Origin: an uncultured virus (IMG/VR IMGVR_UViG_3300030098_005070)
Lineage: Duplodnaviria > Heunggongvirae > Uroviricota > Caudoviricetes
DNA: 64,000 nucleotides
Virus record (IMG/VR): IMGVR_UViG_3300030098_005070
Direction: 5' to 3' (one strand)
In this document: in pieces, positions 1 to 64,000 of the stretch
How positions within the stretch are numbered: position 1 is the first letter of the stretch
How the letters are laid out: each line of letters opens with the position of its first letter
Position numbers and translations under genes: made by a program
Notes under the pieces: generated by a model
What the model saw: only the letters and a program-made list of their open reading frames with translations
Databases searched by the model: none
Told to the model about the DNA's origin: nothing

Positions 1-36
1 TTGGGGTATTTAAAGGAAACAATAAATGGAGATGAT
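1..36 (+). repeat. Promoter-like repeat, copy 1 (5' end cut by window edge)
   Basis: TTGGGGTATTTAAAGGAAACAATAAATGGAGATGAT, identical to 684-719; TTTAAA starts 31 nt before ATG 40. Confidence 0.95.
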
Positions 37-39
37 TGA

Positions 40-675
40 ATGGATGAACGCAGAACGCAAGTCAAAGAAAAAATAGACGAAATTATTTCTGAAATTATTT
101 CTCTAATAGAAGAAGAAAACAGGTATTTAACGGTAGAAGAAATTATCGAGCATTTAATTGGATTAGAACTAATGGTACATAGGCGTGATGATGTACACGG
201 TCGAAAAATACCCTTTAGCCACGATTGGGCTATAATTAGAAAAGAAATTGAAAGCGGAGATTGCGATATTAGATATTTAGGAAAATTTAGAGGGAGAAGA
301 TATTACTTAGATTCAACTCCCCCCGAAAACCATAATGTTGATGAAATATCTGATATGGCGTATCAGATTCTCAAAGATAGTCCAAGACAGATGAGAATGA
401 GTGAAATAATGACTAAATTAAAAGAAATTTACCTACCCATTCCTGTTATGGTTCATGCTTCTTACATACAGCGTACATTATATCAAAAATATCCAAATGA
501 ATTTATGAGGGGAAGTAAAAGAGGATTTTGGATGCTAAAAGGTACACATGAACTTGACGAAAATTTATTCCCAAAATACTGTAGTAATTGTGGTACGGGA
601 TTGGTTGGAAGACCCAAATATTGTTCTGAATGTGGGTCTAAAATTACCCCCTACCCATACAGCAAGAAGGATTAG
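40..675 (+). CDS. Putative DNA-binding protein: winged-helix (HARE-HTH-like) domain(s) plus C-terminal double zinc ribbon
   Basis: MAYQILKDSPRQMRMSEIMTKL...FMRGSKRGFWML wHTH-like pattern; CSNCG...CSECG. Confidence 0.6.
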   Translation: MDERRTQVKEKIDEIISEIISLIEEENRYLTVEEIIEHLIGLELMVHRRDDVHGRKIPFSHDWAIIRKEIESGDCDIRYLGKFRGRRYYLDSTPPENHNVDEISDMAYQILKDSPRQMRMSEIMTKLKEIYLPIPVMVHASYIQRTLYQKYPNEFMRGSKRGFWMLKGTHELDENLFPKYCSNCGTGLVGRPKYCSECGSKITPYPYSKKD

Positions 676-677
676 TG

Positions 678-719
678 ATTGAGTTGGGGTATTTAAAGGA
701 AACAATAAATGGAGATGAT
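678..719 (+). repeat. Promoter-like repeat, copy 2
   Basis: ATTGAGTTGGGGTATTTAAAGGAAACAATAAATGGAG (678-714) identical to 7251-7287; TTTAAA starts 31 nt before ATG 723. Confidence 0.95.
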
Positions 720-722
720 ACA

Positions 723-1121
723 ATGGGAGAAGTAATTGAATTAGGAACAATATATGGAGAATATTTTGAGAATTTGCTGATGAAACAAAGAAAGTCTGAA
801 TCGAGAGATTATGTCGTATCAGAATTTCAGTGGCAATTAGACTCAGTAGACCGAGGAGATGATTGTGATTATACTTTTAGAGATGTAGGGGATTATGATA
901 CCGCTTGGGAAGATGCTTTGGATAGAATAGGAGACTGGGCAGAAGACGAAGGGTATTCAGCAGTGACACAATGGTTACGAAATTTCGCTCACAGATATGG
1001 TTTTGTTGAAGACGTAACCCCAAACGAAAATCGTTTTATGTCTACTTATGCCCATTGTTGGGGTAGAGGTGGAAAAATTTGGTGTTTCGACTGGCCTGAT
1101 ATGAATAAGGTGATTGAATGA
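723..1121 (+). CDS. Hypothetical acidic, Trp-rich protein (start moved from 675 to ATG 723)
   Basis: GGAGATGA-N4-ATG. The extra N-terminal residues in the ORF track are the translated repeat. Confidence 0.75.
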   Translation: MGEVIELGTIYGEYFENLLMKQRKSESRDYVVSEFQWQLDSVDRGDDCDYTFRDVGDYDTAWEDALDRIGDWAEDEGYSAVTQWLRNFAHRYGFVEDVTPNENRFMSTYAHCWGRGGKIWCFDWPDMNKVIE

Positions 1122-1573
1122 TAAAAGAAACTAGACAATGTTGGTATTTCGATGCAGGAGAATGGTTCTTTGATTACCCTGCTATCGCTTTCAAACCAAC
1201 AGTTGCGAGAAGAATGGGTCTAAATCCTATTATTCACGAAGAACCTGTAGTGGTTTATGGGAAAGAATTGATTGAAGAGACATTTGTAACAGTACAATGT
1301 TGCAACTGTTCCGATTATGATTTTAATAATAGTTCAAGTGAGGAAGCATCCATTAAAAGTCATAATGGTGAAGTTGAATATGGGGTCATAAATGGGAACA
1401 ATCACATAGAATATCCAAAAAATTCATGGCAATTTTGGTGTCCATTGTGTTTTATTTGGAATCATAATAGAAAGACTGTGAATAGGATATTAGGCACAGA
1501 CCCAACATTACCTCATCACAACGAACCTGCTGCTGATGAGCCTGAGAAGAGAATACAAATGTATGGTGAATGA
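1118..1573 (+). CDS. Hypothetical protein with CxxC pairs
   Basis: AGGTGA RBS, ATGA overlap with upstream gene; CCNC and CPLC. Confidence 0.7.
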   Translation: MIKETRQCWYFDAGEWFFDYPAIAFKPTVARRMGLNPIIHEEPVVVYGKELIEETFVTVQCCNCSDYDFNNSSSEEASIKSHNGEVEYGVINGNNHIEYPKNSWQFWCPLCFIWNHNRKTVNRILGTDPTLPHHNEPAADEPEKRIQMYGE

Positions 1574-1632
1574 TATGATTTATTGTGAATGTGGGAAGTC
1601 AGTAGGATATTGTGTGATGATGGGGTGTGACA

Positions 1633-1734
1633 ATGGTAACAAAAAAAGAAAAAGAGATTTGTAAATATAACCATCCTAGAATTAATGGAGAAAGAACTTG
1701 TAGAGTATGTGGAGGAAAATATAATGGAGAATGA
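1633..1734 (+). CDS. 33-aa Cys/His microprotein (not in ORF track)
   Basis: MVTKKEKEICKYNHPRINGERTCRVCGGKYNGE; GGGGTGTGA upstream. Confidence 0.5.
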   Translation: MVTKKEKEICKYNHPRINGERTCRVCGGKYNGE

Positions 1735-1861
1735 AAAAACAGAAGGCAAAAGAATTTGTGAATGTGGAAGAGTATGGAGGGCTGTGGATTTTTATTATGC
1801 TAGATGCGCTTCATGTTTACAACACATACCAGCAAAAATAGTAATTGAGGGGTGGAGATGA
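1724..1861 (+). CDS. 45-aa zinc-finger microprotein (not in ORF track)
   Basis: MENEKTEGKRICECGRVWRAVDFYYARCASCLQHIPAKIVIEGWR; GGAGG RBS at 1711. Confidence 0.6.
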   Translation: MENEKTEGKRICECGRVWRAVDFYYARCASCLQHIPAKIVIEGWR

Positions 1862-1955
1862 GACACATTAACAAACCCTCTAACACTCGTACCATATTCC
1901 AGCCAGCGGTGGGGCTGGGCATGCTGCAACTTTCCGCCGCAAAGGAGATGATAAG

Positions 1956-2294
1956 ATGAAATACAAACCCACAGAACGTGAAGAAATTAATTTTAAAGTA
2001 AAAAACTTTGTTGGAAAGAAAATTAAATATGATGATGGTGACGAAAGATACATTGAAGAGGCTGGATTAAGAATAATGGTAAAAGATGAAGAAAATAACG
2101 ATGTGCCCGAAGATATGTTGTGTGCTGTACCTGCGAAACTTCATCTTGACTCTTGTCCAAATGGGAATGATGTGGGCGAGGATTACCTGTTAGTGTTTGA
2201 CACTTTCACATTCCATCCCTGTCATGCTTGTAATCAATTTCACACGTGGCCGAATTTAAAGAATGATGTAAATCTGAGGGAGGAATATCTATGA
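1956..2294 (+). CDS. Hypothetical protein with Cys/His motifs
   Basis: GGAGATGA-N4-ATG; HLDSC...HPCHAC. Confidence 0.75.
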   Translation: MKYKPTEREEINFKVKNFVGKKIKYDDGDERYIEEAGLRIMVKDEENNDVPEDMLCAVPAKLHLDSCPNGNDVGEDYLLVFDTFTFHPCHACNQFHTWPNLKNDVNLREEYL

Positions 2295-2995
2295 GTTTTG
2301 AAATAACACCTGAGATACAGGAATGGGCTAAGCAACTATTTGATTCGATTGCGGTGGGTGGCATTTGGTCACCCGATGGTTCAGGACTTACATATCAGAA
2401 AACATCTGATGATACATTTCTACTGGTTAAGAGAATGAAACACGCTGACGCAATGGAGAACCATGCTAGGTTTGCTTCACTTCTTATGAGCATTGGTGTG
2501 AATATGGCTGAGAGTGACGATGCTGATTATGAAGCGCCAACCAACCCACAAGATGCATTCATGCTTGAGCAACATCACAAGTTAGAGATAGCCCAGTCAT
2601 GGAAATACGAAAGTGGTGTTAGGTTAGCAGATATGCCTCTTGAAACATTTTCACCAAGTTTTCTTTCAGTGCAAGAAGTATTGCTTGAAGATGGCTCTAC
2701 TGATGAAATAGAACTATGGGCGTATATCTTTACTTGTCCTGAAAGTGGTGACGAGTTCAACGTAGACCCCGACGATTATCATTTGTTGGCTGGCGATAAG
2801 TTGTATATGCGTTACATAAACAAAGAGGGAACTATTTTCCAAGCCTTGACACGAAGAGAAATGGTTGAGGTAGCAGAAGGAGATGTAGAATTAGGAGTAG
2901 TGGTGGGCACTAATTGCCCCGAAACTGGTGAGAAAGTACCACCTTGGTTATGGGGAACCTACTGCTCTATGACTAAGGGAGGTGAAGAAGAATGA
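2291..2995 (+). CDS. Hypothetical acidic protein
   Basis: GGAGG RBS; ATGA overlaps at both ends; 234 aa. Confidence 0.8.
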   Translation: MSFEITPEIQEWAKQLFDSIAVGGIWSPDGSGLTYQKTSDDTFLLVKRMKHADAMENHARFASLLMSIGVNMAESDDADYEAPTNPQDAFMLEQHHKLEIAQSWKYESGVRLADMPLETFSPSFLSVQEVLLEDGSTDEIELWAYIFTCPESGDEFNVDPDDYHLLAGDKLYMRYINKEGTIFQALTRREMVEVAEGDVELGVVVGTNCPETGEKVPPWLWGTYCSMTKGGEEE

Positions 2996-3177
2996 GCGAA
3001 GAAAGAGATTGGATAAGCATAACCCACAAAGAATTGATTGATGAGTGTGTTGAAAAAAAACTAATTGAGCGACCGAAGTTGCTTCACACTGAAACTTTCA
3101 AAAATGGCTCGTTTAGAACTTATGATAAGTTATGGAGAAAGCGAGAATTGATTGAGATGTTGGAGGCAAACGAATGA
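2992..3177 (+). CDS. Hypothetical protein
   Basis: GGAGGTGA RBS; translationally coupled. Confidence 0.7.
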   Translation: MSEERDWISITHKELIDECVEKKLIERPKLLHTETFKNGSFRTYDKLWRKRELIEMLEANE

Positions 3178-3284
3178 GCGCAGAAATCTCACGATGCGAT
3201 GAGTGTAGAAGGAAGAGGAGAATGTGGAACATGAGTCGTTTTGGTAAATTCTGTCGAACCTGTTTTGAAGAAAAATACCTTTAG
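3174..3284 (+). CDS. 36-aa zinc-finger microprotein (not in ORF track)
   Basis: MSAEISRCDECRRKRRMWNMSRFGKFCRTCFEEKYL; GGAGG RBS, ATGA overlap. Confidence 0.65.
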   Translation: MSAEISRCDECRRKRRMWNMSRFGKFCRTCFEEKYL

Positions 3285-3304
3285 TTTTTATTGGAGATGA
3301 GATT

Positions 3305-4924
3305 ATTAAACTATACTTAGGTGATTGTTTAGAAGTAATGAAAACTATGGAGGATAACTCCGTTGATTCTATTGTGACCGACCCACCATACGGATTGAGT
3401 GCGGCTCGTAATAGTGGTAAATCAAGTAAAGGCGGATTCATGGGTAAAGAATGGGATTATGACGTTCCTTCGGTTGAGATATGGAGGGAGGCATTACGAG
3501 TCTTGAAACCCGGCGGTCATTTACTCGCCTTTAGTGGAACGAGAACCTATCATCGAATGGTGGTTAATATCGAGGATGCAGGGTTTGAGATTAGAGATTC
3601 AATCGTATGTTGGCTCTATTTTAGTGGATTCCCCAAATCGCATAACATCAGCAAAGCGATAGATAAGAGAGGCGGAGAGAGTATTGCATGGTTCGGCCAA
3701 TGGTTAAGGAAATGGAGAACCGAGAATGAAATCCCACAGAAGGAAATTTCTAAGTTATTTCCAAGCAAAACAGGAAATCTAACAGGTTGCGTAGCGAATT
3801 GGGAATTAGGGCATAACCTCCCAACGAATGAACAATTTAACACAATTTGCGCTACCTTCAATTTACCTTTCAATTCAATAGATGAAGTGAGGGGTGAATT
3901 TTTGGGGGTGAAAACCCATGCGAGGTCGGGGGGAGATGATTTCGCTAAAAGACCTAATTCTGAATCTCAATCGAGAGATGAGGAAATATACGCATTGAGT
4001 TCTGATAAGGCGAAAGAATGGGACGGTTGGGGAACGGCTCTCAAGCCCGCCCATGAGCCTGTTTGTGTCGCTCGTAAGCCATTGATAGGAACGGTTGTTG
4101 AGAATGTGCTTGAGTATGGAACAGGCGGCTTGAACATTGATGCTTGTCGAATTGAAAGTGCTGGTGAACACAAACGACCCTTTCAACCAACAAACAATGA
4201 AAGAGATGTTTATGGTAAGCAAACAGGGTTTGAGCCAACAAATGCAGAAGGGCGTTTTCCGGCTAATGTAATCATGGATGAAGTAGCAGGGGCTATCTTA
4301 GACGAACAAGCCCCAAGTGTCGGCAACATGATGAATGCTACAAGGAAGAAAACCACAACGGGCGGAACAGGCAACGCATGGACTACATCATCAAAGAATG
4401 AAGGAGATTCAAACGGGTTCTATGACGGACTAGGAGGCGGCTCTCGCTTCTTTTATTGCCCGAAGGTATCTCAGGCTGAGAGGAATGCGGGGTGTGATGG
4501 TTTAGAGGAAAAGGTGTATGCCCTATCTAATCAAGCGAAGGCCGAATTGAAAAGAGGGAATACTGATTACAATGCGTGGAGAGATAAAGACCATATTGAA
4601 CGAAATAACCACAACCATATCGACTCTAATAGAAACAATCATCCAACCGTGAAACCACTTAGTCTGATGGCCTATTTGTGTAGGCTTGTGACTCCTAAAC
4701 ACGGAATAGTTCTTGACCCATTCATGGGAAGTGGCTCAACTGGAATAGCGGCTTGCATGGAAAACTTCGATTTCATTGGGATAGACATGGAAGAAGAATA
4801 TGTCGAAATCGCTCGCCATCGAATCGCACATTGGAGTGATTACAAACTTGACGATTTAGAGGTCGGAGAAGAAACAGATTTCAAGCCGGTTAGATTCAGA
4901 AATCAACCAGCAACGTATTGGTAA
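3305..4924 (+). CDS. N6-adenine/N4-cytosine DNA methyltransferase (beta class) with inserted XRE-like HTH; probable ATT start (first ATG at 3338)
   Basis: GDCLEVM, VTDPPY, HPTVKP and VLDPFMGSGSTG motifs; internal WLRKWRTENEIPQKEISKL...VANWELGHNLP. Confidence 0.92.
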   Translation: MKLYLGDCLEVMKTMEDNSVDSIVTDPPYGLSAARNSGKSSKGGFMGKEWDYDVPSVEIWREALRVLKPGGHLLAFSGTRTYHRMVVNIEDAGFEIRDSIVCWLYFSGFPKSHNISKAIDKRGGESIAWFGQWLRKWRTENEIPQKEISKLFPSKTGNLTGCVANWELGHNLPTNEQFNTICATFNLPFNSIDEVRGEFLGVKTHARSGGDDFAKRPNSESQSRDEEIYALSSDKAKEWDGWGTALKPAHEPVCVARKPLIGTVVENVLEYGTGGLNIDACRIESAGEHKRPFQPTNNERDVYGKQTGFEPTNAEGRFPANVIMDEVAGAILDEQAPSVGNMMNATRKKTTTGGTGNAWTTSSKNEGDSNGFYDGLGGGSRFFYCPKVSQAERNAGCDGLEEKVYALSNQAKAELKRGNTDYNAWRDKDHIERNNHNHIDSNRNNHPTVKPLSLMAYLCRLVTPKHGIVLDPFMGSGSTGIAACMENFDFIGIDMEEEYVEIARHRIAHWSDYKLDDLEVGEETDFKPVRFRNQPATYW

Positions 4925-4930
4925 AAGGAG

Positions 4931-5209
4931 ATGGAAAAAATGGGAGAAGAAAATATTTGGCGAAGCCCTAGTATGGAAGGAAAGTGGATGAATGGTAAGG
5001 GAGATGTGCTGGCTAGGCGCATTGACTACTATCAGAAGATTTGGTTAGACCTACGCATAATCAATGTGCAAGATGGAAAACACCAACCCACCCGACATGG
5101 AGTTAGATTAACAGTAGAACAATTGAAGGAGATTCTACCTAGACTCGTTGAGTTTGTAAACGAAGTTGAAGATGAGTTAGAACAAGAAGAAAGGAGTAGA
5201 GAGGAATGA
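4931..5209 (+). CDS. PC4/YdbC-like ssDNA-binding protein
   Basis: YYQKIWLDLR...QPTRHGVRLTVEQL matches the PC4 pattern (FKGK.YVDIR...PT.KGISL..EQ). Confidence 0.7.
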   Translation: MEKMGEENIWRSPSMEGKWMNGKGDVLARRIDYYQKIWLDLRIINVQDGKHQPTRHGVRLTVEQLKEILPRLVEFVNEVEDELEQEERSREE

Positions 5210-5466
5210 AAATTTGGCACATTGAATGTTCTGAGTGTGGTTTTAGGCAACGTGCTATTCAAGACCCAAAACCGAGAAGGAAATGCCCCAACAGACACAC
5301 CACTTGTACTAATTCACATTTAGATTTAGTTCATGAAATTGAGCACATTGGAGAATGGTCGCAAGCAATCGGAAAAGAGAAAAGAGGAAAAACTGGATTT
5401 GTTTATGATACTCTTAATAACGGAAAAGAGGAACTTTGGGTTTTAGATTTCGATGGTGAGAAATAA
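5206..5466 (+). CDS. Zinc-finger hypothetical protein
   Basis: CSEC...CPNRHTTC; coupled to both neighbours. Confidence 0.7.
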   Translation: MKIWHIECSECGFRQRAIQDPKPRRKCPNRHTTCTNSHLDLVHEIEHIGEWSQAIGKEKRGKTGFVYDTLNNGKEELWVLDFDGEK

Positions 5467-6878
5467 TGAAATTCTCGTTAGCGGCGAGATTACATGAATC
5501 TCTCCTTCTTGGTAATGATAAGCAACAAGTACTATCATCAATTGATAATTACAAAGATGCACTAGAATTGTATCACCTATTTTGCCCGCAAAGAAAAATT
5601 ATTACCAAGGGCGATTTACATAATTTAGCAGCCGAAGAGTTCGGTGTTTTCGTAGATGTTATCGCTGATGTGGTGGGTGAGCGTGAAACATGGCGTGTTT
5701 TAGCCCTAGAAAGCAACGTAAGCGGTTCTAGAGACTGGAAGGTGTCTGAGGCTATCCAACACGCCGAGAGCCTCAAAGACGGTGCAATCGGCTTACTTGA
5801 AATTACGAGCCTTCTCGATGAAATCGAAGCCCGTTTGTTTTGGAGATTCATTATCGGTGAAAAAGTAATGAGAGAAACCGCTTTCTTGAATGCTGTAAGT
5901 CAGAATACTTCTATTCAAAGTCGAATTCTGAAACAACACATCGCTGTAAAAGACCCCGAAGAAATACTAGAGGCGTTATTCAATGACCCTGAATCGTTAG
6001 GTGCAGGTGTGTTATGGAGTGAAGAACCATCACTAGCATTAACACCACGCAGGTTTATTCCACATCTATCACAAAATGGCCCTACCAAAATTAAGAAATA
6101 CAACGGTGGTTTTTATCAGCGGATATTAGCCAAAGGTGCAACCAATATGTTGCATATCACAAATGAGCCTACTGGTTCTCGTTTCGTATGGCGAGATAGA
6201 ACTGGTCGGTTAATACCGAAAGGTCTAGCACCTAAGTTAGATTGGTCTATCAAAGGGCCAGTTATCTTAGAGGCGCTTGGTGAAAATAATACTATTCACG
6301 TTTATGATGCGATATACCCAAGATATCCCACATTAACATTACAAGAAAGGTTAGAGAAATTCCAATCTAGTCTTACAGATGAACCGATAGTGGTTCATTT
6401 CCCTACTGAAATTGAACACTGGAGTGGTTTAGTTACAGTATTAGATGACGAGGAAATAATACGCTTCCCGAATTTTTCAGCATACGAACCATTTAGTGAA
6501 GGGGGGTACACTTTGATGACATCTATGGCTCGCAAGATATTCAGATTACAACAGGTGAAACAAAACGAAGGTCGTTTATTTATTCGTGTAGCAGCACTTG
6601 ATGGTTTAGATGATTACGTCATTGTAGGTGAGATGGAAGCCTTTGATGATTTAACACCACAGTTGTTATTTTCTATCAAGAGAAGAACTGGTTTCATTCC
6701 AAAGAATACTTGGGAAAACGTGTCCGATACCGATTGTATAGCGGTTGAGGTGGTGACCCCACGAATAACTTATGAACCAATCAACATCGAAAGCCCTCTC
6801 CTTGTTGCGGTTCGTGATGACTTGGGGATATCTGATATCACACAAATAGTAGATTTAATGTTCGGAGATGATGAATAG
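5466..6878 (+). CDS. Degenerate ATP-dependent DNA ligase homolog (DBD-NTase-OB layout, catalytic motifs lost)
   Basis: MKFSLAARL start and EARLFWRFIIGE resemble the archaeal ligase DBD. VYDAIY...TLQERLEKF resembles the motif IIIa region. No KxDGxR. Confidence 0.6.
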   Translation: MKFSLAARLHESLLLGNDKQQVLSSIDNYKDALELYHLFCPQRKIITKGDLHNLAAEEFGVFVDVIADVVGERETWRVLALESNVSGSRDWKVSEAIQHAESLKDGAIGLLEITSLLDEIEARLFWRFIIGEKVMRETAFLNAVSQNTSIQSRILKQHIAVKDPEEILEALFNDPESLGAGVLWSEEPSLALTPRRFIPHLSQNGPTKIKKYNGGFYQRILAKGATNMLHITNEPTGSRFVWRDRTGRLIPKGLAPKLDWSIKGPVILEALGENNTIHVYDAIYPRYPTLTLQERLEKFQSSLTDEPIVVHFPTEIEHWSGLVTVLDDEEIIRFPNFSAYEPFSEGGYTLMTSMARKIFRLQQVKQNEGRLFIRVAALDGLDDYVIVGEMEAFDDLTPQLLFSIKRRTGFIPKNTWENVSDTDCIAVEVVTPRITYEPINIESPLLVAVRDDLGISDITQIVDLMFGDDE

Positions 6879-7310
6879 ATGGATGATTGGTCTTTTGCAC
6901 TTGGGTTCATCATTAGCGACTTGAAGTTCCACGCTAGTATGACTAGAAGTACTCAAACCCCGACTGGTTTTAGGCTACGAAAATACATTTGGTGGAGAAC
7001 TCTATTCGCAAAGCCTAGAGATGAATTGTTAGAATTAGTTGAAGAGCAATTAGAGACAGTAGGTATTTCACTCAAGGAAGAATACCACAACAAAAAAGAA
7101 ATTCAGATGTGGTTTTCTTTGATAGAAAAAGCCAATTTAGAAAATAAGTTATCCGACCAGTTAGGAATCGAACAACTGAAGTTTGTGTTAGACAATCCTT
7201 TTCCAAAAACATTCGATAACATAGTAAAATGGGCAGAAGAATTCGATAATATTGAGTTGGGGTATTTAAAGGAAACAATAAATGGAGTTGAAGAACATGG
7301 CATGGAATGA
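6879..7310 (+). CDS. Hypothetical protein, possibly a degenerate single-motif LAGLIDADG domain
   Basis: WSFALGFIISDLKFHASM...TGFRLR resembles YLAGFVDGDGS+beta strands. The C-terminus reads through repeat copy 3. Confidence 0.45.
   Translation: MDDWSFALGFIISDLKFHASMTRSTQTPTGFRLRKYIWWRTLFAKPRDELLELVEEQLETVGISLKEEYHNKKEIQMWFSLIEKANLENKLSDQLGIEQLKFVLDNPFPKTFDNIVKWAEEFDNIELGYLKETINGVEEHGME
7251..7287 (+). repeat. Promoter-like repeat, copy 3 (upstream of replication operon)
   Basis: 37-bp exact match to 678-714; TTTAAA starts 32 nt before ATG 7297. Confidence 0.95.
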
Positions 7311-8259
7311 AATTGCACGACCAATCCACTTAGGTCAACTAGTTGGGCAGAAGGAATTTGTTTATGAGGCTGGTCTTTGGGAAGCCAAACAGCAGTGGCC
7401 TGATGCTATTCTCCTTCAAGGTCCACCCGGAGTAGGAAAAACTACTGCCGGAAGAATCATTGCTCGTTCCGCGCTTGGTGACTTTTTTGACCCAGTGAAT
7501 TTTGTTGAAACAAACGCTTCTGATGATAGAGGTCTTGAATTTGTTAGAACTGAATTGCGAACCTTAGCATCAAGTAGACCTCTTGGGGCAAAAAGAAGAG
7601 TGGTTTTACTTGATGAAGCCGACGGTTTGACATCAGCCGCCCAAGACGCTGCTCGACAGATTATTGAAAACCACGCTGGTAATTGTTTATTCATTCTCAC
7701 GGCAAACAATGTTGAGAAGATTAGACCAGCAATAAAGAGCAGATGTTCGATATACAATTTCAAACCACTTTCACCACAAGAAGGGGCGACACATCTCTCT
7801 AACGTGTGTAGGACAGTAAATGTCCCACAGGACATACTAGAGGACTGGCAACAGCATTTCCCTAGACTAATACATATGTTAGGTGGAGATTTGCGCTCTT
7901 GCGTCAATGTGTTGGAAAGCACACCTCAAGAGATAGGAGCATTAGAAACTAAAGTTTCCGAATTAGACGTAATAACTGATGCTGCGATTGCTAGCACAGA
8001 TAACGAGTGGATGGAAATGAGAATCGGTTTCCACAAAGCGTTAGGATTAGGACGTGACCGCTTTTTTATCATGCGGTCTTTTTACAACAACATTTCAACA
8101 TTCTTTGATATTTCAGATGAAGATGGTAACAGCAAACTGTGGAGTGTTCTTGCAGTTTACGGAGATATGATGAGTCGAATCTATGAGTGGCCGGACAGCG
8201 ATGCCGCATTCATGGATTGTTTCGTAGCCCAACTTAGGCGGGAGATGATGATAAAATGA
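7297..8259 (+). CDS. rfcS: Replication factor C small subunit (clamp loader)
   Basis: W.E..RP, GPPGVGKT, NASDDRG, LLDEAD, SRC and GDLR motifs. Confidence 0.93.
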   Translation: MAWNEIARPIHLGQLVGQKEFVYEAGLWEAKQQWPDAILLQGPPGVGKTTAGRIIARSALGDFFDPVNFVETNASDDRGLEFVRTELRTLASSRPLGAKRRVVLLDEADGLTSAAQDAARQIIENHAGNCLFILTANNVEKIRPAIKSRCSIYNFKPLSPQEGATHLSNVCRTVNVPQDILEDWQQHFPRLIHMLGGDLRSCVNVLESTPQEIGALETKVSELDVITDAAIASTDNEWMEMRIGFHKALGLGRDRFFIMRSFYNNISTFFDISDEDGNSKLWSVLAVYGDMMSRIYEWPDSDAAFMDCFVAQLRREMMIK

Positions 8260-9605
8260 CAGATGAATATGAATACGATAAAACAGAAGAAGAAGAAACG
8301 AAAGTAGCCGGTTTTGCTCGTGAGGGTGGTGGTAAAACACTACCTGAAGGGGTAATGCTACGGCTGAAAATGCACAGCGAGAGAGTTGGAGAGAGCATAG
8401 AAAAGGTAGAGAAATTCTATCTTGATTCTATCCGAGACGAATATGGCTGTGAAGATTGGGCTGATGAAGATGAAGACCTACTTGTTGATTGGTCGGAACA
8501 AATCTTAGTACAAACCCGAAGAGCAACAATGGGTGGCGGTGCTAACACTGTAACCTTTGTGGGTTGCTTTATCGGTGTAGATGGTACAAAAAGAGACCGC
8601 AGACAAGGCATGAGAAATCGTGCAGCGATTGATTTCACAAGAGACCCAAATGCCGCCATTGATAGTGGTAGGATTGGTGTTTACGAAAAGAATGGTGACA
8701 CATGGAAGATTACCACAGCGAATGGCTCTATTGATACAGTTGAACCAGTAGACGAACCGCCGGTACTTGGATTCCTAGCAGACGGTCAATACATCTGTTT
8801 GGTGGGTTCATCCACTGGTCGCCCAATGCCTTCTACTTTGATGGGTAGGCATTACTATTTCCTAGGTAACGAGGAAGATAAGTTTGAGCAAGATATCAAG
8901 ATGTGGCGTGTTGACTGTGTAGGAGATGCTACTGAAATAGAAGTTAAGATTGGTGAACCATGTAAGATATTTGTGAGACCACCAAACGAAAATGCTTCTG
9001 ATGCATACAAGGATGTACTTGGTATATCCGCTGGTTTTGAGGATTCTATTGATTATACTTACGACTTCGTTGGTGAAGATGAGAAGAAGTTCCTTCACCC
9101 CGGTCGCTTCTTGGTGAACCCTGATATGCATCCTTTCTATGCACCACTTGAGGATTTAGAAGAAGCATACGAATCAGGCTCTCGTACCTTTGAGATAAAC
9201 GGAGAACAAAATAGGGCTGGTCCTATTGTAATCACTAAGGGTACAGTTACACGACTTTCTACTGAGCCTAGAGAAACCGAGTATGACGAGTCCGGTAGAA
9301 ATTATGTATTCAGTCTAACATCGGTTGCTTTACAAAGTCAATATGGACAAAGTAATGCATCTGAGGTTGCGTGTTGGGTTAGTAGTGCTTGTCACGATAA
9401 CTCAAAACCGTTCATTGCTCGTGATGATGTATCCGAAATTGAATGGGCTGAAAAGTCCACTGTCTACGTAATCGGTAGAATCGGTATGACGGTAAGAGAT
9501 GGAGAAAGAAATCCCAAACTAAATGTCTTTGGTGTTTATGCAGACCCAAGAAGAATCCGCCGTAGAGTAAGTGGTGGAAACACTGGACAGGAGCAATTTA
9601 ACTGA
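8256..9605 (+). CDS. Putative RPA-like/OB-fold ssDNA-binding protein
   Basis: Acidic, beta-rich 449 aa between RFC and ATPase/PCNA; OB-like C-terminus (VYVIGRIG...LNVFGVYA). Function inferred mainly from context. Confidence 0.45.
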   Translation: MTDEYEYDKTEEEETKVAGFAREGGGKTLPEGVMLRLKMHSERVGESIEKVEKFYLDSIRDEYGCEDWADEDEDLLVDWSEQILVQTRRATMGGGANTVTFVGCFIGVDGTKRDRRQGMRNRAAIDFTRDPNAAIDSGRIGVYEKNGDTWKITTANGSIDTVEPVDEPPVLGFLADGQYICLVGSSTGRPMPSTLMGRHYYFLGNEEDKFEQDIKMWRVDCVGDATEIEVKIGEPCKIFVRPPNENASDAYKDVLGISAGFEDSIDYTYDFVGEDEKKFLHPGRFLVNPDMHPFYAPLEDLEEAYESGSRTFEINGEQNRAGPIVITKGTVTRLSTEPRETEYDESGRNYVFSLTSVALQSQYGQSNASEVACWVSSACHDNSKPFIARDDVSEIEWAEKSTVYVIGRIGMTVRDGERNPKLNVFGVYADPRRIRRRVSGGNTGQEQFN

Positions 9606-9615
9606 GGTGAAGAAT

Positions 9616-9831
9616 ATGAGTAAAACAAAAACAGAAATAGAAGCAGAAAATGAAGCATTGGCTGAACGCTTGCAAGAACAGATGCAAATTGTGGAGATGT
9701 TAGAGAAGCAAGTTGCTAGGCAACAATTACAATTACAGTTGTTGGAACAATACGCCAACACAGTAATGGGTGCTGGGCAACAATTGATTTCTAACATTGA
9801 GGCTTTGAATAAAGCGAGTAGTGATGAGTGA
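9616..9831 (+). CDS. Small coiled-coil protein
   Basis: GAGGTGA RBS before ATG 9616; Q/L/E heptads. Confidence 0.7.
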   Translation: MSKTKTEIEAENEALAERLQEQMQIVEMLEKQVARQQLQLQLLEQYANTVMGAGQQLISNIEALNKASSDE

Positions 9832-10832
9832 TGGCGGGTTTTGGTGCAGCAAAGCGTATTCAAGAAGATAGAGAAGAGAGCGATAAGCCTCTACCTACTA
9901 CTGAAAATAAAACCACACCTGTTGTAAATAGTAATGACCCATTCACAGATTTGAGAAGTGAGTTGCAATCACTGCACAAGAATCAACCGAAAACTACGGT
10001 TTTCGCCTTGATTGCTGGACACGAAAACACAGGAAAAACTGCGATTGTTTTAGATGCATTCGATAAACATTGTAAGAATGATAGCAAAGGAAAAGACCAA
10101 CTTTGGATTTTAGATTTCGATGGTGGTGGGGTGGGTACTACAACCGCATTCCATTCAAACAACGATAGAATTAGATGTTGGAACCCTTGGGTTATGCAAA
10201 CTGGAAACAGAACTGCATATGATTATCCGGGCACTCACGACCGTGTTATGAATATCATGCAATTCGCTGTGGATACAGCCCGAAAGCAGAACGATGATGG
10301 TTATGATGGTGAAAGAATTTGGGGTCTTCTAGTAACAGGGATAGACCTTTGGGATTCGATTGCGATTAACTGTATGAGAATCGAAGACCTAAATTTGGCT
10401 CGTGACGGTATCGAAGCGGCTGACTGGAACGTTAAGGTGGGCCATCAGTGGGACTGGGCTATTCGTAAGACTAGATTCCATCAATTGACCGCTCTATCAA
10501 AGCAGTTAGTGTCAGCAGGTTGTCAGGTGTATTGGGAAACCCACTTACGAATGACAAACTATTCTTTCGGTAAAAACGAAGATGGTGCTAAGTGGCGACC
10601 TGATTGTGAGAAATCAACGAACAATTACGTGTATCAAATTTTGATGTGCGAAAGAGTTGATACTTATGATGAAGAAAAGCGTGAAATTATCAAGAGCGAG
10701 TATACAGTCACCTTTGATAAGAGTAAAACTAATGCAGAACTACAGGGACAAAGAAGAACAATACTTGTTACAGAAACAGGAAAGCCAGCCCGATGGGTCG
10801 GTCTTCCTGAACTAAGTGATGGGAGTTTGTGA
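9828..10832 (+). CDS. RecA-superfamily/AAA_24-like P-loop ATPase (putative recombinase)
   Basis: Walker A GHENTGKT; ILDFDGG; YWETH. Confidence 0.7.
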   Translation: MMAGFGAAKRIQEDREESDKPLPTTENKTTPVVNSNDPFTDLRSELQSLHKNQPKTTVFALIAGHENTGKTAIVLDAFDKHCKNDSKGKDQLWILDFDGGGVGTTTAFHSNNDRIRCWNPWVMQTGNRTAYDYPGTHDRVMNIMQFAVDTARKQNDDGYDGERIWGLLVTGIDLWDSIAINCMRIEDLNLARDGIEAADWNVKVGHQWDWAIRKTRFHQLTALSKQLVSAGCQVYWETHLRMTNYSFGKNEDGAKWRPDCEKSTNNYVYQILMCERVDTYDEEKREIIKSEYTVTFDKSKTNAELQGQRRTILVTETGKPARWVGLPELSDGSL

Positions 10833-10835
10833 AAT

Positions 10836-11588
10836 ATGACAGAAGTAGAGTTAGATAGAAAAGATTTCCTTCAATTCCTTTCTTCTTTTGGGGAAACTGA
10901 GGATTTGAAAATTGTAGCATCTGAGGATTCTATTTCAGCAGAAGTAGGATTTTCCACACACTATTTGAAAAAATCAATGGCTGTTGAGGCTAACTCAATA
11001 AAAACTGAAGGTGAAATAGATATTTCAGATTTGAAAAAGTTAGTTTCTTTTTGCAAAAAGATAAGTAAAGATAGTATCTTGATAAGACAAATGGGGTCAG
11101 GTAAGACTTTGTATGTTAATGGTGGTAGCACAAAGTTACAACTTCCAACAAGTAATACCATTATTTCACATACAAAAACGCCGTTGATAAATAAATTAAT
11201 TGCCGAGGCGAAAGATACTATGTGGACTACTTGGACTCCGCAGAAACTTGAGATATCCACACATGGTGATATATCCGCTTCTGAGTTACTCGATATTGCT
11301 AAGATGAAAGATATTGTTGGGAACCACGGAATTACAGTATCAGTAAATGCTGATGAGAGTGAATTTGCTGTTGCTATGGGTAAGAAACATACCCCTCGTA
11401 TTTTCTCCACATTAACCGTATCGAATTCTCAAGGACCAATGGGTACTGTAGAGAGTGATTTCGGGCATTGGTTTACTGACTGTCTTGGAATGCTTGAAGA
11501 AAGCGCTGCTACTTTTCACATGGGTGAATCACTACCTTTGATTATTGAACAAGAAAATACACTATTGATAATAATCCAAGAAGCGTGA
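10836..11588 (+). CDS. pcn: PCNA-like sliding clamp
   Basis: 250 aa with clamp-like alpha/beta pattern, C-terminal FHMGESLPLII; lies between RFC and PolB. Confidence 0.65.
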   Translation: MTEVELDRKDFLQFLSSFGETEDLKIVASEDSISAEVGFSTHYLKKSMAVEANSIKTEGEIDISDLKKLVSFCKKISKDSILIRQMGSGKTLYVNGGSTKLQLPTSNTIISHTKTPLINKLIAEAKDTMWTTWTPQKLEISTHGDISASELLDIAKMKDIVGNHGITVSVNADESEFAVAMGKKHTPRIFSTLTVSNSQGPMGTVESDFGHWFTDCLGMLEESAATFHMGESLPLIIEQENTLLIIIQEA

Positions 11589-11589
11589 T

Positions 11590-14070
11590 TTGATGATAGT
11601 GGATTACTTTACGCCTGAGTCTCGTGTATTCAATACACCTCGTGGCTCTCTTCGTATCGGAGAATGGAATTCAGATTCTGATAAACCATTCATCTATGAG
11701 CGCACAAGAGATGGTGATGGTGTATTGCACGAGAGGGTATTACAAGAGGGGGATGAAGACTACATATCCCCTTCTTGTTGGGTAGACGCAGGAATAACTG
11801 ATGCTACCATACATAGGATAGAATCTAGATATCCGGGTGTAAATATTGACAGAACAAAAACAGCAGTAGGAATAGATGGAGTACCGTTGATAAAACTAAC
11901 AGCATCTCATCCTAACCATTTGTGGAATATCAAAGATGAGTACCCACATACATATGAAGCGGATTTAATCTATACAGACCAGTATTTGATACAAAACTAC
12001 CCTGATGGTATTCCTGATTTCCATCCTCGTATTTGGTACTTCGATTTAGAGTGGGACACCAAAGAGGATTTCACCACCGTAATGGCTGTTGTAGATAATC
12101 AAGCGCCACACCCTGTGGTGTTCACTTGGAAGCAAGATTTGATGAGTGAACATACAAAATGGATAGATAGGTATGGTGGGTATGAACTTAGATTATATCT
12201 AAACGAAGAATCAATGCATGAGGGATTCTTACAATACCTTGACGAAAGAGACCCTGATATTCTTGTAGCACACGCCGGAAACTGGGCGGATATACCACAT
12301 CTGTATAGAAGGCTGAAAGACCCGTCAAGATTGAGTCCGATTGGTGAAGTAATCGCTCCTAGAAAGGATACAGGGTACGATGAATCCGCTCAACCGATTA
12401 AGGGTAGGATAGTATTCGATAGTGCGGCTAGAGGGATTACAGGTAGTGGCTTTGAGGCGATATGGCAGAAGTCCGGTAGAGGGCAAATGTCTAGCCGTAG
12501 CCTTAACTGGGTGGCTCAAAGTTTAGACTTAGGAGAGAAACTAACAGATAGAATCGAAGGTATGACTGTTCACAATGGGTGGTATGATTACTTCGATGAC
12601 TTCGTTGATTATTGTTTAGTGGATACAACTTTGCTAAGAGACATTGATGAGATGCTACACGCCGTTGAATTCCATGTAGCCATGATGAAACTATGTGGTG
12701 TTGGATTTCGTAGTACCTACAAAGTTACTAGATACTTTAGAGGTCTAATTGGAAGAAGAACGGATTTGAAAGCACCATCGTCTAAAGCGCAGAATCGTGA
12801 AGAATTACAGGCGGCGTATATCCCTGACCCGATACCGGGAAGGCATGAAGGTGTGGCGCTGGTAGACTATGCCTCTCTGTATCCGAATATTATACTGAGT
12901 CTGAATTTATCTTGGGAAACTAAAAAACAAAACGCTGGTAGTAATATTAAATCTCCCGGTAATGGTACTCACTGGTCACAAGACGAAGCGGGATTACTTC
13001 CAAGCGTTGTGAGTGAAATGCTCGCATTAAGAAAAGATTACAAAAAGAAAATGTACGAAGCGACAGATACTAATGAAAAATTAGGATATGATATGCTTCA
13101 AACCGCAACGAAAGTTGCAGTAAACGCACTCTATGGTATGGTATCTATGGGTAAAATAGGTGGTATGTGGTCTGATTTAGATATAGGTCGCACTATTACA
13201 TACATGGGTAGAGAGAGTATTAAATTCCTACTTGCTGAAAGTGAAAGGCAAGGTTATCGTGGGTTGTATGGGCATACCGATTCCGCATTCATTCAAGTTC
13301 CATTTGATGAAGCAGAAAACCTAGCAGCACATCTGACTGAAGAATCTAGAAAACAATTGGATATGCCCTACATGGATGTAGAATTAGAAGCATACTTCGA
13401 TTACTGGATTAGCGCTGAAACGAAAAATAGATACTTTGGTATCAAGTCTTGGCCTGAGTCTGATAAAGGTAAAATGAAAGTTAGTGGTTTTGAAATCAAG
13501 GCTTCTAACGCCGCACCAATCAGTAAAGAAACACAAGGTGTTTTATTTGACTTAGTTGGTAAGGGTGCAGAAGAAGAAGAGGTTACTGCGGCTATACGAC
13601 CGATAGTAAAATCAATTTTAAATGGTGAAAGACCAATAAAAGACTTAAGCCCTTATGGTAGAATCAAGAAGAGTATGAATAACTATACAGCAAACGTTCC
13701 TATGCCTGTGAGGGCTGCTAAATACTACAATGAAAATATTGCAACCGATAACCCATTCAGACCGGGAGATGGGGCACAATGGGTGTACATCAATGCCGTA
13801 CCCGAAGGCTTACCCGATTCGGTATCATTTCCAAAAGAGAAGAAAAACACAAGCGCTTTTCACTTTGTTGCTAAATCCGGTGAAACCAAATCATTCCCTG
13901 CTAACGTAGTGGCTTTCAGGGAAGAAGATGAAATCAAAGACTTCTCAATTGACTATGATGTGGTCGTAGAAAAAATGGTGAAGGCCAAAATCCAACCAGT
14001 GTACAGTGTAATGGGTTGGGATATGGAAAAGGCTGCATCACCACAAGAACAACCGGCGGTGTATTGGTAA
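11590..14070 (+). CDS. polB: Family B DNA polymerase with proofreading domain
   Basis: ExoI FDLE, ExoIII YCLVD, DYASLYPNI, K..VNALYG, YGHTDS, KNRY; C-terminal QPAVYW PIP-like tail; no intein. Confidence 0.97.
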   Translation: MMIVDYFTPESRVFNTPRGSLRIGEWNSDSDKPFIYERTRDGDGVLHERVLQEGDEDYISPSCWVDAGITDATIHRIESRYPGVNIDRTKTAVGIDGVPLIKLTASHPNHLWNIKDEYPHTYEADLIYTDQYLIQNYPDGIPDFHPRIWYFDLEWDTKEDFTTVMAVVDNQAPHPVVFTWKQDLMSEHTKWIDRYGGYELRLYLNEESMHEGFLQYLDERDPDILVAHAGNWADIPHLYRRLKDPSRLSPIGEVIAPRKDTGYDESAQPIKGRIVFDSAARGITGSGFEAIWQKSGRGQMSSRSLNWVAQSLDLGEKLTDRIEGMTVHNGWYDYFDDFVDYCLVDTTLLRDIDEMLHAVEFHVAMMKLCGVGFRSTYKVTRYFRGLIGRRTDLKAPSSKAQNREELQAAYIPDPIPGRHEGVALVDYASLYPNIILSLNLSWETKKQNAGSNIKSPGNGTHWSQDEAGLLPSVVSEMLALRKDYKKKMYEATDTNEKLGYDMLQTATKVAVNALYGMVSMGKIGGMWSDLDIGRTITYMGRESIKFLLAESERQGYRGLYGHTDSAFIQVPFDEAENLAAHLTEESRKQLDMPYMDVELEAYFDYWISAETKNRYFGIKSWPESDKGKMKVSGFEIKASNAAPISKETQGVLFDLVGKGAEEEEVTAAIRPIVKSILNGERPIKDLSPYGRIKKSMNNYTANVPMPVRAAKYYNENIATDNPFRPGDGAQWVYINAVPEGLPDSVSFPKEKKNTSAFHFVAKSGETKSFPANVVAFREEDEIKDFSIDYDVVVEKMVKAKIQPVYSVMGWDMEKAASPQEQPAVYW

Positions 14071-14189
14071 TGGGGCATTACAGTAAATGCGCTGATTGCG
14101 GTAAATGCACTGCTAATAGTCAATGGGTAGTCCAAGGGTTATGTTCTGAATGTGGAGATAAATGGTACAAAAGCGAAATGAAATACTAA
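14070..14189 (+). CDS. 39-aa zinc-finger microprotein (not in ORF track)
   Basis: MGHYSKCADCGKCTANSQWVVQGLCSECGDKWYKSEMKY; TAATG overlap with polB stop. Confidence 0.65.
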   Translation: MGHYSKCADCGKCTANSQWVVQGLCSECGDKWYKSEMKY

Positions 14190-14199
14190 GGTGGTTTTA

Positions 14200-14475
14200 A
14201 TGAGTAGAATAGAAGATGAAGTATGTAAGAAAATACTGGAAAGAGCAGAAGTCGGTAAGAGAAAGTATGGTGTCACGATGGAGAGAACAGATTTCTCAAC
14301 ACTGGATTGGTTAATTTATGCCCAAGAGGAAGCGTTGGATTTTTGTGTCTATCTCCAGCGGCTGATTGAAGACGAAGAGAAAAGACTAGAAGGTGAGGCT
14401 TTGAATGAGAGGATGTTCAATTTAAAGAGGGGATTCATTGAGGGAAGGCTTGCGAAAATGGAGGAACAGGAATGA
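14200..14475 (+). CDS. MazG-like all-alpha NTP pyrophosphatase family protein
   Basis: R...GKRKYG....DW...AQEEALD..VY. Confidence 0.6.
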   Translation: MSRIEDEVCKKILERAEVGKRKYGVTMERTDFSTLDWLIYAQEEALDFCVYLQRLIEDEEKRLEGEALNERMFNLKRGFIEGRLAKMEEQE

Positions 14476-14621
14476 AGAAATACAAATGTGAAATTTGTAA
14501 AGAAATGAAACCTCGTACTAAAGGTCGCCATACGACTATTTGCGGTAAATGTATTCGATTAAGAAAAGAGGGAAAACACATAAGTGTTAAGAATTTTCCA
14601 TATCAAGGGGGTCTTTGGTGA
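14472..14621 (+). CDS. 49-aa zinc-finger microprotein (not in ORF track)
   Basis: MKKYKCEICKEMKPRTKGRHTTICGKCIRLRKEGKHISVKNFPYQGGLW; GGAGG RBS; overlaps both neighbours. Confidence 0.65.
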   Translation: MKKYKCEICKEMKPRTKGRHTTICGKCIRLRKEGKHISVKNFPYQGGLW

Positions 14622-15568
14622 TGAGATGGAATCCTAATGGCGATGATAAGTTGGCTAAGGCTGACGATTATCCGTTTGAAGATATGAAAGAATCCTATGC
14701 GAAGAGTACCTACTCTTGGTCTCCTGACATGGAAGATGAAATTTTACGAGTTACGAAAAGTAGTGTCGGTACATTTGATTGGTGTCCGAAACAATATTTC
14801 TTTCAAAATATTATGAAACTACAACAAGAAGAAAAGGACCACCATATTCGTGGAAACAATGTACACGATATGACTGAATACTTTTGGAAAGAGGCGGTCA
14901 ACTACATAGATGATATTCTAGAGCAAATAGAGTCAGGTAACATGAATATGGCTCGGCAAATGCTTCACGACATTATTCCAAAGCCCCCATCCCCATATCT
15001 ATATGGCGAAGATGAGCAAATCCAAACATGGGTTGATTGGCAATTCGATAGACTGGTAGCCACTAAAGGTATTGATTGGTTTCCAGTTGGGAACGAAGCC
15101 GAAGTACACGCCACTCGTATTGTAGAGGTTGACGGGACTCCAGTACCCATTCATATGCGGGGTTTTATTGACCGTATCTTTGAGGATGATAAAGGATACA
15201 TCCTCATGGAATTGAAAACTGGAAAATGGAAGAAAGGAAAAACAGCAACTAAGTTAAGGGCTGAAATGCAATTTTACAAAATGATGCTTGAGTGTAGTCA
15301 ACACGGAGAATATCTCCCGATTACACATTGGGGTTGGGAATTTCCCGGCGGCAACATAAACAATGGCGATGCCGCTGCTTGGGAATTTGAGCCAACTTCA
15401 GATAGAAAGGCGAAGTATGCAGAAAGAACTGTTGAAAAGCGCCTGAAAAAATTAGTCAAGGCCCACCTTGACATGGATTTTCCTGCGGAAAGAAACGATT
15501 TCAAATGTGCGTGGTGTGATTTCATGCATATTTGCCCCGCATGGACACAACAGGAGTTGGAATTATGA
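14621..15568 (+). CDS. Cas4/AddB-like PD-(D/E)xK nuclease with Fe-S cysteines
   Basis: WCPKQY, GNNVH, RGFIDRI, ELKTG, Q..Y-like EMQFY, CAWCDFMHIC. Confidence 0.88.
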   Translation: MRWNPNGDDKLAKADDYPFEDMKESYAKSTYSWSPDMEDEILRVTKSSVGTFDWCPKQYFFQNIMKLQQEEKDHHIRGNNVHDMTEYFWKEAVNYIDDILEQIESGNMNMARQMLHDIIPKPPSPYLYGEDEQIQTWVDWQFDRLVATKGIDWFPVGNEAEVHATRIVEVDGTPVPIHMRGFIDRIFEDDKGYILMELKTGKWKKGKTATKLRAEMQFYKMMLECSQHGEYLPITHWGWEFPGGNINNGDAAAWEFEPTSDRKAKYAERTVEKRLKKLVKAHLDMDFPAERNDFKCAWCDFMHICPAWTQQELEL

Positions 15569-15846
15569 TAGAAGAAAGAACTGTAGAATTACTAATAAAG
15601 AAGACGATAGAAACAATGAACAGACATTATCAACCACATAAAGAAGTACTTGTTGATTTTGGGATATTAGGTGATAAAGATATGATTGTAAAGGAAACTT
15701 CACAAACCACCTTGGATGATTACACTGAGTTAGGTATTGACAAAGTTGATGGCTACGAAAGTTATCATTTCACTCTTAACAGGAAAAGGGTATCACCTAA
15801 AGAAATTGAGCGACTATTGGATAAAATCTTGACTAAGGTTGCATGA
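15565..15846 (+). CDS. Hypothetical protein
   Basis: GGAG RBS, ATGA overlap; contains QTTLDDY (PIP-box-like). Confidence 0.65.
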   Translation: MIEERTVELLIKKTIETMNRHYQPHKEVLVDFGILGDKDMIVKETSQTTLDDYTELGIDKVDGYESYHFTLNRKRVSPKEIERLLDKILTKVA

Positions 15847-15850
15847 TATA

Positions 15851-16957
15851 ATGGCGTTCATCACGCTTGATTTCCCAAGAGAAGTATTGGAAATTGGGGC
15901 TGATGGTGAAAAGGGTTATCGAAGATTAGTAAAAGATTGGAACGAACTAGAAAGATACTGGAAAGGAAAAAATGGAAGCGGCAACGTTTTCTTTACTGCC
16001 TACGGATATCGTGGTTTAACCCCACCTAGAAACCATAGAGTAGATTACAATACACCGATTATACGTCACTTTGTTTGTGACTTTGATTGTAAGAATTTTA
16101 GAAAGAGAGGAGAAGATGTACCCTTTGAAGTGATGCATGAACAAGTGAAAAGACTACATCTATTTCTTTCTGAAAAAGATTTACTGCATTACATTTGGTT
16201 TAGTGGTGGGGGCTTCCACGTTTGGATACCACTCCAACAGACTTTCACACCCAGTAATGGAATTGATGTTGCTAGGGTAAAAGACGCTGGTAGAATTGTT
16301 CTTTCAAAATGGCATAAAGAACTAGATTTGTTTTGTAATGACCCTACCGTTGCTTTTGATACCGCTGGTATGATTAGAATTCCTAACTCCTACAATAGTA
16401 AAAGAGGGTGTTGGAGTATCCCGATGACCTCAGAAGTTCTACTCAATAGCACACACATGGAATTATTGGATAAAGCCCAAGAATCACAAGATGGGTATAT
16501 CCAACATGGTTCTCAAGCATTAGAACTGGTTTTACCTGAAAGAAAAACCATCTTCAAATCTAAGAAGAGAGAGATTAGTGACTTACCTGATATGTCAATT
16601 GATGGGTTTACAATTCTTCCATGCTTAGCGCAATCTGCTATGGGTGAAGGAAACCCGCCACACAGGGCTAGGCTACACTTCGCCTCTTACTTAGCAAGTA
16701 GACTACGGTGGTTTTTCCCACCTGATAGTGTATCAAATGAAGAAAAGGCAAAGCACGTAGATTTCATCGTTGATGTAATTTCAAGACAAGGTTGGGTAGA
16801 TTATGATTTGTCTACTACCACTTTACAAGTCGAAAGTTTAGTTTTTGGTGGCTCTTCTAATAACGGATATAACGCGGGTATGTGTAGGACTATCATAACT
16901 GATGGGCTTTGCACTGGTAAATGTAAATTCTATGATGGAACGGCTGAGGATATCTAA
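15851..16957 (+). CDS. Archaeo-eukaryotic primase, PriS catalytic domain fused to PriL C-terminal Fe-S domain
   Basis: DFD, SGGGFHVW and RIPNSYNSK; then LPC..H..R and C...C...C. Confidence 0.9.
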   Translation: MAFITLDFPREVLEIGADGEKGYRRLVKDWNELERYWKGKNGSGNVFFTAYGYRGLTPPRNHRVDYNTPIIRHFVCDFDCKNFRKRGEDVPFEVMHEQVKRLHLFLSEKDLLHYIWFSGGGFHVWIPLQQTFTPSNGIDVARVKDAGRIVLSKWHKELDLFCNDPTVAFDTAGMIRIPNSYNSKRGCWSIPMTSEVLLNSTHMELLDKAQESQDGYIQHGSQALELVLPERKTIFKSKKREISDLPDMSIDGFTILPCLAQSAMGEGNPPHRARLHFASYLASRLRWFFPPDSVSNEEKAKHVDFIVDVISRQGWVDYDLSTTTLQVESLVFGGSSNNGYNAGMCRTIITDGLCTGKCKFYDGTAEDI

Positions 16958-16970
16958 TGGAGGAAATTAA

Positions 16971-17669
16971 ATGCCAAAACCAAATCTAATAATTGACTCT
17001 AATGAAAGAGGACCACTATATGATTCTGTTTTACGAAAGGCTGAGAAGGCAGGTTTAGCAGTTTCACAACAACCTCTAGTTGTGGGTGATTATCTTCTAG
17101 GTAGTGCGTGTGTTGAGGCTAAGAGTATAACCGACTTTTTCCAGTCAAGCCATAGCGGGCATCTTTGGCGGCAATTAGAAAACATGGATTCAAACTACGA
17201 GCGTTTTTTCTTAGTGATTCATGGTACAATAGAAAAGTATGTTGCAATGGCTAAAAACAATGGGCGTAAAGTTACCTACACTAGAGTGCAAAATGAACTA
17301 CTCGGTACTATTGCTAGGGTAATGTCTGATTTTGAGTGTCAGGTTTTCTACACACCAAACATGAGCGAGGCTTCACTTTTCATAGTCAAACTTCATGATA
17401 AATTACACAAACCTGCGTCTTCTCATGGTGCAAGAGCAATCAGAAGAGTCGCTAGTAATGATGTGAGGGCTGATATGCTGTTAGCAATACCCGGCTTGGG
17501 GAAAGAAACTGTAGATAATTTACTAGAAAAATGTGGTAGTTTAGAAGAAATGTGCTTCCCTGAATCATTGAAACAGGTGAAAGGGTTAGGAGAGGTACTG
17601 AGGAAACGCATAGTTCAGGCACTAACAAGCGAAGAGCCAATACACGTGGAGAGAAGAAAAAGACGATGA
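16971..17669 (+). CDS. ERCC4/XPF-family structure-specific nuclease with HhH
   Basis: IDSNE, GDY, VEAKSITDF; IPGLG and VKGLG HhH motifs. Confidence 0.92.
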   Translation: MPKPNLIIDSNERGPLYDSVLRKAEKAGLAVSQQPLVVGDYLLGSACVEAKSITDFFQSSHSGHLWRQLENMDSNYERFFLVIHGTIEKYVAMAKNNGRKVTYTRVQNELLGTIARVMSDFECQVFYTPNMSEASLFIVKLHDKLHKPASSHGARAIRRVASNDVRADMLLAIPGLGKETVDNLLEKCGSLEEMCFPESLKQVKGLGEVLRKRIVQALTSEEPIHVERRKRR

Positions 17670-17703
17670 ATCCAACTGTCCGATGTATAGTCCATACAAT
17701 ATA

Positions 17704-17734
17704 CTTATAGGCTGACCTTCGTAGGGGTCAAATT
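17704..17734 (+). promoter_or_regulatory. Putative TATA box and inverted repeat upstream of helicase gene
   Basis: TTATA starts 30 nt before ATG 17735; TGACC-N8-GGTCA at 17713-17730. Confidence 0.45.
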
Positions 17735-19129
17735 ATGAGGAATTACACAGAATATGAAGCAGTGAAGAAGTTCCCGATTTTCCAAGGTTACTTGGAACAT
17801 TTTGGGCAAACATCAATGAAGAACGACATACCGGGAATGCTTTCCTTTTTCTTTTTACAAGGACAAGCAGCAGTACCGTATGTACGCATACCTTGGGGTG
17901 CTAGTCATATAGACCCAAGAGTACACGTTTTTTGGATTCAACCTTCCCGAAGTGGTAAGTCTGTTGCTTGGGAATTTATGGGGGATATCTGTCGAGATGC
18001 TGAAATCCCTACTGATATGTACACAACTGGAACAGATGCTGCTTTGATTGGTGGTTGGGAAGAAAATATAGACGAAGACGGAGAACACGTCAAGACTTTG
18101 AAAGAGGGTCTTCTTGATGGGAGAAAGGTCTTAAATTTCGATGAAGGAAGTATCATTCTAAGCCCAAATAAACATAGTCAAGAAACCGTTCTTTATCTCC
18201 AATCAGCGTGTAACCCTGTAGGTAGTAACAACAACATTCTAGTCAAGCACACAAAGGCTGGTAGAATCGAAACTGAATCATTGGTATCTTTATGGATTAC
18301 AACTTTCCCTCCAAAGGGTGTAAAAGATTACGTCTTAACAAAGGGTATTTTCCAAAGAGTTCTACTATATTGGGGTGAATGGGATACTGAAAAGCGTAGA
18401 GAAGTTAGTAATCTAAGGATGAATGCTGCCTACAAAAAGATACCAAAATTAGCGGTTGATTACCAAGAGATTGTAGATTATTTCAATAACTTGACCAAGA
18501 ATCTACGAGACCGATTATTGAATTTGAGTGAAACTACTTTTATTGAATGGGAATCCATGCCTAGAAGTGAGCAAGAAGAATTAATTCAGAAGCATATGCA
18601 TGAGATGTTTAACGCAGATGAAACATTTTATTCAGCCTGTTTCGATGCTATAGATGATTATTATACTCTTCTTAACGGTCTTGCACCCGGTATAGGTGAG
18701 GTTGTGGCATCTTTCATGCCAGCAGTTGAAAATTATACGGTCATCTTTGCGACACATATGGCTATGTTAGATAATTCTTGGACTGTAACTGGTGAGCACG
18801 TAGATATGGCTAAAGATATTCTTTACGACCTTACAAGAAATCTAATCCTTTGGCTTGAAGATGAAGTTGAAGTTGGATTCAAAAAGACAGAAGTTACAGA
18901 ATACCGACAAAAATTCACTATATCATTCCAAAATACTGGTAAAGTTGACTTTGATGATTCTCGTGGTGAAGGATGGGTTCGTAAAGAAAGAATGCTCAAG
19001 ACCTATGAAGACCAAGCAAAGGTTACAAGAGGTACTGCTTGGAATCATTTCAATAAGTATGCTAAAGATATGTTTGAAACGACTAAAGAATCTAGGATAG
19101 TTTACCTTAGATTGAAACAGATGGATTGA
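17735..19129 (+). CDS. Divergent MCM-like AAA+ helicase
   Basis: Walker A QPSRSGKS, TDAALIG, Walker B LNFDEG, Arg-finger-like IFQR, V..EHVDMA helix. Confidence 0.7.
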   Translation: MRNYTEYEAVKKFPIFQGYLEHFGQTSMKNDIPGMLSFFFLQGQAAVPYVRIPWGASHIDPRVHVFWIQPSRSGKSVAWEFMGDICRDAEIPTDMYTTGTDAALIGGWEENIDEDGEHVKTLKEGLLDGRKVLNFDEGSIILSPNKHSQETVLYLQSACNPVGSNNNILVKHTKAGRIETESLVSLWITTFPPKGVKDYVLTKGIFQRVLLYWGEWDTEKRREVSNLRMNAAYKKIPKLAVDYQEIVDYFNNLTKNLRDRLLNLSETTFIEWESMPRSEQEELIQKHMHEMFNADETFYSACFDAIDDYYTLLNGLAPGIGEVVASFMPAVENYTVIFATHMAMLDNSWTVTGEHVDMAKDILYDLTRNLILWLEDEVEVGFKKTEVTEYRQKFTISFQNTGKVDFDDSRGEGWVRKERMLKTYEDQAKVTRGTAWNHFNKYAKDMFETTKESRIVYLRLKQMD

Positions 19130-19156
19130 ATAAGTGACATATATTGAGGATTATAC

Positions 19157-19768
19157 ATGAGCGATATTCTCTCCTTAGATATTGAAACCGCTAATTTCTC
19201 TTATGATATTGGTGGTTGGAATAATAGAACACTGTTTGAACCTAGTGTTATAGCAACTTGGGATGGTTCTGACGGTACTATTTTTTCCAAAGAAGACATT
19301 GAATTAGAAGGGGTAAACACATTACCACTTCACCCAAGAGATATAGGTGACCATTTGATTGATTTCATAAACAAAGGTGGTAAAATTTTAGGCCATAATA
19401 TATTGAAATTTGACCTACCGGTAATCAAAGATTCGCTTGATTGCTGGGCTGCGGGGGATGTTTTATCCAAACATTCTGAATCTATTATAGATACTAAAGT
19501 AATTGTACAAAAGGCGGCTTTAAAACACCAAAGAGTCGCCACAGATTTGAATATGTTAGCCAGTCAAAACTTGAAAGCAGAAAAAATGATGTCAAGTTTA
19601 GACGCACCTGTTGAATGGCAGAACGGCAAATACAATGATGTCGCTGAGTATTGTCTTAAAGACGCTCAATTGACTTATGATTTGTATAAGCATATGCAAG
19701 ATTATTCTTTCGTTAAATCACGCTCCCTTGAAACAGGAGAAATAGTAGAAATTGAAATTGAGTGGTAA
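19157..19768 (+). CDS. DnaQ/RNase H-fold 3'-5' exonuclease
   Basis: LDIET, GHNILKFDLP, YCLKDA. Confidence 0.88.
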   Translation: MSDILSLDIETANFSYDIGGWNNRTLFEPSVIATWDGSDGTIFSKEDIELEGVNTLPLHPRDIGDHLIDFINKGGKILGHNILKFDLPVIKDSLDCWAAGDVLSKHSESIIDTKVIVQKAALKHQRVATDLNMLASQNLKAEKMMSSLDAPVEWQNGKYNDVAEYCLKDAQLTYDLYKHMQDYSFVKSRSLETGEIVEIEIEW

Positions 19769-19770
19769 AC

Positions 19771-19947
19771 ATGAATCAAGATGAAGAAATAAAATTAAAA
19801 TTAGGATTGCACAGATTATTGACAGCGATTACTCAAGGTGGGGCTTTGAGTGATATACAGCGTATGGCTGCTGTTATTGCTAACCAAGTAGAATGGCCTT
19901 ACGCATCGGAAGAAACCACAATAGAAGATACAGGTGAAGAGGAATGA
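19771..19947 (+). CDS. Hypothetical protein
   Basis: Short ORF filling the gap; ATGA overlap with chaperonin. Confidence 0.6.
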   Translation: MNQDEEIKLKLGLHRLLTAITQGGALSDIQRMAAVIANQVEWPYASEETTIEDTGEEE

Positions 19948-21443
19948 ATCAAGAAGAAAAGAAAGCAGATGCTCAGTCTATGAATATTAGAGCAGCAAAA
20001 ATAATTGTCGAAACTTGCCAGTCTACACTCGGCCCTATGGGTATGGATAAGATGATGGTAGATGGGGCGGGTAATGTCATTGTAACTAATGACGGCGCAA
20101 CTATTCTTCGTGAATTAGATGTCAGCCACCCCGGTGCTAAAATGATGGTAGAAGTCGCAAAGACTCAGGAATCTTTGTGTTACGATGGTACAACCAGCAC
20201 AGTAGTTCTAGCGGGTCAGTTACTTGCTAACAGCGAAAGTCTGTTCAGCAAGGGACTCCATCCCAATGTAGTTTGTAGAGGATATCACGAAGCCGCAACT
20301 ATGGCTACTAAATATCTTCAAAGTGAAGTAGCATTTACTGGGGATGAAGAAGTGCTGAAAAATATAGCAAAAACCGCAATTACTGGTAAAACTTTGGAAA
20401 GTGCTACTGAAGTTGTGAGTCAAATCTGTGTAGATGCTGTAATGCAAGCAGGAGAAGCAGACAAGGTAAGAGTAGTCAGCCTACCCGGTGGCAGTATAGA
20501 AGAATCATTCCTTTTCAATGGTGTAATTCTTAGCAAAGATTTCGTATTAGATTTCGCCCACGAAAAAGAAATGAAGGTAGTTTTAATTAACACTGGATTG
20601 GAGAATGAGAAAACAGAAGAAAATATCTCAATTCAAATGGGGGCAGACGAGTATTCTCAATTCAAACAATCAAGCAGTGATAGTCTTCTAGACAAGGCAA
20701 AGAAGATAGTTTCTATGCTAGATGGTAAAGGCGTTGTATTCGTAAGAGATGGGGTGCACGATAGTATCTGTGCTTATCTAAAGAAAAATGACATTGGTGT
20801 TGTAAGGCGAGTGCCTGAAAGTATGATGAAGGCTCTTAGCAGCGCACTAGAATTACCTGTGGCTCAGACTGTAAACGACATAGAAAATGTCGCTGACATG
20901 GAACTCGTAAAGCAGAAGCATAACGATGTCTACTATCTCTTTGTTACTGGAAATGTCGAGAGCGACCAATCAACTCTAGTTCTTCGTGGTGCTACCCAAT
21001 CAACTCTTGATGAAGTGGAAAGAGGATTTGATGATGCACTGGGTGTAGTCGGTATGGTAAAAACCGAAAACAGTGTAGTGTTTGGGGGAGGCTCTAGTTT
21101 TGTTGCTATGGCTTCGCATCTACGCAATCATGCCGCTAAGATAGGGGGAAGGGCGCAAATGGCAATAGAAGCCTTTGCAGACGCTCTAGAGGTTATTCCC
21201 GCTACCATAGCGGAGAATGCAGGGCATGACCCACTGGATACTGTTCTAGCGATGAGGACAAAGGTGTTAGAAGGTGATTTAACACATGGACCTGATGTAA
21301 CCGAAGGTGGTATTGTTTCAATGAAAGAAAATAATATTGTAGAGCCTTCTAAATTAATCAAACAAGCAGTGCTTAGCGCAACAGAAGTAACTACTGCAAT
21401 TTTAAGAATTGATGATATAGTTAGTAGAAGGCCGGTGGAGTAA
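19944..21443 (+). CDS. ths: Group II chaperonin (thermosome subunit)
   Basis: STLGPMGMDKM, TNDGATIL, DGTTS, LRGAT, ERGFDDAL, ILRIDD. Confidence 0.97.
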   Translation: MNQEEKKADAQSMNIRAAKIIVETCQSTLGPMGMDKMMVDGAGNVIVTNDGATILRELDVSHPGAKMMVEVAKTQESLCYDGTTSTVVLAGQLLANSESLFSKGLHPNVVCRGYHEAATMATKYLQSEVAFTGDEEVLKNIAKTAITGKTLESATEVVSQICVDAVMQAGEADKVRVVSLPGGSIEESFLFNGVILSKDFVLDFAHEKEMKVVLINTGLENEKTEENISIQMGADEYSQFKQSSSDSLLDKAKKIVSMLDGKGVVFVRDGVHDSICAYLKKNDIGVVRRVPESMMKALSSALELPVAQTVNDIENVADMELVKQKHNDVYYLFVTGNVESDQSTLVLRGATQSTLDEVERGFDDALGVVGMVKTENSVVFGGGSSFVAMASHLRNHAAKIGGRAQMAIEAFADALEVIPATIAENAGHDPLDTVLAMRTKVLEGDLTHGPDVTEGGIVSMKENNIVEPSKLIKQAVLSATEVTTAILRIDDIVSRRPVE

Positions 21444-21634
21444 TGGGGCGACTGATGGACAAGTTGAATGTGACTTGTCGAGCGTGTAGCCATAAGCACG
21501 TACCTCGTAGATTAAGTGCAAGATACCATGATGAATTTAAGAAAAGAATTCATCTTTGGCAATGTAAACAATGTGGGCATTTTTGGCAAGACTCTACTTT
21601 TAAGCCAAAGCGTTTATTTGGTAGGCGATGGTAG
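21443..21634 (+). CDS. Zinc-ribbon protein (TFIIS-C-like fold)
   Basis: CRAC...LWQCKQCGHFW. Confidence 0.7.
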   Translation: MGRLMDKLNVTCRACSHKHVPRRLSARYHDEFKKRIHLWQCKQCGHFWQDSTFKPKRLFGRRW

Positions 21635-21895
21635 CATTCATAGGAGGTTTGCTACGCTAAACGGTGTGCTTTTTGGTTTCTATCCTTTTTTAGGTTGTTC
21701 TGATGTTTGTTTTCCTAGTAGCAAGTGCGTATCTCTTCATCTCCTAATTCTTCTTCGCACTTCACCGTACCTCCTACCCAAATAAAACGAAAGTCAGAAA
21801 TAGTAGTGGTGTATTTTTTACACCATGACCCGACCGACCTCGACTTGTAGCATGATGATGAAATTTTTAGATGAACTATTTGAGGAGTGGGAAAA

Positions 21896-22039
21896 TTGAT
21901 TGACGTGAGTGGAATTTCAGCCGTATTAGACGGTGAAATAGATACTTCATTTCTACCCGCTTACATTATGATAGGTTTTGTTTTTGTTATGGGAGCATAT
22001 GCGGGTTGCTATGCACTTTATCAAAAGTCTAGAGTCTAA
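21896..22039 (+). CDS. 47-aa single-pass membrane protein (not in ORF track)
   Basis: TTG start after GAGGAGTG; AYIMIGFVFVMGAYAGCYALY hydrophobic segment, basic tail. Confidence 0.5.
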   Translation: MIDVSGISAVLDGEIDTSFLPAYIMIGFVFVMGAYAGCYALYQKSRV

Positions 22040-22054
22040 AAATCGCCCTTCTAT

Positions 22055-22342
22055 TTAACCTATCAATTCGTTTTCCAATACCCAATCGGGTAATACTGGT
22101 AAGTTTTCATACGCTTCATCAGCCGTAGCATAATCAGTAATATCTCTCCATGCCTGTCTGTAATTTTGAATATCAGTCAATTGTGAATCCGTAAGCCCTC
22201 TATCGGGGAGAACGAATGAGTCAGTATTCTTCATCATCATTTCTCTTTCAACAAATATTTCTTCCCATGTTATAGTTATGTCTAAAGTTTCGACTGTTAC
22301 TGTTCCGTCTTCTTCGTATATTTCACGCCTTACATTTACCAT
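22055..22342 (-). CDS. Tail-fibre assembly chaperone-like protein
   Basis: ER......TD...LPD..LT......YRQAWRDIT......P..P pattern, at end of fibre cluster. Confidence 0.7.
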   Translation of the reverse strand: MVNVRREIYEEDGTVTVETLDITITWEEIFVEREMMMKNTDSFVLPDRGLTDSQLTDIQNYRQAWRDITDYATADEAYENLPVLPDWVLENELIG

Positions 22343-22354
22343 ACATATCTCTCC

Positions 22355-23050
22355 TTAACTATAATTTAAATTGAATAATATATACCTACTACTTGGTGTC
22401 CCCATTTTGTATTGCATACCCGAAGAACCACTAGCGAATGTTGCGGGCGGGTCACCACTAAATGTTCCCCACCTTGATACACCGGAAAAAGGAGTATTGC
22501 TATGTGAGCCACCTGTTACCCTACCGGATAAATTAGGTAATCCCCCTATTGATGTTTTTAATTTACAAGTGCCGGGAAAATCAGAAAAAGTCGCTTTACA
22601 CACAAACCAATATATATCTCCGCCCGTAACAGTAGGACTTGATATTGAAGTTATATTCTTATATCCGGTTGTCGAAACATCAACATCTGTTTTACGAAGA
22701 ATAGCCGTTTGCCCGCTACAGTCGCCATTAGCATCACTTGGATAAATTGCTACTGCTATTTCATCTCCCGAAGCACCCGCTGTTCCTACTTGTAATTCAA
22801 TAGAGGCTAATGTTCCGTCTTTCGGCATAACAAAGGGATAAGCGTACCATGCGTTACTTTGCATAAAAAAATTCATAGTGTAACCTGTTGATTGCCCATC
22901 CACACCAAAAGCACCGTAAGATTTGTGAAATGAATGGTCATAGTTTGCATCCATATCTATCGTTTTATAACCGGGTGGGTCGCCAGCAGAAGCCCCCGCA
23001 TCTTGCATTGTTCCATCGCTTTTCAATTGTCTAAACGGTTGTCTTCCCAT
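22355..23050 (-). CDS. Putative tail-tip/receptor-binding beta-sandwich protein
   Basis: GAGGTGA RBS; G/S/T-rich beta pattern; position in fibre cluster. Confidence 0.5.
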   Translation of the reverse strand: MGRQPFRQLKSDGTMQDAGASAGDPPGYKTIDMDANYDHSFHKSYGAFGVDGQSTGYTMNFFMQSNAWYAYPFVMPKDGTLASIELQVGTAGASGDEIAVAIYPSDANGDCSGQTAILRKTDVDVSTTGYKNITSISSPTVTGGDIYWFVCKATFSDFPGTCKLKTSIGGLPNLSGRVTGGSHSNTPFSGVSRWGTFSGDPPATFASGSSGMQYKMGTPSSRYILFNLNYS

Positions 23051-23061
23051 ATCTAATCACC

Positions 23062-24267
23062 TCATGGATGCAAAGTAGCGTGTATCGAACCCGCTAATGT
23101 TGCTGTTGAACCTTGTGTATTTTGGAATCGTATCAAAATTCTGCTTCCTACCGGAACATAAGTTGCATCTAAAGCCCCAATAGCCGCCGCACCATCATAT
23201 ATTTGCCCGTAAGTAGTATAATTCACGGTTGTTCCATCGAAATGAGCAACAATCATTTCTGTTTGAACCTCATTATTTGTTGAATCTGTAATATGCACAC
23301 TTGCAGTTATCGCTTTATGGTCTGCACTTGCTACTTCTATTAAACTCAAATAAGAATTGTTAGCAGTTGATGTCCCGCTAACTACTGCACCTGTTTGCGA
23401 TACACCCATTAAAGTCATTTTAGCACCTGCTTGTGCATCAGACTCTAATTGCATTACTTCTGTTTGTGTCCCATTAGCAAATATTCTAAATTCAAGAGAG
23501 CCATCGTTTGAACCGCTTGTTACATTATCTGCTACTGCTTGGATTCTCGCATAACCTCTTTCACCGCCTACCGAATCTTCTCCATTAAAACCAATAGAAC
23601 CTATAGCATCACCATCAGCAGGAGAATCTGTATTTCTATACATTTTAAGAACAGGCCCATTATTAGCATCACTATCACCATCAACCAACATTAGAGTTGG
23701 GCCTGTATCTGAGCCTTCTGTTTCATCTCTTGTTACTGTTAATTTTCCTGTTGTTATGCCGCTTGGATTGTATGTAGTATCTCCGATTTGTACTTTACCC
23801 GAACCATTAGGTTCTAGCACTATATTACCATTAGATACTGATGTTATTTTATTCCCATTAACATCTAAATTCCCACCTAATTGTGGAGTTGTATCATCCA
23901 CAACATCGGAAATACCACCACCACTACCGCTAGAAGCCGCAGTTAATCTTCCTTGAGCATCAACTGTAATACTTGCATTTGTGTAAGAACCCGCAGTAAC
24001 AGCAGTATCGGCTAAATTTATTGAACCCGAAGAAGTTACTGTTCCGCTTAATCCTGTACCACCGGAAACAGAAGTTACTGTCCCTGTTGTGGTTGAATAA
24101 CTATAACTCTCAATTTTTTCTTTAATAGCGCCGGAAGACATTATGTGGTCGTCTGTATCAACAAACTCGCTTCCTATGTCTATATCGTCAAAAGTATGCC
24201 CACCGAGGGTTATACCTTCTGTTACTACAAGTCCATTTTTTACTATAAAATCCTTCTTTGTTGCCAA
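23062..24267 (-). CDS. Tail fibre protein 3
   Basis: N-terminal KDFIVKNGL; VTAGSYTNASITVDAQGRLTAAS and DTTPQLGGNLDVNG fibre motifs. Confidence 0.8.
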   Translation of the reverse strand: MATKKDFIVKNGLVVTEGITLGGHTFDDIDIGSEFVDTDDHIMSSGAIKEKIESYSYSTTTGTVTSVSGGTGLSGTVTSSGSINLADTAVTAGSYTNASITVDAQGRLTAASSGSGGGISDVVDDTTPQLGGNLDVNGNKITSVSNGNIVLEPNGSGKVQIGDTTYNPSGITTGKLTVTRDETEGSDTGPTLMLVDGDSDANNGPVLKMYRNTDSPADGDAIGSIGFNGEDSVGGERGYARIQAVADNVTSGSNDGSLEFRIFANGTQTEVMQLESDAQAGAKMTLMGVSQTGAVVSGTSTANNSYLSLIEVASADHKAITASVHITDSTNNEVQTEMIVAHFDGTTVNYTTYGQIYDGAAAIGALDATYVPVGSRILIRFQNTQGSTATLAGSIHATLHP

Positions 24268-24292
24268 ATTATCACCATGATTTCACTATCCA

Positions 24293-27256
24293 TCATTTGA
24301 TTAGAAGTGTGTTTACCACACTGTAAGAGTATGTCCCTGTAGAAGCCGGAGTAAATTGCAGGTCAATTGTAGAAGTACCCTTTACTGCATCAATTGTACC
24401 TAAATCACTAGCGGCTGTTGTAATGTACGCATAAGTTGTTAAGAAAATATTAGCGGAAGCCGCTGGAGCAGAAGCACCCTCGTATGTAACTAAAACTTCC
24501 ATACAATCTGTATCAGTCCCATCGCTAACTTGAACTATGAATTTAGCAGTTCTATATGTCCCGAATGCATAGTTAGCAATATCATAAGCGGTACTTCCTG
24601 TCCAAGATTGACCAGTTGCTTCTGAAACGTCCATTATGGCTACTACTGTGGCCGAATCTGCGGCGGAATTAGCACCACCAGTCAATTGTAAACCGTCTGC
24701 TTCAAGAGCACCAGTAGCGGTTAAATCTCGCAAATCGCCTATGTCTTTGTTAGAGTCAACAACTAATGCCTTACTAGCCGTTACAGTACCGGCTGTGACT
24801 CCATCTAAAACATTCAGTTCAGCAGCAGAAATTGTGTTTGTACCGTTGTTAAGACTCAAAGTGCCTGTACCTTCTATGTTTCCTGAAACATCCAAACTTG
24901 TACCTACAATACTTCCACCAGTCAAAGTCCCTGTAGTAGAGATTGCTGATGAGCCAGTGTTTATTGTACCAAAGCCGGAAGTAATACTACCGCTGTTTAA
25001 AGCCCCAACTGTTGTTAGAGAAGATGTTGTAACTCCGCTTCCTAATGTTGAGGCAGACAAAACACTAGTGTTGTTTATTTTGAATACCTTTCCTGTAACT
25101 AAATTCCAATGCTCACTACTTGTCCAGTTATCATTTGAGTTATCCCAAGTAATTGTGTGGTCAGTTGAACCCTTTAGAGTAATACCACCACCATCGGCAG
25201 TTGAGTCACTAGGAGAAGCAACTGTTCCTAATTCTATATTCTTATCATCAACTTGTAAAGTAGTAGAATTCACTGTTGTAGTAGTTCCATCTACTGTTAA
25301 ATTTCCTGTTACGGTTAGATTATCGTTAATTGTTACTTCAGATGTAGTATGACCTATAGAAATTGGAACTCCACTTGTTGCTGTACCGATTGTAATTCCA
25401 TTTGTGGTGTTTGAGTTATCTATGTTTAGAGAAGTGGTCGCATCAAGAGAAATTGTAGCACCATCAACTGTTAGATTGTTGTTGAGGTCTGTTGCACCAC
25501 TTACAGTAAGACCTGTGAGAGTTCCAACTGCTGTAATTTGGCTGCTTTGGTCTGCATCCACAGCAATTACAGCGTTAGTTGCAGTAAGACCAGCACCAGC
25601 CAATAGTGTAGCAATTCTATCTACTGTTGTTTTTCGGTTGGTTCCACCTGCACCATCATCTACTATGAATAAATCACCTGACGCAAGCCCCCCACCAATG
25701 TCGGTCATTCCGTCAATGTCCAAAGAGAAAGTTAAGTCGTAAGGGTCTCCGTCAGAGCCCGTTGATACATCAGTCCAGTTAATTTCTATTCCATCCCCAT
25801 CAATGAACTTCACTTCTTTATTTTCATCAATTGTGACTTCTGTACCGTCTCCATCCTCTAAAACGAAACCGCTTCCCATTCCGTCTGCGCCACCTGCGGC
25901 GGCTATCCAAGTCATTACTCCGCCTGTTGTAGAAGAAAGTACGTATCCGTTGGAAGCAGGACCAGCAGGTGGTAATGTGTAACTTACAGAAGCGGAAGAC
26001 GAACCGCTAGCCTTGATTTTTGTAGTTTGAGAATTGTTGTTAAATTCCAATGTCGCTCCGTCTTTAGACAAACTAGCATTACCGCTTGTATCTAAATCAA
26101 AAATTGTTTGAGCATCGAATATAGCGGCGTTGTTTTCGGGGTCATCGTCAAAATTTGTATTTTTATATCCTATACTAAAAGTGCCGCCTGATTTCCTACC
26201 AATCGCCCAATGCTCACCGTTACTTGCACCATCACCTATAGAAAACACAACACTTTGATGAGTAGCAGAAGCATTCTCATTATTATCTAAAATGAAAGTA
26301 TTAGTAAGTCCGGCATAAGGAGTCACTGTCCCGTTAATATCATCATTAGCAATATCTGTATGTAGTCTTGCTTCAACATAATCTAATGTTGTGCCGGATG
26401 CACCGCTAAGTGCATCTCCGTTCACTTGAAGTTTAGAATTAGTTTCCCTAGCAGTACCATTTATTCTAGCCCAATTTCCTTCTATTACTGTAAGAGTTTT
26501 GAAAGAAGCCGCCTCTTGCGTGGTTGCCCCAATTACAGTATTATCTATTGTTCCGCCGTTAATGTCGGCTGTAGTAACCGTACCCAAATTTGCAATAGTA
26601 GTGCCGCTAAAAGTTGAATTCTTACCAAAAACAATTTGCTCACTTGAATTTGTTGTTATGAATTTGATATAAGAATTTGAACCTTCTGTAATATTTAGAG
26701 CATCAGCAAGATTGTCTCCTAATGATATTTTAGCAGTAGTTGATGCAGCACCACTAAAGTCAACATTTAACCCAGCAGCAGAAGCATCAACACTAATACT
26801 ATCGGCGTTTATATCACCAACATTAGTGATATTGTTATCACCAAGACTCAAATTCCCAGCGAGTGCGGTAATTGTGGTTGTGCCGATAGTACCTCCTGAT
26901 ATCTTATCACCGCTGATTTGGTCATCGGCTAGAGTCAGAGTACCAGCAGATACGTCTAGAGTCTTACTGCTACCTACTGTAATATCAGATGTGGCTATAG
27001 TAGTACCGTCAATAGTTCCACCATCAATGTCTACCTTTGTGATATCTACTTCTCCACTACCTTTTGGAGTAATTGCAATGTTGATGTTGGTGTCAGTACC
27101 GTCTGCTTGTAGAGTAGTACCTGAAAGTGTTACACCGGCTGCGGCGACATTGGTATCAAATGTGGGAGCGTACACAACATTTCCGCTGGCTACGGTTATG
27201 TCGCCACCCTCAACATCTATACCTTTCTTTACTTTGAAATCTAGTTTTGTGCCCAT
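24293..27256 (-). CDS. Tail fibre protein 2
   Basis: N-terminal DFKVKKGI; DIDGGTIDGT and GNLTVDGTTTTVNSTTLQVDDKNIELG repeats. Confidence 0.85.
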   Translation of the reverse strand: MGTKLDFKVKKGIDVEGGDITVASGNVVYAPTFDTNVAAAGVTLSGTTLQADGTDTNINIAITPKGSGEVDITKVDIDGGTIDGTTIATSDITVGSSKTLDVSAGTLTLADDQISGDKISGGTIGTTTITALAGNLSLGDNNITNVGDINADSISVDASAAGLNVDFSGAASTTAKISLGDNLADALNITEGSNSYIKFITTNSSEQIVFGKNSTFSGTTIANLGTVTTADINGGTIDNTVIGATTQEAASFKTLTVIEGNWARINGTARETNSKLQVNGDALSGASGTTLDYVEARLHTDIANDDINGTVTPYAGLTNTFILDNNENASATHQSVVFSIGDGASNGEHWAIGRKSGGTFSIGYKNTNFDDDPENNAAIFDAQTIFDLDTSGNASLSKDGATLEFNNNSQTTKIKASGSSSASVSYTLPPAGPASNGYVLSSTTGGVMTWIAAAGGADGMGSGFVLEDGDGTEVTIDENKEVKFIDGDGIEINWTDVSTGSDGDPYDLTFSLDIDGMTDIGGGLASGDLFIVDDGAGGTNRKTTVDRIATLLAGAGLTATNAVIAVDADQSSQITAVGTLTGLTVSGATDLNNNLTVDGATISLDATTSLNIDNSNTTNGITIGTATSGVPISIGHTTSEVTINDNLTVTGNLTVDGTTTTVNSTTLQVDDKNIELGTVASPSDSTADGGGITLKGSTDHTITWDNSNDNWTSSEHWNLVTGKVFKINNTSVLSASTLGSGVTTSSLTTVGALNSGSITSGFGTINTGSSAISTTGTLTGGSIVGTSLDVSGNIEGTGTLSLNNGTNTISAAELNVLDGVTAGTVTASKALVVDSNKDIGDLRDLTATGALEADGLQLTGGANSAADSATVVAIMDVSEATGQSWTGSTAYDIANYAFGTYRTAKFIVQVSDGTDTDCMEVLVTYEGASAPAASANIFLTTYAYITTAASDLGTIDAVKGTSTIDLQFTPASTGTYSYSVVNTLLIK

Positions 27257-27269
27257 TTAATTCACCTTA

Positions 27270-29708
27270 TCATATTGTTATTGCTTGCCACGACACCTTC
27301 ACGGTCATATTCTTTAAATTATGCAGGGGGGTGACTTGTAATTCAACGTTGCTGCCGTTTATACCGGCATCATATGTTCCTTGTGCGGTCTCTGATGCAT
27401 CAGATTGCGCTACGGCGTAGGTTGTTAGTGATGCTCCAGTAGCACCTGCACCTGATGTACCGTTGTGTGTTAAAATCATTTCAGCAACTTCAAAAACGCC
27501 GTCAGTAGTATTCTCAACTTCTACTAACAATTTTGCTGCTCTAAATTTTGTTCTATCAAATAACGTAACATCAATTGCCGTGGAAGTGCTTGTGCTAGCA
27601 TCAGTCGTGCTGCCATACCCGAATCCTGTTTCTTTCACTTGGAAAGTTGCATCGGGAGAAGCCTGTCCTACACCGACTCTATCTGTAGTAGTATCTACTT
27701 TCAACACATTAGTGTCTATTGTTACATCGCCACTACCAGTAATTGTAGTGAAATTTCCAGCACCATAAACCGTATCGAAATATCCTGCTCTCCATCGAAT
27801 TAGAGTTGTACCTAAATCGTAAGTGCTATCTGCACTAGGCAGGGTATGGAGATTTAATTCCCAAGCATCGTTAGCATCACTGAAAAGAATAGTTTTATCG
27901 CCATCTGAAGAATCTAAGGTAATTCCGCCACCATTTACAGCAGCATCATTTCCAACACCATTTCCTAAAGTTAAATTGATATCTTCAACATTTAGAGTGG
28001 CTGTGTCAACAGTAGTGGTAGTACCGCTTACTGTGAGATTCCCTGTTATAGTTAAATCTTGATTTACAGTAAGTGTACCTGCTGGCCCTATACTAGTGAT
28101 ACCGGCCTGATTAGCATCTAAATTGAATACACCACTAGATGCAGATATCCCTGTACCAGCCATAGCGGTTGCTAAATCTGCAATTGTTTCTTTCTTAGAA
28201 TTATTAGAATCATTAGAATCAATAAAGCCAAAAGAATCTGTGGCTACATCTACAACACCGGCTGATAGCGAATTTAAATCGCTGGCAACAGAATCTCCAA
28301 CTTGTAAAATTTTAGTTGAGCCTTGATACAATCTATTAGAATCTGTACTATCTAACCAAAGTGTATTTCCAGCAGTACCACCCGTTACAGGATTGGATGA
28401 TTGGGGTGTTAATTCTAGACCAGTAGGGTCAATAAGCCCAGTTACGGTTAATTTCCCATTTACAGTTAACTCGTTTGAACTAGTATTGAAAGATAAGTTA
28501 GCAGAACTTGTAAACCCTGAAGACCCATCGCTCAGTTGCACTCTTCCTGATGCTCCGTCTGAAGATGTACTAGTTGTTGTAGAATTGAACATTCTAACCC
28601 AAGCAGACCCATCAGCATTGTACGAATAAATAGCAGATTCTGTAGGTACGATAGTATCATTCAAACCTGAAGCATCGAATGTGATGTTATTAGTAGCACC
28701 ACTTGAATTAGCGTTTGCTACCGCTATTGTATGCCCACTAGGAAAAGTACCTGTTGGGTTGAGAGTCGTAGCCACATCTGTTGCTAATCTGTAACTAGTT
28801 CCAGCATCAAAAGTGAAAGTAGTTGTGCCACCACTAGAAGGAAGATTGACTAATTTATCGGGTCCGAGCCTAAATGTTCGCCTGTTACCATCTTGGAAAC
28901 CGGAGAAATACAATACATCGTTAGTTTCAGACTGGCCGGGGTCATCCGGCCCTCTACTCATCCACATAGCACCAAGCGAAGATGTGGTGAGGTCACCAGT
29001 TTCGGTATTAGCAGCGGCATGGAAGTTATCTAAATCAGTGTGAGAATCAACAGAAGCGCTAGAATCTCCAGTTAATGGTGCGAAATAAATAGGCGAGGGT
29101 CGGATATAACCTCTTTTATCATTTATTTCTGAAATTGTAATTTTCAAATCATTAGCAGCAGCAGCGCTTCCATTGTAAGTTGCTCTAATAGTGGCGATAA
29201 CAAAAGATTGTTTTGAAGTAAGAGAAGATAGTGGGTCTTTCAAAAACGCTTTTGGTGTTGTAGGAAATGCTGATGCTGTTGTAACAGGTGTCCCTTGTTC
29301 AAATCTTAAAGAATTATTATTACCATCTGTACATAAATATACAACGAAAATACACTCTTGACCACTTGTTAAAGCGGTTGTTGAACCTTGTAAATTAGAA
29401 CTACTGCTGTTTATCGTAATGTTAGCGGTACTCCCATCACCACCACAAAAGTTGTACAAAACATTGTCAATAACAGCATGACCGCCCCGCACTTGAACGA
29501 TATGGGCATCTCCAGTAGTCGCAATAGCACCCGGTAAATTAGCAGGTGTGTTTCTATCACCGTCATCTGCGACAGCATCTTCTAACAGAAGAATTCCATT
29601 CCCCCTTGCTAATTCGTAAAGATTAGTGAAACTAGGACTTATGATGTGGCTTCCATCCACTAATCCTTCATTCGCACCGTCTGTATGTCCGTCTAGTGAG
29701 TTAGCCAT
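27270..29708 (-). CDS. Tail fibre protein 1 (N-terminal anchor domain)
   Basis: GNLTVSGTTTTVDT..VEDINLTLG and LPSADSTYDLG motifs; C-terminal domain shared with fibres 2 and 3. Confidence 0.8.
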   Translation of the reverse strand: MANSLDGHTDGANEGLVDGSHIISPSFTNLYELARGNGILLLEDAVADDGDRNTPANLPGAIATTGDAHIVQVRGGHAVIDNVLYNFCGGDGSTANITINSSSSNLQGSTTALTSGQECIFVVYLCTDGNNNSLRFEQGTPVTTASAFPTTPKAFLKDPLSSLTSKQSFVIATIRATYNGSAAAANDLKITISEINDKRGYIRPSPIYFAPLTGDSSASVDSHTDLDNFHAAANTETGDLTTSSLGAMWMSRGPDDPGQSETNDVLYFSGFQDGNRRTFRLGPDKLVNLPSSGGTTTFTFDAGTSYRLATDVATTLNPTGTFPSGHTIAVANANSSGATNNITFDASGLNDTIVPTESAIYSYNADGSAWVRMFNSTTTSTSSDGASGRVQLSDGSSGFTSSANLSFNTSSNELTVNGKLTVTGLIDPTGLELTPQSSNPVTGGTAGNTLWLDSTDSNRLYQGSTKILQVGDSVASDLNSLSAGVVDVATDSFGFIDSNDSNNSKKETIADLATAMAGTGISASSGVFNLDANQAGITSIGPAGTLTVNQDLTITGNLTVSGTTTTVDTATLNVEDINLTLGNGVGNDAAVNGGGITLDSSDGDKTILFSDANDAWELNLHTLPSADSTYDLGTTLIRWRAGYFDTVYGAGNFTTITGSGDVTIDTNVLKVDTTTDRVGVGQASPDATFQVKETGFGYGSTTDASTSTSTAIDVTLFDRTKFRAAKLLVEVENTTDGVFEVAEMILTHNGTSGAGATGASLTTYAVAQSDASETAQGTYDAGINGSNVELQVTPLHNLKNMTVKVSWQAITI

Positions 29709-30052
29709 TATTTCACTTCCATAAGTATCTGAACGCTCATTTCATTTTCAGTAGTCTTCAATATAGGTCGAATTGCGTGTCTTGATATCGGCGTAAAGCC
29801 GTTGCTATCTTTTAGTCGGAGGTGTACCTCCTTGATAGATTCATTGAAAGATTCGGTGATTGGAAGGTTTGCTTCAATCAAAATTGTCGAAGTATCAAGT
29901 ACGGTAATCGTAGGTGTTACAGTTACGGCTGGTCTTCCTACTGAGCCGTCACTGCTGGTTGCCGGTGTTCCATCAAAACCGAACACAACTTCGTTTATGT
30001 TAGAAGCAATTGTGTCAATTAAAATTCTTTTCAAATTATCAGAAGCCGACAT
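29708..30052 (-). CDS. Putative baseplate/fibre-attachment protein
   Basis: Between hub-like gene and fibres; FGFDGTP...IKEV.L...I.KT..NE. Confidence 0.5.
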   Translation of the reverse strand: MSASDNLKRILIDTIASNINEVVFGFDGTPATSSDGSVGRPAVTVTPTITVLDTSTILIEANLPITESFNESIKEVHLRLKDSNGFTPISRHAIRPILKTTENEMSVQILMEVK

Positions 30053-31475
30053 CTAAATCCTCCGTGAAACTAATTACTTTTTTCTTCGCTGTGCCTATAG
30101 ATTCTTTTCCTATACCGGGTAGGCTTCGCCCAGCATTCTTTCCGATGATGTATCCGCTATTAGATACATCTCTTGTTTTTACTACTGTAAAGAATGAAAT
30201 ATCTAGTTCATCAAATAAACTCAAATCTTCTTTTTTAATTTGTATTGTTGTATCTTTATTGGATAAATTACTTTCAGCAACAAACCCTTCGTTTACACCC
30301 TGAATAGCACCTTCAAGACCAACATCTAAAGCAAGGAATTTAAAATTTGAAAGATTAGAATCGAAAGAATGTTCCGCTTCCATAATTGCATATTTTTTAC
30401 CCTTGTAAGTTACTAAATTACCCGGTCTTAAATCCCAACTATTTGGGTGTCCATCTGTTTCAATTGCTCCTTTCATTAGAGCAGTGGCTTTCAAAATTTG
30501 ACGAGCAATTCTTTTTGCGGTTCTTTCAGTTTTTATTGAAGAGTCAAAAACAGGCGTGTTAGTTGATTGAATGAAAGAATCAAATTTACCCTGCTGTCTT
30601 GAGCCGTCATCAACTGTAACTTCGACATTACTGTTTAACGCCAAAGGGATACCCGCTACTGTAACTCGATTTACTACGCTATCAACTGGATTTGTTCTTT
30701 CTGTACCTTGTCTTAAACTAGATTTTACCATTCTAGAAGCGTCTGAAAAATTGAAAGGTACATAGATAATATTACCAAACCTGTCAAAGTACACCACTCT
30801 ATTATCATGTCTTGAGACAAATTTCAAAGCAGAAAGTATTGGAATGTTCTTTACATCTTCAGCCAAGAAAGTAGTGCTATGTTTTCTTCTCGTTGAGGTA
30901 GCATTAGTAATAGTTCTAGGCATTGCTATGTTTACAGATGTTACATCACTTGTAATTTCTTTAGTTAATTGTAAGGCGTAATCGGTGGTTCTTAGCCCAA
31001 TGTCTACTGGTTGCCCCAAATATACTTCATTTCCTGTAAAACCGATATCCTGTAATGTTTTACCCTGCATATTAGAGAGATTTGCTTTAATACCTCTAGT
31101 ATGAGTTTCAAAACTATTCAATTGTAGTCTTTCTTTTTGCTTTTCTTTTCCGTAAATTAATATCCTTTTATCTGAAGTTGAAGATAGTTTTGAATTTTCA
31201 TACCAAGGGGCATTTTCGTATCTATGTCCTGCTCTTTCAGAATGAGTTATTTCTAGTGTAGAATTATTTTCTACAATTTCATACGAAGAATTTGAAGCGG
31301 TGTGATATGTAGCATTCTTTCTATTTTCAATCGTAACTTTTTGTTTGTTAGAAGTTTGGGGATTGATTAAACTATAGTGAACTGCGTTATCAACAAAAAC
31401 AGGTTTCCTTGTCTCAGTCATTATAGCGTCAGGACTCACATTGAAGCGGCCAACCGAATCTTCAACCAGTGTCAT
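30039..31475 (-). CDS. Putative tail-tip/baseplate hub protein
   Basis: YFDRFGNIIY, VNRVTVAG and DLRPGNLVT...IMEAEH pattern of hub-like proteins. Confidence 0.6.
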   Translation of the reverse strand: MTLVEDSVGRFNVSPDAIMTETRKPVFVDNAVHYSLINPQTSNKQKVTIENRKNATYHTASNSSYEIVENNSTLEITHSERAGHRYENAPWYENSKLSSTSDKRILIYGKEKQKERLQLNSFETHTRGIKANLSNMQGKTLQDIGFTGNEVYLGQPVDIGLRTTDYALQLTKEITSDVTSVNIAMPRTITNATSTRRKHSTTFLAEDVKNIPILSALKFVSRHDNRVVYFDRFGNIIYVPFNFSDASRMVKSSLRQGTERTNPVDSVVNRVTVAGIPLALNSNVEVTVDDGSRQQGKFDSFIQSTNTPVFDSSIKTERTAKRIARQILKATALMKGAIETDGHPNSWDLRPGNLVTYKGKKYAIMEAEHSFDSNLSNFKFLALDVGLEGAIQGVNEGFVAESNLSNKDTTIQIKKEDLSLFDELDISFFTVVKTRDVSNSGYIIGKNAGRSLPGIGKESIGTAKKKVISFTEDLDVGF

Positions 31476-34400
31476 GCGGCATCACCTGTATGGTCCGAAG
31501 TTCCAAAGTCCACATCTGCCTTGTGACCCTTTGGATGTAAAGATTGGCTAAATCTCGGTTTTACATTGTAGTCTATTAATTCAGAATTCTTTCTTCTCGG
31601 CGCATCGCTTCTGTGGTGGAGAAGCGTATTTTCAGTAATTACTAATCTACAAACAGTATTGAACAATGTATCCTTATTGAAATTTGTAACTTCTGTACCT
31701 AGTAAATTAGCACCCATAGAAGACGGCACAGCATCATTACCAGTGGACATATAGATGATAGGCATATACGGTCCATTTGCATTTGGAATAGCACGTGTAT
31801 CAGGTAAGTTGGTAGTCGCAGTTCTTCCGCTTGGGGTGTTGTAAACAAACAGTCCGTATTTTCCACCGGCACTACCTTGGAAGTAATCCCCATCACTTTG
31901 CTTCAATGCTGAGAATTTACTTCTAAATATTTCAACGTGGTTTTTATCTAAGACTCTAACTGGTCTTACTAAGAATTGAATTGTTTTATCAGTATCATTA
32001 TTTTTTCTAGTATCTGCGGTATAGGTTGTTGTATCTTGGTATGGATTTGTTGTTTTATTTGAACCAGTTAAGGATGTTACACCCCAACCAGTATCATTGA
32101 AAAGGCCAGCAAAATTTCTTGCTTCTAAAATATAGTCTCCACCAAGAGGTCTCATATTTGATGTGTGACTGAATTTCAAAACACCGGAGTTTGCACCATT
32201 TGTGTTATTGAAAGAGAAGTTTGTATAATCAGCGTAACCGAGTGACTGAGAGCCTATGGCGTAAGCACCATGTAATACAGTTCTCTGACCAACATTTCTA
32301 TCAGTATGCAAACTGTGGGCTTCTGTGTTAATCACAATATGGGATTTTTCTGTCCCTTCAATAGTTTCTGCATCAATACCAATTCTTGGACTAGAACGAG
32401 AAACTGCATCTTTGTGGGGGCTAGAACCTGAAATTTCTTCCACTCTATCACTTACAACAGCCTCCGGTTTTAACAAACCATCCTCTGCGATTTCTAGTCT
32501 AGCGCTAATCCCACGAGGAATTTCATCGGCTTGCAGTACATCGTTACGGGGGCGTAACAGACCTTCTCCAAAGGTTGGTTCGGCAGTGTTATGGCTGAGA
32601 ACCATACCTGTTGTATGGATAGGTGCTGAAATTTCAGTTAGCAAATCTTCATTGAATGCTGTTGGGTATCTAACACCCCTTCCACCACCCATATCACCAA
32701 TTCTTAATGCGTGTGTAGGTGCAAAAACATCTACTAAGATTGTAGATAAATTTGTATTATCTGTGTTTAATCTTCCACCAAATCTAGGGATTGTAAAGTT
32801 TGTAGTCACGCTTACTTCGCCGCTTGAATTAACAACATTCTTCAAATTGAAAATTGGTTTTCCATTATTCCAAACCCTCTGATATGGTGTTCTGCCGTTT
32901 GTTCTATCATATTCGTAAGCATCCCCACAGTCCCATGCTGGTCTAATACCGAATCCACGCACTGGAGCACGTCTTACAGCCTCTCCACGAGTATTACCCC
33001 ACCAATCCACCATATAGTACTGAGAAGCCTCTACGAGCCTTGTAATGCCCTTTCCTTCTTCATCTCCCCACCAGTCTCTTTCTACCTTGTTGTTATTTCT
33101 TAGAGTTCTAACTGGAGAACCAAAAGGTCTAGTCATCCTTCGACCATCGCTTCTTCTAACTTGAACTTCGTATTTGTCTGTACCCAACTGACCAGCGAAA
33201 TTAGTCAATCTTTCCATTATTCCAACATAAGTTGTAGGATATGTTTTCGACCCACCACCGTCTGCTTCGTTCCAAGTTCTTGTTTCGATTTGTACAAGTG
33301 GTCCTGCCTTAAATCCAACACTAGTGGCAGAAACGCCTGAAATAGCATCTTCAAGAGCGGCACGAGTTGGGATTAGACCCCATCTAGGTTTGTTAATCGC
33401 TTGACGCAAACTTATACGATAACCAAACGGTAATCTGTAAGATTGACCTGTTGTGATTTTTGCTTTTGTTATTCCATTAGTTCTTGAGTAAGCAGCGCCT
33501 ATTGTGGTGTTATCATACCAACGATACAAATCATCTGAACCGTAAGCCCTTGGAACTATCCAACTAGCAGCAGCCTGTACGAATACATCGGGTCTGCTAC
33601 TGTGAGGGCCACCACGACTACCACAAGGCCAAAACCGATTCAACATAATGTAATTTGATGCTTGGTCTTGTCCTGCTTGTGAATGTGTGCTATTTGCAAC
33701 TGTAACACTTCCATCTTTAGTTGAATTAGGAGTCTTAATTTTCAAATCGAATGGACCAAGACTCATTCCGTAAATTGCATCTTGATATCTAAATGTTTCA
33801 AAATGTTCGGGCATTGAATTGTAGGGTTGTTTATCTATGGCCCTATCATTTGCGTCACCATTCCATGTTCTTGAAGAATCAGAATAGAATGTATATGGTC
33901 GCCCTAAATTGTGATGCCACATACATAGATATGCATCAGGTATATGTAAATTAGATGTATCTTTTGTACCTGTTTTTAATCTATCTAAATTACTTGCAAA
34001 TATGCTTTTATCTATTTTTGTAAATATATCAATTGCTGGCATTGTATCATATGCTCTAGTTAATCTAATTACAGTTTCACCATCTACAATATTAGATACA
34101 AAACCTGTTGCAGATACCCCAGTAAATTGATTTGCTACATTAACAGTTCCATTTTGAAGGCCGCTTCTTCTCGTATAATCTGAAGTTCTGCGCTTTCCAT
34201 TAGAATCTACATATTCTAATTTCTGTCCATAATATGGTGTTTCAGGGAATATACTAGCATCATCAACAGTTACAGTTGTACCTGAACTACTTACAACGGT
34301 TGCTTTTGGATTTAGAGATGTATTTTGTAATATATGCGAATATATATCAGGATATACAGATGGATATCCTGCAATTGTTAATTGCATTCCTATATTACCA

Positions 34401-37400
34401 AAAGTACTTCTCGATACTTCATAGTAATTATCTAATTTAATTTGAGATAAATGTCTAAATCCATTTGCACTTGAATCATCAGGTGCTACTTTATGTAAAA
34501 TACTCCACCAAGGAATATTCAAAGTGATACTTGGTGTGGCATTTGAAAACATTTTACTATACGGGAATGCTCTTCTTGTAAACGAAGGGCTTTCACTCAT
34601 TTCAACTCCGAATGGATTGAATAAAGACAATGGTGGTATTTTGTTAAATTGTGAACCAAAGTCGGGCTCTTGGTCAAGAATTATCTCATTGATGAATACT
34701 TCACAACCTCTAACATCCGCTTGTGTTGCTTCATCTAAGTATAGAACTAAAGCACCAACAGCGGCAACATACTCAGTTCCAATAACTGTGTGTACTTGTT
34801 GACTTGTTAATTTCTGAACACTATTGTAATAGTGATACCCTATGATTTGACTATCGAATAAATTCGGCTGTATTACAATTTGATAAGCCCCGACTTCACG
34901 AGGGTCAGGGAAATGATGTTGAAGTGAATATTTTTTAGCAGCCTCCAAAACAACAGTATGCCCACCTGCTTTGTTAATTACACCTGCATTTCCTCTAGAG
35001 CCTAAAACACCGTAACCATCCCATTTTACGCTAGTTTCAAACATTAAGGTGAAAGCGCCGCCGTGTATATCGCTAGGTGTGCTAGGTGTAGCGGTCATTC
35101 CACTAAAGAAAATTTCAGGTTCTAAAGGATTCATTTTGTCCGTAACATTTGAAGAAATATCTGAAGAAACAGAAAGAGGAGTTTTTTCTTCGTTGAATAA
35201 TTCTCTATCTCTAAACCCTTTGACTGAAGAATTTTCAGCAAGATGCTTCCTATACACACTTTGGTAGGCAGGGTGTGCCCAATGTCCCGGTAACATTGGC
35301 ATAGTGGCTGAGACAAAATGATGACCCATTCTAGGATAAGGCATTGGTGTAAGAACTGGCTTTGTGTAAATTGTGTGGGCTTCTGTATCTGAATCCACAC
35401 CTGTGAAATATTGAGTATGAGCCATATCAGGCGAAGCGCCACTTACTTCTGCATGGTCTCTCATACGCTGTGCAGCATAGAATCTAGCACTTCCCGCTGG
35501 CATATAGTAAGATGGTACTATCTTCAAATCAGTAATAGTTTGAGCAGCAATGAAATCTGTAAAGTCCACATCGCCAACAACACCCGTAAATGTAGTTCCT
35601 GAAATACCAGTATATGATGCAACCACCGATTCTTCAGTTGTAGGGTTGTAAATGCGAATAAATCTTCTATCGTCACTTACTTCTTTAGTACCAAAGTCAG
35701 CATCGTAAATTCTTGTATTTATTGTAGCATTCACCGTAAGTACTGAAGTTGAAGAATTCCAAGAAGAACCTGTAAGAACTTGATTTTCAACACCATTTGA
35801 ATGGGTGTAAGTGGTTGGGTATCTGTGGGTATGGCTGTGACCCATTTTTGTTACATGGAAGAAAAGAGTTCTATCATGTAATTCGTATGTGGTTTTTAAT
35901 GGCGCATTTTCTGTAGCATCCACCCAGCCAGTTTTGATACTATCATTTGAAACTGGGTCAATATGTTCCCAATTCAAATTTTCATAAGTTGGCCCTAGTC
36001 GTAATTCTCCACCATTATCATTTGAATCGAAAAGATGCTTTAATTGGGTTTCATCGAGGTTTGCTTGTAGTACCCCTCCACTACCGAAAGTTTCGTTTTG
36101 ATGTGCCATAATAGGGTCAAACCCTGAACGAACTAGGATATTACCCGGAATAGTTTCAGGGTCAGGTAAAGAAACCATTAGTGACGGCTTATTACCGCTG
36201 TTCGCAAGAGAAGGGGAACTACCTTTTACGCCTCTATCGTCTAATACTCTAAAGGTTCTAATTACAGTTCCTAATGGGCTTCCGCCTTCTACAATATGAG
36301 TTTCTCCTGAATCATCAACTACAGAAATTTGTTCAAATTGAATTTCTTCATTTGGTATCACCAAAACATTACCAGTAATTTCTCTATGCTTATCTGCAAG
36401 TTGTGGTTGCTGTAATTCTTGAGTTTGAATTAGAGGGAACATAGCACTATTTGTAGTTTCAAAACTAAATCGCACATTGCCGTATATTTTTTCTCCATGT
36501 GTGTACGCTGTATCAGATTCAACTCTTGTAGTCCAAGGTACAGCGCCTAAACCTCTAGCATTCAAAGCAGGAAGGGATAAATTACCACCATCCATTCTTT
36601 TCCAAACAATATGCTCAGTTGAAAAGTTTAGAGCAGAGGTACGCTTGTATAAATCAAAAGCATGAACATCTCCTTTCCAAAAATCATCAGGATAATCTGA
36701 ATCTGAAGTATATGCAGTACCAGTATAAAATTCAGGAACTACATTTCTTTCAGCAGTGATACCTGATTCTAAGTTTTTGGAGCCAAGAGAGAAATCTAAA
36801 TCTGTAATTAAGTCACCAGTTTTCGCCCTATCAGGATTTGCGTTTTCTAATCTTAAATCTGTAACACTTCCAGTATGGAAAGTGTAAGCGGCCAAATCAG
36901 TAGTGTAACTGGGCAAAGCGGTGTCGTCCACAATTAATGCTTCAATATTAGGACCGGCATGGGCTGGAGCAATGAAACGGTCTTGAGAATGGAATCTTTC
37001 ATCCCATTTTGTCGTCCCAGCATATTGTAATTTGTTACTAGTAACACCTTTAGAAATTAAGAAATCTCCAACAGCAATAGAACCATCTCTATCTTTTTTC
37101 GCTATCAAAGCAAATTCAGATTCAGACGCTACGACTAAAAATGCGTGTCCGAACAACCCTTGTGGGTGCGCTAAGTCTGCCGGTAGTGTTGATGTGATAT
37201 CATAATGCACAGGCTTAGCGTGAAGGGTATCCGGTGCATTATCATCTGTATCTTTTCTAGCGTATGTTAAATTATTAGTGGTGTAAGTTACACCTGTACT
37301 ACCATCGTAAGGGTCGTTAATATAAGTCATCAAACTAGAGCCAATGCTGTCTACTGGTGGTAAACTTTCAGGAGACCTCGCTAATGGTGCTACAATAGGC

Positions 37401-40400
37401 ATATGGCTCAGGGTTTCAAGCATACCGGAACTTGTACCATAGGGTGAAAATGCTAGTTCTGAATGCCAAGCACCTAAACCCGCAGAATATCCTTCTGTAC
37501 CTATCTTTAGGCTGTTTAGATAAGAGTATCTCTCGCCATGCCAACCTACTGCACCAATTGGTCTAGTGCGGTCTATTGCATCTACAAGACCTGAAAAGTG
37601 AGTTTGACACATATGGTCTCTAGAAGTGCCATTTTGGTTATTGAACCTATGAACACCCGCTTTAGACCACACATACAAATTAGTATCTGTACCTGAAATT
37701 GTAGGGTTAGCAGATGGATTCGCTAGTGTAACGTAACTTTCAAATTCAGCATTATTTGAAACTCTATTAGGCGCAAGATAGAATCTAACTTTCCAAGTGC
37801 CGCTATCCTCAAACACTTCTCTAGAGTGATAAGAAGCCCAAGCAGGGACAGTTGTACTTGAACTTCTATCGGTTTTTAGCCACCCACAAGCGGGTATCTG
37901 TTCTAGTGCAGTTTTTGTTGTAATAGTTGAACTTGAGAAATCTAAATAATTAGGCGCAGAAGAATTATTGTATGACTCAAAAGTGTCTAACTCAACCCAA
38001 CCATATCTATCTTGACGCATAGCATTACCCATAGAAGGCATATGTGTACCACCAATGGCTTTCAAAGCACCAGCGCCGGGGAAAGAGTTGATTGCTGCTC
38101 CTAAAACTGCGGCTAATTCATTCCCATTTTGACACCTTGTTGCATCAACAATGATGTATTCCATATCTACATCTGCTGCTACCAAAGTCCCTTCTGCTGC
38201 TGCATAATCTAAAACTTTAGTAGTAATCGGACCTGCTACTCGATAAGCAGTTGGATGTAATTGTGAAGATGTTCCCCAAGGTGTTAGGAGAGTATTAGAT
38301 TTAGGATGTGGTGGATTGAAAGTAATTTGGTTATCCATCCAATTACCACCCGGATGATAACCCCCATCCATATGGAAGACCATATCTGCGCCAGTAGCAA
38401 TTCCAAATCCTAAAAGTGAATTGTGTCGCAAAGGCATAGAACGCTTGGTGTCATTGTTATTTCCAGTAGAGCCACCATCTACAAATAATTGTCCATACAT
38501 TCTGCCGCTTTCAGGTCTTTGATTTAAAACACCAACTATTGTTTTTCCTGCTGCCGTTTCCCAGTTTAATTGAGTTCTCCAGTGGAAGCGATTCCTTGCA
38601 GTATGATAAGTTGAAGATAGAGGCATATAATCACCTTCATCATTTTCAATATGATTAGGCAGGAAAGTACCTTCAGGTACAGAAGACCATCCATTTCCAG
38701 CGGTAATAACTCTACCCGGATGAGGTTGCTGTGTGTTGTAATTTACTGCACTAGAATCTGCTATTTCTTGCGTAAAGGGAAAAGATTGACCCGGCCCAAA
38801 TATAATGTAAGTAGTTTTATTTTCAGTCCCATTAGCATGGTCTTCATATCTAGCAGTAGGATGTGCGAATCTCAAAACTAGTGGACTTGGTTTTTGTAGA
38901 ACTGTGTTATTTGAAGAGTATGGGGAAGAATTAGGGTGGTCACTGTTAACAGTCCCTGAACCTGAATCTAAATCAGGAGATAATATATTATCTCTATTAT
39001 GTGCTGGTGGGACTAAAGAGCCTCTATGTTGATTCAAAAGTGGAGTACCGGGGAAGAAAGCCATCATAGCGTTAGCATCTAAAATCGCATGGCTTGTAAC
39101 AATCTCATTTGCGTTTTGAATACCAGCAACCCCTGTAGGGCCACTTGCGTATGGATGGGTATAGAAGTCTGAATAATCATTCATAGTACCGTCATTTACA
39201 TCTAAAACAACACCACTAAACCCGCCACCAAAGAAGACTGGTACACTATGGTCAGCGCTACTTCTACCTCCTGAGAATTTTACAATAAGAGGTGAATCTA
39301 CACTGCCTATGGAGCGAATACCATCTATTTGTTGTGTAGTATCTAAATCACCCTTTACAGAAATAACACCTTCTGAAGCATTATCAATATCTCCTTCTCT
39401 AAATGCTTGTGTAAGTTCTATACTCTGTGTACCTGCAATCGGTATTAAAGTAGTTAAAACTGTTCGATATGAGTTAATATTAGCACCTTGATGCCCTTCT
39501 ACTGTAACTCTAGCACCCGGCCAAAAAGATACGGTTTTTACTTCAGATACCGATGTTACAGTGCCTGTATCTTTACAGGCTGGTGCTAAGAATCCCCAAA
39601 TAGAATTATTTAGACTCGCAGTTGCTGTGTAAATATGGGTTAAAGTGTTAGAAGAAGAATTTAACGCTTGATAGAATAATGAAGGGTTATCAATTGCAGG
39701 TAAGATGTGGTCTCCTGAAGTTTTCGTAAAATTATCTCCATTGAGATTTTTACGCCACGTATCAATAAAAGTATTATTCACTGGTTCATTTAATGAATCT
39801 ATTAAGGTAGGAGAATTTGAATTTGAATTTGGCCCAAATGATTTACTCTTTATCTGTAACAAAGTCATAGGGATGTACCCACAATCAACCCTTCTTCCAG
39901 CATCCAAATTAGCATCAGTAACTGCTCTACTTGTCCCAAAAGCCCATTCTGCGCTATTTTCTAAGGATTTTTCTATTTCTCCATATTCTAAATGTGCAGC
40001 CCTAATACCATAATCTTGGTGTACTTCTGCTGTGAAATATTCACTGATTGGTATAATTTTTCTATTAGGATTAAATGCTCTTATCCTTATACTATCGGCT
40101 TTAATTCCCCATTCTCCAAAAGTACGACCATCTGCTGCAAGCATTTCTCTACAATCAAAAGATACTCCACTTTCTTCATTTACATCTACAGCGTTTATAG
40201 CGGCAGCGGTCACGGCACAAAGGAGTTCATCTGTAACTAGAGTAGTCCAATTTAATGATGGAGAAATTAGATAATTAGAAAATGAGGTATCTGATGATAA
40301 TTCAGAAGTTATGCCGTAAAACTCATGAGGTCCATTAAAGTCATTTTGTGTTCTATTTTCATAGTATAGAGTAAGACCAGTATCCCCACTACCTGAAGTG

Positions 40401-43400
40401 TTTGTTAACTGTATTCTACCATTAGTTTTTGGGAATCCTAGATAACCTAACAAATCTGTATGTGTTAAATCTTGAGTAGGTGTTGAATCATATGGGTCAG
40501 AAAGAACAGCAACTAATTTTTTAGGAGTATGGATATATTCTGAATTAGTTGTCATATGCACTGCTATATTTTTAGCAGGTACAGGATTCCAAAGACCGCC
40601 GTAATATTCTTTTTTAGTATCACTAGAAAAACCAGTTAATCGCCCAGTTGCATCCCCTGTCCCTACCATATGATGACCTAGAGTGAAACCACCCTGCCCT
40701 ACACCTCTATCATCGAAAAAGACACAAACTTCCTCATCAATGGATTCGGGTAGTTTTGTATTATCATTTTCAAACGGCGTACCCATTTGTGAATAAATAA
40801 ATCTAATTCTAGATTTTTGGCCTTTGTGATTTTCTAATTCTATTCCGTAAAGTTGTTTATTACCAATTTTTTCGTTGCTAATTTCTGAGGCAGGTACATA
40901 ACTACCATAACTAGTTAATGAAGAATTACCGTATCTTCTAGCAATTGTATTATCACCAGTTCTACCCATTCCCCAATTTCCTGCTAATGGCTTCCAACCC
41001 GGTACTCCCGCTTGTGTTAAACCGCCAAAATTAACTCTAGCAAAAGCGTGAGTCCCTGTTCTCAAACCTTCTGTGAAAGTTTGCTCTTTGGAACTTTCAA
41101 AAGATTCTGCATTTACAGAATTGAAACCTGAGCCACCAGTCGCATTCGATATTGCTCTCAAAACTGGGCTACTAATATTATCATCTCTAGGCGCAAAATC
41201 AGAATTTACAGATATTTGAGTATCATTTTCTTCATTAGTTAATTGATGAAGAGTTGTAATTGGGGCAAAAGGTCTTCCATTTTTATCTAAAGGCATAGGT
41301 GCAGGGTGCATATTTTCTGCATCTATTTCATCAGGCTGTCCCCAAAATGAGCGCCATCTACCACCATGACCTACAATAAATTCAGGTCTGTATGGTGATT
41401 GCCCTTTGCTGTTATCTAACCAAACACAAAAATTCCTTCCGCTAGCACCGGGAACTGTGCTGTGTATTACAATCGTAAAACCCTTATTTCCATCTGTATC
41501 TTGAACTTCTCTTCCAATATGTGCCCTAATGTAACCCATATGTGTGCCTCTATCTTTAGAGGCGAAAGCCCTGTTTTCATCCCACCAAGGCGCAGGGTCG
41601 TGAGCACTACCACCTTCTTGGAAACTAGACTTAGGAGCAGCGGCTTGGTTGATTTTTCTAATTACCTCATTAGCGGCACTTTGGATATTTGTTACACCCT
41701 CTGATTCTCCAACCTCACCCAAATCAATGGTTAATCTTCTTACAAAGTCCATTTGAGTCCAATGTGGTAAATGCTCAAGTCTACTTTCATCATGATTAGA
41801 TAAATCCAAAGTGGTATTTCTTACACCCTTTAGAGAAAGGAAGGCCGGAATTACTCTAGTTCCATCAGGTGTGTCGAAAAAGGTACTAGGTTCTCTTAAT
41901 GAGGCATTTGAAGTGTCTACTCTTAATTTCTTTAAAGCGACAACAAAAGAAGATTCAAAACTTCTAATTCTTGAAAATTCATGTTTTACAGTAGCGAAAA
42001 CCGATAGTAATGTTTCATCAGATGTTCTGCGCTGAATGCTATCTCCAACTGCGTAGTTTTTGTCTCCACCTGAAATTGAATATCCTAGATGCACATGGTG
42101 ACCATGAGCCTTTCCGTAAATTGAAGGAGAAGTAGCACCTGCACTAGATGTTGCTAAATTTGCTGGTAATGAGCCGCTTAACGGTGTTAAAACATCAGTT
42201 CCTATTCTATTTGCAATATCATGTGCATAAGCAGATTCAATGAATTTAGATTGTTGAGTTGCTCTCAAATATGGATTTTGTGAAGGGAAACCGTTTGCTA
42301 CATCTAATTGAGTTGTAGCCCAAGAAGGCCCACCACCAGTAAGAGTTGCTGTGTATTCTGCTAAATCAATTAAAGCACCATCTTTAACAAATTTGCGAGG
42401 CCATCCAATTTCTGCTGTTGCTGCTGAAGACTGAACTTGCATATGTATATCTTGGAAAGCGATAAACTCTCTATCATGACCTACATCATAAAGTAAAACT
42501 CTAGCATGACCTTCAGCAGCAAGATATGGGTCAAGATAGGCTATTGTTGGTGCTTCGGCAGCAGTAAGACCGAGAGCCTTGTAATTTTCTTCAATGGTCT
42601 TATTGACGTGTTGAACATAATTTCTTGCGGTTTCTAAACAATTTTCCCCAATCAAGAAATTTTCTAACGGTACACTATCTCTTGGTTCATCCGAAAGTGT
42701 ACCTGTCCCCCCAGTGAATCCTTTCCAAACCCGATTTTCGTTTAAAACACCTCTAGATTTAGAAAATAATCCCTCCATCGCATGAGGATTATTCAAAGTC
42801 ATGTTACACCAAATAGTGTCTCCATTCCTTAAGCCACCAGCAGCGTAAGGATAAACCCAAGAGCGATTTAAAATTGCATCAGGGTCTTCAACAAAGGCAT
42901 TACTGAATGAAACATATAATTGACATCCAGTGGCAGTAGCACCAGCATTTGCAGTTAAAGTGACTGTATAATCCGTACCGGGAGAACCTGTGAAATCTCT
43001 AGCACTAATTTCTGAAATTGTCCCAATAGGAGTTAGAGCAGTATAACCTTGAGTACCACCTGTAGCAAAAACATGGTCTCCTACACGTAAGTTTGACCCT
43101 AGTGTGTTAGAGGTTAGAGGTGTTGTTTCAGTCGAAGTGATAGTCACTGACGTGCTGCCAGCAGTAGAATTGATTCCCCAATCAGTCGCAATTGCACAAT
43201 ATGTTTCATATTCTTCATCAAGAATTGAATCTGCTGCAATTGCACTGATATTAGTTCTGTCGAAATTAATAATCGCTCTACTTCTTCTACTAAGTGTGAT
43301 TTGTTTCCCAGCAGCCAGCCATGACGGAACAGTAGTTCCGGTAGCATTGTAAAACCCTAAAGCAATTGTGTTTTCTGCAACATTCTGACTGTCTGCTGTT

Positions 43401-46400
43401 CTTATTCGACCGTAATAATGCAATCTACGGGTAGTACCATCATCATCTAGTTCTATTTCGTAAAGGAAATCTCCAACTGAAAAATTAACTGAAGTGAGAT
43501 AATCAAAACCAAAATCAGGGAATAATTCTAACTCTTCGGGTAATAAACTAACTAGAGCAATACCCATTCCATCGCTACCGTCATTATCTTCTACTACTCC
43601 TACAATACTTTGGATTTCACCAGTGGCTCTTTTTGGCTTAATACGGTCAGCGTGAGGGTTACTTTCAGGCCCAGCCTTGAATTCTACAGCGCTAACATAT
43701 TGTCTAAGGCCGTAATCTACATTCCCACCTTGTGTTTGAGCACTAGCAGCGTCATAGTAAAAATTACTTCTATTTTCATATCCTACGCTCTTTGTGAAAG
43801 GTTCATGTCCAATTGGTGCTAATGTTTCTTTAGGGATAGAGCCGCTCATAAAAACGGGTAATCCTATATCATATTCCTCTCTAAAAGCGTCAGTAGCCCC
43901 CCATTTATAGTCAGGAATTCTAAGATATCCATCTGTTGCTGGGTCATTGTCATACAAAGCCCAAGCACCACTTCTTAGGAAGATTCTTCTAAATCTAGGA
44001 ACGTTATCAATGGATTGGTACATATCAGTATAGGCTGTACCCGCAGCAGCGGTATTTGCCGCAGGGAATTGCGTATGGTTAGTGACGTATAATTTTAGAT
44101 AATTAGACAAAGAAGTATCAAACCTTTGAGTGATAATCGCATCATTTACAGATTCATCTTTAGAAATTGAATACGAATATGCTTCGTGTTTAGCCCTATC
44201 AGAATTAAATCCAGTACCCGGTCTTTTTCCAACTGGAGAAGGATTCCAAGAATGTGCAGTATAAGTGGCATCAATGTGAAATTTCAAAGAATTATCAGGA
44301 CCGGGATGTGTATGTGTCAGGATATTATCAAAAATTTGTTGTTCAAAAATAGGTATTTCTACCATAGCCCTTGTACTAGCATACTGTGTACCTAATTGAT
44401 AATCGTGATTTACACTACTTCCTGACTGGAACATTCGGTCGTTTACAGTCGTTCCATCTTCACTAAAAGAATCTGTACCGAAATGCGGGTCTGAACAAAG
44501 AACAAAAGAAACACTAGTTGCCGTTGAACTGAGCGTTACATTGGATGTTTTTCCAATACCTTTTAACCAATTTTCAAAAGAAGAGTAAGTTTTCCCTACT
44601 GCGTCTGTGTATTTTTGTACATTCACACTAGACTCAAGTGTATGGGTAAAAGTTCTAGTCGCTGTAGCGATACCTGTAGCGGCATTATTCATGGTCAAAG
44701 TTGTAGCAGAATCAATAGACTCAATGATTGTATTTGCTGGGATTTGAGAGCCACTAATACTCATACCTATTACTAAATTAGTAGTGTCAACGCTAGTTAG
44801 CGATGTAGACGATGCACTTGTTGACGATAAACTGTAAGAATCTGTGAAAGTAAAACTAGTACCGTTTTTAGAATCGTATAAAGCACTACTTCCATCTTCA
44901 AGATACACTCTTCCAATTTTAGCAAATCCATAAGTCCCCCAACTAGCCATATCTGTTGAGTTATTATTGATTGGAACTACATTCAAAGTTCCTACACTAC
45001 TAGCGTAAGAAACAGATTTGGTATTTACATGGAATGACCTTTGTGTAGAAAACGGATGTCTAGACAGAATACTAGGGTCATAGGTTGGGAGTATATCGCT
45101 ACCACCTTGCCCAAGCCCACCAAGAGTTACTGTAACCACTGGTGCATTCGGCTCAATTTCCTTTACCACATGAGAATCAGGGCTTCCTTTACCTGTTTTT
45201 GAAACATTTTGATTTGCAATGTTTTGATTTGCTCCGTAACAGGTGATTACTGTCTTTTTTACCCCATCGTCTTCTTTTTCATCAACAGAACTAATACGAG
45301 CCTTAGACATTAAGAAATACAAAGAAACTCTATTTGTTTCGTCAATATCTTCTGCTAAACTTCTCAAACGATACAATTGATTAATTCTTTCTCGATTTGA
45401 TGGTTGAATGAAAAATCGTAAATTTGCAGAGGCATTTCCGTCTATTGCTACATTATCTATAACATCAAACATTTCATGAATTTGGGTATGACTAGATGTT
45501 GTACCTAAATCGAATTCACCATTAGAAGGAGAACTAATTACAGTAGAAGGTTCTCTTCTTGAATAAGTTGTTTTATCGTTTAAATTTTTATTCTTAGGGG
45601 ATACTCTTTCTAAGAGAATACGATGGAATACGCTGTCATGGTCAGTAGTTGTAGTGTGACTTGCGGTAACTATCTGTGGGGGTGTATTAGGTTGAGCGGT
45701 AGCAACGGAAACTGGAGTATAGTTTGCAGGTGTAAAGGATTCATCTAATTCATCATCGGCTTCATAACCCTCACTTGTATCACCCACTAAATTATGCGAT
45801 TTTCCTACAATTGATACCCCATCTGATGTTGGGTTGGCTGCGACATCAATGTACCCACCCGGTGAATAAAGTGTACAATTTGCTATATCTCCATTAATAA
45901 TATCGAAAACAGTACTTCCCCCACCCACAGAAGTTATTCCGGCAGGAATTGTCTTTTCAACCATCAAATACGCATTTTCAGATTCATCCCCCATACTATC
46001 CCCATTCAAATCAATAGCGTTATAGTAAACTAAGACGGTAGATGTAAAACCTGTATAACTCGATAGTGCTGGGCAATTTAGTACTGCTATTCTAGATTCT
46101 TTACTTGGTCTGATATGGTAATCTCGTGTTTCGGTGTTTATTGTGCCAGCATCAGGAACCGGTCCTTTCAAAACAAAAGGTCTGTAATCAAAATTTAACC
46201 CACCAATACCAATAATTTCTCGACTACCTGTTGGTAATCCATTATTTACAATAGCGGCAATAGAAGAAGAATTTTTGAAATCTGTAATCCTGTAAGAACT
46301 AACATTACGATAAACATCAATTCTAGAATTAGGTAAAATTTGATTTTGAATGCCGGGTTGTGTTGTGTCATAATTAATTTGCACAATATCAGGGCTACCG

Positions 46401-47929
46401 TCTATTTGTTGGATAACTAACTCTTCATTAGCCTCCGGTAACATTCGCATAAACTCATGACCAGTAACGTGATTTAGCGTATGCCTACCATTATGCCCTA
46501 GCCTAAAACTATCATCAACTGAAGTAGGCCACGTTACAGCGAAAGGATTGTTTGTATCATCAACAGTATTAGCCATTCGACTAGAATAAATAATACCATG
46601 TTGTTCAAACTGCCCTTCATCTATAACCATTTGACCTGTTCTATCTATCATTTGTGTAGCGTAATGAAGTGGTTGATATGGATAACCTGAAGCACCATCA
46701 ATTAGTAAATCAGCACTAATAATTACGAAATGGTTGTCTACAGCACTTCTTGAATGTAAAACTGGTCTCAAACCGTTCCCAAGAGTAGAATTTGCAAAAT
46801 CTAAATGAATGCTGGAGACTATCATATACGGTGTAGTATGAATATCATTTATCGAATGTAATCTAACTCTTTCAGGTGGTGAAGTGTTTAACAGTTTAGT
46901 AGAATGGTCATACGCACCCGGATTTATTAACAAATTAAATGGCACATGGGGGATACTTCTTGTGTTAGTTGTACCCGGCGATGTAACTGCATCTGCTACC
47001 TTGTAATCTCCACTAGAATAAGTGCTGGATGTAAAATCAATAGTCCCGCTAGAGACTGTCTTTCCGGTTAATTCACTGGCAAGTGCAGCAGCATCGGAGT
47101 TATTTGAGAATAAAATTTTAGTTAATCCACTCACAGTAGAGGTCGAGGAATTAAAATTGTAAACTGTTGTGAATGGGGAAATAGGCTCTTCAAATCTATA
47201 CAAAGCAACTGTACCGGAATTTTGCAAAGGTGCACTTCTTTGCACCATCGAATCATCAAATTTTGTAGAAAGATGTAAAGATTCCATTATTCCCCTAAAT
47301 TCACCACCTTTACCACCGATATACATATGCTCTTCGCTATGTTGAATATTGTAATTGGGTTTGATGTCTTTTCTAGCAACTAACTCACCATTAATGTAAA
47401 TAACAGCATCTTTAGGTCTAAGAGCGGCCACAATATGAATTAGAGGTCTATGTTGAAGATTTAGAATAGAGCCAGTATCATAAGAAGAGTTGAATCTATT
47501 GTAAGGCTCGTGAGGTCCACCAAAATCAGGTGGAGGGTAAACCATACCATCATAACCGTTGGTTTCACTTTCCGCAGTTGAAAGTTTTACCACTTGCTTT
47601 CCATTTGGTCTTTCTAGATGAATTTGGAAAACACAAGGGCCGGGTGTATCTACTGTACCTATCTTTAAACTAAACTGGTTTTCTTTTTCGATTATAGTTC
47701 CACCACAATCCGGCATTACCCACGCTTCAATAGTTAAACTACTATTGAATCTATTACTCAAAACTGTGGATGTTTGCGAACCTTTAGGGTTACTAGCAAG
47801 AAAAGTAGAGGCAGTATTTCCATCAGGTGTAGTGTCACCTAATTTTGTATTTCTTCCTTGAGGGACAACTACGCTATCGCTCACTCCATCAAACAAAAGC
47901 CCATGAGAAGAAGTAGCGATAATCGGCAT
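31472..47929 (-). CDS. Giant (~5485 aa) virion/tail protein with N-terminal LamG/ConA-like domain
   Basis: Uninterrupted 16.4-kb ORF; FDGVSD...LTIEAWVMP...IYINGELV...YIGG...FRG.M...ALYRFEE LamG signature; S/T/G/N-rich beta domains. Confidence 0.85.
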   Translation of the reverse strand: MPIIATSSHGLLFDGVSDSVVVPQGRNTKLGDTTPDGNTASTFLASNPKGSQTSTVLSNRFNSSLTIEAWVMPDCGGTIIEKENQFSLKIGTVDTPGPCVFQIHLERPNGKQVVKLSTAESETNGYDGMVYPPPDFGGPHEPYNRFNSSYDTGSILNLQHRPLIHIVAALRPKDAVIYINGELVARKDIKPNYNIQHSEEHMYIGGKGGEFRGIMESLHLSTKFDDSMVQRSAPLQNSGTVALYRFEEPISPFTTVYNFNSSTSTVSGLTKILFSNNSDAAALASELTGKTVSSGTIDFTSSTYSSGDYKVADAVTSPGTTNTRSIPHVPFNLLINPGAYDHSTKLLNTSPPERVRLHSINDIHTTPYMIVSSIHLDFANSTLGNGLRPVLHSRSAVDNHFVIISADLLIDGASGYPYQPLHYATQMIDRTGQMVIDEGQFEQHGIIYSSRMANTVDDTNNPFAVTWPTSVDDSFRLGHNGRHTLNHVTGHEFMRMLPEANEELVIQQIDGSPDIVQINYDTTQPGIQNQILPNSRIDVYRNVSSYRITDFKNSSSIAAIVNNGLPTGSREIIGIGGLNFDYRPFVLKGPVPDAGTINTETRDYHIRPSKESRIAVLNCPALSSYTGFTSTVLVYYNAIDLNGDSMGDESENAYLMVEKTIPAGITSVGGGSTVFDIINGDIANCTLYSPGGYIDVAANPTSDGVSIVGKSHNLVGDTSEGYEADDELDESFTPANYTPVSVATAQPNTPPQIVTASHTTTTDHDSVFHRILLERVSPKNKNLNDKTTYSRREPSTVISSPSNGEFDLGTTSSHTQIHEMFDVIDNVAIDGNASANLRFFIQPSNRERINQLYRLRSLAEDIDETNRVSLYFLMSKARISSVDEKEDDGVKKTVITCYGANQNIANQNVSKTGKGSPDSHVVKEIEPNAPVVTVTLGGLGQGGSDILPTYDPSILSRHPFSTQRSFHVNTKSVSYASSVGTLNVVPINNNSTDMASWGTYGFAKIGRVYLEDGSSALYDSKNGTSFTFTDSYSLSSTSASSTSLTSVDTTNLVIGMSISGSQIPANTIIESIDSATTLTMNNAATGIATATRTFTHTLESSVNVQKYTDAVGKTYSSFENWLKGIGKTSNVTLSSTATSVSFVLCSDPHFGTDSFSEDGTTVNDRMFQSGSSVNHDYQLGTQYASTRAMVEIPIFEQQIFDNILTHTHPGPDNSLKFHIDATYTAHSWNPSPVGKRPGTGFNSDRAKHEAYSYSISKDESVNDAIITQRFDTSLSNYLKLYVTNHTQFPAANTAAAGTAYTDMYQSIDNVPRFRRIFLRSGAWALYDNDPATDGYLRIPDYKWGATDAFREEYDIGLPVFMSGSIPKETLAPIGHEPFTKSVGYENRSNFYYDAASAQTQGGNVDYGLRQYVSAVEFKAGPESNPHADRIKPKRATGEIQSIVGVVEDNDGSDGMGIALVSLLPEELELFPDFGFDYLTSVNFSVGDFLYEIELDDDGTTRRLHYYGRIRTADSQNVAENTIALGFYNATGTTVPSWLAAGKQITLSRRSRAIINFDRTNISAIAADSILDEEYETYCAIATDWGINSTAGSTSVTITSTETTPLTSNTLGSNLRVGDHVFATGGTQGYTALTPIGTISEISARDFTGSPGTDYTVTLTANAGATATGCQLYVSFSNAFVEDPDAILNRSWVYPYAAGGLRNGDTIWCNMTLNNPHAMEGLFSKSRGVLNENRVWKGFTGGTGTLSDEPRDSVPLENFLIGENCLETARNYVQHVNKTIEENYKALGLTAAEAPTIAYLDPYLAAEGHARVLLYDVGHDREFIAFQDIHMQVQSSAATAEIGWPRKFVKDGALIDLAEYTATLTGGGPSWATTQLDVANGFPSQNPYLRATQQSKFIESAYAHDIANRIGTDVLTPLSGSLPANLATSSAGATSPSIYGKAHGHHVHLGYSISGGDKNYAVGDSIQRRTSDETLLSVFATVKHEFSRIRSFESSFVVALKKLRVDTSNASLREPSTFFDTPDGTRVIPAFLSLKGVRNTTLDLSNHDESRLEHLPHWTQMDFVRRLTIDLGEVGESEGVTNIQSAANEVIRKINQAAAPKSSFQEGGSAHDPAPWWDENRAFASKDRGTHMGYIRAHIGREVQDTDGNKGFTIVIHSTVPGASGRNFCVWLDNSKGQSPYRPEFIVGHGGRWRSFWGQPDEIDAENMHPAPMPLDKNGRPFAPITTLHQLTNEENDTQISVNSDFAPRDDNISSPVLRAISNATGGSGFNSVNAESFESSKEQTFTEGLRTGTHAFARVNFGGLTQAGVPGWKPLAGNWGMGRTGDNTIARRYGNSSLTSYGSYVPASEISNEKIGNKQLYGIELENHKGQKSRIRFIYSQMGTPFENDNTKLPESIDEEVCVFFDDRGVGQGGFTLGHHMVGTGDATGRLTGFSSDTKKEYYGGLWNPVPAKNIAVHMTTNSEYIHTPKKLVAVLSDPYDSTPTQDLTHTDLLGYLGFPKTNGRIQLTNTSGSGDTGLTLYYENRTQNDFNGPHEFYGITSELSSDTSFSNYLISPSLNWTTLVTDELLCAVTAAAINAVDVNEESGVSFDCREMLAADGRTFGEWGIKADSIRIRAFNPNRKIIPISEYFTAEVHQDYGIRAAHLEYGEIEKSLENSAEWAFGTSRAVTDANLDAGRRVDCGYIPMTLLQIKSKSFGPNSNSNSPTLIDSLNEPVNNTFIDTWRKNLNGDNFTKTSGDHILPAIDNPSLFYQALNSSSNTLTHIYTATASLNNSIWGFLAPACKDTGTVTSVSEVKTVSFWPGARVTVEGHQGANINSYRTVLTTLIPIAGTQSIELTQAFREGDIDNASEGVISVKGDLDTTQQIDGIRSIGSVDSPLIVKFSGGRSSADHSVPVFFGGGFSGVVLDVNDGTMNDYSDFYTHPYASGPTGVAGIQNANEIVTSHAILDANAMMAFFPGTPLLNQHRGSLVPPAHNRDNILSPDLDSGSGTVNSDHPNSSPYSSNNTVLQKPSPLVLRFAHPTARYEDHANGTENKTTYIIFGPGQSFPFTQEIADSSAVNYNTQQPHPGRVITAGNGWSSVPEGTFLPNHIENDEGDYMPLSSTYHTARNRFHWRTQLNWETAAGKTIVGVLNQRPESGRMYGQLFVDGGSTGNNNDTKRSMPLRHNSLLGFGIATGADMVFHMDGGYHPGGNWMDNQITFNPPHPKSNTLLTPWGTSSQLHPTAYRVAGPITTKVLDYAAAEGTLVAADVDMEYIIVDATRCQNGNELAAVLGAAINSFPGAGALKAIGGTHMPSMGNAMRQDRYGWVELDTFESYNNSSAPNYLDFSSSTITTKTALEQIPACGWLKTDRSSSTTVPAWASYHSREVFEDSGTWKVRFYLAPNRVSNNAEFESYVTLANPSANPTISGTDTNLYVWSKAGVHRFNNQNGTSRDHMCQTHFSGLVDAIDRTRPIGAVGWHGERYSYLNSLKIGTEGYSAGLGAWHSELAFSPYGTSSGMLETLSHMPIVAPLARSPESLPPVDSIGSSLMTYINDPYDGSTGVTYTTNNLTYARKDTDDNAPDTLHAKPVHYDITSTLPADLAHPQGLFGHAFLVVASESEFALIAKKDRDGSIAVGDFLISKGVTSNKLQYAGTTKWDERFHSQDRFIAPAHAGPNIEALIVDDTALPSYTTDLAAYTFHTGSVTDLRLENANPDRAKTGDLITDLDFSLGSKNLESGITAERNVVPEFYTGTAYTSDSDYPDDFWKGDVHAFDLYKRTSALNFSTEHIVWKRMDGGNLSLPALNARGLGAVPWTTRVESDTAYTHGEKIYGNVRFSFETTNSAMFPLIQTQELQQPQLADKHREITGNVLVIPNEEIQFEQISVVDDSGETHIVEGGSPLGTVIRTFRVLDDRGVKGSSPSLANSGNKPSLMVSLPDPETIPGNILVRSGFDPIMAHQNETFGSGGVLQANLDETQLKHLFDSNDNGGELRLGPTYENLNWEHIDPVSNDSIKTGWVDATENAPLKTTYELHDRTLFFHVTKMGHSHTHRYPTTYTHSNGVENQVLTGSSWNSSTSVLTVNATINTRIYDADFGTKEVSDDRRFIRIYNPTTEESVVASYTGISGTTFTGVVGDVDFTDFIAAQTITDLKIVPSYYMPAGSARFYAAQRMRDHAEVSGASPDMAHTQYFTGVDSDTEAHTIYTKPVLTPMPYPRMGHHFVSATMPMLPGHWAHPAYQSVYRKHLAENSSVKGFRDRELFNEEKTPLSVSSDISSNVTDKMNPLEPEIFFSGMTATPSTPSDIHGGAFTLMFETSVKWDGYGVLGSRGNAGVINKAGGHTVVLEAAKKYSLQHHFPDPREVGAYQIVIQPNLFDSQIIGYHYYNSVQKLTSQQVHTVIGTEYVAAVGALVLYLDEATQADVRGCEVFINEIILDQEPDFGSQFNKIPPLSLFNPFGVEMSESPSFTRRAFPYSKMFSNATPSITLNIPWWSILHKVAPDDSSANGFRHLSQIKLDNYYEVSRSTFGNIGMQLTIAGYPSVYPDIYSHILQNTSLNPKATVVSSSGTTVTVDDASIFPETPYYGQKLEYVDSNGKRRTSDYTRRSGLQNGTVNVANQFTGVSATGFVSNIVDGETVIRLTRAYDTMPAIDIFTKIDKSIFASNLDRLKTGTKDTSNLHIPDAYLCMWHHNLGRPYTFYSDSSRTWNGDANDRAIDKQPYNSMPEHFETFRYQDAIYGMSLGPFDLKIKTPNSTKDGSVTVANSTHSQAGQDQASNYIMLNRFWPCGSRGGPHSSRPDVFVQAAASWIVPRAYGSDDLYRWYDNTTIGAAYSRTNGITKAKITTGQSYRLPFGYRISLRQAINKPRWGLIPTRAALEDAISGVSATSVGFKAGPLVQIETRTWNEADGGGSKTYPTTYVGIMERLTNFAGQLGTDKYEVQVRRSDGRRMTRPFGSPVRTLRNNNKVERDWWGDEEGKGITRLVEASQYYMVDWWGNTRGEAVRRAPVRGFGIRPAWDCGDAYEYDRTNGRTPYQRVWNNGKPIFNLKNVVNSSGEVSVTTNFTIPRFGGRLNTDNTNLSTILVDVFAPTHALRIGDMGGGRGVRYPTAFNEDLLTEISAPIHTTGMVLSHNTAEPTFGEGLLRPRNDVLQADEIPRGISARLEIAEDGLLKPEAVVSDRVEEISGSSPHKDAVSRSSPRIGIDAETIEGTEKSHIVINTEAHSLHTDRNVGQRTVLHGAYAIGSQSLGYADYTNFSFNNTNGANSGVLKFSHTSNMRPLGGDYILEARNFAGLFNDTGWGVTSLTGSNKTTNPYQDTTTYTADTRKNNDTDKTIQFLVRPVRVLDKNHVEIFRSKFSALKQSDGDYFQGSAGGKYGLFVYNTPSGRTATTNLPDTRAIPNANGPYMPIIYMSTGNDAVPSSMGANLLGTEVTNFNKDTLFNTVCRLVITENTLLHHRSDAPRRKNSELIDYNVKPRFSQSLHPKGHKADVDFGTSDHTGDAA

Positions 47930-47931
47930 AT

Positions 47932-49113
47932 TCAGGCCACCCAATCCGCAGGTAAGAATACCATATTGAATCCATAAACCGACTCACCAGCATCGTGGGT
48001 GATATCTATTTTCTTCATTATACCTTGAATCCCGGTATATTCATCTCCGGTATCAAAAGTAACTCCGGCAGGTAATGTGTTTGCGTCACTAGATTTTCCA
48101 AAAGCACCTTTACCAAGACCAGTAGGCATGAAAAAATTTCTAGCAACATAAGTATCTCCACCAGCACTTATCGTGCTATTATAGGGGATTTGAATACCGC
48201 TAATAAAATCCCCATCAGATTCTCCAGTTATTCCGCTTACAAGAGAAAGCCCACCACTAGCGATTGCGGCCACTAATATGCCTAAACTTTGACCCACAGC
48301 ATCTCCTAAAGAATCTATATCTGTACCGAATTCACGAGTAGAGTTATTCATAATCCCGTAAATATCTGCTACTTTATCTCCTGCACTCTTTTTTGTTCCG
48401 TCCACTCCACCTGAAAACGGCTCTATGTAAGAATCATTCCATGAATAATGCCTACTATCAACATCCCATTTTGGATAAGCAGTTTGATTCCCAAGCCTAC
48501 CGGCTGTTTTTTGAGTTATCAAAACAGCAGTACCAGTACGATTGGACTGTTCACTAGTTATAGTAGATGCTGTAAATTTTGCAGTAGCATCCGTATTTAT
48601 CCAAGATGTTACAGCAGTAGCGAATTGAGCGTCAGTAATATTAGTACCACCAGTAGTCTTTACTACAATAGTATTAGCAGTTCCTGAATCATAACCAACA
48701 CTAGTACCAGTAGTAAAAGCAAGCGAGTACACCGTACCATCAGTAGACTTGAGTTTTAAACGATTAGAAGAGTCTGCTAATAAAGCAGTTATGTAAGTAT
48801 TTGCAGCAGCACCAGTTGTTTTTGCCCAATTTCTTCTATCTCCATTTGGTGTATAATAAGAAGAAAAATCAATTAGTGCTGTTGCTGCGATAGCATCACT
48901 AGTTTTCCTGTCATCAGTAAAAACACCTTCAATAACAATAATTGAGCGATTTTTGTTTAAATCAATAGCATATCTTCTACCCCCACTAACAGGGAGAGGA
49001 GTCACATCCACATCTCTATCAACAGTAAGGGCTATCGAAGTGGCCTCTAATTCGATTAATTCCTTGTTATCTTTTACAAGGCGAATTGGAGTGCCATTTG
49101 CTTCAGCCATCAC
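47932..49113 (-). CDS. Putative distal-tail (Dit-like) protein with inserted domain
   Basis: Directly follows the tape-measure position; IDLN.....IVIEGVF N-terminus and GIQG......HDAGESVYGFNMVF C-terminus. Confidence 0.5.
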   Translation of the reverse strand: MMAEANGTPIRLVKDNKELIELEATSIALTVDRDVDVTPLPVSGGRRYAIDLNKNRSIIVIEGVFTDDRKTSDAIAATALIDFSSYYTPNGDRRNWAKTTGAAANTYITALLADSSNRLKLKSTDGTVYSLAFTTGTSVGYDSGTANTIVVKTTGGTNITDAQFATAVTSWINTDATAKFTASTITSEQSNRTGTAVLITQKTAGRLGNQTAYPKWDVDSRHYSWNDSYIEPFSGGVDGTKKSAGDKVADIYGIMNNSTREFGTDIDSLGDAVGQSLGILVAAIASGGLSLVSGITGESDGDFISGIQIPYNSTISAGGDTYVARNFFMPTGLGKGAFGKSSDANTLPAGVTFDTGDEYTGIQGIMKKIDITHDAGESVYGFNMVFLPADWVA

Positions 49114-49736
49114 AGATACCTCGTAGCCCTTTGTTGTGTCCCCGTCTTCCTATTGGCTTCTTCTGCGATTATATTCCCTACAGCCATTGCTGCTCTTCTT
49201 TCCATTGCCCCACCATGAACATTCACAGTAACATTAGTTTCTCCGGCTTTTCGATTAATAGCCTGTACAAGCCCACCTTCATTTTCAATAAGATATCTTA
49301 GCCCATCTAAAGTATCATTTAATCCCGCTAAAGGATGTCGAGTCTCCATATCAGCGAAACTTTTTCTCGGAGAATCAAAAGCAGCAGTAGGAGTAGGAGC
49401 AACATAGCCGGGAATATATGCACTCGCTGGCTTTCTTGGCCCTGAACCACCTCCCGCTACATTCTTTGGGTCAAAAGATAGCGTAGGAGAAGCATAACCA
49501 CCAGCCAAGGCGGAACTAACAGAACCTAATGCATCTTTACCTTTATCTTCTAGAGAAGAAAAGAAAGAATCTACTTGCGTTTTAAAATTTTCAAAAGCAA
49601 CAAGCCCTGTTGAAAACGCTCCCGCAAGTGCGCTACCAAGACCTCCAATCAAAGAAGAAATACTTGTTAAACCCGATGAAATAAGAGAAATAGATGAACT
49701 CACAGATGCTAAAGAGGAAATAATTGGAAGTACCAT
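49110..49736 (-). CDS. Short tape-measure-like protein
   Basis: Canonical position after the chaperone pair; S/G/A/L amphipathic N-terminus; NVTVNVHGG near C-terminus. Confidence 0.5.
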   Translation of the reverse strand: MVLPIISSLASVSSSISLISSGLTSISSLIGGLGSALAGAFSTGLVAFENFKTQVDSFFSSLEDKGKDALGSVSSALAGGYASPTLSFDPKNVAGGGSGPRKPASAYIPGYVAPTPTAAFDSPRKSFADMETRHPLAGLNDTLDGLRYLIENEGGLVQAINRKAGETNVTVNVHGGAMERRAAMAVGNIIAEEANRKTGTQQRATRYL

Positions 49737-50014
49737 CAGAAGTCCTCCAATTCTAAGAATGTATAATCAAGTGTCACGGTTTCGTTCCCCGTATTGCTTT
49801 GTGCAGAAGCCCGTTCTTGTTCTTTCCTATTTTTAGAATCAATAGCAAGCGCCCAAGAAAGCGATTGATTGAAAATTTCAGGAGACATTTGTGAGACCTC
49901 GGTTAATGATATGCCGTAATGTTTTGCGACTAAATAGGCGAACATTTGAGATTGCAGTTCTATATCTTTAGCAGTTTCTATACTGTTTTTCGATAAGAAA
50001 GTCTGCACTTTCAA
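49736..50014 (-). CDS. Tail assembly chaperone, downstream (T-like) segment; probably reached by -1 frameshift
   Basis: AYLVAKHYGISLTEVSQMSP pattern; only a TTG start with no RBS; -1 frame open across GGGGGGTTT. Confidence 0.6.
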   Translation of the reverse strand: MKVQTFLSKNSIETAKDIELQSQMFAYLVAKHYGISLTEVSQMSPEIFNQSLSWALAIDSKNRKEQERASAQSNTGNETVTLDYTFLELEDF

Positions 50015-50376
50015 TTGTTCGCTTTCGTAAACCCCCCTTGCATCATCTGTGCTATTTCATCGGGATTAGGTAAAACTGCGCTTATTTGCTCGCCTACATA
50101 TGCTGAAAGATTGAGCAACTCGTCAGGGGAAAGTTGTGGATTTGTGCGTGTAACCCAGTTACTGAAGGCGTAACGCCAATACGCCTGTAAATCAAGCGTT
50201 ACATCACCTTTTGTTACAATAAACATCTCTTGTGCTGCTTTCTGTACATCGAAAAACGACATACCTCTCACCCATATTTCCATGACCTGTTCAGGGTCAT
50301 CAGGGTCTACTTGTATTTCGTATCGTCTTTCATTCGTCTGTGTCATCAATTTGTTCTTGTCCACTATTTGGGGCAT
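50011..50376 (-). CDS. Tail assembly chaperone (G-like)
   Basis: GAGGTGA RBS; ~120 aa; downstream of tail tube; ends ...GGG GGG TTT ACG AAA GCG AAC AAT TGA. Confidence 0.65.
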   Translation of the reverse strand: MPQIVDKNKLMTQTNERRYEIQVDPDDPEQVMEIWVRGMSFFDVQKAAQEMFIVTKGDVTLDLQAYWRYAFSNWVTRTNPQLSPDELLNLSAYVGEQISAVLPNPDEIAQMMQGGFTKANN

Positions 50377-51043
50377 TTTCATTCACCTCGGTTGCAGCCT
50401 CTTGCGAGGGGGCATCCGACACTTCTTCAACAGCCTCTTGCGAGGGGGTTTCAGTCGTGTCATTTGGTTTTTCCAAAAGACCGTCATCATATTGGTTAAG
50501 GCGATGTACTACTTCGCCTTTAGTCCCACGAATGGTGATACCTCTTTCACGGCATACCTCTTGTAGTTCGCGTACGGTCAAGGAATTGTAATCTTTAGCA
50601 GGGAAAATAGGATTTGCGGTCATTATTGGCGAAGGTTCTTCAACTATTTCTTCACTTTCACTTTCACTTTCAGAAACGAAAACTGGAGTTATTTCTTCTT
50701 CAATAATTGGTGCTAATTCAGGAACTTCTTCCTCTATTTCAGGAATTATCTCTTCAATTTCAGGAATACTTTCTTCAATATCTTCTTCAATATCCACTTC
50801 TGTATCATTCAAAATCGCCTCTTCCACAACTTCTTCTGCAACTTCCACCCATGCAGGTTTTTCTTCTTCGACAGGTTCAGGGGGAAGATTAGTAATGAAA
50901 ACGTTATCTATTTTAGAAGATGTGCGGTATCGCATCATCTCAGCCTTAAAAGCCACACCAGTTTCAGCACACATCCACTCAATATACTCAGGAATTGTAT
51001 GTTTATTGAAGAATGAAAGTCTAACTGATTTTTCCGGTAGCAT
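50330..51043 (-). CDS. Acidic protein with SAP domain
   Basis: YNSLTVRELQEVCRERGITIRGTKGEVVHRL; E/P-rich linker. Confidence 0.8.
   Translation of the reverse strand: MLPEKSVRLSFFNKHTIPEYIEWMCAETGVAFKAEMMRYRTSSKIDNVFITNLPPEPVEEEKPAWVEVAEEVVEEAILNDTEVDIEEDIEESIPEIEEIIPEIEEEVPELAPIIEEEITPVFVSESESESEEIVEEPSPIMTANPIFPAKDYNSLTVRELQEVCRERGITIRGTKGEVVHRLNQYDDGLLEKPNDTTETPSQEAVEEVSDAPSQEAATEVNENAPNSGQEQIDDTDE
50395..50448 (-). repeat. 18-bp direct repeat x2, each a CCUC-GCAA-GAGG hairpin on the mRNA strand
   Basis: CAGCCTCTTGCGAGGGGG at 50395-50412 and 50431-50448. Confidence 0.85.
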
Positions 51044-51052
51044 CTTCTTACC

Positions 51053-53044
51053 TCATGAATGTAACAATGTATCCTTTGCAATAACGTGCATAGACTTGGG
51101 CATAATACGCATCATAGAGCGTAGTGGTCCTTTGTCTTCAGGTATAGGAAGAGGTGCTTCGGTAATGTAGTAATCATCTATTATGATATCTAGAGATTCT
51201 CTTGTAGCACCAGTACCTTGTTTTGTAAATGAAAATCGTATCATATCAGCATCAGTTGTGTCGCTGGTATCATCATCAAAATTATCTATAGAACGGCGCA
51301 TTTTGTGGTAAAACACAGGGTCATCTACGATTATTTCCATTTCTAAATCGTATTCTGTCTTACCTTCAACCGCCAAAGATGCATTTCTTGTACCAGCAAA
51401 AGGAACTTGGTCTGTTGCTGCATCTGCTACGTTTGCCCCATTTATTGTGTAGTATTGCTGTACACCAGTTGAACCGTTTAGTGTGAAACTGACTACTTGA
51501 CCAACTTGCACACCAGCGACTTGTATCGTTCCATTGTAAAACATAAACGGCTTTTGTGTGCGTTTCGCAACACCGGCCTCTTTTCTCTTTTGTTCTGTAT
51601 TGGCTGTATCTTCAAACAAACGATGAGTGTCATATCTGTCACCTTTTGTGGACTCTAACCGACCTGTATCTGTGTAAACTAAGGTAGAATCAAAATCTAC
51701 ACTCAATCTTAAGGCTGCATCAGTATCAGCAACTAAAGAGAAATTTTTGACTTTACAACCTCTAAATACACGAGTAAGTTGCTTTGAATCGGATGCTCCT
51801 CCATCAAATGAACCTTCATCGCTATCCGCATCAGTTCTTCTCACACTAACTTCCATTGCAAAAGAGGGAACTGTAGTTCTTGAAAACAGCAATCTTTCGA
51901 CAGGATTTGTTAGATTTCCGGTAGATGTGTCCATGTGTGGTGTACCACGAGTTGAATCACTTTCAAATCTCATAAATTTGATGGCGGTATTATCAGCATG
52001 AGAAAAATTGAATGGGTCGTCAACCCAAATTCTACCACTTCCGCTGCTGTCAGAAATAGCCACTACTCGTCTAATTTCTTGTTTTATAGCCCTACTAAGT
52101 ATAGAATTAGCACCATTAGTAGGCCATGTACCGTCACTTTGAGTTTCTCTGTTTACCTTAATGTCCGTTGTGGTAGCATCATTAATGACTACATAATCAC
52201 CAACGTCAATATCTACACTGTTTATTGCCGGTGCAGCAGAACCACCGTCATAGGTAAAAGAAGAATCTCCAGCAGAGATAATGCCATTTGTTAGGAAGGT
52301 TGCACCACCTGTATTACCTAATGTGTCGCCAGTAGCATAAGTTACCTCGTGCCCAAGGCAGTAGTATAGCCATCTAGCGTTATGGATATTACACTCAAAA
52401 GAGCCATTTGTGTTGAGGAAACGACCCGGCACTTGAACAGCAACATCTCTTCCTAGTCCAACGACATGAAATCGCTTCAAATCCACTTTAGTTTCAGGTA
52501 AAGTTACTGTATTCACCAAACCCACAAATTGGTCTGTAAGGACTCTTTCTTTACTCAATAAAGCATTATTCCCATCAGAAGTCATTGTTGCGTCCATAGA
52601 GGGTGTTGCGAAAGGAAGAATTCGCATTATTTCGTTTGCTTGAGAATCTTTGTTCCCTGAACTGTGATTTGTTTTCAAAGCAGGTGTAATTGTTAATTCA
52701 GTGACATCTGATGCTGTTACAGCGTGTTTAACTATGGTAAATGTTCGACCTAACACAGCATAATCGTCATCTGTATCAAACCCTGAACCCCCTTGTAGGT
52801 TAGTAAAAGCAACTTTAGAGCCTACTAGCATACCTACTGGATAATGAAGAAGGCCAGCATGAACTGGAGTATCATCAGCACCACCACTAAAAGTAATAAC
52901 ACTAGTATCTTTGACTAAATCTCTAGTTCCACTTTTAGCGATAAATTTGAAAGAGCCAGCATATCCATGTGGTAAATCCATACCACTTTCATGACCGAAA
53001 GTGACTTCTGTAAGGTCTCCCTTATACACAGTTGACGGTGGCAT
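51053..53044 (-). CDS. Major tail tube protein with inserted domains
   Basis: PSFAMEV...TRVFRGCKVKNFSL...LSVDF and PFMFYNGTI...SFTL tandem tube-fold motifs; gene position. Confidence 0.7.
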   Translation of the reverse strand: MPPSTVYKGDLTEVTFGHESGMDLPHGYAGSFKFIAKSGTRDLVKDTSVITFSGGADDTPVHAGLLHYPVGMLVGSKVAFTNLQGGSGFDTDDDYAVLGRTFTIVKHAVTASDVTELTITPALKTNHSSGNKDSQANEIMRILPFATPSMDATMTSDGNNALLSKERVLTDQFVGLVNTVTLPETKVDLKRFHVVGLGRDVAVQVPGRFLNTNGSFECNIHNARWLYYCLGHEVTYATGDTLGNTGGATFLTNGIISAGDSSFTYDGGSAAPAINSVDIDVGDYVVINDATTTDIKVNRETQSDGTWPTNGANSILSRAIKQEIRRVVAISDSSGSGRIWVDDPFNFSHADNTAIKFMRFESDSTRGTPHMDTSTGNLTNPVERLLFSRTTVPSFAMEVSVRRTDADSDEGSFDGGASDSKQLTRVFRGCKVKNFSLVADTDAALRLSVDFDSTLVYTDTGRLESTKGDRYDTHRLFEDTANTEQKRKEAGVAKRTQKPFMFYNGTIQVAGVQVGQVVSFTLNGSTGVQQYYTINGANVADAATDQVPFAGTRNASLAVEGKTEYDLEMEIIVDDPVFYHKMRRSIDNFDDDTSDTTDADMIRFSFTKQGTGATRESLDIIIDDYYITEAPLPIPEDKGPLRSMMRIMPKSMHVIAKDTLLHS

Positions 53045-53058
53045 GGTTCTCTCTCACC

Positions 53059-53508
53059 TCATGGGATTAGTTCTGCAAAGATAACTACTTCGACTTGGAA
53101 CGTAGTTCTGAATAGAAATTTAGTTCTATCCGACAAATCGGTACGGGTTTTGTAAACCAACCTATCCATATTCACACCATCGCCTTTTCTCTTAAGGTGT
53201 ATTATTCTTCTGATTTCATTTTCCATCAGTTGCTGTTGTTTTCGATTCTTCATCGTCCTAGCGTCTAATGTGATATTTATACGAGTTGTAACGAAATCGT
53301 ACAATAATTCAGGAGTTTCTTCGTTGTGTGCAGTTTCAAACACCATAACGTAATCGTGCTTTTTCATATCAATACGCTTACCACGCTCAGGACTTGTGTC
53401 AGCCATATCAATAATAATCGGCTTGATGCCGTTAGTATTGCCTCTATTCCAGTTGTCTTGTAACAACTTGATGACTAAATCAATTCCTTCTAGGAACGTT
53501 GCGACCAC
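53059..53508 (-). CDS. Putative tail terminator/completion protein
   Basis: 149 aa immediately upstream of the tube gene; ITLDAR...EIRRII. Confidence 0.55.
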   Translation of the reverse strand: MVATFLEGIDLVIKLLQDNWNRGNTNGIKPIIIDMADTSPERGKRIDMKKHDYVMVFETAHNEETPELLYDFVTTRINITLDARTMKNRKQQQLMENEIRRIIHLKRKGDGVNMDRLVYKTRTDLSDRTKFLFRTTFQVEVVIFAELIP

Positions 53509-53863
53509 TTTGCTCTACCTCCTTTAGATGATATCGAACATCAGGTACGATTACTCCGCCTCGATATTCTACGTGATTTCGATATAATTCAGGGCTTTCA
53601 GTAAGCATTCTCTTATCTACAAACCCATCAATAAGTTCAACATACTCTTCGTCTACTGGATTTCCAAAATTATCTTCTATTTCACCAGTAGGAGTCTCTC
53701 TAATTTGTGCAAGAGCCATCTCTTCTCTTTTGATTCGGTCTCTGTAATCGGGATTTTCTCGCTTAAACGCAGACTGTAAATCGTTTTGCATTTCTTTATC
53801 CTTAGCAAACGCCTTTACGACTTGCTCAAGAAATATTTTAGTTTCAGCAGAAGGCTTACTCAA
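53480..53863 (-). CDS. Hypothetical protein (neck region)
   Basis: ORF overlapping both neighbours. Confidence 0.65.
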   Translation of the reverse strand: MSKPSAETKIFLEQVVKAFAKDKEMQNDLQSAFKRENPDYRDRIKREEMALAQIRETPTGEIEDNFGNPVDEEYVELIDGFVDKRMLTESPELYRNHVEYRGGVIVPDVRYHLKEVEQSGRNVPRRN

Positions 53864-55427
53864 AGGCTACCACCTCAATATATCGGGGTAGCGTTGCATC
53901 AATATCTTGACGATAAAGTTGAATTTTAGACGATAAATCTACATTTTGTGTGCCTTCAGGGATTAAAACACTTCTATCATCATTCATTAATAAATCAATA
54001 GCAACCATTTTTGTACAAACATCTTCAATGGCTTTTTCTAGATATCTTTCACCGTAAATGTATGAAACTTTTACAGCGTTCCACTCAAAGAAAGGATAGG
54101 AATTGTTGAAGTAAATAATACCCATTTCGTTATCAATCCACCAATCTCTTAGTCTCCCTTTATCCCCACTGGCGCTTCCTCCTTGCAAATCAATAGCAAG
54201 ACGATGCTGCTTTAGGGATGTACCGCTAGATGCAAGTGTAGTTAGTGGAGTTCCACTAACATTTGTACAGCCAGTAAAAGTTGTAGATGTTTTTCCGGTA
54301 TAAGCGAGAACTTCATTTCCTACCATAATCAAACCAGCATTCACAAATCCTTCAGTAGAAGCAACTGTAACAGTTGTAGAAACAACAGAAACACTGGTAG
54401 TAGTTTCTTCATGAGTTTGAGATATTGTAATTGCAGAGGTGTCTGTACATGCTATTGTGCTAGTTTCACCACCAACAGTATCCCTCATACTACTAATTTT
54501 CACAATACCAGTGCCATAGTCAGCATTTGCAGTTGCTAAGAATTCATTGTGAACTGCAACATTAGATGTACTTCCCGGTAGGGTAAAAGTAGGAGCAAAC
54601 TCGATTGCTGCTCTTGAAACACGGTCCTCTTTATTGATTAAATCAGCAAGAGCCTGTGCTGTTGAAACCTTATCGAAATCTGCTCTCCATGTAGAAGTAG
54701 TTGTACCAACAGAAAGGGTAGCGTAACTTCCACCAGCACTCAGATAGACTGAATCACCACTTAGAGCAGTGTAATCTGCAATTTCCACTCTTGCTTCAGC
54801 AGCACCAATTTCACGATAGTCATCACCCTGCCACAGTTCTATACGCAACATTTGTTGAATATTCCTGAATAATAGGGGGGTTGTACCTACATAATCGGTA
54901 TAATATCGCCTTCTATACGGTTTATATGTGTCGAAATTGATATATTCGGCTGTAACTAGATTCGGTCTCCAAGAGTTATGTGTGAGATTATCTATCCTAT
55001 CTTGTGCCCTTTTAATCAGGGTTTCGACCTTACTTTTCTTAACTCCTCTTGTTTTCCCATTAGTAAAAGAGGCTTGATTCTGAACGAAAGTATTGTCAGC
55101 CGCTTGATAATCAGCGGCAGTTATACTTGAAGTGAAATTTAATTTTACACCATTTACAGATGTAGTAATAGATGAAATTGTACGCTCAATCCCCAATGGG
55201 TCTGCGTCTGAATAAATTAGAATGGTATCATCAACTGACCATCCACAGTTCCGATAATCTGCACCAGTGATATATACACCATCTGAATCGCTATCTGCCG
55301 CAACTGCTACTTCTTCTTGAGGTCCAATCTCAAGTAGGTCTGCTACCTTTTGAGCGGTTGTATAGACGATAGCATCAGGGTCTAAGGGGCGTGTTTCAGC
55401 CTCACCCGGACTGAACACTTGTGGCAT
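53856..55427 (-). CDS. Head-tail adaptor (gp6/gp15-like) enlarged by inserted beta domains
   Basis: YTTAQKVADLL, LIKRAQDRIDNLT, VKVSYIYG...AIEDVCTKMVA. Confidence 0.7.
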   Translation of the reverse strand: MPQVFSPGEAETRPLDPDAIVYTTAQKVADLLEIGPQEEVAVAADSDSDGVYITGADYRNCGWSVDDTILIYSDADPLGIERTISSITTSVNGVKLNFTSSITAADYQAADNTFVQNQASFTNGKTRGVKKSKVETLIKRAQDRIDNLTHNSWRPNLVTAEYINFDTYKPYRRRYYTDYVGTTPLLFRNIQQMLRIELWQGDDYREIGAAEARVEIADYTALSGDSVYLSAGGSYATLSVGTTTSTWRADFDKVSTAQALADLINKEDRVSRAAIEFAPTFTLPGSTSNVAVHNEFLATANADYGTGIVKISSMRDTVGGETSTIACTDTSAITISQTHEETTTSVSVVSTTVTVASTEGFVNAGLIMVGNEVLAYTGKTSTTFTGCTNVSGTPLTTLASSGTSLKQHRLAIDLQGGSASGDKGRLRDWWIDNEMGIIYFNNSYPFFEWNAVKVSYIYGERYLEKAIEDVCTKMVAIDLLMNDDRSVLIPEGTQNVDLSSKIQLYRQDIDATLPRYIEVVAFE

Positions 55428-55726
55428 TACTCTCTAGCCTCCTCACTTCTCTCTGCTAAATTATATTCCATAGGCTTATCACACGCACCGCAAGTTTCTC
55501 GGTACATGAAATGCAAGAAGCCGCAGTAGCGACAACGAGTGCCACATCCTATGTTTAGGATATCGCCAATGTTCTTATTTCGTTGTCGCTGCTGCGAAAC
55601 CACTCCTGCTAGTGGTTTTTCCGTGTTGAAAACCGAACCCTCTCCGATAGATGACGACAAGCGAACATTCTGCTTTTGTGCCGTTTCTAAGTCATCTATC
55701 TCAAGTGTTCGGAGTTCAAATCCCAT
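55427..55726 (-). CDS. Zinc-ribbon protein
   Basis: CRYCG...CGACD; GGAGGCGG RBS. Confidence 0.75.
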   Translation of the reverse strand: MGFELRTLEIDDLETAQKQNVRLSSSIGEGSVFNTEKPLAGVVSQQRQRNKNIGDILNIGCGTRCRYCGFLHFMYRETCGACDKPMEYNLAERSEEARE

Positions 55727-55745
55727 GTAGTACCGCCTCCCCTCA

Positions 55746-55913
55746 TCAGGAAGTGTGCGTTACTACAATGAAAACATTTCCCAAAACAACTACTGGTTCA
55801 GCACCGACTAGCGTTCCCGAAGGAAGAGCCGATGTTAAATCACTGTTGAGTGTGGTCAAGTCCGAGAATTCTTTCGGACTAAATGGACCAAGAACTGTAA
55901 CGCCTCGTGCCAC
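55746..55913 (-). CDS. 55-aa hypothetical structural protein (not in ORF track)
   Basis: GTG start after GAGGCGGTGA; MARGVTVLGPFSPKEFSDL...VVVLGNVFIVVTHTS; fills the gap between neighbours. Confidence 0.7.
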   Translation of the reverse strand: MARGVTVLGPFSPKEFSDLTTLNSDLTSALPSGTLVGAEPVVVLGNVFIVVTHTS

Positions 55914-55927
55914 GCCTAATCACCGCC

Positions 55928-56209
55928 TCAGTTGCGGCGACCAAATGCGTACCATGTGCCGTCTTGTCCTGCCACTGATTGCACTACTAGAGTGCTGCCG
56001 TTGATTAGGGCAAAAACCCCGTCAACACCAGCACCAGTACCAGCAGTACTACTTCCAGCGTTAGCACCACATCCGATGATTCCTGATAGATAGGCGGAAA
56101 GGTCAATGCTCCCTCCTGTATCAGAACCACCGTTAGTGAATGTGCCAGTCACCATAAGTAGGTCTCCTATGTAGTGCGGTCTTGTGTCAATTGTACTTGC
56201 AAATGCCAT
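55928..56209 (-). CDS. Small structural protein (possible capsid decoration)
   Basis: GGAGTGA RBS; G/T/A-rich beta protein downstream of MCP. Confidence 0.6.
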   Translation of the reverse strand: MAFASTIDTRPHYIGDLLMVTGTFTNGGSDTGGSIDLSAYLSGIIGCGANAGSSTAGTGAGVDGVFALINGSTLVVQSVAGQDGTWYAFGRRN

Positions 56210-56215
56210 TTATTA

Positions 56216-56653
56216 TCACTCCGTTATTGTTTCAGTTGTTTCTTCAGTTGTTGTTTCTTCAACCACCGGCTCCTCAACTACAACCTCTTCCTCAACCACT
56301 GGTGGTTCAGGTTCAGGTTCAGGTTCAGGCGCTGGTGGGTTTAGTATTTCATCAACCATTGTAAGTAGTGTTCCTTTTGTTCGATACGAACCGGATAGGT
56401 CAACACCGTTATCGGTTAGCCAAGTAATGATTTCACCCCTTCTCCATGAAGAATCAGGGATTCCATCGTTTCCTTCGTCTACATGAGGTGCTTCATCCCC
56501 ATCAAGGGTGAAGTAAGGAAGTACGAGGTATCGGCGGAATTCATCCACCCATTCCTGCGATACTTCCCGTACTTCACCACGAGAAAAGTCCGGCGTGTAC
56601 GCATCGGGACTCCTTCGGTAGAAGGAAGGACCGTTATATCGTACAGTCGGCAT
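56216..56653 (-). CDS. Protein with HeH/LEM/SAP-like motif and acidic tail
   Basis: SWRRGEIITWLTDNGV......TKGTLLTMV; PEPEPE/E-rich C-terminus. Confidence 0.65.
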   Translation of the reverse strand: MPTVRYNGPSFYRRSPDAYTPDFSRGEVREVSQEWVDEFRRYLVLPYFTLDGDEAPHVDEGNDGIPDSSWRRGEIITWLTDNGVDLSGSYRTKGTLLTMVDEILNPPAPEPEPEPEPPVVEEEVVVEEPVVEETTTEETTETITE

Positions 56654-56664
56654 AGGTAGTCACC

Positions 56665-57060
56665 TCAGTTGTACATTACCAGTACGTTGGTAGTGTTTGC
56701 TGAACCACTTAGGTACTGTAGTGTGATGGTAAGGCTACTTACACTTGCACCAACGGATACTGCTGCTGTTCCTGAGTCAGTTGTGAAAACTGAAAGGATG
56801 CTGCTGATTCCGCCAGCCAAAACGATAGTCTCACCGTCTGCACCGCCGGTTACACTGATTAGCGCCATTTTTGGCGCTGCGTCGTATCCGTTTGCACCAT
56901 CTGAATTTGATGCTTGGAAAGTACCCGGACCACCGCCCGGATAAGATACGTCTGCTGCTCCGTCTAACCATTCAGTGGTGTCCTGTGAACCCGCTCGGAG
57001 TTCCCATGCACCGACTAATGTTGCTGTTGCTGTTCCGCTTAATGTTAATTCACTTGCCAT
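56665..57060 (-). CDS. Small structural protein (possible minor capsid protein)
   Basis: GAGGTGA RBS; immediately after MCP. Confidence 0.6.
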   Translation of the reverse strand: MASELTLSGTATATLVGAWELRAGSQDTTEWLDGAADVSYPGGGPGTFQASNSDGANGYDAAPKMALISVTGGADGETIVLAGGISSILSVFTTDSGTAAVSVGASVSSLTITLQYLSGSANTTNVLVMYN

Positions 57061-57071
57061 ACTTAATCACC

Positions 57072-58202
57072 TCACTGCAAATCCCTGACGCTTCCATGCG
57101 CCCCAAAGAACGTTGTCCAAATCTCACCCATAGTTCGGTATAGACCTTCCTGACCGAGACGGTTGATGGCGAATGGGTCGCCAGTTTCAATTCCACTCTC
57201 GTAATATTGGGTTGGGATTGCTGTACTGAAATATACATAATCTGTGTCTAGGAAATACATCCTGCTAATTCCGTCCTTGGTTACATCCTTGGATGGAATG
57301 ATTGGAACTCCGTTGTAGGTTGCTACAATGAATCCAGCCTCGATACCGGGTACACCCTTTACACCGTTGTAGGTCGGGGTGACTCTCTTTTCTTCCATAA
57401 AGCGCTGTTGGCTTTGTAGGAGTTGCTGAAGGCGCATTAGAGTGTCATATCCAGTTAGGATGACCTTCGGGTTGCCTCCTCGCTCCCATATGTTTTGGAA
57501 CAAAGTGTCAAGTTGGTCAAGACTTAGGTTTCTGTTAGTGCTTGAAGAATCTGCGTTGTCTTCAGCGAAAGCCCAAGTGTTAGAACTTCGGTCAATCGAG
57601 TAGATATCTTCGTCACCAGCATCGTAGTGAGTACCGGAAGCCATCTGATTGTTTCCAACAGTGATTCTGTCTAGAGACTCAAAGTTGTTACCTGCAACAG
57701 TTGATGCATCAGTTAGAAGCATCTTGTTGACCATCTCAGCGTGGTGCTTACCCATTTCTTCCTTCATGACTGAGCGGATATCGCCTAGTCCGTCATCCTT
57801 GTCAGCAAGGAAAATTGCTGTCTCGGACATATCGAAGGTGTGAGCGATGGTCTTCGGTTTTGCTGCTACGTGCTGGAAAGTTGGCTTTACAGTCTCAGGT
57901 AGTGTTGCGTTTTCTGCAACTCCACCGTGAAGTGCGCCACCGTTTGGCTTTCCAGTAATAACTCTCCAACCGGACCTGTCCCAAGGCCTCTTTGGTAGAA
58001 TGCTGAATGCGTTGAACTCTTGGTTCAATTGCGACCATACCTTGCGTCCGTAGATTGCTTGGTATGTTCCAGCGGTTGTGCTGAGCATAGGTGCATCAGC
58101 CTTTAGCAACTCACTACCGGAGTAGGAGTAGCCCATTGCGTTCCCAGCGCCATAGTAATAGCGCTCCATGTCAGTTATTGTGCGTACGTAATCTCTTGCC
58201 AT
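57072..58202 (-). CDS. Major capsid protein (HK97 fold)
   Basis: 376 aa after protease/scaffold; GGVAENATLPET, KPKTIAHTF, YNGVPIIPSKD..MYFLDTDY. Confidence 0.9.
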   Translation of the reverse strand: MARDYVRTITDMERYYYGAGNAMGYSYSGSELLKADAPMLSTTAGTYQAIYGRKVWSQLNQEFNAFSILPKRPWDRSGWRVITGKPNGGALHGGVAENATLPETVKPTFQHVAAKPKTIAHTFDMSETAIFLADKDDGLGDIRSVMKEEMGKHHAEMVNKMLLTDASTVAGNNFESLDRITVGNNQMASGTHYDAGDEDIYSIDRSSNTWAFAEDNADSSSTNRNLSLDQLDTLFQNIWERGGNPKVILTGYDTLMRLQQLLQSQQRFMEEKRVTPTYNGVKGVPGIEAGFIVATYNGVPIIPSKDVTKDGISRMYFLDTDYVYFSTAIPTQYYESGIETGDPFAINRLGQEGLYRTMGEIWTTFFGAHGSVRDLQ

Positions 58203-58220
58203 TCATAATCACCTTCCTAT

Positions 58221-59591
58221 TCAGACACTCCTAAATGCGCTGTTTGCGAGGTTATGTACCTCATCCCAAGACATATTTCCAAGGTCTTCAGTGGATGGAA
58301 CGTCAATTGCCGGAACAGAGTTCTCGCTCTTTGCGATTGTTTCTCCACTCTCAGCAGGAGCAGTTAGACCATCAATTCGCTCGCTTAGAGCGCTGATAGC
58401 CTTTGTAATCTCATCTAGAGGGCCACGAGCATCAAACTCAAGAACTTCATTCTTGGTTATTTCCGCTTCTTTTTCTGTAGCGTATCGGTTTGCAAATTGC
58501 TCTTCTAGAGAGGAGCGTAGTTCAGTCTCAGCCATTGCAGCCTTGTAGACTTCGTATGCAGCCTCTACATCAGCAGTGCCTACCATGTCAGGAGTTAGGA
58601 AATCGCCCTTCTCCACTTTTCCGCTACCAGTAGTCTTACCAACAGCATTAGTGGATGGCTTTCCGCCTTCCTGAGCACGACCCTTTACCTGTCCGGCAAA
58701 GTAGTCAGCACCGTCACCGATTGCTTCAGGTGTTGAACCAAGGTTTGCCTTTTCTAAATCATCGAAGTGTGCTCTTGCACCCTCAATGTCTACTCCAGCA
58801 GACTTTAGAGTTCCTTCCATCCAGTCGAGGTACTCAGATGTTATTACATCCGAATACTCGTCTGACTTCTTGGACTCATCCTTGGACTCAGCCTCAGCAT
58901 CGTCTTTCTTATCCTCGTCTTTGCCTTTCTTGTCTTCCATGTGCTCTTTCAAGCCTTCGGGCATTTCGCCCTTTTCCATAGCGTCAAGGCGACCTTCAAG
59001 ACGGGATAACACGTCAGTCATCTGTGTCATCATATCATTTTCGTCAGTCATTTTACTTACTTCCTTGTTTTCTATATCGTGTTTTAGTATGCGAAAAGTG
59101 GCTTCAGGATTGATGCCACGCTCACAAATCGTGATTTCATGCAGTTCCAGTTTGCTGATTTCTTGGTAATCACCATGCTCAGCATCGGACTTTCGGACAC
59201 GCTTGAAAGCCTGACCTCCAATACTAAAACCACGAAGAGACCCCTTACGAATTTCTGCGGCGACTTCTTTCGCCTTTTCTATATCATCACGAAGAGCAAC
59301 TACAACGAACATTCCGACATCATCTACTTCGGACTTCCATAGTCTACCTTCACTGTCGGTGTAAGAAGGGATAACTTCACCGACTTGGATATTTGAGTGT
59401 GCTAGTTGGACGTTTCTGTATTTCGCATCGCCCATGTACTTTGCAAAAGCGTCTTTCAAGGCTTCTTTAGTGATTTTATCACCTTGCTTGTCAACGACTT
59501 CTACGCTTGCATAACCCGCTACGACGAGGTCTCCACCCTTCAATAGATGGATAGACTTCTCACCCGAACTTCTAAGCGGGGCTGAAAGCAT
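58221..59591 (-). CDS. Prohead protease fused to scaffolding region
   Basis: VAGYASVEVVDKQGD, QLAHS, GFSIGG, EITIC..GINPEA; charged coiled C-terminal half. Confidence 0.9.
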   Translation of the reverse strand: MLSAPLRSSGEKSIHLLKGGDLVVAGYASVEVVDKQGDKITKEALKDAFAKYMGDAKYRNVQLAHSNIQVGEVIPSYTDSEGRLWKSEVDDVGMFVVVALRDDIEKAKEVAAEIRKGSLRGFSIGGQAFKRVRKSDAEHGDYQEISKLELHEITICERGINPEATFRILKHDIENKEVSKMTDENDMMTQMTDVLSRLEGRLDAMEKGEMPEGLKEHMEDKKGKDEDKKDDAEAESKDESKKSDEYSDVITSEYLDWMEGTLKSAGVDIEGARAHFDDLEKANLGSTPEAIGDGADYFAGQVKGRAQEGGKPSTNAVGKTTGSGKVEKGDFLTPDMVGTADVEAAYEVYKAAMAETELRSSLEEQFANRYATEKEAEITKNEVLEFDARGPLDEITKAISALSERIDGLTAPAESGETIAKSENSVPAIDVPSTEDLGNMSWDEVHNLANSAFRSV

Positions 59592-59595
59592 AATT

Positions 59596-59623
59596 AGAAT
59601 TATTTTAATTCTTACTATTTATA
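59596..59623 (-). promoter_or_regulatory. Putative late promoter (TATA box) with palindrome
   Basis: TATAAATA (59623-59616) ends 24 nt before ATG 59591, with no RBS; AGAATTA-N3-TAATTCT at 59596-59612. Confidence 0.6.
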
Positions 59624-59632
59624 TGCAACGGA

Positions 59633-62600
59633 TTAAGACAACTTTTGTTTTTTTTCTTTCAATCGCTTTCTTTCTGCTTTAGGATATGGCTCTTCAGGGT
59701 CTTCAGTAGACCGTTCTCGCATATCCCAATCAGGTACTGTTTGTTCAGAATTGAGAGTAGTCGGACCTCTAGGTGAAGAATTGGGTGTACCCACATCTAT
59801 ACCCATACCTTTAGCACCAGTTGTATTGAACATTTGCTCTTTTTCTATCAAATCCATAGCCCTTTCCATAACTTCTAAGGCTTTCTGCATTTTAGGTTTT
59901 AACAATCTAGATTCATCTTTAGGCTTTAAAATTCCAGCACTTTGTTCTTCTGAAATCTTTTTTCTATGTTCTGTTTCTTCTTCAGAAGGAATTGCCTCTT
60001 CAGTTTCTATAGGTAATTTTTCGACCTTTCCTTTCAACATTAAACTAGCAACTTGCCCCCAATATGGTTTGAGACTTTCACTTAATTCAATACTGTAATC
60101 ACCTAAACCAACATCAGATAGTACAGTTATAGGGCTATCTACCCAATAACCAAGAGATGATTTGTTTAAGGTGTAATATACTTCGTCTTGTGGAAGTGTA
60201 ATTTTTATTTTATCATCTTCAATATCTATGTCGTGTGGAACATGGATTGGTGGTAATGCTTTTGCGATGATAGACAAAGTTTCCATCGAAACCCCACCTT
60301 CTCCCTCACCTTCTCCTACTAAACGACTAATTTGAACATCGTAAACATCTCTATCATATCTAGAAACTCGACTAACTCCGCTAAATCTAACTCTAACAAC
60401 ATCTCCTTCTTCAAACGGCTTATTGCTAGTAACAGTCCCAACATCAACAAATGTTTCCCCTTCTTTCTCAACTGCTCTATTCCCTAGACCTTCTGAATCT
60501 ATTACAGGGCCAGCGCCTAATCTGTAAGTGTAAGGATTATTCCCTCTTCTATCCAAAACAACGAGATTCATATCTTTGTTACGCCTCAACAAAACCCACT
60601 TTGGATGCCTTTTCTCACCACGCATATAGGTACTCTTGCCATCTTTCAAAATCACAGCAGAATGCTCTTTGAGTAAAGTTTCTACTGCATCCTTCAGACC
60701 TTCATCGTCTGTAAATCTAGTATCATGGGGACCAGCAATTAACACTTTTTCGTGACTATCAAATTGACCTCTTAGAATTTTAAATCGCTCTCTAACAGTC
60801 ATTTCCATAACATCTGAACCATCATAATGAAGGATATCACTAATGTGTAAATTTTCTTTTGTTAGAACTCCATCTAATGTGCAATCTTTCTCACCTAAAT
60901 TTTTGACTCCACTTCTAGCCCAATCAGGAATTGCAGTTCTTGTGCCGCTTTCGTCATAAGCAGTAACCCTATTTCCCTTCTTTGTAAGTACTAATCTTTT
61001 ACCTTCGTAGTACTTAGAAATAGCCCAAGAGCCAGTAAATCCTCTTAATTCCTGTAACTGTTTTAATTTGAAAATTCTATGCATTGGTCTAATTGGGGGT
61101 ATCCAACTCGGCTCTTTATCACCTTTCAGCAAAGAATCAGGATTCAGTAATGCTACTGCGTATTCAGCAGGTTCACTTGCTAATAATCTAGCAGGGTCAT
61201 CTAAAATACTCATACTAGTTTGACCTAAAGCGGTTGTAGGAATTTCAACATTACTAAGAGGCTGCTGAAGTGGCTCTCCTTCAGTTAAAGCATATTGATT
61301 ACCATAATCTACTCCAAAAGCAGCAGTTACATGACTAGGGTTTGCTGGCCTAAGTGATTCAGTCTGATTTATAGAATGAAAAGTAGGAGTGCCTGTTTCA
61401 AAAGAAAAGCGACCTTGAGGAGTTACACTTACTCCACTTTTATGTGAAGCGCCGTAGATATTAGTAACCTTAGCGCCTTCTTCATTAAATGAAGTAATTG
61501 GTTGAACTACACTACCTTTGGCCCTTTCCCTTTCAGTTACATGGTCATCAGGTAACTGCGTCCCATCATAAAGAATTAAACCCCTAGAAGCATGAATAGC
61601 ATCACCATGTTGATGTTTTTTAGCGTATTTGTGCCCTAATGAACTAGTAAACGGTGTAGTTCCATCTTCATTCATATCCGCTTCAATTAATGATAACCCA
61701 TGTTCACCAAAACCAGCAGTATCTTTGATACCAGTAACTTTCTTTAAATTACTCAGTGGTGTTGATGTTTTGTATTCAAATGGTGTTTCTTTGTCTATTA
61801 GAGTAATAAGTTCTCCTACTTTTCCTTGAACAGCGGAAATCATTTCATCTAAATTATTAACATCAGCATCTATTCCTAACTCCTCTACCTTTCTTGCAAT
61901 CCTTCTTTTTGCTAATTCAGGATTTCTCTCTTTAGTGCTTTGAATTGATGTAAGTAACCCAATTAAACCCTGCATCTCTCTTTCAGTTGGTCTTAATTTA
62001 CCCATTCTTTCAAATTCAGGAGTGTCTCTTTTGCCTCTTTTTACTGCCTCTTTCATTCTATCTTCTATTGTAGTGTACTTGCTAAATTGACCATGATTAT
62101 CATAAATTTCAGAATCATAATCTTCTTCAATCCCTGACGCTTCATGGGCTATATTCTTTACAGATTGAATAAATCTCTCTTCACCATCAGGAATTGTTGA
62201 AAGTGTTTTATTCAAATGTTCTCTATGCTCAGAATCATTTGGGAAACCTAAATCTTCAATAAAATCATCAATAGAAGTTTTGTTAGTTACTATAAACCCA
62301 TCTCGCATTTTTTGTGATAAACCTCTTACATTTTCATGAACAGGTAAAGATGTTTTTTCTATTCCAAAATCTCTAGTAGTTGGTGATAGTCCCTCAACAC
62401 CCTCATAATATTCACTGGGTAGATGGTGTAAGGCTAAATTAGCATCAGCAAATAAAGCGGCCATATTTTGTTTGAATTTAGGATTATCTACACTCAAAAA
62501 ATCAGGTGGTAAAAATTCAGCAAGATGTTTTACCATATTGATGATAGTTAATGTATCATAATCTAATTTATCGTTGAACGGTCCTGACCTTATTTCTCTA

Positions 62601-64000
62601 CTCGTTTCAACTTTGTTTTCTAATTTAGCCTTATGGTCGCCATTTATTCTTGACATTATGTTCGCTTCGTGTAAAGCATTTCTACCTGAAATACTATCTC
62701 GGTATATTTGATTATCAAACGTTTTAGTATAAATCTCTTCAGCCCTTCTAGTTTCACCAGTATCATAATCGGTAACTAACATATCGGGGTCTAAAATTTC
62801 AGGTAAACCCATTGATATTTGCCCACCATAAGGCTGTCTGCTATCTTTATGTTTGCTATTCAGCCAATCGCTCACCATATGAGCAGTAGTACTTTTTCCA
62901 AATTTTTCAAGCGACTCTTGAGGTGTAAGTCCACTTAAAGCATCAATAAAATTAGGATGGGTTGATTCTGTTAAATTTGTATTTTGAAGTCTTTTAGACC
63001 TACTTAACTGTCTTTTAGGATGTTGAAGTGAGTGTAATGAAAGGGTAGAAGATTCAGGATGTGGGTGAATTAAGAATCCAAATAACCCTTCCAATCCGTC
63101 TTTTACTGAAAATCTAGTTCCATCTATATTAGCAAATAAACCCTCTTCTGTCCCATAAGATGGGTCACTCACCATAGTTGGACCAAGTAAAGCCTCAGCG
63201 AAAATATGCCTATCTATCCCAGCAGCCGGTCCTAAAAATGCAGTAGCAAAATCATTAGCAGGGTAAACTCCACCTAATTCTCTAACAGCATCTTGTATTT
63301 CAGGTGGTAAAGCGAGTAATTCCTTGTGAGGTTTATTACTACTAAAGAAACTAAAACCATCTTCTATTGAGCCTCTTTGAGCACCTATTTTTTGAAAATC
63401 TCCAATATTATCAAGAATTTCATTCATGTGTCTTGAATCTATCAGTGGTCCACTATGGTTTGGATAATGATGCTCACCGGCCTCAATTTCTTTTCCATTT
63501 TTATCAAACCCTAATGAATACAAAAGAGACTCTTTGCTATGTTCTTTTTTCTCAACCTCTTTTTCTTTTAATGTTGAAAACAAAGAGTCACCAAATCCTT
63601 CACCTAAATCTCTTTTTAATTTAGCAAAATCACTCTTTGTGAGTTTAGGGATATGACTTAAACTGCCTGTAAATTCTTCATCTAACCCTAAAGCGTCATG
63701 AATATTTTCTATGGCCCTTTCGACTAGAGGTGTGGTTTCTTCCCCTTCTTGAAAAAATATTTTTCCTTCATTATCAATATGTGCAGAATGTAAAGCCGCT
63801 AATAAAGAGGAGGATTCTTCATAAATTTCGGGTTGTAAGGAATGAAATAAATTAGGTTTTACGTTATTTGGTCCTGAATGAATAGTCGAATTTTCAACAT
63901 GACCTAACATATTCGTTGCTCTCATACGCATATTTCGCTTTAATCTACCCATAGGTAACTCAAAATTATCATCAAATTTTACAAATTGGTCTTTAGAATC
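59633..64000 (-). CDS. Large head-module protein (N-terminus outside window) with C-terminal inactive ATP-dependent ligase NTase+OB domains
   Basis: Frame open to the window edge. SKYYEGKR, LDGVL, ISDILHYDG, RERFKIL, VILKD..STY.RG, KWVLLR follow ligase motif order. Confidence 0.8.
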   Translation of the reverse strand, partial: DSKDQFVKFDDNFELPMGRLKRNMRMRATNMLGHVENSTIHSGPNNVKPNLFHSLQPEIYEESSSLLAALHSAHIDNEGKIFFQEGEETTPLVERAIENIHDALGLDEEFTGSLSHIPKLTKSDFAKLKRDLGEGFGDSLFSTLKEKEVEKKEHSKESLLYSLGFDKNGKEIEAGEHHYPNHSGPLIDSRHMNEILDNIGDFQKIGAQRGSIEDGFSFFSSNKPHKELLALPPEIQDAVRELGGVYPANDFATAFLGPAAGIDRHIFAEALLGPTMVSDPSYGTEEGLFANIDGTRFSVKDGLEGLFGFLIHPHPESSTLSLHSLQHPKRQLSRSKRLQNTNLTESTHPNFIDALSGLTPQESLEKFGKSTTAHMVSDWLNSKHKDSRQPYGGQISMGLPEILDPDMLVTDYDTGETRRAEEIYTKTFDNQIYRDSISGRNALHEANIMSRINGDHKAKLENKVETSREIRSGPFNDKLDYDTLTIINMVKHLAEFLPPDFLSVDNPKFKQNMAALFADANLALHHLPSEYYEGVEGLSPTTRDFGIEKTSLPVHENVRGLSQKMRDGFIVTNKTSIDDFIEDLGFPNDSEHREHLNKTLSTIPDGEERFIQSVKNIAHEASGIEEDYDSEIYDNHGQFSKYTTIEDRMKEAVKRGKRDTPEFERMGKLRPTEREMQGLIGLLTSIQSTKERNPELAKRRIARKVEELGIDADVNNLDEMISAVQGKVGELITLIDKETPFEYKTSTPLSNLKKVTGIKDTAGFGEHGLSLIEADMNEDGTTPFTSSLGHKYAKKHQHGDAIHASRGLILYDGTQLPDDHVTERERAKGSVVQPITSFNEEGAKVTNIYGASHKSGVSVTPQGRFSFETGTPTFHSINQTESLRPANPSHVTAAFGVDYGNQYALTEGEPLQQPLSNVEIPTTALGQTSMSILDDPARLLASEPAEYAVALLNPDSLLKGDKEPSWIPPIRPMHRIFKLKQLQELRGFTGSWAISKYYEGKRLVLTKKGNRVTAYDESGTRTAIPDWARSGVKNLGEKDCTLDGVLTKENLHISDILHYDGSDVMEMTVRERFKILRGQFDSHEKVLIAGPHDTRFTDDEGLKDAVETLLKEHSAVILKDGKSTYMRGEKRHPKWVLLRRNKDMNLVVLDRRGNNPYTYRLGAGPVIDSEGLGNRAVEKEGETFVDVGTVTSNKPFEEGDVVRVRFSGVSRVSRYDRDVYDVQISRLVGEGEGEGGVSMETLSIIAKALPPIHVPHDIDIEDDKIKITLPQDEVYYTLNKSSLGYWVDSPITVLSDVGLGDYSIELSESLKPYWGQVASLMLKGKVEKLPIETEEAIPSEEETEHRKKISEEQSAGILKPKDESRLLKPKMQKALEVMERAMDLIEKEQMFNTTGAKGMGIDVGTPNSSPRGPTTLNSEQTVPDWDMRERSTEDPEEPYPKAERKRLKEKKQKLS

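Follow-up and report, generated by a model that had tools for sequence, protein, structure and literature searches.

A 'ligase' was reported in the structural module of magroviruses by Philosof et al. 2017 (PMC5434244). We found no report that this head-module ligase is inactive, and the available part of the Philosof et al. 2017 text contains no word starting with 'inactiv' (PMC5434244). A related protein, here called the giant, is encoded in the 64,000 nt stretch of viral DNA analysed here (the window; IMG/VR record IMGVR_UViG_3300030098_005070). Like the structural-module ligase, as described in the accessible part of PMC5434244, the giant occupies the slot between portal and protease and contains a homologous adenylation plus OB core. 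Signatures common to the two are PM[HY]RIF, GF[ST]G, NPKW or HPKW, Y.LGAGP and an AL.K[SG] helix. However, the giant lacks the catalytic residues and, from motif III to motif IIIa, about 25 further residues, falls below the Pfam cut-off, and has an additional, unrelated N-terminal region of ~1300 aa and a different tail.

Other systems resemble the giant in part. T4 Alt and the T4 internal proteins are head proteins that the prohead protease processes and that are packaged or ejected, and T4 gp2 and Mu N are head proteins that protect DNA ends. The likeness to gp2 and Mu N concerns only the proposed role (a packaged DNA-binding protein and a linear, terminally redundant genome) and is a functional analogy. 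The m3G-cap-binding domain of snurportin-1 re-employs for binding a nucleotidyltransferase-superfamily fold that lacks the catalytic Lys. However, unlike the module, snurportin-1 is eukaryotic and related to capping enzymes, and a match to PF21974, which we take to be the Pfam entry for this domain, was seen in only one relative (E 0.074) and carries no weight. The SPN3US ejection proteins are likewise described, in the part of the source available, as packaged or ejected head proteins that undergo processing by the prohead protease (PMC10052503). Like these and Alt, the giant is a large non-capsid protein encoded among head genes, with candidate cleavage sites that match that of the capsid protein. 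The protease here is of the HK97/S78 type, which cuts after Lys, whereas the T4 type cuts after Glu.

The source genome is magrovirus-like, and the giant is a late protein of an ocean archaeal virus. In the window, its ORF (59633..64000, minus strand) has 1455 codons with the stop codon at 59633-59635, and is cut by the window end, beyond which lie the first 344 codons. The gene context and the full length (1799 aa) were taken from a near-identical virus record, G001, and the full-length protein, P0002, is 100 % identical to the window part. Residue numbers (e.g. 947-1234) refer to the 1439-aa ORF of the window. The initial annotation placed the ORF directly upstream of the prohead protease, which is correct, and the motifs it listed are all where it put them, including SLLKG at ~61121-61135, though IIAKA was one base off. 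The protease gene encodes an S78 prohead serine protease joined to a C-terminal half that resembles a scaffold (58221..59591, minus strand), and the next gene encodes an HK97-fold major capsid protein (MCP) of the SU10_MCP family (57072..58202, minus strand). The order giant, protease, MCP was found in 79/80 loci. A LAGLIDADG/HNH endonuclease (homing endonuclease) lies between terminase and portal in the same module. A tblastn comparison of the giant with an annotated phage collection gave no match.

The ligase NTase and OB region proposed in the initial annotation was recovered by modelling. The AlphaFold model of the module (pLDDT 77.8) contains a ligase-like adenylation (NTase) domain at aa 947-1125 (60578..61114, minus strand), also supported by Foldseek and VIA-align. 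This is followed directly by an OB-fold domain at aa 1126-1214 (60311..60577, minus strand), seen in the model and with VIA-align, after which the sequence has a GEGEGEG linker (60296..60316, minus strand). Foldseek placed archaeal ligases on top (E 9.9e-15), with 142 matches at E<=1e-3. The VIA-align comparison with 2cfm gave Z 22.5 and rmsd 3.1 over 265 residues (model residues 43-330, reaching 2cfm residue 553), and those with 4eq5 and 3gde gave Z 20.9 and 20.0. NTase-only alignments over model residues 44-221 gave Z 18-19. Like these archaeal ligases (P. furiosus 2CFM, T. sibiricus 4EQ5 and A. fulgidus 3GDE; together Z 20-22.5, rmsd 3.1-3.6, 265-267 residues, 17-21 % identity), the module has NTase, OB and C-terminal helix in a closed arrangement. 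Unlike them, it has no aligned N-terminal DNA-binding domain, no Lys nucleophile and none of the other catalytic residues. The family profile found 4eq5 in PDB at E 2e-6. Pfam PF01068 matched the giant at E 1.7e-5, over profile positions 118-201 only and with 25.1 bits, below the cut-off of 26.2, and only one of the eight relatives scanned passed the gathering cut-off. As modelled, residues 947-1234 are an ATP-dependent DNA-ligase adenylation and OB fold, with a likeness well above chance.

Motifs I, III, IV and V had been recorded as altered, and alignment of homologues confirmed this and revealed the same losses across the family. In motif I (YYEGKR, 60995..61012, minus strand), Tyr981 aligns with the adenylated Lys, and Gly984 and Arg986 are retained. 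Lys is absent from this position in 221 of 233 relatives (W135, M26, F20, Y17, K12, L8, I7 and others). Motif III (DGV, 60866..60874, minus strand) retains the Asp, while the ribose-binding Glu is replaced by Val or Ile (I or V in 203 relatives). In motif IV (SAVILK, 60644..60661, minus strand), where HSAVILK aligns with HEGVMIK, the Glu and Gly are lost, and the Lys is Arg in 224/239 relatives. In motif V (WVLLR, 60584..60598, minus strand, aligned with WLKVK), the first Lys is replaced by Leu (L, V, I or M in 223 relatives) and the second by Arg. Three basic pocket residues are kept in the alignments, namely the motif I Arg and, as Arg, the Lys of motifs IV and V. Judged from these replacements, the module probably can no longer self-adenylate or seal DNA.

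In a sister magrovirus lineage, the same gene slot contains a ~900-aa ligase with the catalytic residues intact in 64/64 sequences. The sister proteins score 100-104 bits on PF01068, and the gene is in the portal-...-protease-MCP slot in all 24 long loci. BLASTP of P0002 against P0222, which is of the sister type, gave E 2e-30, and a profile search matched head-module ligases at E 1e-36 to 1e-39. The modules of the dead and sister lineages are only 27 % identical. In a rooted tree, obtained by a quick search and with long branches, the 93 rows without the Lys fall together on one side of a branch with SH-aLRT 99 and a stem length of 1.56. On this tree, the catalytic Lys was lost once and the dead module descends from an intact ligase of the same slot. 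A profile search of 1.84 billion representatives found 223 clusters (50 % identity) at E<=1e-3. No free-standing ligase stood out among the matches listed (best 150 of 223 clusters), and those examined were family members or fragments. The ORFs upstream of the sister ligase have no similarity to the giant's N-terminal region, so there is no support for that region having arisen by simple fusion.

The N-terminal region (~1300 aa; the part inside the window is 61136..64000, minus strand) is mostly helical and poorly conserved (17-39 % identity). A 1200-aa model of it had a pLDDT of 68.8 and was too large for a fair domain search. With this oversized model, the best Foldseek E was 0.48 and the best Z in a wide VIA-align search was 8.0, for a helical hairpin only. 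A MuF domain (Pfam PF04233) was looked for in this region with no Pfam or PHROG match, and the same model reached helical-hairpin level at most. The ESM Atlas search with residues 1-1270 gave no usable match, and neither did the full-length family profile match any PDB sequence. Beyond the module, a small conserved domain of ~70 aa (60044..60256, minus strand), modelled as four strands and two helices, precedes a C-terminal tail of 131 aa (59636..60028, minus strand) that is probably disordered and includes the invariant motifs LLKP, G.GI and SP.GPT.L..E...PD.D. Complex prediction for the tail, the capsid protein and the scaffold half of the protease gave a score of 0.00, was run without controls and is uninformative either way. 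An aromatic-Asp motif in the tails of the giant, the sister ligase and the protease was considered as a shared feature and dropped, as the sequence contexts differ.

Candidate protease sites (cleavage point shown as /) were found at both edges of the fold. Site A, SLLK/G (61121..61135, minus strand), lies four residues before the ligase fold; Lys943 and a hydrophobic P3 are both conserved in 100 %, and 74 % have a small P1'. Site B, IIAK/A (60257-60271), is in the conserved helix S-x-E-[ST]-L-x-[LI]-[LMI]-[TA]-K/[SA] (60257..60289, minus strand), and Lys1231 is present in 120/120 close relatives. Among nine conserved Lys columns, only these two fit the pattern hydrophobic-hydrophobic-(x)-K/small, and they bracket the fold. 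The initial annotation had proposed checking the conservation of the flanking sites, and both Lys are invariant. Site C, LMLK/G (60029..60043, minus strand; Lys1307), is a weaker candidate, with Lys in 81/120 and Gly in 113/120. Site B may instead correspond to the C-terminal helix of archaeal ligases. The predicted helix that contains it aligns with that helix, and the site is no less conserved in the sister ligases with intact catalytic residues; its conservation could therefore be due to structure alone. The capsid protein contains ELLK/A (aa 31-35; 58098..58112, minus strand), a probable maturation cleavage site. Two virus lineages conserve it, with the pattern [LMIV][LMI]K[ASGQ] and variable linkers on either side. 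The hydrophobic-x-K-[AGS] motif, which had been described as recurring through these proteins, is enriched only in the protease/scaffold (11 occurrences; shuffles averaged 2.42 and 0/2000 were as high). It is at chance level in the giant (8, shuffle mean 6.67) and in the capsid protein (1, shuffle mean 0.97). The flanking sites are marked by conservation and position, not by number. The HK97 S78 protease cuts at K103/S104 (K/S), according to the part of the source available (PMC10275583). For the S78 proteases of these viruses, the findings suggest hydrophobic-hydrophobic-K/small as a cleavage rule.

The best explanation, which we regard as fairly probable, is that the giant is a magrovirus pseudo-ligase that arose by one catalytic loss, is taken up into the procapsid, is cut by the S78 protease and has a binding role. 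In this account, an ancestral intact ligase in the portal-protease slot lost its catalytic Lys once, after which the residue there varied between W, M, F, Y, L, I, H and Q, with the fold scaffold kept. The giant would enter the procapsid and be cut after Lys943 and Lys1231, perhaps also after Lys1307. The ligase-fold body so released, of ~32 kDa, would bind without catalysis, most likely to DNA or a head component. Cleavage and packaging are proposed by analogy, from the gene position, the likeness to the capsid site and HK97 K103/S104. The pI of the module ranges from 4.9 to 9.0 across relatives, which means that there is no constant basic surface and that pI is uninformative as a sign of DNA binding. 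The ligase-derived module is probably a non-enzymatic part, with a role that is probably in the virus head.

A less probable reading, still to be taken seriously, is that the giant is uncleaved, is not a virion component and acts late in the cytoplasm, where it might, for instance, hold DNA ends or nicks while packaging proceeds, serve as an assembly factor, or bind or act as decoy against a host defence, and that the slot is merely where the ancestral ligase was inserted. The homing endonuclease, which is non-structural, is also in the head module, and gene position is therefore no proof of packaging. In addition, the giant matches no PHROG or Pfam virion family, and ligase architecture accounts for the site B helix. 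The available part of a preprint reports an active phage ligase to be an anti-Avs protein (10.1101/2025.06.06.658234), and ligase folds can therefore serve counter-defence. However, the gene adjoins the protease both in the 79/80 loci and in the 24/24 sister loci, in two lineages whose modules are only 27 % identical, and the invariant Lys at both fold edges resemble the capsid site. Cargo-protease linkage also occurs in this group, as one longer protein with a sister protease domain carries an enzyme-like (ADP-ribosyltransferase-like) domain. That domain is not a ligase; none of the 313 ORFs with matches in 157 loci carries both ligase and protease, and no longer protein holding the protease domain of the window was found.

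A more specific form of the packaged pseudo-ligase explanation is doubtful. In this form, the giant would be a capsid-delivered polyprotein whose ligase-shaped, non-catalytic body sits on genome ends or nicks, enters the host with the DNA, and protects or organises it or blunts a DNA-break-sensing host defence. In a lineage giving up all ligases of its own, it would have taken the place of an ancestral packaged active ligase.

It is very improbable that the module is still an enzyme, using a non-canonical nucleophile or other chemistry. Gly984, Arg986, Asp1027, Asp1104, Lys1118 and Trp1119 are near-invariant in relatives, and no other recognisable ligase was found in two near-complete genomes of the lineage (99 % and 100 %) and one that is 89 % complete, so a residual joining role can be suspected. 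However, the relatives share no conserved nucleophile. The Lys directly preceding the canonical position, which had been pointed out as shifted, is present in the window, but it is Lys in only 100/233 relatives and Ala in a whole clade (SAFYDG). Lys1118 is not a new nucleophile because it is also found in the active sister enzymes and archaeal ligases. Furthermore, eight or more residue types occur at the catalytic-Lys position, and none of the ribose Glu, the Glu-Gly of motif IV and the first Lys of motif V has survived.

Column identity is 0.55-0.8 for module and tail and 0.15-0.55 for the N-terminal 1300 aa, and from this pattern the module is under strong purifying selection. With all catalytic motifs lost, it could be supposed that the giant carries a functionless, decaying relic, but this is hardly credible, as the module is the best-conserved part of the giant, has 76 invariant positions among 25 diverse sequences (46-95 % identical), persists in 562 IMG/VR stretches, is free of stops and frameshifts and gives a confident fold model, which argues for a working pseudo-enzyme.

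Among archaeal viruses of the surface ocean, magroviruses rank with the most abundant, and the 'ligase' of their head module has carried an enzyme annotation since 2017. As the gene product is a pseudo-enzyme in a large lineage (562 stretches, 223 clusters), we recommend that this annotation should be corrected. The finding raises the question of why a ligase, active or not, is retained beside the capsid protease, and the active and dead versions of one fold in one slot are a natural pair for comparison.

The ORF of the giant head-module protein (59633–64000, minus strand) is open at the window end and has 1455 codons, with a possible ATG that would give a protein of 1439 aa. The full-length giant, P0002 (1799 aa), is 100 % identical to the window ORF and its sequence maps to G001, a virus record that is nearly identical. 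Residues are numbered here after the 1439-aa window ORF, and 360 should be added to obtain P0002 numbering. The window has genes for a DNA polymerase of family B, a clamp-loader-like ATPase, PD-(D/E)XK and ERCC4 nucleases, a group II chaperonin and a DNA methylase, and with this gene set it looks like a magrovirus genome. The group II chaperonin (thermosome-like) gene (19944–21443, plus strand; Cpn60_TCP1, E 1.5e-124) is the last part of the replication block. A single 5490-aa ORF (31472–47944, minus strand) is located within the structural block, in its tail part, and Pfam searches on its two halves found only a weak Laminin_G_3/concanavalin-like match near the N-terminus (E 8e-5, below cut-off).

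Upstream of the giant, the gene order in G001 is large terminase, a DUF6321 protein, a LAGLIDADG/HNH endonuclease, the portal (PF04860; PHROG portal, E 1e-64) and three small ORFs. The DUF6321 protein (101 aa; G001 locus L002, 11396–11701, plus strand) has a gene flanked by those of the large terminase and the homing endonuclease, and in PHROGs this domain is the terminal part of several much longer phage proteins. Downstream of the giant, the window includes an S78 prohead protease with a fused scaffold-like half (58221–59591, minus strand; PF04586, E 7.8e-11) and an HK97-type capsid protein (PF17236; PHROG, E 6e-64). As a separate portal gene lies upstream in G001 and the protease downstream in the window, the giant is, on gene order, distinct from the portal and placed between portal and protease. 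Its linkage to the protease gene is fixed.

The initial annotation described an ATP-dependent ligase module in the giant, and all of the motifs it named were found at the positions it gave. From the sequence of the giant alone, the ligase signal is real, yet weak. The PF01068 match (E 1.7e-5) is limited to the second half of the profile and its 25.1 bits fall below the 26.2 cut-off, and the A. fulgidus ligase (3gde) matched with an E of 0.006. A profile of 25 relatives matched the T. sibiricus ligase with an E of 2e-6, and the first half of the ligase was now aligned too, with 'PIRPMHRIF ... SKWYDGER' of the family over 'PIKPMLA ... EIKYDGAR' of the ligase. In this alignment, the position of the adenylated lysine is Tyr981 in the window and Trp in most relatives. 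An AlphaFold model of residues 905–1320 (34-row alignment; mean pLDDT 77.8) retrieved archaeal and eukaryotic ATP-dependent ligases with Foldseek (best E 9.9e-15; 142 matches at E≤1e-3). VIA-align paired model residues 43–330 with residues 217–553 of the P. furiosus ligase (Z 22.5, rmsd 3.1 Å, 265 residues), a span made up of the adenylation and OB domains plus the C-terminal helix, arranged as in the closed form. The profile, Foldseek and VIA-align results bear out the ligase fold, which covers residues 947–1234.

One search returned 248 proteins of the giant's family at E≤1e-3, the best 120 of which are mostly 1800–2000 aa, and 562 stretches related to the giant were found in IMG/VR. When 1.84 billion representatives were searched with a profile, only 223 clusters matched at E≤1e-3. 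As the matches listed and examined were giants, fragments of giants and a few shorter relatives, the family is set apart from ordinary ligases.

Catalytic sites were counted in 258 family proteins, and 233 of these have a residue at the site of the Lys nucleophile, namely W (135), M (26), F (20), Y (17), K (12), L (8), I (7) and, in a few cases, H, Q or R. In motif III, I (138) or V (65) takes the place of the Glu. Motif IV has lost its Glu-Gly, and 224 proteins have Arg instead of its Lys. In motif V, 223 proteins have L, V, I or M at the first Lys position, and the second is R (137), S (22), T (18) or K (15). The loss of the catalytic residues, noted earlier for the single window sequence, is family-wide. 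The interval between motifs III and IIIa lacks approximately 25 residues found in intact relatives. Nearly invariant residues are Gly984 (233/233), Arg986 (220), Asp1027 (221), Asp1039, Asp1104, Lys1118 and Trp1119, and the Arg residues retained in motifs I, IV and V may point to contact with phosphate or DNA. Lys1118 was ruled out as a new nucleophile because the same Lys is found in active ligases. The Lys one residue before the nucleophile position in the window, raised earlier as a possible substitute, does not survive the comparison, as only 100 of 233 proteins have K there and the whole SAFYDG clade has Ala.

Among the 12 proteins with Lys at the nucleophile position, five (P0221, P0222, P0223, P0225 and P0235) retain every motif. 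The remaining seven belong to an approximately 1100-aa or fragmentary group in which the other motifs are degenerate. P0228, P0237, P0238, P0241 and P0247 (about 1100–1160 aa) form a third, more distant group without a Pfam match, in which some members keep the Lys and the other motifs are degenerate. This group could represent either an intermediate or a decay that happened a second time, independently.

The five intact proteins (696–912 aa) score 100–104 bits on PF01068, and the intact ligases have 248 relatives in IMG/VR. In this sister lineage, all 24 loci of >15 kb share the order terminase, portal, about 3.5 kb of other ORFs, ligase, protease and capsid protein, and every catalytic residue is present in 64 of 64 distinct ligase sequences. 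P0002 and P0222 are 27 % identical over 325 residues (E 2e-30), with the match limited to the ligase core. The module is derived from an intact head-module ligase. A 100-row tree was built, with two canonical replicative ligases of sister genomes as the root. In it, a single branch has the 93 non-Lys rows to one side (SH-aLRT 99, stem length 1.56) and the five intact rows to the other (SH-aLRT 91). This split means that the catalytic Lys was lost once, with subsequent drift at the site, in a tree that comes from a quick search and has long branches.

Ligase content was compared in five genomes, three (G002, G003 and G004) from the lineage of the giant and two (G005 and G006) from the sister lineage, which are the records behind loci L062, L071, L028, L084 and L123. 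Each of the two complete sister genomes has two ligases, a canonical one of approximately 516 aa and the head-module one, whereas the three others (99 %, 100 % and 89 % complete) have only the degenerate module. No match to NAD-dependent ligase or RNA-ligase families was found in these three, and no other ligase was found in the window among 36 scanned ORFs of at least 120 aa or the two halves of the 5490-aa ORF.

The module is under strong selection. In the full-length alignment, mean column identity is 0.55–0.8 for the module and C-terminal tail and 0.15–0.55 for the N-terminal 1300 residues. Identity to the window is 44–68 % for the module and 17–39 % for the N-terminal 1200 aa. The 25 module sequences are 46–95 % identical among themselves. 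Decay of the module is ruled out by this column identity and by the 76 positions invariant among the 25 sequences.

The model of the N-terminal 1200 residues (pLDDT 68.8) shows a body that is mostly helical, for which fold searches gave no convincing match, and searches of this region against Pfam, PHROG and Atlas gave no lead. A domain of approximately 70 aa, with four strands and two helices, follows the IIAK|A site. The 131-aa C-terminal tail (59636–60028, minus strand) has invariant LLKP, G.GI and SP.GPT.L..E...PD[WYF]D, set in sequence that is charged and otherwise variable. These motifs are possibly a docking signal.

In the giant, the number of h-x-K-[AGS] copies (8, against a shuffle mean of 6.67) is at chance level. 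The motif is strongly enriched in the protease/scaffold (11 copies against 2.42 expected; 0 of 2000 shuffles as high), and the capsid protein has one copy. The case for candidate protease sites flanking the module is consequently built on how conserved they are and where they lie. In 39 full-length giants, no more than nine Lys columns are ≥80 % conserved, all in the C-terminal third, and only Lys943 (SLLK|G) and Lys1231 (IIAK|A) pair upstream hydrophobics with a small downstream residue. Both are 100 % conserved. At Lys943, P3 is hydrophobic in 100 % and P1' small in 74 %, and at Lys1231, P4 and P3 are hydrophobic in 100 % and P1' small in 95 %. Lys943 is 4 residues before the aligned ligase fold and Lys1231 is 3 residues inside its end. 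The third candidate, LMLK|G, is less conserved (Lys in 81/120). However, the conservation of the IIAK|A site may be structural, as it lies in a predicted helix (model residues 319–328) whose counterpart in the alignment with archaeal ligases is their C-terminal helix, and AL.K[SG] of this helix is present in 64/64 active sister enzymes. A late protein that is not packaged, the main rival to the composite reading given below, is less likely than that reading but plausible.

In HK97, the source of the founding S78 protease, the capsid protein is cut at K103/S104, according to a passage of PMC10275583. Capsid proteins of both lineages (n=46) have in common [LMIV][LMI]K[ASGQ], some 30–40 residues from the N-terminus and flanked by linkers variable in length and sequence, as would be expected for a maturation site. 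At the N-terminus of the protease, [LI][LI]K|G is invariant. Among 56 relatives of the protease/scaffold, 13 K-[AGS] pairs are conserved, and the scaffold half looks as if built to be cut to pieces. P0260 (1009 aa) is related to a magrovirus prohead protease (query L084:10779–12017; 48 % identity, residues 715–874) and has an ADP-ribosyltransferase-exoenzyme-like domain (PF03496, residues 138–254) ahead of the protease part; judged by its domains, it is a natural enzyme–protease fusion in the magrovirus group. The flanking-site evidence fits the cleavage idea, short of proof.

The existence and place of the gene were already known, as a second ATP-dependent ligase of a distinct family, 'embedded in the structural module', was described in magrovirus groups A and B (Philosof et al. 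2017, PMC5434244). The text of that paper has no word starting 'inactiv', no mention of a dead ligase was found in the ligase passages of other magrovirus papers, and searches pairing magrovirus with catalytic residues, or seeking inactive ligase-like virion proteins, found nothing relevant in the records returned. To judge by the literature covered in these searches, the inactivity in the giant's lineage, the fact that it was lost once and the lysines that bracket the fold seem not to have been described before.

From the interpretation first proposed, the ligase fold, the family-wide catalytic loss and the invariant flanking lysines stand, and the remainder is what we infer. That the module is a pseudo-enzyme is very probable, and packaging with cleavage is a more tentative proposal. 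We moderately favour the composite in which a pseudo-ligase is packaged, cut at lysines and acts by binding. The giant would be taken into the procapsid and cut at the invariant lysines, and the released body of approximately 32 kDa would work through binding.
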